From assembly GCA_030627155.1 (NCBI GenBank), contig DAOUSP010000001.1, positions 1 through 38,731 on the forward strand: a stretch of DNA of 38,731 bases, written 5' to 3'. Positions within the stretch are counted from its first letter, which is position 1; each line of letters starts with the position of its first letter. The notes beneath the pieces were generated by a model. The model was not told where the DNA came from. It searched no databases and was given only the letters and a program-made list of their open reading frames with translations. The position numbers were made by a program, and so were the translations under genes. Source of the stretch: Candidatus Aminicenantes bacterium. GTDB lineage: Bacteria; Acidobacteriota; Aminicenantia; Aminicenantales; Aminicenantaceae. Below, piece by piece: positions 1 through 38,731 of the stretch.

Positions 1-180
1 ATAGGTAATTTCCGTTCGAATATAATCCATGTCGCAGCGCCTGCAGTCTATAAAAACTTTTGGAGCCTTTTCTTTTAATTCTTCAATATTGACCTGTTTA
101 TTTTCCGAATAAATATTTGGAATACAAATAAAAAAACCAACAGTCAGCATGAAGATTGTGAACAAGAGACCTCTCTTCAT
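1..180 (-). CDS. Hypothetical secreted protein; only the N-terminal 60 codons are present because the gene runs off the left edge
   Basis: Reverse-strand ATG at 180-178 with GGAG (plus-strand ctcc, 188-191) 7 nt upstream. The translation MKRGLLFTIFMLTVGFFICIPNIYSENKQVNIEELKEKAPKVFIDCRRCDMDYIRTEITY is signal-peptide-like, and the frame stays open to position 1. Confidence 0.5.
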   Translation of the reverse strand, partial: MKRGLLFTIFMLTVGFFICIPNIYSENKQVNIEELKEKAPKVFIDCRRCDMDYIRTEITY

Positions 181-641
181 TATATTTCTCCTTTCTTTTG
201 CTTTGATTCTTTATAGGGTCACTTCGGTGGACACTTTCCGTGTGAACTATCCACTTTTCTTCTCAATAATTACTTCGAGGGACAATTTCCCCTGACTTCA
301 TCAATTTCCTTCTTTTTAATCAAGAAATAGAAATAGATTATAGCTGGAAATAATTAAATGAAGATTAAATAAAGATTAAAAAATTTTAATATTTTAAAAA
401 TTATTCCCATCATCAACCCTCCTTTTGCTGAAAACAGCTGGCTTCTTACTGTGCCCAAAAATTGTGCAAGGTGTCAGAAATTCAATGAGGTCAATTCATT
501 CAATAAGAAATTGCCTGCTTTTCAACAGCTTTATCCACAGAAATAGCGGAAAAGTTGAAAATCTTAAAGCGTCCCCAAGCATCATCATCAATGGATTTGA
601 CTTTTATTTCTTTTCTGATAATAATCTTTCCCTGAGGTTCC

Positions 642-1643
642 GTGAATATAAAAAACACAAGATTACAACATATTGTTGACTGCTTTTCAGGGAAAAAGAT
701 AGCTGTTTGGGGAGATTTCATTCTGGATGAATATCTTTACGGCACAACCCGCCGCATCTCAAGAGAAGCTCCAGTATTGGTACTTTCTTATAAAAATACA
801 GACTTATATCTTGGAGGAGCAGGAAACGCACTTCTAAACCTGAAGGATTTAGGAGCAGTCCCCTTGCCTGTTAGTGTCATTGGAAATGATACCGCGGGCA
901 GGGAAATAATAAAAAGGTTGAAATCAAAGGGAATTAATACAGATTATATAGTCATTGACAAAGATTTCACTACTCCAGTAAAGACCAGAATCTTAGCAGG
1001 AGAAGAAACAGCAAAAAAACAGCAAATTCTACGCATCGACCACGAAAAAAAAGTCCGATGGACTCCCCTACTCGAACAAAAAATTCGTACACATCTTGAA
1101 AACTTAGCGGCTCGAGCCCATGCACTTCTAATTTCTGATTATAATTATCATGTTGTCCGGGAAGACCTGTTTCAGGCCATACTTCCATATTATAAGAAAT
1201 CGAATATCCCTGTAACTTTGGATTCCAGATTCAGGATCCTTAATTTCAGGAGCATTACTGCACTTACCCCGAATGAACCTGAAGTTGAACAGGCCCTTCA
1301 AACCGAAATAAATGACAATACTTCAGAACTTAATAAAATCGGAAGAACTCTTTTAAAAAAGACAACTGCCTCTGCTGTTTTAATTACACGCGGTTCAAAA
1401 GGAATGGCTCTTTTCGAGAAAAACAAGCCTGTCACCTATATTCCAATACACGGCACAAGCGATATCGTGGATGTAACTGGTGCAGGTGATACAGTCATAA
1501 GTGTCTTTACATTGGCCCTAACATGTGGAGCCAGCTTTAAAGAAGCTGCTCTTTTATCCAACTTTGCAGGTGGGCTTGTGGTCATGAAAAAAGGAACCGC
1601 CACACTGACACCTGAAGAACTCAAGGAGGCAATCGTTTCTTAA
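642..1643 (+). CDS. hldA: D-glycero-beta-D-manno-heptose-7-phosphate kinase (PfkB family; equivalent to HldE domain I)
   Basis: 333-aa ORF with a GTG start. The N-terminal KKIAVWGDFILDEYLYG and C-terminal DVTGAGDTV motifs are collinear by eye with E. coli HldE domain I. Its stop lies 2 nt before the next ORF. Confidence 0.85.
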   Translation: MNIKNTRLQHIVDCFSGKKIAVWGDFILDEYLYGTTRRISREAPVLVLSYKNTDLYLGGAGNALLNLKDLGAVPLPVSVIGNDTAGREIIKRLKSKGINTDYIVIDKDFTTPVKTRILAGEETAKKQQILRIDHEKKVRWTPLLEQKIRTHLENLAARAHALLISDYNYHVVREDLFQAILPYYKKSNIPVTLDSRFRILNFRSITALTPNEPEVEQALQTEINDNTSELNKIGRTLLKKTTASAVLITRGSKGMALFEKNKPVTYIPIHGTSDIVDVTGAGDTVISVFTLALTCGASFKEAALLSNFAGGLVVMKKGTATLTPEELKEAIVS

Positions 1644-1645
1644 AA

Positions 1646-2134
1646 GTGAAAAAGTTCTATCCCCTTACCCAATTAAAACAAATCATTCAGGATGAAAAGA
1701 AAAAAGGGAACACAATTGTTCTTGCTAATGGATGCTTTGACTTAATCCACGTAGGCCATATCCGTTATTTAAAAGAATCCAGGAAAACAGGCGACATTTT
1801 AGTTGTGGCTTTAAACAACGATTCCTCCGTACGAAAGATTAAAGGCAAGGGCCGGCCAATATTATCTGAATCAGAGCGTATAGAAATATTGTCTTCCTTT
1901 TCCTGCGTTGATTACATCACAACATTTGATGAAACAAATGTGGAGAAGGTTCTCCTTGCTCTGAAACCGCATATCCATGCAAAAGGTTCTGACTACACCA
2001 AAGAAAGTGTTCCTGAAAAAGAAACTGTTCTACGCTATGGAGGAAAGATAGCGATTACAGGGGGGCCAAAGGTTCGATCCACATCTGATATAATAAAAGC
2101 TATCGCCAAAATCGCACTTAAAGAAAAAGAATGA
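1646..2134 (+). CDS. hldC: D-glycero-beta-D-manno-heptose-1-phosphate adenylyltransferase (cytidylyltransferase fold; equivalent to HldE domain II)
   Basis: 162 aa. The NGCFDLIHVGHIRYL (HxGH) motif and the RPILSESERIEIL region are collinear with HldE domain II. The gene is tightly packed between hldA and the GT9 gene. Confidence 0.85.
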   Translation: MKKFYPLTQLKQIIQDEKKKGNTIVLANGCFDLIHVGHIRYLKESRKTGDILVVALNNDSSVRKIKGKGRPILSESERIEILSSFSCVDYITTFDETNVEKVLLALKPHIHAKGSDYTKESVPEKETVLRYGGKIAITGGPKVRSTSDIIKAIAKIALKEKE

Positions 2135-3168
2135 CCATGGACAATTTCTTAATCATCCGGCTGAGCTCACTTGGGGATGTTATTCACACTCTCCCTGCAT
2201 TCGCAGCACTAAGAAAACATTTCCCTGAAGCAAAAATCTCCTGGCTTGTTGAACCTAAAGGCAAAGAAATTCTTGCCTGCGTTCCCGGAATTGACAAGAT
2301 AATCACTGCTCCTCCCAAGCAAAATGCAAGAGACCTTAAAAAATATTGGAAAGATATTCGCTCGATTAGAAACCAATTGAAAAGCAAAAACCTTATAGCA
2401 ATAGACTTCCAGGGATTAATAAAATCTGCTTTTCTCTCTTACTTCTCTGGAGCAAAAACAAGAATCGGTTTTCATAGAAAAAACCTCAAAGAACCTGCTG
2501 CCCGCCTCTTTTATACAGAACACTTGAAAGAAGTCCCTGAAGATAAGCACGTCATCCTGAAAAATTTACGGCTCCTTACTCTTTTAGGCATAAATGAAAA
2601 TAGACTCGAATTTCCGCTTGTGCTGCCTGAAGGACTCATCCATTCTGTAAGAGAAAAATTAAATAAACTCGGATACAGTGGCCAAAAAAAACTTGTCATT
2701 ATCAATGTTGGGGCAGCATGGAAAACAAAAAGATGGTTTCCTGAATCCTGGGCAAAATTTATTCGATTAATGGAAGCAGATGATAATGTATTTTTCCTTA
2801 TTTTATGGGGAAATGATGAAGAAAAAGCAGAAGCAAAAAAACTTAATGAACAAACAGGCATTCCACTTGTACCACCCTTGTCTTTACAAGAAGTAATGGT
2901 CCTTGTTAAGGAATCCTCAGTTGTAATAACCGGTGATACATTTGCCCTACAGGCTGCAAGTGCATTCCTGAAGCCTGTTGTGGCTATTTTTGGTCCAACC
3001 AATCCCAGAAGAAACGGCCCTTTTCACCCACAAAGCCAGGTAGCATTCCACGAACTGAATTGCAGTTATTGTTATAAAAGAAAATGTCAACGTCCGAAAT
3101 GCCTCAAAAAGATTTCCCCAGAAGAAATAGCCGCACTCAGCCGTAAAGCTTTAAAGGAAGACAACTGA
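2131..3168 (+). CDS. waaC: LPS heptosyltransferase, glycosyltransferase family 9 (WaaC-like)
   Basis: 345 aa. IIRLSSLGDVIHTLPA, DFQGLIKSA and EPAARLFY match the remembered E. coli WaaC blocks (SSMGDVLHTLPA, DAQGLVKSA). The ATGA start overlaps the hldC stop. Confidence 0.7.
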   Translation: MTMDNFLIIRLSSLGDVIHTLPAFAALRKHFPEAKISWLVEPKGKEILACVPGIDKIITAPPKQNARDLKKYWKDIRSIRNQLKSKNLIAIDFQGLIKSAFLSYFSGAKTRIGFHRKNLKEPAARLFYTEHLKEVPEDKHVILKNLRLLTLLGINENRLEFPLVLPEGLIHSVREKLNKLGYSGQKKLVIINVGAAWKTKRWFPESWAKFIRLMEADDNVFFLILWGNDEEKAEAKKLNEQTGIPLVPPLSLQEVMVLVKESSVVITGDTFALQAASAFLKPVVAIFGPTNPRRNGPFHPQSQVAFHELNCSYCYKRKCQRPKCLKKISPEEIAALSRKALKEDN

Positions 3169-3169
3169 A

Positions 3170-3712
3170 ATGAATTTAAAAGAAACTCTTTACAGATTGA
3201 GAGTAAGAACAGGAACATTAGGGCTTCTGTTAACTCCTGTTTTTTCTAAACCTACTTTCGATTATCTTCTGGCTGGAATCGGGTTAACTCTGCTTGGGCT
3301 ATTTCTTCGCGCATGGGCCTGCGGCCATCTAAAAAAAGAAGCCGAATTAACAACCTCTGGCCCTTACAAATACTCCAGAAATCCACTTTATTTAGCTAAT
3401 CTGATAATTGGAACAGGGGTAGTTATCGGCTCACAATCCTGGTTCGTAGCAATTTATTTCATTGTGTATTCCCTTACTTTCTACCCTATAATAATCCATA
3501 AGGAAAAAGAAAAAATGATGCGCCTCTTTCCTGAAAAATACAAGGAATACCAAAAAAACACTCCGCTTTTTGCCCCCAGAATCAAACTTTCTCTTTCTGG
3601 TGAAAATAAACCATTTAGCTTGGGGCTCTACAAAAGAAACAAAGAACCCCGCGCATTGATTGGGGGAATACTGTTTTGGTCTGTAATGGCGGCTAAGATG
3701 CTCTTCTTTTAA
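3170..3712 (+). CDS. Polytopic membrane methyltransferase of the ICMT/PEMT type
   Basis: 180 aa with several hydrophobic segments. The SGPYKYSRNPLYLANLIIGTG motif is typical of isoprenylcysteine-carboxyl/phospholipid methyltransferase-family proteins. The start is 1 nt after the waaC stop. Confidence 0.6.
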   Translation: MNLKETLYRLRVRTGTLGLLLTPVFSKPTFDYLLAGIGLTLLGLFLRAWACGHLKKEAELTTSGPYKYSRNPLYLANLIIGTGVVIGSQSWFVAIYFIVYSLTFYPIIIHKEKEKMMRLFPEKYKEYQKNTPLFAPRIKLSLSGENKPFSLGLYKRNKEPRALIGGILFWSVMAAKMLFF

Positions 3713-3780
3713 GGCTAATGCCTCCTGCACCAGATTAAAACGGTTTTGCGTTTCATTAAGTTCTCTGCTATATTTTTTAC

Positions 3781-4356
3781 ATGCCAACAAAGGAAAGAAT
3801 CCAAAAAGTCAAAAATGTTCTTTCTCTGCGTCAGCCAGATTTAAGAGTTGTCCTTGAAGAAGTGACAAACACACACAACGCGAGCGCTGTTGTCAGAACC
3901 TGTGATGCTGCAGGAGTCCTCTATGTTGACATCATCTATTCCCAGCCCATACCTTTTCCAATAAACGAAGCCATATCCACAAGGGCTGAAAAATGGCTGC
4001 ATTTCCAAACATATAAATCACCCAAAGAATGTTTTGATGAACTGAAAAGAAGAGGATTTAAAATCGCTGCCACAAGTCTTTCTGATGACTCAATTCCTTA
4101 CACAGATATAGATTATTCCCAACCAATAGCAATTGTGTTTGGGAATGAATCTGAAGGAATCTCTGACGAGGCTAAAACAATGGCTGATTATTTAATCAAA
4201 ATACCGCTTAATGGAATGGTCCAGAGTTTAAACCTTTCTGTATCCGTTGGAATCATTCTTTATGAAGCTTTAAATCAGCGCAAAAAGAACAACTACAATC
4301 TCAGTCACAAGTTATCTCCTGAAGAATTCAAAAACTTCATGAACAGATGGCTTTAG
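3781..4356 (+). CDS. trmH: SpoU/TrmH-family tRNA (Gm18) 2'-O-methyltransferase
   Basis: 191 aa. RQPDLRVVLEEVTNTHNASAVVRTCDAAGV matches E. coli TrmH ([30 protein letters not shown]), and the C-terminal SLNLSVSVGIILYE is the SPOUT knot region. The gene ends in TAG. Confidence 0.8.
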   Translation: MPTKERIQKVKNVLSLRQPDLRVVLEEVTNTHNASAVVRTCDAAGVLYVDIIYSQPIPFPINEAISTRAEKWLHFQTYKSPKECFDELKRRGFKIAATSLSDDSIPYTDIDYSQPIAIVFGNESEGISDEAKTMADYLIKIPLNGMVQSLNLSVSVGIILYEALNQRKKNNYNLSHKLSPEEFKNFMNRWL

Positions 4357-4361
4357 TATCT

Positions 4362-5846
4362 TTATAACTGCATTTGATAATTTCCCAAAGAACGGGAATA
4401 TTCTTTAAACTCATTTGGAAAATTCCTCATCTTCTTGCTAAACTCAGTTTCTTCTTGCTCCACTTTGATTTTGACTGTTCTACTTTTTTTGTCTCTCAGA
4501 AATTCAATGACAATTGTGTCCCCTTCTTCCTTATCCTGAATCAATTTACTCAATTCACCTACAGTCTCCACACGCTTATTTTCCACCTTAACAATGACAT
4601 CTCCAACCTTCAATCCTGCTTTTTCTGCAGGGCTGTCAGGGGTGACCTTGGCTACCAATAACCCGCGGCCTTCTTTCACCCCAAAAAAATCTGATAGTTC
4701 TCTGCCAAGTTCATTCAAATAAACTCCAATGTATTTACGTTTTTCCAAACCCAAATGCCATTTGAATGTCTTCGGTTGTAAATATTCACGAAGAGTTTTC
4801 GATTGAGGGAAAAGACGTGGGAATTTTCTTTCAAATTCCTTAAAAATTTCTTTTTCTGAATACTCTCCCAACTTCACCTGGATTTCTTTTTCTTTTCCAT
4901 TTCTTTTTATCTTTAAAGTTACGTTTTCACCTGGGCTGTGGCCGCGCACAGCATATGCAAACATCTTGCCGCCTGTGACCTTTTTCTCCTCAAACTCAAG
5001 GATGACATCTCCACGCTGTAGTCCTGCAAGTGAAGCTGGAGACTCTTTTTCCACATTTATGATTTCCACCTGGCCCTCTTCATTATCTGCAATTGAAACA
5101 CCAAGCCATCCTCTTCTAACTTTCCCTTTTTCTTTTATTTCTGTAGCCACTTTTTGCACCAAATCAACAGGAATAGCAAGTGCCATTCCTGATGATGGTG
5201 CCTCAGCAGAGCTAATCACATATCCTGATCCAACAATTTCTTTCTCTTTGAATTCAAAAACAAAAGGTTGGTTATCGTAATAAATTCCCCTCACCAAACC
5301 AACCATTCGGCCTTGATTGTCCACAACAGGACTTCCGCTTGACCCAGGCATCACCCAAACATTCAAACGTAATCTATCTTCAGCAACAGAACTTACAATT
5401 CCCTGTGTTATGGCAGGAGTATTCTCTGGAGAAACGCTGATTACTCCGATCCATTCACCCGGAGACATATCTTTTGCATGCCCTAATTTGATTGGAGGAA
5501 TCTTTTCTTCTACTTTAATAAGTGCCAAATGAGTCACTGAATCCATTCCCAAAAAATCCGCGTTTATCTTCTTTCCGTTTCTGTCTATTACAAATATCTT
5601 TTCATCTCTTGGTGAGATAAGCGCTGTTGTTATAATGTGTCCATCTTTATCAAGAACTACACCAGTGGCGACCCTCCTTGTCCTGTTTCTTGTTTCAACT
5701 TTGACTACTGAAGGATAGACCTTTTTAGCAATATCAGAAATATCTTTTTCGCTGCCGCTTCGAGGAATCGGTTCTGCAAAAAGAGAGAACATGAATGCAG
5801 GTAAAATCACAGCTAATAAAAAAGCTATCTTTTGTTTCTTATGCAT
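4362..5846 (-). CDS. HtrA/DegP-like periplasmic protein with a trypsin-fold domain and two PDZ domains; the catalytic His and Asp positions look substituted
   Basis: 494 aa with an N-terminal signal/TM segment. It has a GSSGSPVV serine motif and two PDZ-like blocks (LAGLQRGDVILEF and AEKAGLKVGDVIVKV). AAGGAGG lies upstream of the ATG. It is the last gene of the sigma/anti-sigma operon. Confidence 0.8.
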   Translation of the reverse strand: MHKKQKIAFLLAVILPAFMFSLFAEPIPRSGSEKDISDIAKKVYPSVVKVETRNRTRRVATGVVLDKDGHIITTALISPRDEKIFVIDRNGKKINADFLGMDSVTHLALIKVEEKIPPIKLGHAKDMSPGEWIGVISVSPENTPAITQGIVSSVAEDRLRLNVWVMPGSSGSPVVDNQGRMVGLVRGIYYDNQPFVFEFKEKEIVGSGYVISSAEAPSSGMALAIPVDLVQKVATEIKEKGKVRRGWLGVSIADNEEGQVEIINVEKESPASLAGLQRGDVILEFEEKKVTGGKMFAYAVRGHSPGENVTLKIKRNGKEKEIQVKLGEYSEKEIFKEFERKFPRLFPQSKTLREYLQPKTFKWHLGLEKRKYIGVYLNELGRELSDFFGVKEGRGLLVAKVTPDSPAEKAGLKVGDVIVKVENKRVETVGELSKLIQDKEEGDTIVIEFLRDKKSRTVKIKVEQEETEFSKKMRNFPNEFKEYSRSLGNYQMQL

Positions 5847-5861
5847 TTTACTTAAACCTCC

Positions 5862-6260
5862 TTAATATATAATTTCTCTGTCGATTTTATCTGAAACCTG
5901 TTCCAGTATATAAATCGGTGGAGGCTCCTGGGAAAGCATTCGGATTTCCCCTAAATAATGAACCGGTTCAGTAATAGGAATGATTATTTCTTTACCGCGT
6001 TCCTCCATCTTCTGGAACTCTGAGGACATCTTTTTTCCTAAAGCCGCCGTCTTAATAGACTCCTTCCTGGGAACTATAAATACATTGATGATAATAAATA
6101 CAGCAGCAAGTGCTGCAAATGCACCTGCAAAAGAGAACTGGAGACGCCTTGCTTTAACTTTCTTCCTTTTCTCAATTTCCAGGTTTCTCCATAGTTTTTG
6201 TTCAAAATCCGGAGGAGCTTTTACTCTTTGCATATTTTGTAAGAGTTTAATTTCATCCAT
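5862..6260 (-). CDS. Putative single-pass anti-sigma factor
   Basis: 132 aa. The start overlaps the stop of the upstream ECF sigma gene by 8 nt. There is one central TM segment (FSFAGAFAALAAVFIIINVFIV). The call rests on position and topology only. Confidence 0.5.
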   Translation of the reverse strand: MDEIKLLQNMQRVKAPPDFEQKLWRNLEIEKRKKVKARRLQFSFAGAFAALAAVFIIINVFIVPRKESIKTAALGKKMSSEFQKMEERGKEIIIPITEPVHYLGEIRMLSQEPPPIYILEQVSDKIDREIIY

Positions 6261-6840
6261 TTTTTGTTTCTCCGTTTTTTGAAAAATAATTTATTTTTGA
6301 TGATGTTCTCTCCAATTCCTTTTTCAAATAAGATCTTCCCCTGCTTATTCTTGCCTTTATCGTACCAACTGGCTTACGAAGCATCTGAGCAATTTCTTCC
6401 TGTGAAAACCCCTCTATATCCTTAAGAATAATTGGAATCCTGTAACGGGAATGAAGTTTATTTAAGGCATGCCTTAAATTTTTAATCAAATCCAGTTTGG
6501 CATTGGTATCAAACGAAGGATTCTCTTCGACAAACATGTTCTGTACATCATCAAATGGTACCAATGACATTTTTCTTGTCTTTTTCATTTCAGTCTTTGC
6601 TAAATTTGAAGCAATCGTATAAATCCATGAGGAAAAAGGTGCAATGGGTTTGTATTTATGGGCCTTAAAATAAACTCTCATGAATGTCTCCTGGGCCAAT
6701 TCCACTGCTTTTTGGTAATCTCCTATCGACTGCCAAAGGAAATTCACTATCCTGTCCTTATATGCACGGACGATCTTTGAAAAAGCCTCTTCATCTCCTT
6801 CTTGCACTCTGCGAATCAGCTCTTGTTCATCCATCCTCAT
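6253..6840 (-). CDS. ECF (group 4) sigma-70 family RNA polymerase sigma factor
   Basis: 195 aa. Region 2 (GDEEAFSKIVRAYKDRIVNFL...AQETFMRVY...FSSWIYTIASN) and region 4 (LKDIEGFSQEEIAQMLRKPVGTIKARISRGR) are both present. Confidence 0.9.
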   Translation of the reverse strand: MRMDEQELIRRVQEGDEEAFSKIVRAYKDRIVNFLWQSIGDYQKAVELAQETFMRVYFKAHKYKPIAPFSSWIYTIASNLAKTEMKKTRKMSLVPFDDVQNMFVEENPSFDTNAKLDLIKNLRHALNKLHSRYRIPIILKDIEGFSQEEIAQMLRKPVGTIKARISRGRSYLKKELERTSSKINYFSKNGETKNG

Positions 6841-7012
6841 CTCCTTGAAACTCTACAGCCCAGAAAATCGTTGCATTCATCTTGACTCATGGTGGCTTAT
6901 TCTCATTTGCAAGTCAAGAAGTTCACAATCATGGAAACTCCTATAGGATTTTCGTTGTTTGATTTGACAGCACATGTTTACAAAAATAAAATGAGGAACA
7001 GTGCTAAATAAT

Positions 7013-7038
7013 GGAACTTTTTTTCCAAAGAATTCGTC
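7013..7038 (+). promoter_or_regulatory. Candidate ECF-type autoregulated promoter (GGAAC-N17-CGTC)
   Basis: GGAAC at 7013-7017 and CGTC at 7035-7038, 17 nt apart, about 17 nt upstream of the GTG start of the plus-strand ECF sigma gene. Confidence 0.4.
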
Positions 7039-7054
7039 TATGAGATTGTGGTAA

Positions 7055-7615
7055 GTGAAAATAAACACAGTTATTCAGGATTGCTTGAAAGGCAAAGAAG
7101 GAGCCTGGAAAATGCTCGTTAATGCGTATTCAAAGAAAGTTTTTAATATGGCATACCAATTTGCTGGAACCTACGAAGAAGCTGAAGACCTGACCCAGGA
7201 AGTTTTTTTCAAGATATATAATTCCCTTCATAAATACAATTTCAGTAAAAATTTTTCTGCCTGGCTCCTTACCCTTGCCAAAAACCATCTCATCGATAGC
7301 TATCGCAGAACAAAATGGGAAAAGAAAAATAGAGAGGAATTCAACGAAGCATCCCTTGATTCAAAGGACTTTGTTTCTCCTGAAAACCACATAGTGATGA
7401 AAGAAATTCAAAAGAAGGTTTGGGAAGGCTTTAACCATCTTTCAGCCGATATTCGCATTGTTATTATCCTTAAGGATATTCAAGGAAAAAAATACGAAGA
7501 AATAGCAGAAATCATGGACCTCCCCATAGGAACGGTAAAATCACGTGCAAACAGGGGAAGGTTGCAATTGGCTAAAATCCTCAAAGAAAAAAAGGAGGAA
7601 AGCAATGACATGTAA
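7055..7615 (+). CDS. ECF sigma-70 family sigma factor
   Basis: 186 aa with a GTG start. KGKEGAWKMLVNAYSKKVFNMA...AEDLTQEVFFKIY is region 2, and LKDIQGKKYEEIAEIMDLPIGTVKSRANRGR is region 4. An alternative ATG at 7112 has a GAAGGAG SD but would delete conserved N-terminal residues. Confidence 0.85.
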   Translation: MKINTVIQDCLKGKEGAWKMLVNAYSKKVFNMAYQFAGTYEEAEDLTQEVFFKIYNSLHKYNFSKNFSAWLLTLAKNHLIDSYRRTKWEKKNREEFNEASLDSKDFVSPENHIVMKEIQKKVWEGFNHLSADIRIVIILKDIQGKKYEEIAEIMDLPIGTVKSRANRGRLQLAKILKEKKEESNDM

Positions 7616-8102
7616 CCAAATCGAAGAGCTTTTATCTCCTTACTTGGATGGGGAGCTGCAGCCGAATAAAAGACACGATGTGGCGGAACATCTAAAAACA
7701 TGCCCTGCTTGCACTGAACTTCTTCATGTCATGGGACAAGCAAAACAAGCGTTGGCTGATTTCCCTCAAAAGGAACTCGATGCGGACTTTATGGAACAAC
7801 TGTATGCTATCCCTCATAAAAAGAAAAAATTCCGAATAAACTTTGATTTTTTCCTTGAGCCATCATTACAGCCAGTCTTCACAGGCATAACGATTATACT
7901 CACGATGATTTCATTCTATATATTCAATCCTGACAGGGACCTTATCAATAAATACATAGAAAGGAATATTCATCTTGGGTATAGCAAAGTTGGAACGTTA
8001 TTCGCTAAGGCCGAGTTTTACTCTGATTCACTCAATGAATATAAGGACAAATTCCTCGTTTCAGTAAAAGACATTCAGCTTTTAAGAAAAGATGAGGATT
8101 AA
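7605..8102 (+). CDS. zf-HC2-type anti-sigma factor (membrane-anchored)
   Basis: ATG at 7605 is preceded by AAGGAGGA (7592-7599) and overlaps the sigma stop. MTCNQIEELLSPYLDGELQPNKRHDVAEHLKTCPACTELL carries the H-x3-C-x2-C signature. There is one TM segment (VFTGITIILTMISFYIF). The track ORF start at 7545 is an in-frame upstream extension inside the sigma gene. Confidence 0.75.
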   Translation: MTCNQIEELLSPYLDGELQPNKRHDVAEHLKTCPACTELLHVMGQAKQALADFPQKELDADFMEQLYAIPHKKKKFRINFDFFLEPSLQPVFTGITIILTMISFYIFNPDRDLINKYIERNIHLGYSKVGTLFAKAEFYSDSLNEYKDKFLVSVKDIQLLRKDED

Positions 8103-8131
8103 ACTAATATAACATAAATATGGAGGACAAA

Positions 8132-8611
8132 ATGGAAGAAAAAGTCACAATTAAGAGGACAACTAAATCACCGGCTATAGCCGGAATCCTTTCCATCTTT
8201 TTCCCAGGAACAGGAGCTCTTTACAACCGGCAGTTTCTCAAGGGAATAATGTTCATAATTATTTTTGCTGGATTAGTTTCCATGCAGCCACATGGAGATG
8301 CACAACCCTTCATAGGGATAATTTTAGCAGGTTTTTACATCTTTCAGATCATCGATGCCATCCAAACAGCAAAATCTATAAACCAGCGGGCGCTCTTGGG
8401 AAAAGAAGAAGAAATAGAAATCGAGGAAGAAGAAGTTGACATCCAATCAGGGTCTGTGTTTTGGGGCGCTTTTCTTATTTTCTTAGGAGGAATTCTACTT
8501 CTCGCTAATTTTGAAGTTATCAGCTATGGTTCATTTTTTAAATTCTGGCCTCTTCTTGTTGTCGGCATCGGCCTAAAATTTATCATCGACTACTATTCTA
8601 AGAATAAATAG
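8132..8611 (+). CDS. Polytopic membrane protein; the C-terminal TM hairpin is paralogous to the next ORF (LiaI/LiaF-TM-like, DUF5668-type)
   Basis: GGAGG at 8122-8126 lies 5 nt before the ATG at 8132; an alternative ATG is at 8120. An acidic linker (EEEIEIEEEEVD) separates the two TM blocks. The C-terminal VFWGAFLIFLGGILLLAN...FWPLLVVGIGL resembles ORF 8632. Confidence 0.6.
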   Translation: MEEKVTIKRTTKSPAIAGILSIFFPGTGALYNRQFLKGIMFIIIFAGLVSMQPHGDAQPFIGIILAGFYIFQIIDAIQTAKSINQRALLGKEEEIEIEEEEVDIQSGSVFWGAFLIFLGGILLLANFEVISYGSFFKFWPLLVVGIGLKFIIDYYSKNK

Positions 8612-8631
8612 ACTCACTCAAGGAGGACAAA

Positions 8632-8841
8632 ATGGCAAAATCTTATAAAAAAGACAAGCTTGCTTGGGGAATTATTCTCATAACAATCGGGCTTATATTC
8701 TTTCTGAACAACATCGGCATAGACTTCTGGGGTTCTATTGCCCGTCTCTGGCCAATCATCCTTATCGTCTGGGGTGTTTGGAAATTATACTTTGGACTAA
8801 AAGAACGCCAAGAAAGCCCGGAGGATATTTCTAAGGATTAA
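8632..8841 (+). CDS. Small two-TM membrane protein (LiaI/LiaF-TM-like, DUF5668-type)
   Basis: 69 aa. It uses the same GGAGGACAAAATGG initiation context as ORF 8132. The motif LAWGIILITIGLIFFLNN...LWPIILIVWGVW is present. Confidence 0.6.
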   Translation: MAKSYKKDKLAWGIILITIGLIFFLNNIGIDFWGSIARLWPIILIVWGVWKLYFGLKERQESPEDISKD

Positions 8842-8843
8842 CC

Positions 8844-10163
8844 ATGAAAGCTAAAGAATTTATTATTTTAATCTTAATTATTATAGCGGGCATCACATTT
8901 TATTATGCACAAACCGGAAAAATTGACATTGATTGGTGTATTGATGACCATTTTTTCTTTTCTTTTCAGGGATTCGATTTTGAAGAATCCCAGAAAATAG
9001 ACCCTCCCTTTCCTCCAGAAATTCAAGTTATTAATGCCCACGGTAATATAGAGATTCATGGAACAGAGGAACAACAGATAACAATTTCCCTTCAAAAGAA
9101 AATCTGGCGTAAAAACGAAGAAGAAGCACAAAAAGTCTCTGAGGCCCTGCATCTGGTCTTCAACCAGAATGACCATCAGCTAACAGTTTCATCCAATCGG
9201 GAGGAGTTCCGAAGAAAAAAATTCGAAACGAGCTTCATAATCTACATTCCTCAAGGCATAAATGTAAAAGTAAAAAATTCCTATGGACTGGTGAAAGTCC
9301 AAAATACAGGTAGCACTGAAATCATCAATCCTCACGGAAAAATAATTGCAAAAGATATAACTGGCGGCATCATCATAAAAAACAGACATGAAGATATCGA
9401 AATCAAAAACATTCTCTCTGACTGCCAAATAGAAAGCTCTCATTCGGATATCACTGGAAGCAATATCCAAGGCAATGTTCATATCAGCCATGCTTACGGA
9501 AAAATCCATCTGGAAGATATATCAAAGGGAGTCACCCTTGAAGGCTCTCATACTCAAATTCTTGGAGACAATCTGGCCGGCCCCTTAAACATTGAATCAT
9601 CTTATGAAAAAATAGTTCTTACTGACATAGGCCCAACTAAAATCAGCTGCAGGCATGGAGATATCGAAATTACTGGCGGAAAAGGCGGTCTTGATATCAT
9701 GGACAAATATGGAAAGGTCAAATTGGATGACATTGAAGGAGATCTTTCTATAGAAGGAAAAAATCTTCAGATTTATGGAAAGAACATAACAGGAAAAACC
9801 ATCACTGTTTCATCTTCATATAAAGATGTAAAACTCATTAATTTCTCAGGCAATACAACAATTTTCCTTTCTCATGGAAACTTCTATCTTGAACCCTATC
9901 CCCTAACCCATCCTATAAAAGTAAAAGGACAGTATGCAGATATCAATTTTTATTGGCCCTCAGGTCAAAAATACCCTCTCGAGGCCCGGGTAAAAGGTGG
10001 AGAGATTAAATGGGAGCTGCCCGAAGAACTTTCATTTGAGGAAACAAACAATCTCTCTATCATCAAAGCATTTACTGATGAAAAAGATCAGCATCCTATT
10101 TTTCTTTCAACAACTTATGGCACAATTCGGATTAAATCAGCCAGAGATAACGTCAATAAATAA
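8844..10163 (+). CDS. Membrane-anchored beta-helix repeat protein (DUF4097 'putative adhesin' / LiaG-like)
   Basis: 439 aa with an N-terminal TM (FIILILIIIAGITFYYA). About 13 tandem units of 19-20 aa follow, of the form xYGxIxLxDIxG (SYGLVKVQN, PHGKIIAKDITG, RHEDIEIKN, AYGKIHLEDIS, RHGDIEITGG, KYGKVKLDDIEG, and others). The start is 2 nt after the previous stop. Confidence 0.65.
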   Translation: MKAKEFIILILIIIAGITFYYAQTGKIDIDWCIDDHFFFSFQGFDFEESQKIDPPFPPEIQVINAHGNIEIHGTEEQQITISLQKKIWRKNEEEAQKVSEALHLVFNQNDHQLTVSSNREEFRRKKFETSFIIYIPQGINVKVKNSYGLVKVQNTGSTEIINPHGKIIAKDITGGIIIKNRHEDIEIKNILSDCQIESSHSDITGSNIQGNVHISHAYGKIHLEDISKGVTLEGSHTQILGDNLAGPLNIESSYEKIVLTDIGPTKISCRHGDIEITGGKGGLDIMDKYGKVKLDDIEGDLSIEGKNLQIYGKNITGKTITVSSSYKDVKLINFSGNTTIFLSHGNFYLEPYPLTHPIKVKGQYADINFYWPSGQKYPLEARVKGGEIKWELPEELSFEETNNLSIIKAFTDEKDQHPIFLSTTYGTIRIKSARDNVNK

Positions 10164-10221
10164 AAAAAGGGAATTTGGGAAGAGACTCAATCTAATTAAA
10201 AAACATACTTGAAAGAGTGAC

Positions 10222-11121
10222 CTATTGATTATTTCTTTTAAAATTGTAAATCTTTTGGGTTAAACAGCCATTAATTTTAATATTGAAATAAGAAATAAAG
10301 TTGGAAAGGTCTTTCTTGTATTTTGTTACATAGCGGACAAAATCAATTTCCTTGTTGAAATGCAAAATATTCTCAAATTCAGATACTTCATCATTGAGTT
10401 CGATAAAATAATGATTAATTGTTCTGTACTGGGCATTTATCTCGATTAAATCCTCACCTGATAATTTCGAAAAATCCATATATGGGGGAAGCGACTGCAG
10501 GATAATAGAACTTTCGGCCTGAAGTTCCGTCACATACTCTTTTATCTCCTGGAAAAACGCCTTGTATTCCATAGGTTTTTTCAGTTTTTCTTGTGCTTTA
10601 TCTATCACCATTTCATATTGTGTTTTCAAAGAGGCAATGAATTCCTTGATTCCCATGTATTTTCTTTTGAAATGGAAGAGGTCGATAAAATCTCTTCCGA
10701 TATAGATTTTATCATTGTAATTGGTAAGCAATTCTCTGGGGCTGTGTGTATAAAACTTTATTTCGTATCGTCTTCCCCCAGAATCTCTTTCCCTCAATCG
10801 GGCTAAAACAACATAATTATTTTGCTCAATATAGTAACTATTGACATCTAAAAGAACAGAATATACCGCAAGATTCTGAATTATACATTCCTTGAGATAA
10901 TCCAGCACATTTTCTTTTTTTTGGATAAAGTCATTGATGTCTTCATTAGGTGTGGGGTTAATTATAGAATAGGATGGAGAAAGAAGAAAGAGAACCGGCC
11001 CCGCCCCTAATTCCAGGTGGAGATTTTTCAAAACTTTCTGATGTAAATCATCCAGAAGTATAGACTTTAATGCCGGAAGATTCTCGGCCTCAATTTTTTT
11101 CAGTTCTTCAACTTCGTTCAT
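10222..11121 (-). CDS. Hypothetical cytoplasmic protein; no family recognised
   Basis: A 299-aa uninterrupted ORF in very AT-rich DNA, with no signal or TM segment. It converges on the ECF operon. Confidence 0.55.
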   Translation of the reverse strand: MNEVEELKKIEAENLPALKSILLDDLHQKVLKNLHLELGAGPVLFLLSPSYSIINPTPNEDINDFIQKKENVLDYLKECIIQNLAVYSVLLDVNSYYIEQNNYVVLARLRERDSGGRRYEIKFYTHSPRELLTNYNDKIYIGRDFIDLFHFKRKYMGIKEFIASLKTQYEMVIDKAQEKLKKPMEYKAFFQEIKEYVTELQAESSIILQSLPPYMDFSKLSGEDLIEINAQYRTINHYFIELNDEVSEFENILHFNKEIDFVRYVTKYKKDLSNFISYFNIKINGCLTQKIYNFKRNNQ

Positions 11122-11202
11122 TTTTCAAAAATACCTTGTATTAGAAAAAATACTATCACGGAAAAATCAAAAAATCAATATAATGTTGGGTCTGAACATA
11201 AC

Positions 11203-12003
11203 TCATTCTCTCAGGAAAATCCATTCGGGGTTGTCATGCCTTTCCTTCAGAATTTTTTGGATCTCTTTACGCTCTTCCTCTGTAAATATTTTTGGTCTTA
11301 GTATGACTCCAAAATAATCTGACATCCCTTCAGTCAAGCATGCAACAACTTCATCAAAACCGACATCTCTTCCAAGTGCTTCTGAGAGGGACATCATGCG
11401 TATATTGTTACTATCAGGAGCCATGAAAGACACAGATTTCAGTATTTCCTCATTATTTTTCACTGGTATCGACCCATGTTGCAGAAACCTTTTTCCCATT
11501 CTTTTTTGAGCACTTCCAATGATTTTTTTTCCATTGATTTCTATCTCATTACGGGCAGGAAATGAAAAACAAGGAAGCGTTCCTCTTACATAAGAAGAAG
11601 GGGGAGTCTCTGCAAGATAAGGATGAAGCTCCATTTTCTCCAACCCGCACATCAGTGCCTCAGATATCATTTTGTAAGACTCCTGAAGTGTTGCTGTAAA
11701 CACCCTCTCATCTGACGAACATACAGAATATGTAACTTCTTCATGGTGAAGGACTAATTTCCCTCCAGTCAGCCGTCTGACAATATCAATGCCATTCGCA
11801 TTGCAAAACTCCACATCCACAACTTTGTGCAAACTCTGTGAATATCCAAGAGAAACCGTAGGCTTTTCCCACGCATAAAACCGCACATATGTGACTGGAT
11901 CGTCTCCAAGGGAATGAAATAGAAAGTCGTCCACAGCCATATTCCAGGAGCCTTTCAAGGGAATTGAATCAGTGATAAGATTCCATTCTTTGTTCTTTTG
12001 CAT
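11203..12003 (-). CDS. Lipoate-protein ligase / octanoyltransferase family protein (BPL_LplA_LipB domain)
   Basis: VRFYAWEKPTVSLGYSQ, RRLTGGKLVLHHEEVTYSV and INGKKIIGSAQKR blocks are present. I place the start at the ATG at 12003; the track start at 12009 is TTG. Confidence 0.75.
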   Translation of the reverse strand: MQKNKEWNLITDSIPLKGSWNMAVDDFLFHSLGDDPVTYVRFYAWEKPTVSLGYSQSLHKVVDVEFCNANGIDIVRRLTGGKLVLHHEEVTYSVCSSDERVFTATLQESYKMISEALMCGLEKMELHPYLAETPPSSYVRGTLPCFSFPARNEIEINGKKIIGSAQKRMGKRFLQHGSIPVKNNEEILKSVSFMAPDSNNIRMMSLSEALGRDVGFDEVVACLTEGMSDYFGVILRPKIFTEEERKEIQKILKERHDNPEWIFLRE

Positions 12004-12105
12004 TAACAAAATACTAATCCTTTTTCATGTGATTTTCTAACGTGATTCATAATATCGGCTGGCATTCCTAAATGGAACATAGCCCATGAATATAATCAAA
12101 GATAG

Positions 12106-12177
12106 AGCGGACAACGGGATTCGAACCCGCGACCCCGAGCTTGGGAAGCTCGTACTCTACCGCTGAGTTATGTCCGC
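12106..12177 (-). tRNA. tRNA-Gly (anticodon CCC); CCA not encoded
   Basis: Reverse strand: GCGGACA TA ACTC AGCGGTA GAGT A CGAGC TTCCCAA GCTCG GGGTC GCGGG TTCGAAT CCCGT TGTCCGC T. This is a full cloverleaf with a 7-bp acceptor stem, a TTCGAAT T-loop and the anticodon loop TT-CCC-AA. Confidence 0.9.
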
Positions 12178-12203
12178 TCTATCTTCCAATCTATTGATTG
12201 CAA

Positions 12204-12383
12204 TTAAATTACGTCTTGCTTTTCTCTCTTGATTTCAGCCATTTTTCTACATCCGACTCCATTTATTCTAAATGTTTTCCAAGTTTTTCGCAATGTACTT
12301 TTTTCCCTGTTCCTTTTATAGAGTGTCTTCTTCTGTATCTTAAGCTTTTTGCTGAGCTCGTCTATGGTTAGGGTTTTATCCAT
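12204..12383 (-). pseudogene. Decayed excisionase/AlpA-type HTH gene
   Basis: Frame 1 gives MDKTLTIDELSKKLKIQKKTLYKR and then non-family sequence. The +1 frame continues GTGKKVHCEKLGKHLE*MESDVEKWLKSREK, which is the canonical C-terminus of this HTH family but is interrupted by TAA. The frame break lies near an A-run. Confidence 0.5.
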
Positions 12384-13037
12384 CTTCCCTTATCTTTATA
12401 TGTCTTCTTACTGACTCCAATAGGCCTGCCCGATAAGCTAAGTTCAGATACAGATATAAACCCGCAAGAGAAGTTACTTTCCTCTGAAGACTTAGCCTTC
12501 TCGAATCGCTTTTCGAGGAAATCAGACTGCTAAGTGGGGAGATAAATATCTGGATGAATTGATAGAAGTAAATAAAACAAAAGGCCAAGTTATAGATGCA
12601 TGTAAAATGAAGGACAATAGAATGAGAAAATTGGCCTATAAACTACTATTAGACTACTTTATAAAACAATAAAAATACTGAAAGAAAACTAACCAGTAAT
12701 TGTTGATTTAAATCTGTTTTAAGATAAAGGGATTTATGGAACATTTTTGTGTTTTTCCCTTTTTATTGTTGAAAATGTATATTTTTTTATTTATAATAAT
12801 CAGTCATTTGGTAAGTAGAAAAAGAATGGGATTAAGCAAAAAAATGAAAATTCAAACCTTTTTGAGGGTTAAGCTGGGAATAAGCTTTATTCTGCTCTCC
12901 AACAGGGAGTCCTTGATGGAGCAGAATGTGCAGAGTGAACGAATAATGAGAGATTATGTATACGAATTAATTTAATCGTTTTATTCTCTCTCTGACTGCA
13001 ATAAAAAATTATTATTTTTAATATTGGAGGTGAAATT

Positions 13038-14075
13038 ATGGAATATCGTCTCTTAGGGCGAACGGGAGTGAAAGTCTCTCCCATTTGTTTAGGAACGGAT
13101 TGTTTTGCTGACCCGCTACCGGAAAAGGAATGTGCTAAAATATTAAACAGGGCTGTTGAAGCCGGCATTAACCTTATTGACACTGGAGATTCATATGCAG
13201 AAGGTGAAGGCGAGCGTATCATCGGTCGGACGCTAAAGGAGAGCGGGATGCGCCATGCGGTATTGCTTGAGACGAAGTGTGACCATGGACGGCGCGTTCC
13301 TGGATTGACACTTGATGAATTCGTTCCAGAGGAGCTGCCAAATGAGCATGGTCCAACGCGTTTGAACATAATCCGAGCGTGTGAGGCGTCATTAAAGCGG
13401 TTTCAAACCGACTATATCGATATTTACCTGATGCATCGTCAAGATCTGGAGGTGCATATTGAAGAAACCCTGGGCGCATTGACTGATTTAGTTCGCCAGG
13501 GTAAGGTCCGATATGTTGGCTGCTCGACGCATCCGGCGTGGGCTGTAATGGAGGCCATCATGCTAAGTGAAATGAAAGGTTATGTGCGCTATTCGTTAGA
13601 ACAGCCGCCCTATAATCTTTTGGACCGACGCATCGAGAACGAATTGATTCCGATGGCACAGAAAACTGGTCTTGGAATCATCACCTGGTCTCCCCTGGCA
13701 ATGGGTGTTTTAGTCGGTGTTTATGAGAAAGAAAAAGATTTTCCTCCTGATTCGCGAGCTGCATTGCGTGGCGGATTTTATGCGGAGCGTGTGACGAATA
13801 AAGGTATCGAAGTAGGGAGTAAGTTTGTGAAATTGGCCAAAGAGGCCGGCATGACCCCGGCCCAGCTGGGGGTTCTGTGGTGCAAGGACCAGCCGGGCGT
13901 GACAGCTCCTTTGATTGGTCCTGAGAATCTGGAGCATCTTGAGGACCTGATCCCTGTCATGGGGATGACCCTGGACGATTCGTTGCGTGAAGCCTGTGAC
14001 AACCTAGTGCCTCCGGGGAGTGCTGTGGCTAATTTCCACAATACAGCCGGCTGGATGAAAGCACAGATTTTATAA
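13038..14075 (+). CDS. Aldo/keto reductase family oxidoreductase
   Basis: 345 aa with GGAGG upstream. MEYRLLGRTGVKVSPICLGT, INLIDTGDSYAEGEGERIIG, DYIDIYLMHRQD, GKVRYVGCST and WSPLAMGVL are all present. The DNA is visibly more GC-rich than its neighbours. Confidence 0.9.
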   Translation: MEYRLLGRTGVKVSPICLGTDCFADPLPEKECAKILNRAVEAGINLIDTGDSYAEGEGERIIGRTLKESGMRHAVLLETKCDHGRRVPGLTLDEFVPEELPNEHGPTRLNIIRACEASLKRFQTDYIDIYLMHRQDLEVHIEETLGALTDLVRQGKVRYVGCSTHPAWAVMEAIMLSEMKGYVRYSLEQPPYNLLDRRIENELIPMAQKTGLGIITWSPLAMGVLVGVYEKEKDFPPDSRAALRGGFYAERVTNKGIEVGSKFVKLAKEAGMTPAQLGVLWCKDQPGVTAPLIGPENLEHLEDLIPVMGMTLDDSLREACDNLVPPGSAVANFHNTAGWMKAQIL

Positions 14076-14302
14076 AGTGTGAGAAAGCGCACAATATTGA
14101 TCATGCCACCAAAGGATGTCTTTTTTAAAAAAATCTGGCATCTGGTGCATGACAATGGCATCAAACAGGTCATTCCAAAATTGATATCATAGACGTGAAA
14201 GACCAATGATGCAACCACAGAAAGTGGGATGTATAAAGTATACCCTAAATAAGAACCTAATGAATATATAGGAACACTGTTATATAAGGAGATATAACTA
14301 AA

Positions 14303-15196
14303 ATGAAAAAAGAAAAAAAATTAATCCCTCAAATTGATGGAGAGTGGTGGACTATTGCAGGCAACCCGGATCTTGGCCATTATAATACAGAAAAACAGCA
14401 ACCATTGGATTTTGGCATTTGGCAGGCAGCCGATAAAACCTGGCAGTTATGTTCTTGTATACGCAGGACCGGCTGTGGCGGGAGAGGCAGGTTGTTTTAT
14501 CGCTGGCAGGCAGATTTGCTAACAGATAAAAATTGGACTCCTAAGGGGATTTTCATGGAGGCAGATCCTAATTTCGGAGAAAGAATTGGAGGACTCCAGG
14601 CGCCATTTGTTCTTAATCACAGGAGTGAGTATTATATGTTTTATGGTGACTGGGTACATATTTGCATGGCCTGGAGCAGTGATGGAAAATCATTCGCCCG
14701 ACTTCTCAACCCTGATAATTTAAGCGGTCTCTTTACAGAAGGTCATCGCACAAGTACAAGGGATCCTATGGTTATGGCCTTTAGAAATAAATTTTATCTC
14801 TATTATACTGGAGTGCCGGAAGAAAAAGGAGCTATTTATTGTAGAACTTCAACTGATTTACATAACTGGGGAGATTCAGTAATTGTTTGCAGTGGTGGAA
14901 GTGGGGGCAGTGGACCTTCAGACGCTGAATGCCCATTTGTAATATATCTACCGGAAGAATATTCTTTTTATTTGTTCAGAGCAAATCCTTCAAAGCAAAA
15001 TGGCGAGTATGAAACATCTGTCTATTGTTCAAGCGATCCTCTAAATTTTGGAATTGATGATGATCAGTATAAGATTTGCACTTTGCCTGTAGAGGTTGCC
15101 AGAATTATTCAACATGACAGGCAATTTTACATTGCCGCGCTTAAACCTGATTATACGGGAATGAGAATGGCACGATTAAAATGGGTGCAGGCTTAA
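14303..15196 (+). CDS. Five-bladed beta-propeller glycoside-hydrolase-like protein (GH43/32-clan-like); no signal peptide
   Basis: 297 aa with AAGGAG upstream. The blocks RDPMVMAFRNKFYLYYTG and ECPFVIYLPEEYSFYLF are typical of this fold. The family assignment is tentative. Confidence 0.45.
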   Translation: MKKEKKLIPQIDGEWWTIAGNPDLGHYNTEKQQPLDFGIWQAADKTWQLCSCIRRTGCGGRGRLFYRWQADLLTDKNWTPKGIFMEADPNFGERIGGLQAPFVLNHRSEYYMFYGDWVHICMAWSSDGKSFARLLNPDNLSGLFTEGHRTSTRDPMVMAFRNKFYLYYTGVPEEKGAIYCRTSTDLHNWGDSVIVCSGGSGGSGPSDAECPFVIYLPEEYSFYLFRANPSKQNGEYETSVYCSSDPLNFGIDDDQYKICTLPVEVARIIQHDRQFYIAALKPDYTGMRMARLKWVQA

Positions 15197-15342
15197 GATT
15201 ACCAACGAAACTTTTATAAAAAAATTAATCAAAATTTTCAGAATCAATCCAGCATTGACGTATTTAAGGTTTTTACTTAAGTATACATTATTGCGAGGAA
15301 GCTCTAATCACAAACTATTTCAATAGCTTCTTCATCTCGTCA

Positions 15343-16302
15343 TCATAGCCCGTCATCTCCCACCGGATTAGAGACATAGGAATCATCTGTATTCAAATAA
15401 TCCTGAGTCGTAAAAATCTCCTCCTCTCTGAGGAATTTACTGGCGTGATCAAGTGATTCCCTGACACTCTTCTTGTATTCCTCCTGGGATGAAACCGGCT
15501 TGAGCGGGGGGAGATTTCGGTTTCTGTTTTCCTCTAATTTCAGAAACGTTATAACACGATTGTCTTCATGTGCCACGATGTCCCGACATTGCTCCCAAGT
15601 ATAAGGAAACAGATGAACATTCTTGAGCCACCAATTGTAATTCTCCTTTCCTACTCCGGCGGGGGCTGTCATCTTGTGCTTGTTCTCTTCAAGCCATTTA
15701 GCATAGTCTTCCACAGCTTCCTGAGCTTGCGTGGCATTTGCTGCCAAATCCGTATGATACTTGGCAAGCCAATTTGCAAGTTTATGGTACTCTTCACTCT
15801 CCTCCTTTGCACTCCAAATAGCCATGATTGCAAAATCTTTTGCGCCTTCGGTCAGATTTTGCTTGGCCCGTTCGTATATCTCAGGAATAGCCTTTAGCTG
15901 TTTCCTTAATTCATCAATCTTATCCTCCGGGAGAGGTAGACTTTCAGGAATCCGAAGAGTGATGTGAATTACAGGTCCTGCTCCTCCTTGGGAAGGAAGA
16001 TAAAAACAGGGGTCTCGGGACCAGGGCCGGAGAACTCGATGCTAAAATTCCAGTCCATTCATCTCTGCACGTACGAGATGATAATCGACTTGCTCGGATA
16101 CCGGCCAGGTGTTTATATCTATGGATGCAAGACGATCTTGAAATTTTTTGAGCCCGCGTTTCTGTTCTTCCATTGCAGCGGCTGTAAAATCGGGTACTCC
16201 GTCAACAACCGCAGGTTTTATGAAATCACGAAACTCCTCAAATAAACTAACAAGGTCGGAATAATCACCATTCGATTTTTTCAGTTTATATCTTTTTTCC
16301 AT
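15343..16302 (-). pseudogene. DUF885-family gene with one in-frame TAG and a missing C-terminal half
   Basis: ORFs 16042..16302 and 15343..15825 are in the same frame and are joined by open sequence (HRVLRPWSRDPCFY...EIYERAKQNLTEGAKDFAIM). The only interruption is the TAG at 16042-16044. The total is about 319 codons against a remembered family length of about 550, and no continuation exists below 15343 in any frame. Confidence 0.55.
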
Positions 16303-17387
16303 CCCATCTCCTTGAAGAACTCTTCCCGGGAAGGAAATAAAAATGTAAGTATATCATACAGCTCCTGGTCGAGTACTTTGAGGTTTTCCGGTTTCAGCGG
16401 CGTGCCTTTATAGGACCGGTGAGAGCGGACGCCGTAATATATATCAAGACCAAAGGCTAGATATTCATCAGGATAATCGTCGGCAGGCAATCCATCCTGT
16501 GGACGGTAAAAGCCCCGCTTGACAGCTTCTTGTGTAGCATGTTCAAGCCGCTTCTGGACACCCGGATATGCCTCCATGATGCCTCCTCTATGGATCAGAT
16601 GGGTAATTTCCTCAACAGAGGCATCACGACGCAAGTTTCTCGGTCCGCCAAGCCGCAAATAATCAGGGATAATCTCTTCGTCCTCAAGGTCTTGAGTCTG
16701 TAAGCCAAGGCTTCGACCATGCATGTAAAAACCAATCGAGGTGTTGCGCTCCTCGAAGGTCTTAAAAATTGTCATTACTACATTCTTTTGCCCAAGGTAT
16801 TCAGAGATTCTTCCTGATCCTTTTCTGTCCTTGGAAAGCAGGGCATTGGCGACCTTCGCCGCATATTCGACCTTTTCGGGATCTACCGTCTCCGTAGCGA
16901 AAAAGCGCATTGACCCAGCTTCTATTCGCTGGGTGAAAATATCCAGTGCATTTTCTTTTTTCGGCGTTTCTTCGAGCGCAATGATGATAAGAACCTGTTC
17001 CATGAACCCGTCCTCGTTGGTAGCGCGGACTTCAGCGTAATAATGGGCCGGGTATTTGGCGGGATGCTGCTTGAGTCTAATCTCAGCAGTTGCAGCATCG
17101 ATTTCGACGATTTTTGTTGCATCAAGCTGGCCTTCTTTTAGGTAATGTCTCGGGTCCCCTCCGGGCACGGGTGGCACAAGGCTCCAGGTGATTCTTTTGG
17201 GGTTCGGGAACACCAGTTCGATCTTTCCGATAACATCGCCTATTTTTGTTTCCTTTGTCACCAAAAAACGGTCGAACTCGTCGGTAAGAATAGGTTTCTG
17301 TGCGTAGCTCACACTACAGGACAGGGATGCAAACAAAAACGAAATCACTAAAAATGTTGCTTTGCTAAATGTGTTTTTTCTTCGCAT
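16281..17387 (-). CDS. Secreted hypothetical protein with an N-terminal Ig/cadherin-like region
   Basis: 368 aa with a signal peptide (MRRKNTFSKATFLVISFLFASLSCSVSYAQ). The N-terminal ~110 aa look like a cadherin-like beta-sandwich (AEVRATNEDGFMEQVLIIIALE). The C-terminal domain is unrecognised. Confidence 0.55.
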   Translation of the reverse strand: MRRKNTFSKATFLVISFLFASLSCSVSYAQKPILTDEFDRFLVTKETKIGDVIGKIELVFPNPKRITWSLVPPVPGGDPRHYLKEGQLDATKIVEIDAATAEIRLKQHPAKYPAHYYAEVRATNEDGFMEQVLIIIALEETPKKENALDIFTQRIEAGSMRFFATETVDPEKVEYAAKVANALLSKDRKGSGRISEYLGQKNVVMTIFKTFEERNTSIGFYMHGRSLGLQTQDLEDEEIIPDYLRLGGPRNLRRDASVEEITHLIHRGGIMEAYPGVQKRLEHATQEAVKRGFYRPQDGLPADDYPDEYLAFGLDIYYGVRSHRSYKGTPLKPENLKVLDQELYDILTFLFPSREEFFKEMGWKKDIN

Positions 17388-17613
17388 AATCTACCTCTCT
17401 TTAAAATATTTGTTTCCCAATGAGCGGATGGCATCTCCTTAAATGATGGGAAAGCTATTTACAAGATTATAATAGAGATTTTCACTCACAGCAATAATTA
17501 ATTTTCACATGAAAGTTTCTTACGATAATTTATTACTTTTCCATAAAGAATATGTTAACATAAATTATTATATAGAAAATAGCATTCTCATTGTTTGCGG
17601 GTGGGCTTGCACA

Positions 17614-17801
17614 TTATGAAACATGCATGTCGATATGAACCTGAGTCTTTTCAGGATCTTCATTTCCGTTCTGATCCCTGACAAAAATATTCCCAACATG
17701 TGTTTGGGATCGCAATCGGCAACAAACTGTCTGAGTTTCTCTTTGGTAGTTTCGGTAATAAATTTTCTGAGATCTTGTTCCGGTTTATTCCATAGCTCTG
17801 G
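17614..17801 (-). pseudogene. Fragment paralogous to the M24-like gene at 19748..21142
   Basis: The reverse strand reads ...GNIFVRDQNGNEDPEKTQVHIDMHVS*, compared with the intact gene's ...GFIYVNRQIYNKELDPEKTQVPLDLHAAG. The DNA stretch gatcctgaaaagactcaggttcatatcgacatgcatg matches gatcctgaaaagacccaggttcctctcgacttacatgc. There is no start codon and the frame breaks. Confidence 0.45.
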
Positions 17802-17808
17802 TTAAAAA

Positions 17809-19707
17809 CTAATCTTTTTTCTCTTGAATTATTGGCAAAATCATATGGGAAGGAAATTTTCCTGAATGATGGATTGTATTCTCAGCAATACTCCATTCAG
17901 TTTCATCATAATTATTGCCTCCGGTGTTCAGGTTTCGTTCGAACAAAGGAAAATCGCTGCTGGACACTTGCACGCGGATTCTATGTCCCTTTTTAAAGTA
18001 ATTGCTGGTAGCATCCAGATCTATCTGAATCTTATACACCCCTCCCTTTTTCATCCAGACTTTCTTTGTGAACCCTTCTCGATATCTTGCACGTAGAATC
18101 CCCTGTTGTATATTGTAAGCTGTACCATCGGGATACACATCCACAAGTTTAGCAGTGAAATCTGTATCTTTCGCTGATGAAGATACATAAAGGACAGCTG
18201 TTATTGGACCTGTTAATTCAATGCCTTCCTCTAATTCCGGTGTTGTGTAAACCAAAACATCATTACGAATTTCAACTTTAGCTTGATCAATAGCCCCAGC
18301 CGGAGTTCCATATGAGGTGCCACGCTGACCTCCTACAGAAGGGACCGGATTACCCGGATCATAGATAAACTTATCGGAAGGCTCATTCTCTGGCATCTCT
18401 GTCGATAGCCATCCATTTCCATTACGGCTATTCGCATTCCCTTCGCTATGGAGATAATATTTTGTGTATTGAGTCTCCGGCAACGGCCAAACTTCTGCTG
18501 AATGCCATTCATTACGTCCCATCACATAATACTGAACTTTAGGCATATTCGTAATTCCGTTTTCTTCTCCCTTTAACCAGTAATCAAACCACTTGAGAAA
18601 AATTTCCCTATAGTTTAGCCTTGCATCTCCTATATCACGATCACCGACAATTGTGTGTTCTGTGGCCCTCTCGAAGCTGCAATGCGTTGTGGGTGCAATA
18701 ATCACAAACTGATTGTTACGAGCAGTCTCAGAAACGGCATTTTCCCTAAAATAATTGAATTCAAAAAGAGTTTCTTCAACACTCGGGTCATACCAGGTAC
18801 TCATATGGAGCGCCGGTACATCGATTTTTTCCGTACCATCATAATATCCCATTGTATCGTGCCACCATGGATCACCAAAATCTCGTGTTACCAATTCAAC
18901 CCAATCATTGGGAGGTGCACCCGCTTTTTTCATTACGTCAACAAGCGGTAAATACCAATTCAGTTTCTCGAAATCAACTTCCGGAAAATTACTCGGACCT
19001 GGCTCAAAAAATTCACGAATCTTACTAATCTCGGAATCTGATAGACCGGGCGGCGGCTTTAAAGAATACTTACAAGCAGCCTCAAAATACCATGATATAC
19101 TTGCAGCTAAATCAAGAACACCGCCTTTAAAACCAGACCAATATCTATAACGGTCATTGGCTGCACCAATCATTGGACCACACTGCGGTATCATGCAAGT
19201 AAGATTAGGATGTCTTAGGGGAGCTTGCGCGGCTTGAACTTCTGCTGGATAAGAACAGCCATAAGTGCCGATTTTGCCATTACTCCAGGGTTGTTTAGCA
19301 AGCCAATCTACCGTGTCATAGCCGTCCTCGGCCTCATGTCCTGCCGGTGGAGAATAAATGCCTTCGGATTCATATTTTCCCCGGCAGTCTTGTATGGCAA
19401 CGACAAAGCCATGAGAAGCAAACATATAAGCTTGTTCTCTCTTTTCTCGATCTCTATAACCTTTCTTATTATAAGGGGTTCGGATGAGAATAACTGGCAG
19501 CTTTTTTTCTTTATTTTTTGGAAAATAGAGGTCAGTCGATAATCTTATTCCATCTCTCATGGGAACCATGCGGCTTTCTTCCAAACGCACTTCATATTTA
19601 AGCTCAGACACATCTTGTTGCTTTACTGTAAGTGCAGAGCTTTGCGGCACAATAAAGAAAGAAAAAAAGATCAAAAATACCATCCAAAGCTTTATTTTTT
19701 TAAACAT
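17809..19707 (-). CDS. CocE/NonD-family hydrolase (peptidase S15, X-Pro dipeptidyl-peptidase-like), secreted
   Basis: 632 aa with a signal peptide. Diagnostic blocks are VPMRDGIRLSTDLYFP, PVILIRTPYNK, QDCRGKYESEG, DGYDTVDWLAKQPWSNGKIGTYGCSYPA and the C-terminal beta-sandwich region. Confidence 0.85.
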   Translation of the reverse strand: MFKKIKLWMVFLIFFSFFIVPQSSALTVKQQDVSELKYEVRLEESRMVPMRDGIRLSTDLYFPKNKEKKLPVILIRTPYNKKGYRDREKREQAYMFASHGFVVAIQDCRGKYESEGIYSPPAGHEAEDGYDTVDWLAKQPWSNGKIGTYGCSYPAEVQAAQAPLRHPNLTCMIPQCGPMIGAANDRYRYWSGFKGGVLDLAASISWYFEAACKYSLKPPPGLSDSEISKIREFFEPGPSNFPEVDFEKLNWYLPLVDVMKKAGAPPNDWVELVTRDFGDPWWHDTMGYYDGTEKIDVPALHMSTWYDPSVEETLFEFNYFRENAVSETARNNQFVIIAPTTHCSFERATEHTIVGDRDIGDARLNYREIFLKWFDYWLKGEENGITNMPKVQYYVMGRNEWHSAEVWPLPETQYTKYYLHSEGNANSRNGNGWLSTEMPENEPSDKFIYDPGNPVPSVGGQRGTSYGTPAGAIDQAKVEIRNDVLVYTTPELEEGIELTGPITAVLYVSSSAKDTDFTAKLVDVYPDGTAYNIQQGILRARYREGFTKKVWMKKGGVYKIQIDLDATSNYFKKGHRIRVQVSSSDFPLFERNLNTGGNNYDETEWSIAENTIHHSGKFPSHMILPIIQEKKD

Positions 19708-19747
19708 TTTTATTCCTCCTTGTTTTAACTGTACGATTTGCGAATCT

Positions 19748-21142
19748 TTATTTAATTATACGAATCTCCTGGGGCGGTGGATAGAAATACTCGACTCCAC
19801 GTTCAGTGACAATCGCACCGTCATGTAATTGTATAGATAAATATTTCCCTTCACCCCATTCAGGCATCGGCACATAGACCCAGTATTCAAAGTAGAAGTG
19901 GTGATTAAGGGGAAGTATCATATCCCGTTGCCAATCCGGACCTAAAGGACCGATCCTGGGGGCATAAATTCCTGCTCCTGCGGCATGTAAGTCGAGAGGA
20001 ACCTGGGTCTTTTCAGGATCCAGTTCTTTGTTATATATTTGTCTATTTACATAAATAAACCCAGCTTCTTCAATTTTTCGTTTGAGGATTTCAAATGTTT
20101 CACCAGCGGTACGCCCCACTTTGATGTTGTCTTCTAAAATTTCACGGACTTTCATTACATCTGCCCAGGCTTTTTTGATCTTTGGAGGCAGTTCGGTCTC
20201 TCCTTCACGAAGCACATAGCCGTATTCAAACGTGACCTCATAGAAGTTCCCGAACTTCCACTCGGGATGCATATGGCCGCCGCTTTGTCGACCACCTGCC
20301 AGACAAATCAGGTCGCCTCTCTGGAACACATAGTCACCTCTTCTTCTATTTCCGTTCTTATCCACTACAGAACGACTACTTTCAAGATCGCTGAATTTGG
20401 TTACTCCTGGCGCGATTTTATCAAAATCTCTCACTAAAGATTCTGCGATCATTTTACGCATTTTCTTAAATAGTACAATTTCGCTCTTCACTGGTCTCGA
20501 CAAGTAATCTGTTATAAGATATTCAGCAGAGACTATTCTCTTCGCATATTTATCACCGAGAGCTTTGACCAATAGGTTGTAGTCAGTATGCGAAATGCCG
20601 TCGGATCGTAACCTTGGAATCTCATACTCCACGGGAGATCCCAGCTTTTCCAGGTAATTTACACCGATACGTTTGGGGTCGCGTTCAGCAACAAATTCTC
20701 CGATGCCCTCAAATCGGTAATCCAATTCTGTTTTTGGGCCTCCCGGCCATTCGGCCCCTACCGTTTTATAGAATTCTCCTAAAGGAATCCTGGATTCTGG
20801 TTTAGCAATTATATCGTAGGCTCCGCATTCTCGAACCAAATCCGAACTGTAATCGAAAACCACCCGTTCGATCCTGTCACCGCCGCGGTCAGTGAAGATG
20901 AAAATCCCGGAGTTACTTCCCAAGTTACATGCAATGGGATCAGTATTTCCTTCTCTCATGACTTGAATCCACATGTCGATATTGTTCTCCCGCATGACTT
21001 GAGGCAGGATGAGGTCAAACTTGTCCCGGCGAATCTGATTCATCAAGTCCTCTGTAGCATCTGGTTCTTGATCCTGGGCATGGAAACCCTTGACAAGGAT
21101 GAGGATAGAAAATAACATCAGAAAAACCCGAAATTTTTTCAT
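19748..21142 (-). CDS. Secreted M24 (pita-bread fold) peptidase-like protein with a non-canonical metal-ligand set
   Basis: ATG at 21142 with GGAGG 7 nt upstream; the track start at 21160 is less likely. It has a signal peptide (MKKFRVFLMLFSILILVKGFHAQ). The blocks GDLICLAGG, YEVTFEY, LDLHAAGAG, FYFEYWVYVP and IQLHDGAIVTERGVEYF are collinear with PepP/PepQ. Confidence 0.6.
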   Translation of the reverse strand: MKKFRVFLMLFSILILVKGFHAQDQEPDATEDLMNQIRRDKFDLILPQVMRENNIDMWIQVMREGNTDPIACNLGSNSGIFIFTDRGGDRIERVVFDYSSDLVRECGAYDIIAKPESRIPLGEFYKTVGAEWPGGPKTELDYRFEGIGEFVAERDPKRIGVNYLEKLGSPVEYEIPRLRSDGISHTDYNLLVKALGDKYAKRIVSAEYLITDYLSRPVKSEIVLFKKMRKMIAESLVRDFDKIAPGVTKFSDLESSRSVVDKNGNRRRGDYVFQRGDLICLAGGRQSGGHMHPEWKFGNFYEVTFEYGYVLREGETELPPKIKKAWADVMKVREILEDNIKVGRTAGETFEILKRKIEEAGFIYVNRQIYNKELDPEKTQVPLDLHAAGAGIYAPRIGPLGPDWQRDMILPLNHHFYFEYWVYVPMPEWGEGKYLSIQLHDGAIVTERGVEYFYPPPQEIRIIK

Positions 21143-21181
21143 TAATATGCCTCCTCTCATTTAATTGATATCATTATTGGG

Positions 21182-23890
21182 TCATTGTTGATCCTTTATC
21201 CAATAATCCTTCAAAACCAAAACTTTCTTCTTCAAGATTTCGTCACCAGCAGTAAGCATAATCGTATATATCCCTGGCCGTACACGTGTATATTTGTAAT
21301 TGGGATCTGTCTCCCAATTATGGATGTGACGCCTGGTCATAAGAGATTGTCCGTTGATTCCAACCTCTGTATTTTCGCTCCCATACCATTCTAGTTGGTC
21401 ATAGTAATCGAAATATTCCTGGCCCCATTCTGCCTCTGAATCATAGGGAATTCCTCTCGTTTCTTTAAACATTTCTTTTTCTTCTGCGGTCCGCTTTCTT
21501 TTCCATGTAAATGGCCAAATAACACGGTTCAAACCAGGATTATTAGGACCAATTATTTCCTGTAGTATTCTGGCTCCATCATAGACTGTAATTTTAACAT
21601 CACCCTTAACCTTATTTTTCAAATAATAATTGACGACAACTCCCCGTGGCTCATTTTCACCAGCAAAATTTTGAGCACTTCGTGTATACTGACTGATTAT
21701 TTTCCACTGAACCCGTGGTTCAATATCAAAAAGATGGACATTTTTGGTTAAAACTTCAGTATTTAATTCTTGAAGGGGAGAGATATCGGTAATATAAAAC
21801 CCTCTTCCATGCGTTCCAACCACGAGATCGTTTTCACGAGGGTGTATAACCAAATCATAAATAGGAATTGTAGGCATATTGTTCTTCATCTTGGTCCAGT
21901 TTTGGCCTCCATCGATGGTGACATAAACAGCCCGATCAGTCCCGACAAAAAGTAAATTTGGATTCTTATGATCTTCGCGAATGACATTGATTGGTTCCTC
22001 AGGCAGATTATTGGCTATCGAGTTCCAGCTTTCACCAAAATCATTTGTTTTATAGACAAAAGGCCTAAAATCATCACTCCTTAATCCTGATAAAGTAACA
22101 TAAGCAGTTTCAGCATAATGATGAGATGTGATAACCCTGGTTACCCAGTATCCAGGATTATCTGCAATACGCTCATTCAACTTTTTCCAATTAGCACCGC
22201 TATCTTTGCTGATCCAGAGATTTCCATCATCCGTGCCCGCCCAGAGTATACCTTGTTTAACAGGAGATTCAGCTATAGTGGTGATAGTTCCTACTTCTCT
22301 ACGTGGTCGATGCTTCCGTTCTGTGTTGGACAAATCAGGACTTATTTCCTGCCAGCATTCGCCCCGATGCATGGACCGAAGAAGGACATTAGCCCCGTGA
22401 TAAATGACTTTGCTGTTATGAGGTGAAATAAGGATAGGAGCGTTGAAATTAAAGCGGATATTGGAGTTACCACGGTATCTAAGTCTCTTTTTAGTTCCCT
22501 CTTTTTGATCAAATCTGACAATACCACCATTTTGGGTTTCAACGTAGAGCCAACGGCTGTCGCTCGGATCTGCCTGGCAGGATAACCCATCAGCGGTCCC
22601 CACGTGAGACCAGTCCTCAAATCGTATAGGAACATACCCCTTATTGGTGCTCGGACCCTTCCACGTTCCAAAATCTTGCATACCGCCATAGACATTATAA
22701 GGATACTCCATATCAACGCAGATTGCATATAACTGTGCTAATGGCAGTTCATCAGCATGATACCAGTGAAGGCCATCATCATGGGTCATGGCAAATCCAT
22801 AATCATAGCCTGCCAGTATGTTGTTACTGTCTTCAGGGTTGATCCATAATGCATGCCAATCACCACCCCAACGCCAAGCTCTGTCCCATGTTTTACCTCC
22901 ATCTGTAGATTTGTCCATTTGAGCTTGAAAATTGTAAATAATTTCAGGATTATTAGGATCAATCCTTATCTGACCAAAGAATGATCCTCCGCGAATAGCC
23001 TGACCAACCCTTTGCCAGGATTCTCCGCCATCCTCAATCCGGTATATTCCTATACTACGCTTGGGTTCAACAATTGTTGCATACAGGATTTGTGGATTTC
23101 TGAGGTAGATGTCGATACCAATTCTGCCAAGCTTTCCTTCAGGAAGTCCATTGGTAAGCTTTTTCCAGGATTTGCCAGCATCTGAGGATTTGTAGATACC
23201 GCTTCCTTCCCCTTCCTGCCTGTCCCACATAGCTGCATAAAGTATATCTGGGTTAGCAGGATCCATTGCCAGGTCGACTGCTCCGACATATTTACAGTTA
23301 TCCATAACTTCAAGAGATTTTATCCAGGTCTTTCCACCGTTAGTGGTTTTATATACTCCTCTTTCAGTGTTATCGGAAAATCCATGCCCCAAGGCCGCCA
23401 CATAGACAATATCTGGATTTTCAGGATGAATCCTTATTCGTCCGATATAGCGAGAATCTTTTAATCCCATATGTGCCCAGGTTTTTCCTCCATCTGTGGA
23501 TTTATATGCTCCATCTCCATACAATTCGGCAACGTTGGCTTCACCCGTTCCAACCCAGACGATATCAGGGTCAGACCATGACACTTCAACATCACCTGGA
23601 GCAATTGAATTTTCATTATCGAAAATTGGTTCAAATGAGTTGCCATAATTCACAGTTTTCCAGAGCCCACCTGTAGCAGCAACATAAAAGGTATAGGGCT
23701 GCTTTTTCCAATCAGGCACAGCAATATCGATAATTCTCCCTCCCTGTCTCGTAGGCCCAATCGACCGATAATTGAAAAGCTTCAAAAAATCCTCAGAAAA
23801 TTCTTGTCCGAACGCATCTGGAATAGAAAATAAAATAAAAAAAAGAAAAACAATAAGCAAACTACAAAATGGTTTAAATTTTCTCTTCAT
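21182..23890 (-). CDS. BNR/Asp-box repeat beta-propeller protein (sortilin/VPS10-like 'glycosyl hydrolase'), secreted
   Basis: 902 aa with a signal peptide. There are about nine Asp-boxes: STDGGKTW (x2), TTNGGKTW, SSDAGKSW, EDGGESW, THDDGLHW, SKDSGANW, TNDFGESW and TIDGGQNW. Confidence 0.8.
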   Translation of the reverse strand: MKRKFKPFCSLLIVFLFFILFSIPDAFGQEFSEDFLKLFNYRSIGPTRQGGRIIDIAVPDWKKQPYTFYVAATGGLWKTVNYGNSFEPIFDNENSIAPGDVEVSWSDPDIVWVGTGEANVAELYGDGAYKSTDGGKTWAHMGLKDSRYIGRIRIHPENPDIVYVAALGHGFSDNTERGVYKTTNGGKTWIKSLEVMDNCKYVGAVDLAMDPANPDILYAAMWDRQEGEGSGIYKSSDAGKSWKKLTNGLPEGKLGRIGIDIYLRNPQILYATIVEPKRSIGIYRIEDGGESWQRVGQAIRGGSFFGQIRIDPNNPEIIYNFQAQMDKSTDGGKTWDRAWRWGGDWHALWINPEDSNNILAGYDYGFAMTHDDGLHWYHADELPLAQLYAICVDMEYPYNVYGGMQDFGTWKGPSTNKGYVPIRFEDWSHVGTADGLSCQADPSDSRWLYVETQNGGIVRFDQKEGTKKRLRYRGNSNIRFNFNAPILISPHNSKVIYHGANVLLRSMHRGECWQEISPDLSNTERKHRPRREVGTITTIAESPVKQGILWAGTDDGNLWISKDSGANWKKLNERIADNPGYWVTRVITSHHYAETAYVTLSGLRSDDFRPFVYKTNDFGESWNSIANNLPEEPINVIREDHKNPNLLFVGTDRAVYVTIDGGQNWTKMKNNMPTIPIYDLVIHPRENDLVVGTHGRGFYITDISPLQELNTEVLTKNVHLFDIEPRVQWKIISQYTRSAQNFAGENEPRGVVVNYYLKNKVKGDVKITVYDGARILQEIIGPNNPGLNRVIWPFTWKRKRTAEEKEMFKETRGIPYDSEAEWGQEYFDYYDQLEWYGSENTEVGINGQSLMTRRHIHNWETDPNYKYTRVRPGIYTIMLTAGDEILKKKVLVLKDYWIKDQQ

Positions 23891-24211
23891 GGTTTTACCC
23901 CTTCATAAAAAATGTTATTTAATCACATACCATTTAATCTGGCGTCCTCCTAAATATTCGATACCTATTTCTGTAAAGGCAACGGTTTGTTCGAGCACAA
24001 TCCGGACATCCTGACCGCTCCACTCATAAACTGCAGATCTATTATCCAATTCCATTATATAAAAATGTTTTTTTATTTATACTTAATGCTTGTATTTTGT
24101 CTATTTTTTCTCATCTAACCTTCTTATATTTTCACAGAAATAAGCAAAAGGTTTATTTATCAAAATATTATCACGTTTTTCTCTTTTTTTCCACAAATTT
24201 TTCAATATTCT

Positions 24212-24334
24212 TTGAATAAGTGGGATATCTTACCAATCGTAATTCTCGGATTATTCATCTTAACAAGATTCTTTTGTCGATTTTTCTGCCCTGTGGGAGT
24301 AGTAGGCTCAACTAAAAAAGAAAACCCATTCTAA
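24212..24334 (+). pseudogene. Possible relic of a NapH/FixG-type polyferredoxin membrane protein
   Basis: 41 codons reading (L)NKWDILPIVILGLFILTRFFCRFFCPVGVVGSTKKENPF*. The TM segment followed by RFFCxxxCPxG resembles the GRxxCGxxCPxG entry motif of that family. It is isolated in AT-rich non-coding DNA. Confidence 0.25.
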
Positions 24335-24584
24335 GCAGGCCTACAGGCAGCTTCACTCCTTTAGCCCAAAACAACACTCTTCTCATCTTAAATGTTAAAT
24401 TGGGAAATTGTTATCGGCCATTTTTTTCATTGTCTTTATCTCCACTTTCGTAGATGGGATTTTACAGGTACTGAAAATTCGGGACATGACTTTAATTCGA
24501 AGAATTAAGGATCGTATCCCAGTTATTTTCAAAAATCTTAGTTGTTTTCCCAGGTTGTATCTCGATATTTGACTCAGATATACA

Positions 24585-25046
24585 TTATTGCGATGAACCA
24601 AAATTATAAACTGCTGCTACGGTCACGTTCGCAATTTCTCTTACTTTATGAGCTACTACCTTCATCTTTATCTCACCCTTCCAGCCTCGGGCTGATAACA
24701 TCTCGTTCAGGCCTTTACTAATCTCCTCTTCACACTCTTTTTGGCCATATTCACCTCTTGATTCAATGAACAATCCTCCCTCCTTGGTTTGAACCCAGCC
24801 TAATCCAGCCGAGATTTGAGCATTTGGTTTATTACTACTAAAACTGGAAATTACAACATACAAGATATCACCAATTTTGCGAGAAGATTCATAGGTTTCA
24901 ACCTCAGATACTCTTGCATCCTGAGGAATTACCGAGCTTAAAGAGATTAGATTGAAATTGTGAATTCCTGCTTTTAGCAGAGCTTTGTCAAAAGAACTTA
25001 TTAAAGTTTTTCCTTCACTTTTTCCCCAGACTATTTTAATTTCCAT
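24585..25046 (-). CDS. pdaD: Pyruvoyl-dependent arginine decarboxylase
   Basis: About 153 aa. EGKTLISSFDKALLKAGIHNFNLISLSSVIP contains the Ser-Ser self-cleavage site. AAGGAG lies 10 nt before the ATG at 25046; the track start at 25055 sits too close to the SD. Confidence 0.85.
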   Translation of the reverse strand: MEIKIVWGKSEGKTLISSFDKALLKAGIHNFNLISLSSVIPQDARVSEVETYESSRKIGDILYVVISSFSSNKPNAQISAGLGWVQTKEGGLFIESRGEYGQKECEEEISKGLNEMLSARGWKGEIKMKVVAHKVREIANVTVAAVYNFGSSQ

Positions 25047-25258
25047 TATTAGCATGCTCCTTTTTTAATTCTTTCATTTCTTCCTTAATCTTTTTAATAT
25101 TATATTGAAACAACAATTTTGCTACCTTAAATTATTCTTTATTTGATCTTCATCTATCAATTTTTTCCTAATGCTTATAGCAGACTCCAGATTTTCTGTC
25201 AATCAGAAGTAGTACTTATTTTTTTTTAACGTTTTCCAATTTTTTCTTTTTACTCACC

Positions 25259-25287
25259 TTGCATAATTAGAAGTCCTGTGCTATACA
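25259..25287 (+). promoter_or_regulatory. Candidate sigma-70 promoter for the P-loop/OTC transcription unit
   Basis: TTGCAT (25259-25264), a 17-nt spacer, then TATACA (25282-25287) preceded by TGc (extended -10). It lies 52 nt upstream of the ATG at 25340. Confidence 0.35.
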
Positions 25288-25339
25288 ATGGTTTTTAAAA
25301 ATATTTGAATAAAGATCGATCAAAAAAGGAGATGCAGTC

Positions 25340-26644
25340 ATGAAAAAAGTCATCATTATGGGAGCAGCTGGAAGAGATTTCCACAATTTTAATGTTCATT
25401 TTAAAGACAAAGAAGAATTTTACGTTGTTGCCTTCACAGCTACCCAGATTCCGGACATTGAAGACAGAAAGTATCCTTCTCTTCTTTCAGGAAAACTATA
25501 TCCAGATGGAATTCCGATTTATCCTGAAAAAGAACTCATCTCTCTCATCAAAAAACACGGAGTTGATGAGGTTTGTTTTTCTTACAGCGATGTTCCTCAC
25601 GAGTATGTAATGCATAAAGCTTCTGAGGTTCTTGCAGCTGGAGCAACATTTATCCTTTTAGGACCAGATGAGACGATGCTCAAAAGTAAGCTGCCTGTGG
25701 TTTCCGTAGGTGCAGTCAGAACCGGCTGTGGAAAAAGCCAAACAAGTAGAAAAATAGCCCTGATTCTTAAAAATAAGGGAAAAAGAGTAGTAGTAATTCG
25801 TCACCCTATGCCCTACGGAGATCTTGTAAAACAAAAAGTACAGCGTTTTGCGCACTATGAAGACCTGGCCAAGTACGAATGCACCATCGAAGAGAGAGAA
25901 GAGTATGAACCTCATATTGCTAACGGAATCGTTGTTTATGCCGGAGTAGATTACAAGGCCATTCTGGAAGAGGCAGAAAAAGAAGCAGATGTAATTCTCT
26001 GGGACGGAGGAAATAACGATTTTTCTTTCTACAAACCTGACTTAGATATTGTCGTTGTTGATCCTCATCGTCCTGGCCACGAACTCCTATATCATCCTGG
26101 TGAGACCAATTTCAGGAAAGCTCATGTGCTTGTTATCAACAAAATTGATACTGCTGCTAAGGAAAATATCGATCTTATCCTTGATAATATTAAAAAAGTA
26201 AATCCAGAAGCAAAAATAATCCGTGCGAACTCTCCGATATTCGTTACTGACGAAAAAGAAATAGCTAACAAAAAGGTTTTAGTCATCGAAGATGGACCGA
26301 CTTTAACCCACGGAGAAATGGCTTACGGAGCTGGAGTCGTTGCAGCCAATAAGTATGGTGCTAAAAAAATAATAGACCCAAGACCCTTTGCTGTGGGAAG
26401 TATTAAGAAAACATTCGAGAAATTCACTCATTTAGATAAAGTCCTTCCAGCTATGGGTTATGGAGAGGCACAGATTGCTGAACTCACTCAGACTATCAAT
26501 AATAGCGATTGTGACCTTGTCATCAGCGGTACTCCTATTGATATCAACAGAGTAATTAAAACAAACAAGAAAATCCTCAACGTCCGCTATGAAATCGAGG
26601 AAATTGGCTCTCCTAATCTGGAAGAAGTTCTCGAAGATTTCTGA
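25340..26644 (+). CDS. Uncharacterised P-loop NTPase (a family I recall being annotated 'GTPase' or 'cyclic 2,3-diphosphoglycerate synthetase-like')
   Basis: 434 aa with AAGGAG upstream. It has an N-terminal Rossmann-like IIMGAAGRDFHNFN, a Walker-A-like VGAVRTGCGKSQTS and a Walker-B-like ADVILWDGGNNDF. The product name is from memory only. Confidence 0.5.
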   Translation: MKKVIIMGAAGRDFHNFNVHFKDKEEFYVVAFTATQIPDIEDRKYPSLLSGKLYPDGIPIYPEKELISLIKKHGVDEVCFSYSDVPHEYVMHKASEVLAAGATFILLGPDETMLKSKLPVVSVGAVRTGCGKSQTSRKIALILKNKGKRVVVIRHPMPYGDLVKQKVQRFAHYEDLAKYECTIEEREEYEPHIANGIVVYAGVDYKAILEEAEKEADVILWDGGNNDFSFYKPDLDIVVVDPHRPGHELLYHPGETNFRKAHVLVINKIDTAAKENIDLILDNIKKVNPEAKIIRANSPIFVTDEKEIANKKVLVIEDGPTLTHGEMAYGAGVVAANKYGAKKIIDPRPFAVGSIKKTFEKFTHLDKVLPAMGYGEAQIAELTQTINNSDCDLVISGTPIDINRVIKTNKKILNVRYEIEEIGSPNLEEVLEDF

Positions 26645-26679
26645 TAAAGAGAAATATTGCACTCATTATATTAATGCAG

Positions 26680-26712
26680 TTGAAATTATTCTATTACATA
26701 GAATAATTTCAA
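26680..26712. promoter_or_regulatory. Perfect 15-3-15 palindrome between the P-loop gene and the OTC gene
   Basis: TTGAAATTATTCTAT tac ATAGAATAATTTCAA. It lies 36 nt after the P-loop stop and 55 nt before the OTC ATG. Confidence 0.6.
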
Positions 26713-26766
26713 TTTAAAAAAAGTGCCTTTCTGAGTCGAGAAGACATGTGAAATAGGAGGAGAAAA

Positions 26767-27768
26767 ATGGCTTACAACTTGAAAAATCGGAATTTTTTGA
26801 AGTTATTGGATTTTACTCCAAAAGAAATTAATTTTCTATTGAACCTTTCTTCTGATCTGAAAAAAGCAAAATATGCAGGAATAGAGCAACCGAGATTAAA
26901 GGGTAAAAATATCGTTTTAATTTTTGAAAAAGAGTCAACTAGAACTAGATGTGCCTTTGAGACAGCAGCTTTTGATCAAGGAGCAAGGGTAACCTATCTC
27001 GCTCCGACAGGTTCTCAGATAGGGAAAAAGGAATCAATGAAAGACACTGCCAGGGTGTTAGGTAGAATGTATGATGGTATTGAATACCGTGGTTTTGGAC
27101 AAGAAATAGTCGAAGAATTAGGCAAGCATGCTGGAGTTCCTGTATGGAACGGCCTTACAAATGAATTTCATCCAACACAAGTTCTATCTGATTTATTGAC
27201 TATGATGGAACATTCTAACAAGCCTTTGAACGAAGTCAAATTTGCTTACTTGGGAGATGCAAGGAATAATATGGGTAATTCACTATTAATAGGCGCCGCA
27301 AAAATGGGCATGGATTTTCGTTCTGTTGCGCCTAAAAGTGTTCAGCCTAACGAGAAACTTTTCAACCAAGCTAAAAAGATAGCGGAGGAAACAGGAGCAA
27401 AGGTATTAGTAACTGACGATTTGAAAAAAGGTGTCAAAGACTGTGATTTTCTCTGTACAGATGTCTGGGTCTCAATGGGAGAACCAGAGACAGTCTGGAA
27501 AGAAAGGATTGAGTTACTAAAACCTTATCAGCTGAATAAGGAAGCTATGGAAATGACAGAAAATCCTCAAGTAAAATTTATGCATTGTTTACCCGCATTT
27601 CATAATCGCGAAACTATCATCGGTGAAGATATTTATCAGAAGTTTGGTCTGGCTGCTATGGAAGTTACCGAGGATGTTTTTGAATCGGAAGCTTCTATTG
27701 TTTTTGATGAAGCTGAAAATAGAGTTCATACAATAAAAGCAATAATGGTTGCCACTTTAGGATGCTAA
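26767..27768 (+). CDS. argF: Ornithine carbamoyltransferase (anabolic ArgF or catabolic ArcB; the direction cannot be read from the sequence)
   Basis: 333 aa with GGAGGAG upstream. [26 protein letters not shown] and FMHCLPAFH are present. The C-terminus [35 protein letters not shown] is nearly collinear with E. coli ArgI. Confidence 0.9.
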
Positions 27769-27819
27769 ATTTTCCAAAATAAAAAATAGGCATACCTTGA
27801 ATTTAATTTCATTTTCTTT

Positions 27820-28108
27820 TTATTTCCACTTCATCCTTTTTATATACTCTCTCACAATAATGGTGGTTCCTCTACTACCCTTAACTGCAGAGCTAGCAGA
27901 AAACAGGGATTCGATAATGCTTTTTCGAGATTCTAATTGGCCTTGGGGAAGGGACGCCTTTTCTCCATCTTCGGTTGCTGTCTTCTTTCATCACAAAAGT
28001 AATAACTGGGAAATCAAGACTATTTTTCTTTAATTCATTTTGCATCTTTTGTTGAACGAAATACCCTATTAATCCTTGTGACTTAGCTAAACAGGCATCA
28101 AGAGGCAT
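27820..28108 (-). pseudogene. arcC: Carbamate kinase (arcC) relic with an internal deletion, a frameshift and truncation
   Basis: The reverse strand gives MPLDACLAKSQGLIGYFVQQKMQNELKKNSLDFPVITFV, against the carbamate kinase (CK) block [28 protein letters not shown]. It jumps directly to KEDSNRRWRKGVPSPRPI, against the CK block KEDAGRGWRKVVPSPKPI; about 40 residues are missing between them. A frame change then gives ESRKSIIESLFSA... and a stop at 27820-27822. Confidence 0.6.
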
Positions 28109-28180
28109 AGGAGGATATGATCTGTTCTACGTCACTTTTATCTAAAATTTGTTTTTCCAACGCCATTTTTTCATCTCTCA

Positions 28181-28272
28181 TCCGGAAAATGGGTCAATTC
28201 TATTTTTTCGCAGATAGCTCACTTCGCATATTAGTTATCATACGATTTCAAAGAATGACCCATTTTACCGGA
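28181..28272. repeat. Inverted repeat of about 20 nt separated by a 50-nt spacer
   Basis: Left arm tccggaaaatgggtcaattct (28181-28201) and right arm agaatgacccattttaccgga (28252-28272) give 19 paired positions with two 1-nt bulges. The repeat lies 26 nt downstream of the amidinotransferase stop, between that gene and the arcC relic. Confidence 0.6.
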
Positions 28273-28297
28273 TAAATTTTTATCTTACTCGCACTTG

Positions 28298-29458
28298 TTA
28301 ATAACCCGGAATTTGTTTCGGGAAATAATCTTCACAGGCGCCCTCTCGATACACATCCAGCGTGGTGCAATGCAGGGCGCCACCAAACGGAATCACCGCT
28401 TCATACGGAACTGGAATTACCTCAAATCCAAGCTTGTCTAACTGCTCTATGTAAGCCGTCTCGTGCGCTTCCACACAGACCGTGTTCGGCCCAAGCGAGA
28501 AGGTATTCATTGAAATCCAGGAGGTGCCCTCATATAGCCCGGTCAGATAGCACTTGTTTTTATGCACGTACATTGGCTTTGCCGCTGGGATAAGTTCCCA
28601 GTCGTTCATCTTTAACAACTTTACTGCTTCCTCCGTGATAGGATGCCATTCCGGATTGTAGACTGCCAGTCCTGGCCGCAGTGGCAACAGATTTACGTCG
28701 ATGTGCCACGGGTGATAATTATTGTCAAACAACACTGGGTGAATACGGATTCCCTTCGCCCCAAAGTAGCGCTTCAACCAGTCCATTCCGCTCCGGTTCG
28801 TCACGACCGAGCACTGCCAGAAAATGTCCTTCCCAAACCTTGCTGCATCTGCTGCATCCCAAAGCGGCTCCTTTTCTGTCAGTTGGAACTTCCACTCGTG
28901 CAGCCGCTTCCGCTTCTCTTCATCCGACCAGACGTTTTCGAAGTAGTAGTAAAAGTTCTTCTCGTAGGATTCGTCCGTTAACCGCGGCTTCGGTGCTGCT
29001 GTCCACAGAAACTCCGGATCCTCCTTGAAGTACTGCTCAAAGAGCGGCCGTAAATTCAGATACTCGTACCACCGCGAGCGGCGGCAGGTCGTAGCTTCCA
29101 TAATCTCGTTCCCAACTGGAAGGAATACGTCACGGACGTTGTTGACCCCGTGCTGGTTCAGCTGCGTCCAATCCGGTGTCGAGACAGCTCGCCGGTCATG
29201 CATCGCAGGGTGAATCACAACTCGATCTACGATGATGCCCCGCTTTTCCATCATCTTCACAAAATTGTCCATTTGCTCGTTGGCCTTATCATACATCTCC
29301 TGCGGGAATGGCCCGAACGATCCCAACGGATACCCACCTTCAGGACGGTGATACCACCAAGCTGGCTCTGGAGCAGGAATATTCGTGCCCTCTGGTCTTC
29401 CCACAATTACACGCTTCAACGGGTCCCACTCATTCCAGGAATTTACAATTTTAGCCAT
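28298..29458 (-). CDS. Amidinotransferase (glycine/inosamine amidinotransferase family, GME superfamily); acceptor unknown
   Basis: 386 aa with GGAGGA upstream. It is collinear by eye with human AGAT: NEWDPLKRVIVGR, GNEIMEATTCRRSRWYEY, TAAPKP, WDAADAARFGKDIF (Asp), PWHIDVN (His) and GGALHCTTLDV (Cys). GC content is much higher than in the flanks. Confidence 0.85.
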   Translation of the reverse strand: MAKIVNSWNEWDPLKRVIVGRPEGTNIPAPEPAWWYHRPEGGYPLGSFGPFPQEMYDKANEQMDNFVKMMEKRGIIVDRVVIHPAMHDRRAVSTPDWTQLNQHGVNNVRDVFLPVGNEIMEATTCRRSRWYEYLNLRPLFEQYFKEDPEFLWTAAPKPRLTDESYEKNFYYYFENVWSDEEKRKRLHEWKFQLTEKEPLWDAADAARFGKDIFWQCSVVTNRSGMDWLKRYFGAKGIRIHPVLFDNNYHPWHIDVNLLPLRPGLAVYNPEWHPITEEAVKLLKMNDWELIPAAKPMYVHKNKCYLTGLYEGTSWISMNTFSLGPNTVCVEAHETAYIEQLDKLGFEVIPVPYEAVIPFGGALHCTTLDVYREGACEDYFPKQIPGY

Positions 29459-29908
29459 TTCAATATCCTCCTAAATTAATTTTAATTTTTTAAATAAATT
29501 TATATACTTTGCTACTTGATATATTGTCAAGGTGTATCTTTATTACAATTTTATAATTGCTCATTTTTAATTTTTCTTCGACCATCTCTTGTACAATAGG
29601 AATCGTCATATTATTTCTTTCCTGCATGACTTATTGGAGCATTTTTTTGATTGCAACGAAAACTATTTATCTCTATAATATAATATCCTAAAATATTTAA
29701 TATATTTTAGCGATTATAATAACATTTTACAACTAAATTGCCAATAAAATTAAAATATATTTAATTTAATGACAATATTCTTGAATAGAGAGGTAGCTTA
29801 ATAACAATATAGATATCTCTTGCTTGACATAATAAGTAAAATGTTTAAACCTTTTTTTCTAAATAAATCAAAGATTAAAATATAAAATACACTCAAAGGA
29901 GAATAATT

Positions 29909-31183
29909 ATGATTGAACAAATGGAAAAAGGCATGTTTTCTTCATCTTTGTCAGAAGAAACAAGAATGAGATTTTTATATGTCGATTGGGACCCTTATAC
30001 AGGCAAGCGTATATATTTAGAAGCATGTGGCGGTTCCCTACGGCTTAAATCAGTTATGGACACTGTGGCCAAGGAATCGGCTTTACCTGATGAACTATAC
30101 AGATACAACCCCGCATCTGACCATGTAGTAGAAGCTGTTGAAAAAGGAATAGATGATGTCAAGATTTTTCTTGGGGCAAAATCAGGAGAAATCATACCCG
30201 CTCACAGTGCTACCCAAACAATGTTTCGTGTCATAGGCGCTGTTACTTCAAATATTCCTGGAACAAATATTGTTACGACTGAGCTCGAGCATCCTGCTTT
30301 ATTGGGTGCCACCAAATATTTTGCTGAGAGCACCAAAAAAGAATTGCGAGTTGCAAAGATTTCTAAAGAAACAAGCTCTATCCCTCCAGAAGCAATCCTT
30401 GAAAAAATCGACAAAAATACGTGTATTCTCGCTTTCCAGCATGGTTCTAATCAAACAGGGGCTATAAATGACGTAAAAACCATAATTAAAGAGGCAAGAA
30501 AAATAAAGCCTGACCTCTACGTCTTAATCGATGCAGTTCAATATGCACCACATTGCCCAATAGACGTTGAAGAATATGGTGCCGATGCCTATTCCTTCGG
30601 TCTTTATAAGGCTTATTGTGTTAAGGGAATTGGCTTTTCTTACATTTCAGATAGGCTTGCGAAACTCCCACATGATAAACTATACGGCAAACCAGATACG
30701 AACTGGGATTTGGGCTCTCCCGCTCATATGATGTATGCTTCTTGGTCAACTGTTGTTGATTATCTTTGCTGGCTGGGTAGTCATTTCACAAAGTCTACTG
30801 ATAGACGAACACTAATTGTTGAAGCGAAAAAAGCTATACATGCCCATATGAAGGCTCTTCTAAATAGAGCCATGCATGGTACAGATAAAATTGAAGGTCT
30901 GCGCGATATGAAACATGTTATAACCTGTGGGATGAAAGATGAAATAGGAAATCGTCTATGCGTATTTTTGTTCCGCCTTAAGGATATAGATTCTTCCACA
31001 GCTATAGGACGTTACAACCGTGAATATGGTATTCGTCTTGCTGCTAGAATCAAGGATGCATACTCAACTGTCGCCTTGAACGCCCTTGGCTGGCCAGATG
31101 CTGTCCGGCTGTCAGCAGCTCATTACAATACACCTCAAGAGATCGATCTTTTCCTCCAAGCTACTAAAGCACTTGGGAGTTAA
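29909..31183 (+). CDS. Aminotransferase class-V-fold PLP-dependent enzyme (NifS/MOCOS-N-like); specificity unknown
   Basis: 424 aa with AAGGAG upstream. The blocks are SATQTMFRVIG, TTELEHPALL, HGSNQTGAINDV, LIDAVQYAPHCPIDVEEYGADAYSFGLYKAY (putative PLP-Lys in LYK) and GIGFSYI. Confidence 0.7.
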   Translation: MIEQMEKGMFSSSLSEETRMRFLYVDWDPYTGKRIYLEACGGSLRLKSVMDTVAKESALPDELYRYNPASDHVVEAVEKGIDDVKIFLGAKSGEIIPAHSATQTMFRVIGAVTSNIPGTNIVTTELEHPALLGATKYFAESTKKELRVAKISKETSSIPPEAILEKIDKNTCILAFQHGSNQTGAINDVKTIIKEARKIKPDLYVLIDAVQYAPHCPIDVEEYGADAYSFGLYKAYCVKGIGFSYISDRLAKLPHDKLYGKPDTNWDLGSPAHMMYASWSTVVDYLCWLGSHFTKSTDRRTLIVEAKKAIHAHMKALLNRAMHGTDKIEGLRDMKHVITCGMKDEIGNRLCVFLFRLKDIDSSTAIGRYNREYGIRLAARIKDAYSTVALNALGWPDAVRLSAAHYNTPQEIDLFLQATKALGS

Positions 31184-31552
31184 TTATTCAAAAATAAAGC
31201 TCTCACTATAAATAGCCAGTCCAGAGGTGCTATTAACAGAAATTTTTATTAGCTGGCATTAAATTTCTCACTTTTATCCTTATTTGTGTTACACTGATTT
31301 TATATCTACGAATTGAGAATCAAACAACTAAAGATGTCTTTACCATGAAAAATAAAGAAAAATACCCCCGTAAACATATTGTTTTACGAGCGAGAGTGGA
31401 GAATTTGCGATTTTCGTTTTGATTTCCTGTTACCTATAGTAAGGGTAACTTTATACTCACCTGGTGCAACTCATGTTCTGAAATACAGGCGATCTATCAT
31501 ATCAGACTGCTGCTGGATACAAAAGCTCTTGAAAGAGAGGGAAAGGAGGACA

Positions 31553-31586
31553 GTCCCCAATACCTAATTAGGGCTTGTCCCCAATA
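31553..31586 (+). promoter_or_regulatory. Direct repeat - palindrome - direct repeat array abutting the -35 of the bactofilin promoter
   Basis: GTCCCCAATA (31553-31562), the perfect palindrome CCTAATTAGG (31563-31572), gctt, then GTCCCCAATA (31577-31586). The array ends 4 nt before TTGACA. Confidence 0.5.
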
Positions 31587-31590
31587 AATA

Positions 31591-31619
31591 TTGACATAAA
31601 TACAGGCGAATTTTATAAT
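31591..31619 (+). promoter_or_regulatory. Consensus sigma-70 promoter
   Basis: TTGACA (31591-31596), exactly 17 nt of spacer, then TATAAT (31614-31619). The ATG at 31638 is 18 nt after the -10, and there is no SD in between. Confidence 0.55.
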
Positions 31620-31637
31620 CTGCTTTCATAAAAAGCT

Positions 31638-32012
31638 ATGTCTTATACAAACATCGAAGAAGTTAAAAGTTCAAGTTATTCTCCAAGGACTATTCACAGG
31701 ACTTCGTCTCTTGGGCAATCCTTGAACTTCAAGGGGACATTATCTGGATATGAAGATTTAACCATTCATGGGCAATTTACCGGAAATATCAAGTTATACG
31801 ATCATGACCTTATCGTAGAAACAGAAGGAAAGGTGGAAGCGGAAATTCAGGCAAAAAACATAATCATCAGAGGTGAAGTCAAAGGGAATATCTTAGCAAC
31901 AGGAAAAGTTTTCATAGATGAAAATGCTCAGATGATCGGCGATATCTCGGCAGCTCGTATTTCAATCATGGAAGGCGCACAGTTCAAAGGGCGTATCAAA
32001 CTCACTTCATAA
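31638..32012 (+). CDS. Bactofilin (polymer-forming cytoskeletal protein, DUF583)
   Basis: 124 aa. LTIHGQFTGNIKLYDHDLIVETEGKVEAEIQAKNIIIRGEVKGNILATGKVFIDENAQMIGDISAARISIMEGAQFKGRI is the characteristic beta-helical repeat pattern. Confidence 0.85.
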   Translation: MSYTNIEEVKSSSYSPRTIHRTSSLGQSLNFKGTLSGYEDLTIHGQFTGNIKLYDHDLIVETEGKVEAEIQAKNIIIRGEVKGNILATGKVFIDENAQMIGDISAARISIMEGAQFKGRIKLTS

Positions 32013-32159
32013 ATCTGATAAATTCTTTAATCTGGCATTCTCTCACAATAATAATTTCACCCTAAAACTAAAGATATTTTTTTAGCTATAGACTTTTACT
32101 TCTATACAACCTCACACAATATATATTCTGTGAATAAATCTATGAAGTGTATAAAATTA

Positions 32160-32912
32160 TTATTTATTGTACCTGTAATATTCTCTCGGTGTTTGGCTCA
32201 CTATATATTCTACAGCTTTCTGTATACAAACCCGAATTGCTTTCTCAACAGGAGTTTTTGAAAATCCTCCAAGTCCCACAGGAAGACTCCCTCCTATATT
32301 TGCGGCCCCTCCAACTCCAAAGCTACTAGCATCTCCTTCAACACTTGTAGCCGCAACAACTTGAGATGTATTGGCATCTATAATCCTAATATCTATTGCA
32401 ATGTGTGCTTTTTTGACTCCTCCACCAACCGTTACTCCAAGAACTTTTGTTCCTCCTGCAAGCCCCTTTGTTCCTGTATCAAATTCTGTAACTGCTGCTG
32501 TAATGATAAGGTCAGCACCATAAATTTCTCCTATTTTTGCTTCTGTCCCTTTTTTGATACGGCCAGACTCACCTAAATCTTGTTCTTTTAAGACTTCACC
32601 AAGCTGTTCCCTCTCCAATACAATGTAGCGGTTCGTATGAAACAAAGAAGTTGTCAACATCTCCCTCATACCATCCCCAATCTGTTTCCAACTTACACCG
32701 AACATCGATAACCATCCCTGGTTTCCACCCCCTCTTGCTGTCTTATCATTAAACTCTCCTACGGCCAAACGGGCCTTAGGTCCATCATACCTCTCTGCTT
32801 GGGCTTCGCTTATTGAAGGTCCTCCTGTTGATGTCACTGTTGCTGTCGGAGCACAAGCATTAACCCAAATCAGAATACATAATAAAGAAATTAATACAAA
32901 AAATCTTTTCAT
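32160..32912 (-). CDS. CsgG/HfaB-family outer-membrane lipoprotein
   Basis: ATG at 32912 with GGAGG 7 nt upstream. It has a lipoprotein signal (LLCILIWVNAC) and the blocks RLAVGEFNDKT, MLTTSLFHTNRYIVLEREQL and GADLIITAAVTEFD. Confidence 0.8.
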   Translation of the reverse strand: MKRFFVLISLLCILIWVNACAPTATVTSTGGPSISEAQAERYDGPKARLAVGEFNDKTARGGGNQGWLSMFGVSWKQIGDGMREMLTTSLFHTNRYIVLEREQLGEVLKEQDLGESGRIKKGTEAKIGEIYGADLIITAAVTEFDTGTKGLAGGTKVLGVTVGGGVKKAHIAIDIRIIDANTSQVVAATSVEGDASSFGVGGAANIGGSLPVGLGGFSKTPVEKAIRVCIQKAVEYIVSQTPREYYRYNK

Positions 32913-33024
32913 GATTTTTCCTCCATTGTTGCTCATTCTAAAAGCCCTGAATTAATCTGTCAATGAATTTCTAAAACTAATATGGTCAACCCTATGAATC
33001 TGGCAAGCCCGTTATCTCTTTTTT

Positions 33025-33033
33025 TGCTATAAT
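33025..33033 (+). promoter_or_regulatory. Extended -10 element (TGcTATAAT) 7 nt upstream of the uvrB ATG
   Basis: TG at 33025-33026, TATAAT at 33028-33033 and the ATG at 33041. There is no SD and no room for one. Confidence 0.4.
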
Positions 33034-33040
33034 ACCTTTA

Positions 33041-35032
33041 ATGAAAAGATTCAAACTCTATTCCGAGTTCCAGCCAAAAGGTGATCAGTCCAAAGCCATC
33101 GAACAGCTTTGCGAGGGACTTGAGAAAAACATAAGACACCAGGTTCTTATGGGAGTCACTGGTTCTGGCAAGACATTCACCATGGCAAATGTTATAGCCC
33201 AGGCGGACAGACCGGTTCTTGTTATCTCCCATAACAAAACTCTTGCAGCTCAGTTATACCAGGAGTTTCGCCGATTTTTCCCTGAAAATGCGGTTGAATA
33301 TTTTGTTAGCTATTACGACTACTACCAGCCCGAAGCATACATCCCGGCAACAAACACATATATTTCAAAAGAAGCAACAATCAACGACGAAATCGACCGC
33401 ATGAGACTAAGCGCCACAAACGCCCTCTTCCAGCGAACAGATGTTATCATTGTAGCGTCTGTCTCATGTATTTACGGGATTGGTTCTCCTCAGACATATG
33501 CGTCCATGTGCTTTACGCTCGAAAAAAACCAGCAAATAACCAGGAAAGAAATCTTAGAAAAGCTTGTAAATATTCAATATCAACGCCAGGAAGATGAATT
33601 CAAGAGGGGGTCTTTTCGAGTCAGAGGAGATATTATCGACATCTTTCCTTCTCATGAAGAGTATGCTTACCGAGTAGAACTTGACAGCAATCGAATTTTA
33701 AACATCGAACTAATCGATCCTCTGCTCGGTAGAACTTTAGAATCGTTTAGCAAAGCTGTCATTTACCCTACGACTTTCTTTTCAACCCCAAAAGACATAC
33801 TCGATTACACGATTCACAGTATAAAAAAAGAGCTTCAAGAAAGAATCGATTTCTTCAAAAGCCAGGGAAAAATCCTTGAAGCTAACAGAATCGAAGAAAG
33901 AACACTTTTCGACTTAGAAATGCTACAGGAGTTCGGCTGGTGTCCAGGAATAGAAAACTACTCGCTTTATCTCAGCCTTCGCCAGCCAGGTGCGCCACCT
34001 TATACTCTTCTTGATTATTTCCCTTCTGATTTTCTTGTTATTATCGATGAGTCCCATGTGACCATTCCGCAAATCGGTGGGATGTATTACGGCGACCGAT
34101 CCCGGAAAAGAACTCTTATCGAGCATGGTTTCAGATTGCCTTCTGCGTTTGATAACCGCCCACTGCAATTCAAAGAATTTGAAGAAAAAGTTAATCAGGT
34201 TCTCTATGTATCAGCTACCCCAGGCCTTTATGAGCTGAAAAAATCTAGAAATCGTGTAATCGAGCAAATCATCCGACCCACAGGTCTTACAGACCCAGAA
34301 GTTGAAGTCCGGCCCATCAAGGGGCAAATCGATAACCTCATGGCAGAAATCAAATCAAAAGCACAAAAAAATGAACGAACGCTCGTCACCACACTGACAA
34401 AGAGAATGGCAGAGGATCTCACGCATTACTACCATGAATTAGGGCTAAGAGTTCGATATCTTCATTCAGAAATTGATACTTTGGACCGTGTTAAAATCTT
34501 AAGAGACCTTAGAAAAGGTGCTTTCGATGCTTTAATAGGCATCAATCTTCTGCGCGAAGGATTGGACCTCCCTGAAGTCTCCCTTGTTGCTATTCTTGAT
34601 GCTGATAAGGAAGGCTTCCTCCGTTCTGCTCGATCCCTCATCCAAACATTTGGCAGGGCTGCACGCAATTTATCAGGAAAAGTCATCCTTTATGCTGATG
34701 TCATCACTAAATCCATGAAACAGGCAATCGCAGAGACAAACCGTAGGCGCAAGATTCAACATGAATATAACATAAAACATCACATTACACCTCAATCCAT
34801 CAAGAAACGTATTGACGAGGTATTATCAAGCATATATGAAAGGGATTATTTTGATTATTCACGTATTGGAGAAGAAAAAGATGTTTATCTTAGTCCACAA
34901 GTCCGAAAACAAAGAATAGAAACATTGGAAAGATTAATGAAAGAGGCAGCAAAAAATTTAGAATTTGAAAAAGCCGCCAAACTGAGAGACGAGCTTAATA
35001 AGCTGAAAAAGGGGGAATTAGAAATTGCTTAG
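33041..35032 (+). CDS. uvrB: Excinuclease ABC subunit B
   Basis: 663 aa. Present are [25 protein letters not shown] (Walker A), [18 protein letters not shown], helicase motifs through [26 protein letters not shown], and the C-terminal UVR domain ([13 protein letters not shown]). Confidence 0.97.
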
Positions 35033-36824
35033 TACCCACTTGAATAAACTTCGAGCTCAATGCGAGAATCTTCCAGAAAAGCCTGGAATCTATTTTTTTA
35101 AAGATAGAGAAAACAACATCATTTACATAGGGAAGGCGAACTTATTAAGAAACCGTGTAAAATCGTATTTTCTCCCAACATCGGATTCAAAAATTAAATA
35201 TATTCTACGAGAAACAGAAATAATTGACTATATCTTAACAGATTCCGAGAAAGAGGCAGTTTTTCTCGAGAATAATTACATCAGAAAATACCAGCCAAAA
35301 TTCAATCTCAGACTCAAGGACGACAAAAGTTTTCCATACTTGAAATTGACTGTTCAAGAAGATTTTCCGAGCATTTCTCTCACAAGAAAAATAGAATCAG
35401 ACGGCTCTAAATACTTCGGCCCTTTTCACCCCGCACACCAGGCACGTAAAATCATACACCTGCTGAATAAATACTTTGGGATACGCTCCTGCCAGGACCC
35501 ACTTCCCCACAAAAGAAAACGCCCCTGTTTAGAATATGACATGAAACTCTGCACTGCCCCATGTGTCGGTTTCATTTCAAAGGAAGACTATCATGAAAAT
35601 ATCCTTAATGCTGTGTTATTTCTCGAAGGGAAGTCGGGTAAACTGACGCGTATTCTAAAACAAAAAATGCGCAAAGCCGCTGATAATCTTGAATACGAGC
35701 AGGCTGCCCATTGGAGAGATTTCATTCAGAGTATCGAAAACATCAAGGCAAAACAAAAAATAATTTCTTCTAAAATTGAAAACATAGATATTATCGGGTT
35801 TGCTCGCCAACAATCCAGTATTGCAATTTATGTATTTTTTATGCGGCATGGAAATGTAATTGAGTCTGAAAGCTTATTCTTTCAAGAAGACAAACCGATT
35901 CCAGACGAAGAAATTCTTTCTGCCCGGCTCATAAGTTTTTATAAGGAACAGGTGGACTTTCCAGATAAAATTCTTCTGCCCTTAAAACCTGCCAATCTCA
36001 CAAATTTATCTCAATATTTATCAACCAAAAAATCAAAAAAAATAGAAATAATTGTCCCATGCAGGGGGAAAAATAAACAATTAGTGGACCTTGCAAATAA
36101 AAACGCACAGGTTTTGCTTCAAAAAAAACAAGATGAATTGACTCCCTTAATTGAATTGAAAAACTTGCTTCATTTAGACCGATTACCTCGGCGGATAGAA
36201 GGATTTGACATTTCCAACACAGGCGGTGAAGAATCTGTAGGGTCTCTGGTTGTCTTCGAAGATGGAAAACCCAAAAAAAGCAAATACAGAAAATTCAAAA
36301 TCACCACGGTAAAAGGGCCAAATGATGTTGCAAGTCTTAAGGAAGTCATCCAGAGGCATTACACAAAGGTAAAAAAAGAGCAGCATCCTTTCCCTGATAT
36401 CATTTTAGTAGATGGAGGAAAAGGGCAACTGCATGCTACAAAAGGAGTCCTCGACAAGATAGGAGCACAGGAACCTTCATTAATTTCTATAGCCAAAAAG
36501 GAGGAGAAAATTTTTACTGCTTCCCAAAAAAATGGCATCTGCCTGGAGCGGACTTCTCCTGCATTAAAACTCATTCAGAACGTAAGAGACGAAGCCCACC
36601 GTTTCGCTTTATCATATCACCGCTTGCGGCGGGCAAAGAAAAGCTTTTCCTCAATATTAGATGAAGTTCCAGGTATAGGGAATAAAAGAAAGGCCAAACT
36701 TCTTACTTCATTCGAAAGTATAGAAGACATAAAAAGGGCCGATTCAGAACAACTGGCACAAATAATCGGGAAAACCGCAGCTAAGGAAGTTTTAAAAAAA
36801 TTAAGAAACCCAAAAACAAAATAA
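35025..36824 (+). CDS. uvrC: Excinuclease ABC subunit C
   Basis: 599 aa with a TTG start overlapping the uvrB stop by 8 nt. It has a GIY-YIG domain (PGIYFFKD...[14 protein letters not shown]), a UVR domain ([11 protein letters not shown]), the endonuclease V region and a C-terminal HhH ([13 protein letters not shown]). Confidence 0.95.
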
Positions 36825-36927
36825 TTTACCCAATTACAAGAAAATTATGCTTAATATCTTGATATAATTTATTATATAAAAAGTATCGGTAATTTTTATG
36901 AACAATTCAGGTTAATAGAGAGGTTTT

Positions 36928-37281
36928 ATGATAAAAGGAATAGGTATCGATATCATTGAAGTCGAACGGGTAAAAAAATTGGCAGAGAAAAATCCCCGGT
37001 TTTTTAAACGGATATTTACTTCAGAAGAAATTCGTTATTGCTCAGGCAAAAAGAATCAATATCAGCATTTAGCTGCACGATTCGCTGCAAAAGAAGCATT
37101 TTTTAAAGCCCTGGGAAGAAAAGTGGGCTGGACAAAGATTGGCGTTATTAATCTTCCTTCAGGAAAGCCCCAACTGGAAATCGACATCCAAGAAGCATTC
37201 CCCTTTGAAAAAGCCCATGTATCTCTGGCGCATCTTTCGACATATGCCACAGCTATAGTAATTCTCGAAAATAGGCGCTAA
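36928..37281 (+). CDS. acpS: Holo-[acyl-carrier-protein] synthase
   Basis: 117 aa with MIKGIGIDIIEVERV, RFAAKEAFFKALG and SLAHLSTYATAIVILE. Confidence 0.9.
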   Translation: MIKGIGIDIIEVERVKKLAEKNPRFFKRIFTSEEIRYCSGKKNQYQHLAARFAAKEAFFKALGRKVGWTKIGVINLPSGKPQLEIDIQEAFPFEKAHVSLAHLSTYATAIVILENRR

Positions 37282-37289
37282 CAGATTGT

Positions 37290-38504
37290 CTATACACTTA
37301 AAATCAGCCTTACTAAAAGGCTAAGAATAATTGCCACACTGATATTCAACCCAATAGAAATCATGGCTATCTTCTTCCCAATTTCTTTCCACATGATAGC
37401 AACTGTGGAAAGACAAGGAATAAAAAAACTCACAAAAACAGTAAACACAATCAACTGCTGTTGGGTGATTACTGTCATCAAATCTTGATAGCCCACGCCA
37501 AGCGACTGAAGCATCATAATCAAAGAAAGCTCTTTTCGTAAAAACCCAAAAATAAGCGTTACTCCAAGCCCAGGGGGCAGCCCCAGTCCTTTTTCTACCA
37601 ATGGAGATAGAATAATGTTTATTACATGGTCTAAATTAAAAAATTGCATTAACCCTAAAATAACACTTCCAATAATGAGCACAGGCCAAGCAAACAGAAT
37701 GAATGATTTAAGTTGAAAATAAGTTTTCTTCATGATGTTGGTCAACGATGGTATTTTTAATGTAGGAATCTCCAGAATCAATCCAGGAGAAGGCGTTTCA
37801 AAAAAAAGAGAAATAATCCGAGACAATACCCCCAAAATAATTAGAATACAAATATAAAATCCCAATGCCCAGAGAGGCCCCAGATAAAACGCTACAAGTG
37901 CCATAATAATAGTTGTACGCGCCGAACATGGAATGAATGGGATTAGGAGAGCCGTAATGATTCTATCCCTCCTTGACTCAAGTATTCGGGTGGAAACAAT
38001 AGCCGGGACACTACACCCAAACCCCAATATAAAGGAAGATACAGATTTTCCATGAAGGCCGATGCGATGCATAAAAGTATCCATTAAAAAACTCGCCCTG
38101 GCAAGATAACCAATATCCTCAAGTAGGGACATAAGAAAAAGAAGGGGAATAAAATAAGGCAAAACAATCGCGAGCCCCCCTCCTAAGCCTTGAACGAATC
38201 CGTCAACCACATAGTATAAGCCCCCGGAACCAAGCTCAAGAGAAAGAAATTGCCGAAAATGACTAAATGGACCCAGCAGTAATTCCTCCAGAGGCCCTCC
38301 GATTTTAAATATAGCAAAGAAAAAGCTAAAAAAAACAGCAATAAGGATGAGATATCCAAGAAAGGGATGCATAATAACATCATCGATTTTTTCCAATACT
38401 CCTAACTTTGCTCCTCTTTTCACCTGGCTGGTTTCTTCAAATATTTTGAGTGCAAGGTGATGCCTTTCTGCTGCAATCACTTCATAAGCAGGAGCATTAT
38501 GCAT
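37290..38504 (-). CDS. feoB: Ferrous iron transporter FeoB, membrane (gate/nucleoside-recognition) portion downstream of a frame break
   Basis: 404 aa collinear with E. coli FeoB from about residue 250 to the end: AAERHHLA vs ADARYQCI, then LLEDIGYLARASFLMD, GLHGKSVSSFILGFGCSVPA, IPFIPCSART and FIPCLSTVA. The frame is open upstream to 38548 without a plausible independent start context. Confidence 0.8.
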   Translation of the reverse strand: MHNAPAYEVIAAERHHLALKIFEETSQVKRGAKLGVLEKIDDVIMHPFLGYLILIAVFFSFFFAIFKIGGPLEELLLGPFSHFRQFLSLELGSGGLYYVVDGFVQGLGGGLAIVLPYFIPLLFLMSLLEDIGYLARASFLMDTFMHRIGLHGKSVSSFILGFGCSVPAIVSTRILESRRDRIITALLIPFIPCSARTTIIMALVAFYLGPLWALGFYICILIILGVLSRIISLFFETPSPGLILEIPTLKIPSLTNIMKKTYFQLKSFILFAWPVLIIGSVILGLMQFFNLDHVINIILSPLVEKGLGLPPGLGVTLIFGFLRKELSLIMMLQSLGVGYQDLMTVITQQQLIVFTVFVSFFIPCLSTVAIMWKEIGKKIAMISIGLNISVAIILSLLVRLILSV

Positions 38505-38521
38505 TTTTTCTAAATTTTCTC

Positions 38522-38731
38522 TTATCCGGTCAAGATTTTTTTCAATGGAGGATTTATTTCCTCAAGCATTTGAGTAAAATAGCTCTTCTCCATTTCAATC
38601 ATTTTTATGGCTGTAAATCTTTTATTGGCGACTATGGTAAAATCATCTGGAATGGCTTTTTCTAATTCTTTCACCTTCTCTTCAACATCTCTTGACCATT
38701 GAATAGATGAAGGAGCACGGCAATTATCAAG
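38522..38731 (-). CDS. feoB: FeoB helical-domain segment in a different frame; partial, continuing off the right edge
   Basis: The frame is open from 38731 and reads LDNCRAPSSIQWSRDVEEKVKELEKAIPDDFTIVANKRFTAIKMIEMEKSYFTQMLEEINPPLKKILTG*. Adding one A to the A7 run (plus-strand T7, 38536-38542) joins it to the 37290..38504 frame as ...PPLKKNLDRIRENLEKMHNAP... Confidence 0.7.
   Translation of the reverse strand, partial: LDNCRAPSSIQWSRDVEEKVKELEKAIPDDFTIVANKRFTAIKMIEMEKSYFTQMLEEINPPLKKILTG

Follow-up and report, generated by a model that had tools for sequence, protein, structure and literature searches.

Organisation of the locus

Do the arginine-related genes crowded into positions 24585-31183 of this Aminicenantes sequence belong to one pathway and, if so, does that pathway build a guanidino compound or consume one? 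The window (the whole stretch of DNA analysed, 38,731 nt) had been described in an earlier note as holding six such features: a pyruvoyl-dependent arginine decarboxylase (pdaD), an "orphan" P-loop NTPase, an ornithine carbamoyltransferase (OTC), a dead carbamate kinase, an amidinotransferase (AMT) and a class-V PLP enzyme. All six were found within those limits and with the strand layout described, the intact genes being backed by profile and PDB matches, and the spacer between the divergent AMT and PLP genes has exactly the length that had been given (Table 1). We put at about even the chance that a widely conserved cluster is present here in partly collapsed form, one in which the ArcE-ArcB-ArcC pathway is combined with an AGAT-family AMT that usually has its own importer.

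Table 1 Features of the arginine-related locus, with positions counted from the first letter of the window.
Feature	Position	Strand	Evidence or description
pdaD, pyruvoyl-dependent arginine decarboxylase	24585..25055	-	PF01862, 113 bits
arcE-like P-loop gene	25340..26644	+	434 aa; predicted arginine synthetase (ATP-forming arginine deiminase) family
Palindrome	26680..26712		perfect 15+3+15, TTGAAATTATTCTAT-TAC-ATAGAATAATTTCAA; arcE-arcB spacer
arcB/argF, ornithine carbamoyltransferase	26767..27768	+	NF003286, 578 bits (cut-off 515); PF00185, PF02729
pyrI remnant	27809..27859	-	last 16 codons of aspartate carbamoyltransferase regulatory subunit, plus stop
arcC relic	27859..28120	-	three pieces; E 5e-23 against the intact L013 carbamate kinase
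pyrR remnant	28104..28172	-	N-terminal 16-23 residues of the pyr operon regulator
AGAT-family amidinotransferase (AMT)	28298..29458	-	intact; full-length PDB matches
Divergent intergenic region	29459..29908		450 bp, AT-rich, GC 0.21
Class-V (fold type I) PLP enzyme	29909..31183	+	PF00266, 129 bits

The two outermost genes are unlinked neighbours of the cluster. The PvlArgDC domain covers the full length of PdaD (PF01862, residues 6-150), with a score against the NCBIfam equivalog TIGR00286 of 93 bits, under the cut-off of 107; only one of the 76 non-redundant loci on which all synteny counts are based has a match to pdaD, and a weak one (L036), so this gene is an arginine-using neighbour outside the conserved cluster and not the system member it had been taken for. 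The class-V PLP enzyme, likewise proposed as part of the system, is missing from 75 of these loci and lies 8 kb from the AMT in the exception. Its best equivalog score was 136 bits (TIGR01976, cut-off 352), the SufS, IscS and NifS models all scored far under their cut-offs, and its PDB matches were distant cysteine desulfurases of 74 bits at most. Since no equivalog cut-off was reached, cysteine desulfurase was rejected, and the sequence supports a probable assignment to the general Aminotran_5 fold only. The divergent region in front of it matched no Rfam family, and promoter-like sites were not more frequent there than in shuffled sequence.

The P-loop protein resembles arginine synthetase

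The P-loop protein is not an orphan: from the names of its homologs, the spread of the family, the predicted fold and the gene context, it is most likely the arginine synthetase ArcE. Its homologs are annotated as 'GTPase' or 'cyclic 2,3-diphosphoglycerate synthase', the closest being from Aminicenantes (97% identity), with a full-length homolog, 47% identical, in Thermoproteota; the annotations of the ArcE family carry the same names, and ArcE has also been placed in Thermoproteota (PMC11032458). The AF2 model (pLDDT 93.6) gave CPGS (8oru, E 1.5e-17) and then LpxK (4ehx/4ehy, about 1e-9) as top Foldseek matches, in agreement with the relatives reported for TK2200, the ArcE of Thermococcus kodakarensis, namely CPGS as a distant one and LpxK (4EHY) as a structural one (PMC11032458); the predicted fold is thus of the CPGS-distant, LpxK-like kind. 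At sequence level the matches to CPGS (E 0.0018) and LpxK are weak, so that a CPGS ortholog was rejected. The likeness to TK2200 is one of fold relatives, names and context.

The gene context is that of ArcE, which is associated with arcB or arcC where arcA is lacking: arcB starts 122 bp downstream, arcE and arcB forming an intact pair, and arcA was not found anywhere in the 38,731 nt. Among the related loci containing an AMT, 36 have arcE together with arcB or arcC, and a carbamate kinase-ArcE fusion protein exists (P0244). The OTC shares 69-83% identity with its counterparts in related clusters from other phyla. ArcE is described as an ATP-forming replacement for arginine deiminase (PMC11032458), and it is this ArcE-like protein that would fill the arcA slot, which had been assigned to the AMT. 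With arcA absent, arcB present and arcC in three fragments, an arcABC locus was rejected. The palindrome between arcE and arcB, whose half-site has no second copy in the window, is a putative operator or AU-rich hairpin.

The amidinotransferase is intact and belongs to a distinct clade

The AMT has full-length homology to solved amidinotransferases, the matches running over residues 5-379 for SxtG (6u1r, 2.6e-59), AGAT (1jdx/1jdw, about 3e-51 to 4e-51) and HsvA (2e-48), and in two stretches for StrB1 (1e-42). Residues D110, D201/D204, H252, D254 and C364 do not vary among the 86 family members and align with those of AGAT (C407, H303, D254, D170, D305) and SxtG, so the Cys/His/Asp set is conserved, as had been claimed. 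Identity is 35-40% to AGAT/SxtG (35% to AGAT), versus 46% between AGAT and SxtG themselves, which sets the AMT apart as a distinct clade of the AGAT family, outside the AGAT-SxtG pair, grouping with no characterised clade. Residues R322, N300, M302 and S355 of AGAT, which we take to be substrate-binding, are replaced by W271, H249, W251 and T312 (K in most members); on account of this pocket and of the 35% identity, AGAT proper (EC 2.1.4.1, the JGI annotation) was rejected. In public annotation the family appears as "glycine amidinotransferase" or, wrongly, as "serine/threonine protein kinase". Compared with its relatives the gene has a dN of 0.07-0.10 with saturated dS: it is intact and under purifying selection. 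Its GC3 is 0.62, compared with 0.30-0.33 in the ArcE, OTC and PLP genes, a bias shared by the AMT gene in most other genomes and therefore alone no proof of recent acquisition.

The altered pocket would suit an enzyme that is no transferase, but hydrolyses the amidino-enzyme intermediate or deiminates (arginine to ornithine and urea, for example, or another guanidino compound), arginine and ornithine, as common metabolites, being its sole link to the pathway; we give this reading little credit. The superfamily does hold hydrolases as well as transferases with the same Cys-His-Asp chemistry, and there is a cyanobacterial precedent, an 'amidinotransferase' that was reportedly reassigned afterwards to arginine dihydrolase (the prediction itself is cited further below). 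However, over its full length the AMT resembles true transferases only, the ATP extracted by ArcE and carbamate kinase would be lost if urea were formed by hydrolysis, and urease or urea-handling genes are not conserved near the AMT in the related loci.

The carbamate kinase relic is composite

The carbamate kinase is dead, as had been noted, with deletions and a frame shift, and its remains are a composite of pyrR N-terminal, arcC and pyrI C-terminal fragments. What is left here of the genes that follow the AMT in relatives (pyrR, arcC, pyrB, pyrI) amounts to about 530 bp of minus-strand fragments lying between the OTC and the AMT; the intact order AMT>pyrR>arcC is seen in L006, L013, L046, L052 and L053. 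A 71-aa ORF (27893-28108) matches carbamate kinase 1e19 over residues 77-116 and 151-170 (E 4.7e-10). The three arcC pieces correspond to residues about 83-122 (28114-27998), residues about 161-186 after a 38-residue deletion (27997-27917), and the final 21 residues in a different frame (27921-27859). The pyrI remnant was recovered by tblastn with residues 138-153 of L013 PyrI (81% identity, E 4.9e-4) and ends in YKKDEVEIKRK*, versus YGKDEVEIKGK* in L082 PyrI. For the pyrR remnant, tblastn with L050 and L013 PyrR gave E values of 0.007-0.04, which are weak alone and are supported by position. The arcC relic is identical in an independent Logan assembly (L002), which excludes an artefact of assembly.

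Such losses could mean that the locus is a decaying remnant without a coherent pathway in this genome, AMT, arcE and arcB being kept for unrelated reasons: arcE and arcB would lead from arginine through carbamoyl phosphate to pyrimidines, as in Thermococcus, and the AMT would act independently. Deletion of pyrR, arcC, pyrB and pyrI here agrees with this, as do the relative L082, which independently lost pyrR, arcC and most of arcB, and a complete Aminicenantes genome (L081) whose arcE-arcB locus has no amidinotransferase within 10 kb; moreover, arcC is dispensable in T. kodakarensis, where ArcE and ArcB supply carbamoyl phosphate (PMC13260591). Nevertheless, we hold decay to be improbable as the explanation, given that the AMT is intact, with every catalytic residue kept and a low dN, and that synteny across phyla shows these genes working jointly elsewhere.

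The gene neighbourhood is conserved across phyla

The loci come from at least six phyla, including Acidobacteriota/Aminicenantes, Desulfobacterota, Chloroflexota, Bacillota, Actinomycetota, Spirochaetota and Bacteroidota. The AMT is accompanied by arcE in 42/76, by a Na+/solute (SSF) symporter in 36/76, by arcC in 35/76 and by arcB in 33/76; in 28 loci arcE is the gene immediately upstream on the same strand, and in 28 the SSF symporter is immediately downstream. The synteny check suggested in the earlier note was thus positive for the AMT with the P-loop gene and OTC, and negative for the PLP enzyme; a functional tie of the AMT to the P-loop gene, OTC and carbamate kinase is supported by gene order. 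Three unrelated importer types directly adjoin the AMT (SSF, TauC/SsuA-type ABC and TRAP DctPQM), AMT-SSF pairs also stand alone (one with a TetR regulator ahead), and no importer lies within the 38.7-kb window. More than one AMT copy may occur in a genome, every copy having a transporter to itself (L003/L012, L014/L055, L022, L064, L070); the delta-proteobacterial MAG of L014 and L055 contains four copies, of which two adjoin an arcE-arcC-arcB set and the other two adjoin importers. Sigma-54 enhancer-binding and Lrp-type regulators are encoded upstream of the cluster, a rocD-type ornithine aminotransferase adjoins it, and argB, a GNAT gene and pyr genes are found near some clusters. The related loci share no conserved gene for a de-amidinated product and no conserved exporter, tailoring enzyme or methyltransferase; a search of seven complete clusters revealed no guanidine or other riboswitch.

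Judged by gene order, the AMT-arcE-transporter association is a widely conserved, previously undescribed add-on to the arginine synthetase pathway. The claim that no described pathway combines these parts stood: a search of the searchable literature library returned no paper linking an amidinotransferase with arcE, arcB, arcC and the symporter.

A proposed ornithine-carrier cycle

We propose, with a probability of roughly 0.4, that anaerobes of many phyla run an undescribed cycle in which ornithine is the carrier and the amidino group of an imported guanidino acid is converted to 2 NH3 + CO2 + 2 ATP by substrate-level phosphorylation. The imported acid (candidates are guanidinoacetate, guanidinopropionate, guanidinobutyrate and taurocyamine) would donate its amidino group through the AMT to ornithine, giving arginine; ArcE would convert arginine + ADP + Pi to citrulline + NH3 + ATP; and OTC would phosphorolyse citrulline to ornithine and carbamoyl phosphate, from which carbamate kinase, if present, would yield a second ATP, or which would otherwise enter pyrimidine synthesis. 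Ornithine would be regenerated, with up to 2 ATP gained per amidino group. Equally tentatively, the cycle may be called an amidino-group fermentation, resembling a urea cycle reversed for energy. ArcE accepts L-arginine only, refusing agmatine and guanidine (PMC11032458), so other guanidino compounds would need amidino transfer first. The donor, acceptor and direction assigned to the AMT are predictions from sequence; its reaction is reversible and gene order therefore cannot fix the direction. With arcC dead, and the second ATP step thus missing, and no importer in the window, this locus alone could not encode the full cycle.

The opposite direction was that of the earlier note, arginine-driven synthesis of a guanidino metabolite. 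OTC and ArcE would then build arginine from ornithine, NH3 and ATP, with carbamoyl phosphate from carbamate kinase or another source, and the AMT would use an imported amine or amino acid as acceptor of the amidino group, ornithine being regenerated in a urea-cycle-like loop. To our knowledge, the characterised relatives AGAT, SxtG, StrB1 and HsvA all work from arginine to an acceptor. ArcE operates near equilibrium, can run towards arginine and supports arginine synthesis in vivo (PMC11032458). The adjoining importers could equally carry the acceptor, and the argB, GNAT and pyr genes near some clusters fit a biosynthetic or carbamoyl-phosphate-supply role equally well. Synthesis is therefore possible, but we consider it unlikely: it would consume 2 ATP or more for each product, in anaerobes that are limited for energy, and lacks the conserved exporter, tailoring enzyme or methyltransferase. 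Carbamate kinase in arcB-arcC clusters normally marks catabolism, as in the arginine deiminase (ADI) and agmatine deiminase pathways, and the sigma-54/TetR-type regulators and rocD suit catabolism too. Taken together, the conserved partners (importers, ArcE, carbamate kinase, sigma-54/TetR/Lrp regulators and rocD) point to a gene content typical of catabolic clusters.

Arginine synthetase was described only in 2024. If the catabolic cycle is correct, its pathway would extend from arginine to the whole class of guanidino compounds, with guanidinoacetate, guanidinobutyrate, taurocyamine and creatine-related compounds as candidates, and the AMT add-on may let anaerobic bacteria (Dehalococcoidia, Desulfobacterota, Aminicenantes, Anaerolineae) gain energy from compounds other than arginine, a new substrate-level ATP source and nitrogen-release route for subsurface anaerobes. 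The AMT would then also be, as far as we know, the first member of the AGAT family with a role in catabolism.

Comparison with known systems

The closest known system is the ArcE-ArcB-ArcC (arginine synthetase) pathway of T. kodakarensis (TK2200; Michimori et al. 2024, PMC11032458; 2026, PMC13260591). Shared with it are a P-loop protein of CPGS/LpxK-like fold beside arcB, arcC in the relatives and the absence of arcA; that pathway can feed pyrimidine synthesis, and the relatives here have pyrR, pyrB and pyrI in an operon with arcC. In contrast, the host here is a bacterium, with arcC reduced to a relic and ArcE predicted, and the locus family has an amidinotransferase and a dedicated importer, which go unmentioned in the described pathway (PMC11032458). 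As in the arginine deiminase pathway (arcABC, arcD), clustered genes for OTC and carbamate kinase would draw ATP from the carbamoyl part of arginine, but both an arcA-type deiminase and an arcD antiporter are lacking here, and the first step would be taken by ArcE, with one extra ATP.

The AMT shares its fold and Cys-His-Asp set with AGAT, SxtG, StrB1 and HsvA, and arginine/ornithine is likely its co-substrate pair as well. Unlike AGAT, it has W, H and W at the positions of R322, N300 and M302; its partners in the genome are energy-metabolism genes and importers in place of creatine, toxin or antibiotic genes; and its proposed physiological direction is the reverse of theirs. The cyanobacterial 'amidinotransferase' prediction named above as a precedent is found in PMC2242806. 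The agmatine deiminase pathway (AguA, putrescine carbamoyltransferase, carbamate kinase) is a precedent for gaining ATP from a guanidino compound other than arginine, but it requires direct deimination and a carbamoyltransferase of its own; in the cycle proposed here the amidino group would be transferred to ornithine at the outset, so that any donor could be handled by the usual enzymes of arginine.

Gene content of the window

The genes named in the earlier note were each found in the ORF listing and profile searches of the window, and the AT-rich spacer between the divergent genes for the amidinotransferase (AMT) and the class-V PLP enzyme measures exactly 450 bp, with a GC content of 0.21. 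The remainder of the 38.7-kb window includes peptidases, envelope genes, ECF sigma factors and uvrBC; no arcA, arcD or further arginine genes were found in it. Its sole RNA gene is a tRNA-Gly, and no riboswitch or other RNA hinting at a ligand was detected in the window or in seven complete clusters. Promoter and terminator scans gave no more sites than in shuffled sequence, and a search for inverted repeats possibly flanking an arcE-arcB rearrangement gave none that was convincing. The window sequence recurs on a contig from a JGI metagenome, and part of it on a Logan contig, which is independent.

Positions of the features discussed (L numbers denote related loci)
Feature	Sequence	Position	Strand	Remarks
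Aldo-keto reductase	Window	13038-14075		
Aldo-keto reductase/GH43-like pair	Window	13038-15196		
Aldo-keto reductase/GH43-like pair	L013	14012-15968		
S15 X-Pro dipeptidyl peptidase	Window	17809-19707		
470-aa secreted protein	Window	19748-21160	-	
Arrays of the 470-aa family	L003	11218-18340		
Arrays of the 470-aa family	L004	4484-11673		
BNR/sortilin-repeat protein	Window	21182-23890		
BNR/sortilin-repeat protein	L001	15570-18277		
pdaD	Window	24585-25055	-	PF01862
P-loop protein (putative ArcE)	Window	25340-26644	+	434 aa
Palindrome	Window	26680-26712		
OTC (arcB)	Window	26767-27768	+	NF003286, 578 bits
Composite relic	Window	27769-28297	-	529 bp
AMT	Window	28298-29458	-	AGAT family; SxtG, AGAT and HsvA nearly full length, StrB1 in two stretches (E 1e-42 to 3e-59)
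Class-V PLP enzyme	Window	29909-31183	+	Profile match
Logan DRR122314 contig locus	L082	3464-11846		
AMT	L082	10662-11846		
PAD_porph gene	L081	6319-7638		
HAD-IIA hydrolase	L046	14477		
HAD-IIA hydrolase	L052	14474		
HAD-IIA hydrolase	L028	3477		

A perfect 33-nt palindrome (15+3+15), a possible operator or AU-rich hairpin, lies inside the 122-bp arcE-arcB spacer; its half-site has no second copy in the window. The 902-aa BNR/sortilin-repeat protein is a single ORF in the window and was called as two genes (307 and 578 aa) in the JGI contig (L001), where it is 99.7% identical, either through a frameshift between assemblies or through a sequencing error. The 470-aa secreted protein adjoins the S15 peptidase gene and belongs to a family without Pfam match, identified by profile search as a divergent M24 'pita-bread' Xaa-Pro peptidase-like group (PDB 1pv9, E 6e-7); in Aminicenantes as many as five paralogs of this family lie in tandem directly 3' of AMT copies.

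The P-loop protein resembles arginine synthetase

The P-loop protein, regarded in the earlier note as an orphan NTPase, belongs to a family of thousands of members with named homologs ("GTPase", "predicted GTPase", "cyclic 2,3-diphosphoglycerate synthase"), the closest of which (97%) are from Candidatus Aminicenantes, and one Thermoproteota protein is 47% identical over its full length. Sequence matches to CPGS and LpxK were weak only; the AlphaFold model, of high confidence (pLDDT 93.6), matched best CPGS (8oru, E 1.5e-17), followed by Aquifex LpxK (4ehx, 4ehy). Michimori et al. described the Thermococcus kodakarensis enzyme TK2200/ArcE, formerly a hypothetical protein or putative GTPase, as an "arginine synthetase" with low similarity to CPGS and a structure similar to that of LpxK 4EHY; ArcE is often encoded near arcB or arcC, has largely replaced arcA, and is strict for L-arginine (PMC11032458). 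ArcE and ArcB also provide carbamoyl phosphate for pyrimidines, a role in which arcC is dispensable (PMC13260591). Compared with TK2200 by names, predicted fold and gene context, the P-loop protein fits the ArcE profile. A natural fusion in the representative library (P0244, 766 aa) joins carbamate kinase (CK, residues 5-308) to an ArcE-like domain (residues 328-757), providing a Rosetta-stone link between CK and the ArcE-like enzyme.

In the complete Aminicenantes genome CP070750 (locus L081), an arcE-arcB pair without amidinotransferase has another guanidino-group enzyme, an agmatine deiminase-like PAD_porph gene, 2.4 kb upstream.

Conserved neighbourhood of the amidinotransferase

AMT is a conserved companion of the ArcE pathway. 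Scanning one genome for each species gave 77 AMT loci, of which 76 were non-redundant and used for the counts; both the proteins of the window and gene families built de novo were mapped onto these loci, and the families then annotated. The companions counted were arcE (42/76 loci; 22 of the 34 flanked by 4 kb or more on each side), an SSF-family Na+/solute symporter (36/76; 18/34), arcC (35/76; 19/34) and arcB (33/76; 23/34). The immediate upstream same-strand neighbour of AMT was arcE in 28/76 loci, and the immediate downstream neighbour was the SSF symporter, also in 28/76. Typical gene orders were: OTC>CK>ArcE>AMT>SSF in Desulfobacterota; ArcE>AMT>SSF>CK in Dehalococcoidia; AMT>PyrR>CK>ArcE>HAD>OTC in two MAGs (L046, L052); and OAT<AMT>ArcE>OTC in close relatives of the window, OAT being a rocD-type ornithine aminotransferase, which together with agmatinase recurs beside the AMT clusters. 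Other AMT copies adjoin a TauC/SsuA-type ABC importer (L007, L009, L014) or a TRAP DctPQM system (L005, L013), and several genomes carry two to four AMT copies that are each paired with a separate transporter. Genes for sigma-54 enhancer-binding, Lrp-type and TetR-type regulators are situated upstream of the cluster. Cross-phylum identities are unusually high (AMT 65-89%, ArcE 54-63%, OTC 69-83%), which suggests that the genes of the block spread together.

The genes 3' of stand-alone AMT-SSF pairs, inspected for hints to the product, were only unrelated ones (UPF0182, GGDEF/PAS, MreB), and the PDB relatives of the binding proteins from the TRAP and ABC systems gave only generic DctP and SsuA-like matches for the ligand. 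Soluble binding proteins encoded beside AMT include DctP of L013 (7093-8100) and an SsuA-like protein of L014 (11174-12418). A HAD-IIA hydrolase (TIGR01458, 155 bits, under the model cut-off) recurs within or beside the cluster in 18 related loci, often between arcE and arcB.

The co-occurrence of amidinotransferase, PLP enzyme, OTC and P-loop protein held for AMT with arcE and arcB, and failed for the PLP enzyme, which tblastn located in a single locus of the 76, 8 kb from AMT. The pdaD gene, also assigned to the arginine node at first, likewise falls outside the conserved set: tblastn gave one weak match among the 76 loci and agmatinase lies near five clusters, so its tie to the node is only loose.

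Decay of the pyrR-arcC segment

The gap between OTC and AMT, previously read as a dead carbamate kinase, does contain a broken arcC, and it also holds remnants of pyrR and pyrI. Two in-frame arcC pieces (CK residues about 83-122 and 161-186) are separated by a 38-residue deletion, and a third, in a different frame, encodes the final 21 residues of CK. Upstream of them is a PyrR N-terminal remnant of 16-23 residues (E 0.007-0.04), and downstream the final 16 codons and stop of pyrI (E 4.9e-4). The AMT>pyrR>arcC order is intact in relatives (L006, L013, L046, L052, L053, among others); in L013, arcC is followed by pyrB and, at a greater distance, by pyrI, and a TRAP transporter (DctPQM) precedes AMT. 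The Logan contig locus L082, from a closer relative, whose ArcE is 88% identical to that of the window, has the same convergent layout with other breakpoints: PyrR residues 8-68 are fused to CK residues 233-322, arcB retains only 43 residues and the HAD gene is also truncated, while arcE, AMT, pyrB and pyrI are intact. Therefore, pyrR and arcC were lost at least two times in this lineage, with AMT and arcE kept intact.

In L013, the genes for an aldo-keto reductase and, adjacent to it, a 297-aa GH43-like protein are located between pyrB and pyrI; they share 81% and 63% identity, respectively, with a pair in the window. The two window genes lie 13-15 kb from AMT and differ in relative orientation, further evidence of local rearrangement around the former pyr operon.

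Family traits of the amidinotransferase

AMT gave no Pfam match, even at E 0.01. Its family comprises 2106 matches, the best 120 of which are all at least 70% identical, and public records name its homologs either "glycine amidinotransferase" or, incorrectly, "serine/threonine protein kinase"; the latter name, borne by many clade members in NCBI MAG annotations, seems to be an annotation error that has propagated. The residues for catalysis and guanidino binding (AGAT numbering C407, H303, D254, D170, D305) are invariant in 86 sequences, in agreement with the intact catalytic set noted earlier, and W, H and W stand in place of AGAT R322, N300 and M302. Identity of the clade is 35% with AGAT and 40% with SxtG, below the 46% that AGAT and SxtG share, and the clade is therefore placed outside the characterised group. 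With a dN of 0.07-0.10 against relatives and saturated dS, AMT is under purifying selection; the pair with L082 was left out of this estimate, its pairwise alignment being implausible (58% identity versus 82% by tblastn).

AMT has a raised GC3 (0.62 versus 0.30-0.33 for its neighbours). A recent acquisition on this basis was rejected: the bias recurs in L082 (0.64 versus 0.28-0.41) and, in the same direction, in most of the 76 loci, and is not peculiar to the source genome. It is a family-wide codon bias, for which high expression or repeated transfer may be responsible.

Proposed direction of the pathway

Gene identities, synteny and decay are observed directly; for the direction of flux, the simplest reading is a feeder module, because ArcE is strict for L-arginine and AMT is paired with importers. 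The imported guanidino compound would probably be an acid, since carboxylates or sulfonates are what TRAP DctP systems and PutP/PanF-like symporters transport. AMT would pass its amidino group to ornithine, and from the resulting arginine ArcE, OTC and CK would produce NH3, CO2 and at most 2 ATP, or else carbamoyl phosphate for the pyr genes of the same operon, ornithine being given back. A reverse loop, in the direction favoured by the earlier note, in which ATP-driven arginine synthesis feeds the amidination of an imported amine, is possible, the transferase and ArcE both being reversible. Neither loop is fully encoded in the window, where arcC is dead and the importer absent.

Comparison with known systems

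Full-text literature searches found no paper linking an amidinotransferase to arginine synthetase, CK or guanidino catabolism; the ArcE papers (PMC11032458, PMC13260591) make no mention of importers or an AGAT-family enzyme coupled to the ArcE pathway, and neither does a recent guanidine metabolism review, in line with the earlier remark that no pathway combining these parts was known. The arcE-arcB(-arcC) core itself belongs to a pathway that has been known since 2024.

Follow-up and report, generated by a model that had tools for sequence, protein, structure and literature searches.

Bacterial pseudogenes are reportedly eroded by deletional bias, a process that Mira, Ochman and Moran are said to have described in 2001. 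The spacer analysed here fits that description. Several deletions have cut a redundant gene down to short pieces that drift towards AT, and the genome is small (1.53 Mb at 83% completeness vs. 2-5 Mb for most family members). The remnant is a pseudogene of the ordinary, eroded kind, left over from a redundant accessory pyrR-arcC module. In comparison with deletional-bias erosion it shows nothing unusual, and the module has eroded in parallel and independently in three genera.

The arginine synthetase pathway, described by Michimori, Yokooji & Atomi (2024, PMC11032458), is a variant of the arginine deiminase pathway. ArcE is the arginine synthetase of Thermococcus kodakarensis, which together with ArcB and ArcC yields 2 ATP per arginine (PMC11032458). 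Homologues of ArcE are annotated as "GTPase", show low similarity to cDPG synthase, and adjoin arcB/arcC; carbamoyl phosphate from ArcB can go to pyrimidine synthesis instead of the kinase (PMC11032458).

The window, the whole stretch of 38,731 nucleotides analysed here, comes from a Candidatus Aminicenantes bacterium and resembles this pathway in gene content. P434 (25340..26644, plus strand), a "predicted GTPase / cDPG-synthase-like" protein, fits the published description of ArcE homologues and is probably one itself. Public sources label it "GTPase" or "cyclic 2,3-diphosphoglycerate synthase", and its match to cDPG synthetase is weak. It is directly followed by an intact OTC gene of 333 aa (26767..27768, plus strand; NF003286, 577.6 bits, above the cut-off). 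Based on the labels, the weak cDPG match, and the OTC/arcC neighbourhood, P434->OTC is probably arcE->arcB, with P434 matched to ArcE by description. No match to arcA was found in this genome, an 83%-complete assembly. P434, OTC, arcC, and the amidinotransferase gene cluster in contigs of Aminicenantes, Dehalococcoidia, Desulfobacterales, Anaerolineales, and Bathyarchaeia, and other phyla have one co-directional OTC-arcC-P434-amidinotransferase cluster. In contrast to the described pathway, the kinase gene in cis is dead here, and the core arcC on another contig (C205) alone could complete the pathway. In addition, the dead arcC is from a clade linked to pyrR, often with pyrB as the next gene.

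Identification of the arcC Relic

The spacer, bounded by the stop codons of the amidinotransferase gene (28298) and of OTC (27768), is 529 bp long (27769-28297). Its minus strand was translated in three frames. An arcC (carbamate kinase) relic lies on this strand at 27860-28135. A residual 71-codon ORF, 27893..28108(-), spans two of its blocks, A and B, and reads MPLDACLAKSQGLIGYFVQQKMQNELKKNSLDFPVITFVMKEDSNRRWRKGVPSPRPIRISKKHYRIPVFC. This ORF matched NCBIfam TIGR00746 in two stretches (E 2.7e-14, 52.9 bits), while the search against Pfam returned zero matches. The HMM scan of the whole genome aligned TIGR00746 positions 62-109 to 28135-27992 and positions 147-170 to 27994-27923; the first of these pieces contains one in-frame TAG.

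The nearest intact relatives are from two Candidatus Aminicenantes MAGs, L031 (G036:C299, record JAUWSR010000070) and L037 (G074, record CAYPGQ010000001). In tblastn, their ArcC orthologues matched blocks A and B at E 1e-20 to 4e-24, and the alignment is interrupted only once, by a gap of 38 residues.

ArcC (TIGR00746, EC 2.7.2.2) has the amino-acid kinase fold. The L037 protein is full-length and scores 403 bits, above the curated cut-off of 358.25. The relic scores 52.9 bits against the same cut-off with ~27% of the codons left, and it is not a family member. Its three blocks are homologous to positions ~62-109, 147-170, and the C-terminal ~20 residues, and it has no full-length match in one open frame of about 310 aa.

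The earlier note had reported carbamate kinase blocks on the reverse strand of this seemingly empty spacer and had proposed a translated search against carbamate kinases. The HMM and tblastn results above agree with it, and both are significant. The sequence that it quoted for the 71-codon ORF is identical to the one read here. Its placement of the relic, co-directional with and downstream of the intact amidinotransferase gene and convergent with OTC, also agrees with the gene positions.

Structure of the Relic

The relic DNA aligns with L037 in five collinear blocks (67-95% identity), and the intervening gaps measure 693, ~114, and ~347 bp. The first block is the end of the amidinotransferase gene (window 28330-28294 to L037 11129-11165, 86% DNA identity), and the second is the 5' end of pyrR (28159-28117 to 11262-11304, 74%). 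The remaining three are from arcC: block A (28116-28006 to 11998-12108, 67%, or 74% over 82 nt), block B (27999-27933 to 12229-12295, 82%; 81-82% over 12229-12298), and block C (27923-27860 to 12652-12715, 73-75%). About 1.56 kb in L037 thus corresponds to ~0.44 kb here, with at least three deletions and ~1.1 kb removed.

Block A (28000..28116, minus strand) covers approximately TIGR00746 66-109 and reads PPMPLDAC...NELKKNSLDFPVITFV. Block B (27925..27999, minus strand) covers TIGR00746 147-170 and reads MKEDSNRRWRKGVPSPRPI. Both were recovered by the HMM and by tblastn, and they are joined via an in-frame deletion of ~114 bp (38 codons). Block C (27860..27924, minus strand) is in the other frame and contains the last ~21 arcC codons, ESLFSASSAVKGSRGTTII. 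In tblastn it shows 68-76% identity (76% over 21 residues), with E about 3e-4 to 4e-4 in the 12-kb set and 0.002 in the whole window. In blastp, 13 of 17 residues are identical to the C-terminus of L037 ArcC over the aligned stretch. The assignment of block C to the GGGGIP region was ruled out, as tblastn places it at the ArcC C-terminus.

Altogether, ~87 of 323 arcC codons are left, in three blocks and two frames. At the N-terminus, ~82 residues are missing. Because the last ~21 codons survive, the other ~115 missing residues represent an internal, frame-shifting deletion of ~347 bp. Compared with the intact homologues, the gene has been disabled by deletion (693, ~114, and ~347 bp), by a frameshift, and by the in-frame TAG at 28127..28129 on the minus strand, inside the HMM-aligned part of the arcC frame. 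The anatomy proposed earlier stands in part. The arcC blocks are there, and the fusion of two of them by a deletion of about 40 residues is the single 38-residue gap seen in tblastn. The N-terminal loss was put at ~50 residues and is in fact ~82. The loss of ~120 C-terminal residues is close in size (~115), but the deletion is internal and a C-terminal block is kept. Three deletions and a PyrR relic have to be added to that picture.

The motifs GGNA, HGNGPQVG, GGGGIP, and IDKD are all present in the ArcC proteins of C205, L031, and L037. GGNA, GNGPQ, GGGG(IP), and IDKD were found in none of the six frames of 27769-28297. The nucleotide- and phosphate-binding motifs are therefore all gone, and the remnant cannot encode the enzyme. 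The 71-codon ORF is not preceded by a Shine-Dalgarno sequence, its upstream sequence reading ...CATATCCTCCT. All five intact neighbouring genes have AGGAG or GGAGG. Judged from its sequence, the 71-codon ORF is not a gene. The annotation is corrected on both points: the spacer is not empty, and this ORF should not be counted as a gene.

PyrR-Like Remnant

Directly upstream of the arcC relic, a PyrR-like N-terminal relic of ~16 codons (M-A-L-EKQILDKSDVEQIIS) lies at 28117..28166 on the minus strand. The stretch 28166-~28117(-) reads MALEKQILDKSDVEQIIS and aligns with the N-terminal end of the PyrR-like protein encoded directly ahead of arcC in L031 and L037. With L037 PyrR as the tblastn query, 10 of 16 residues are identical (62%, E 0.008); with L031 PyrR, the E value is 0.035. 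At the DNA level, a 21-nt stretch is 95% identical to the start of L037 pyrR (E 9e-5), and the gene order is collinear. The sequence evidence for this remnant is short but consistent.

PyrR (NF003549) is a bifunctional pyr operon regulator / uracil phosphoribosyltransferase, and L037 PyrR scores 197.7 bits on this model. The remnant corresponds to the N-terminus of the PyrR found ahead of every full-length accessory arcC of the family. The PRTase domain is absent, and everything past residue ~17 is deleted. The ~693-bp deletion fused the pyrR remnant to block A, taking the rest of pyrR and the first ~82 arcC codons. The predicted functional PyrR of this genome is a separate core copy on C229; the PyrR scan of the whole genome returned only this copy and a weak match on C73.

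Relationship to Intact Carbamate Kinases

The order amidinotransferase->pyrR->arcC is intact at the syntenic position in G036 (L031), G074 (L037), and G027. The idea in the earlier note that an intact arcC might occupy this position in related genomes is borne out by these three loci. In L037 the full order is TRAP transporter (dctPQM) -> amidinotransferase -> PyrR -> ArcC -> PyrB (380 bits) -> AKR ... PyrI.

The relic protein is identical to L031 and L037 ArcC at 44-46 of 65 residues, and to the core ArcC on C205 at 32 of 65. Identity is lower to those arcC types that cluster with OTC/P434 in other phyla. The ML tree joins the relic, L031, and L037 in one clade (100/99), with the core copies in a separate one (100/99). 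The relic's branch has a length of 0.87, compared with about 0.26 for the intact copies. A relative-rate test with a Dehalococcoidia-type sister clade as outgroup counted 9-12 relic-unique changes vs. 2-3 over 87 residues, a significant difference. With the core arcC as outgroup, no excess of relic changes was seen over the same number of residues. Accelerated evolution of the relic is suggested, and with 87 residues available the evidence for relaxed constraint is modest. Recent duplication of the core arcC, or gene conversion with it, was ruled out, the DNA similarity between the spacer and C205 being at chance level. The spacer is single-copy in the assembly.

Contig C205 carries the core copy, an intact arcC of 321 aa that exceeds the curated cut-off with 374.6 bits, and directly after it an OTC of 308 aa. 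The same-genus genome G001 has this arcC->argF pair at 97% identity, and the GC content of C205 is host-like (0.399 vs. 0.389 for the genome). Of the 41 genomes searched in the order, 39 have one arcC above the cut-off, and the adjacency of arcC and OTC is conserved order-wide. A core pyrR->pyrB->pyrC operon is present on contig C229. With both core arcC and core pyrR intact, the two dead genes are redundant second copies, and the organism has not lost carbamate kinase. The loss of the kinase step, as claimed earlier, therefore holds for the amidinotransferase/OTC locus and fails genome-wide. One dead copy is no proof that ATP-yielding arginine catabolism has been lost. The arginine synthetase pathway could still operate here if the adjacent probable ArcE->ArcB pair drew on the core kinase.

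A search for carB (TIGR01369) found no match in this 83%-complete assembly or in 6 of the 18 further family genomes covered. The arcC->argF pair is kept by nearly all of the genomes in this search. Since carB was not found in several genomes, carbamate kinase may be an anabolic source of carbamoyl phosphate in part of the family.

Distribution and Parallel Loss of the Accessory Module

Among 96 family genomes searched, eight have a full-length arcC of the relic's clade, and pyrR is directly upstream in all eight. The downstream gene was identified in four of these copies. It is pyrB in G074, G072, and G027, and P434 in G036. Two of the eight full-length copies, those of L138 (G111:C41:906-1841) and L140 (G117:C155:38960-39895), both from one genus, contain one internal TAA each. 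These could be either early-stage inactivation or sequencing errors.

Independent relics were observed in two other genera. In G022, ~45 bp of the arcC 3' region remain between the amidinotransferase gene and pyrB; L021 4932-4974 (G022:C20) is 79% identical to L037 12592-12634 (E 3e-6). In G008, the last ~66 arcC codons remain upstream of pyrB (E 1e-17; L125, G008:C12). The same contig holds a 20-residue relic of the OTC C-terminus, and the L125 intervals are 5888-6082 and 4421-4480. The parts of arcC kept in G022 and G008 differ from each other. In the amidinotransferase->P434->OTC loci without arcC (L033, L034, L041, and L065), no arcC or pyrR relics were detected. Parallel loss of the accessory pyrR->arcC module is thus seen in at least three genera of Aminicenantes, and the core arcC->argF pair is kept almost everywhere. 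The literature search returned no paper on a PyrR-linked carbamate kinase, and none relevant to carbamate kinase in Aminicenantes.

Origin of the Spacer

The spacer is very probably a decayed two-gene accessory module (pyrR-like -> arcC), shrunk by at least three deletions. The ~693-bp deletion would have removed most of pyrR and the first ~82 arcC codons. The ~114-bp deletion would have taken out 38 arcC codons with the frame kept, and the ~347-bp deletion would have taken out ~115 codons and shifted the frame. Loss of the module was probably tolerated because it is redundant with the core copies, of which the arcC->argF pair is vertically inherited. Carbamoyl phosphate from P434 (probable ArcE) -> OTC would still be usable by the core kinase or by ATCase.

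The intact amidinotransferase gene next to the relic (28298..29458, minus strand) belongs to the AGAT/SxtG/StrB1 family (phmmer against PDB: SxtG E 3e-59, AGAT E 3e-51). Its orthologues, 82-89% identical, are found in MAGs labelled as several phyla. A paralogue with 54% identity is encoded on C40. The gene is a one-gene GC islet, with GC 0.516 and GC3 0.62, vs. GC3 0.30-0.33 for P434/OTC and a genome GC of 0.389.

Comparison with G001 gives a second view of the locus. PvlArgDC and P434 are shared at 95% DNA identity, and synteny ends at window 26729, past which the genes of G001 are unrelated. Neither the 333-aa OTC nor an orthologue of the amidinotransferase or AT5 was found in G001; its sole OTC match is the 308-aa core copy, at 37% identity. 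In the G001 contig (C200), the counterparts of window ~12788 and ~24599 are adjacent, and similarity to the window stops after 26729. From these junctions, an 11.8-kb hydrolase block (12789-24598) and an OTC-relic-amidinotransferase-AT5 block (26730-~32970) have no counterpart there. This suggests that the two halves of the locus have separate histories. In relatives, the genes are co-directional (amidinotransferase->P434->OTC or ->pyrR->arcC->P434), and a rearrangement is thus likely here. An inversion of P434-OTC mediated by inverted repeats found no support, as 25056-25339 and 27769-27900 contain no convincing inverted repeats.

An already truncated amidinotransferase-pyrR'-arcC' fragment might instead have arrived horizontally beside a native P434->OTC pair. 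The GC islet of the amidinotransferase gene and the end of G001 synteny at 26729, with no amidinotransferase or AT5 orthologue found there, are in line with such an import, and synteny with L037 ends exactly at the arcC stop. However, the relic is AT-rich (GC 0.39 vs. 0.46 in the same L037 blocks, with 41 GC->AT and 21 AT->GC differences), while the adjacent amidinotransferase gene is unameliorated. This fits a longer residence of the relic than of the current amidinotransferase allele. OTC, which is likewise missing from G001, has native composition, and the import is without a donor sequence. Import of a truncated fragment is possible but doubtful. In the alternative history, the old module would have decayed in place and the amidinotransferase allele would have been replaced later.

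It is very unlikely that the remains have gained a new function, either as a small protein encoded by the 71-codon ORF or at the RNA level, with the spacer giving the amidinotransferase gene a structured 3' end or a regulatory RNA. The ORF is open for 71 codons, but it has no ribosome-binding site, unlike all its neighbours, and no catalytic motif, and it is on a long branch. A long hairpin (28181..28275, minus strand; stem ~20 bp, loop ~50 nt) directly follows the amidinotransferase stop, and the fold of 28100-28300(-) has -47.2 kcal/mol with z -3.9. Its right arm is conserved, with window 28202-28178 being 88% identical to L031 9900-9924, just before pyrR, where the conserved stretch forms a shorter hairpin. 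The hairpin has no U-tract, and it lies upstream of the arcC relic, outside the relic itself. In the spacer, the Rfam search matched no family and no intrinsic terminator pattern was found.

An assembly or sequencing artefact, with an intact arcC in the real genome and a collapsed or chimeric contig, is still harder to accept. The MAG is fragmented (245 contigs) and 83% complete, which leaves room for such errors. Against this, the missing ~1.1 kb is spread over three separate gaps, the collinear blocks show a divergence of their own (67-82% identity to the nearest known relatives), and no frame is restorable by correction of point errors. The spacer is also single-copy, and independent relics of the pyrR-arcC module are present in two other genomes. 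Chance likeness to carbamate kinase, for which the shortness of each block might speak, has a negligible probability and is excluded by the sequence comparisons (E 2.7e-14 with TIGR00746, E 1e-20 to 4e-24 in tblastn), together with the DNA-level collinearity and the syntenic intact orthologues.

Implications for Arginine Metabolism

The earlier note also stated that the locus once made ATP from carbamoyl phosphate. This is plausible from the gene order of the G036-type arrangement (pyrR-arcC-P434). As the accessory module precedes pyrB in three relatives, an ATP-yielding role of the dead copy is an assumption. The pyrR-arcC-pyrB arrangement fits the use of ArcB-derived carbamoyl phosphate for pyrimidine synthesis (PMC11032458).

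The clustering of amidinotransferase, ArcE-like, OTC, and CK genes across anaerobic phyla is a more interesting lead than the relic. One speculative reading, which we consider unlikely, is an undescribed energy-conserving cycle of guanidino compounds. In such a cycle, the amidinotransferase would pass the amidino group of an imported guanidino acid to ornithine to form arginine. ArcE, ArcB, and ArcC would then release 2 NH3 and CO2, with up to 2 ATP, and ornithine would be regenerated. In the family, the kinase step would go via the PyrR-linked accessory arcC, perhaps also feeding ATCase, and this copy would be disappearing repeatedly from genomes in which the core kinase is enough. A TRAP transporter is located upstream in two relatives.

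Other Elements in the Window and in Relatives

In the gap between the amidinotransferase gene and P434, four relatives (L033 5755-5985, L034 3767-4080, L041 11159-11510, and L065 787-972) share a promoter-like site, TTGACA-N17-TAGAAT, that is conserved among them. Downstream of it is a leader of ~100 nt, likewise conserved, …GTGGGAGATGAGC…TGAACAA.GGGAAG.GACCTGTT.TCAG.CTTTTT, for which the Rfam search found no family. The leader may be a novel attenuator or riboswitch. The promoter and leader of these loci are not alignable upstream of P434 in the window.

A repeat of ~55-60 nt at window 24472-24531 (…AAATTCGGGACATGACTTTAATTCGAAGAATTAAGGATCGTATCCCAG…) has three more copies in the genome (C75, C32, and C37) and at least four in G001. 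A perfect 15+3+15 palindrome is located at window 26680-26712, 55 nt upstream of the OTC start, and promoter-like hexamers on both strands overlap it.
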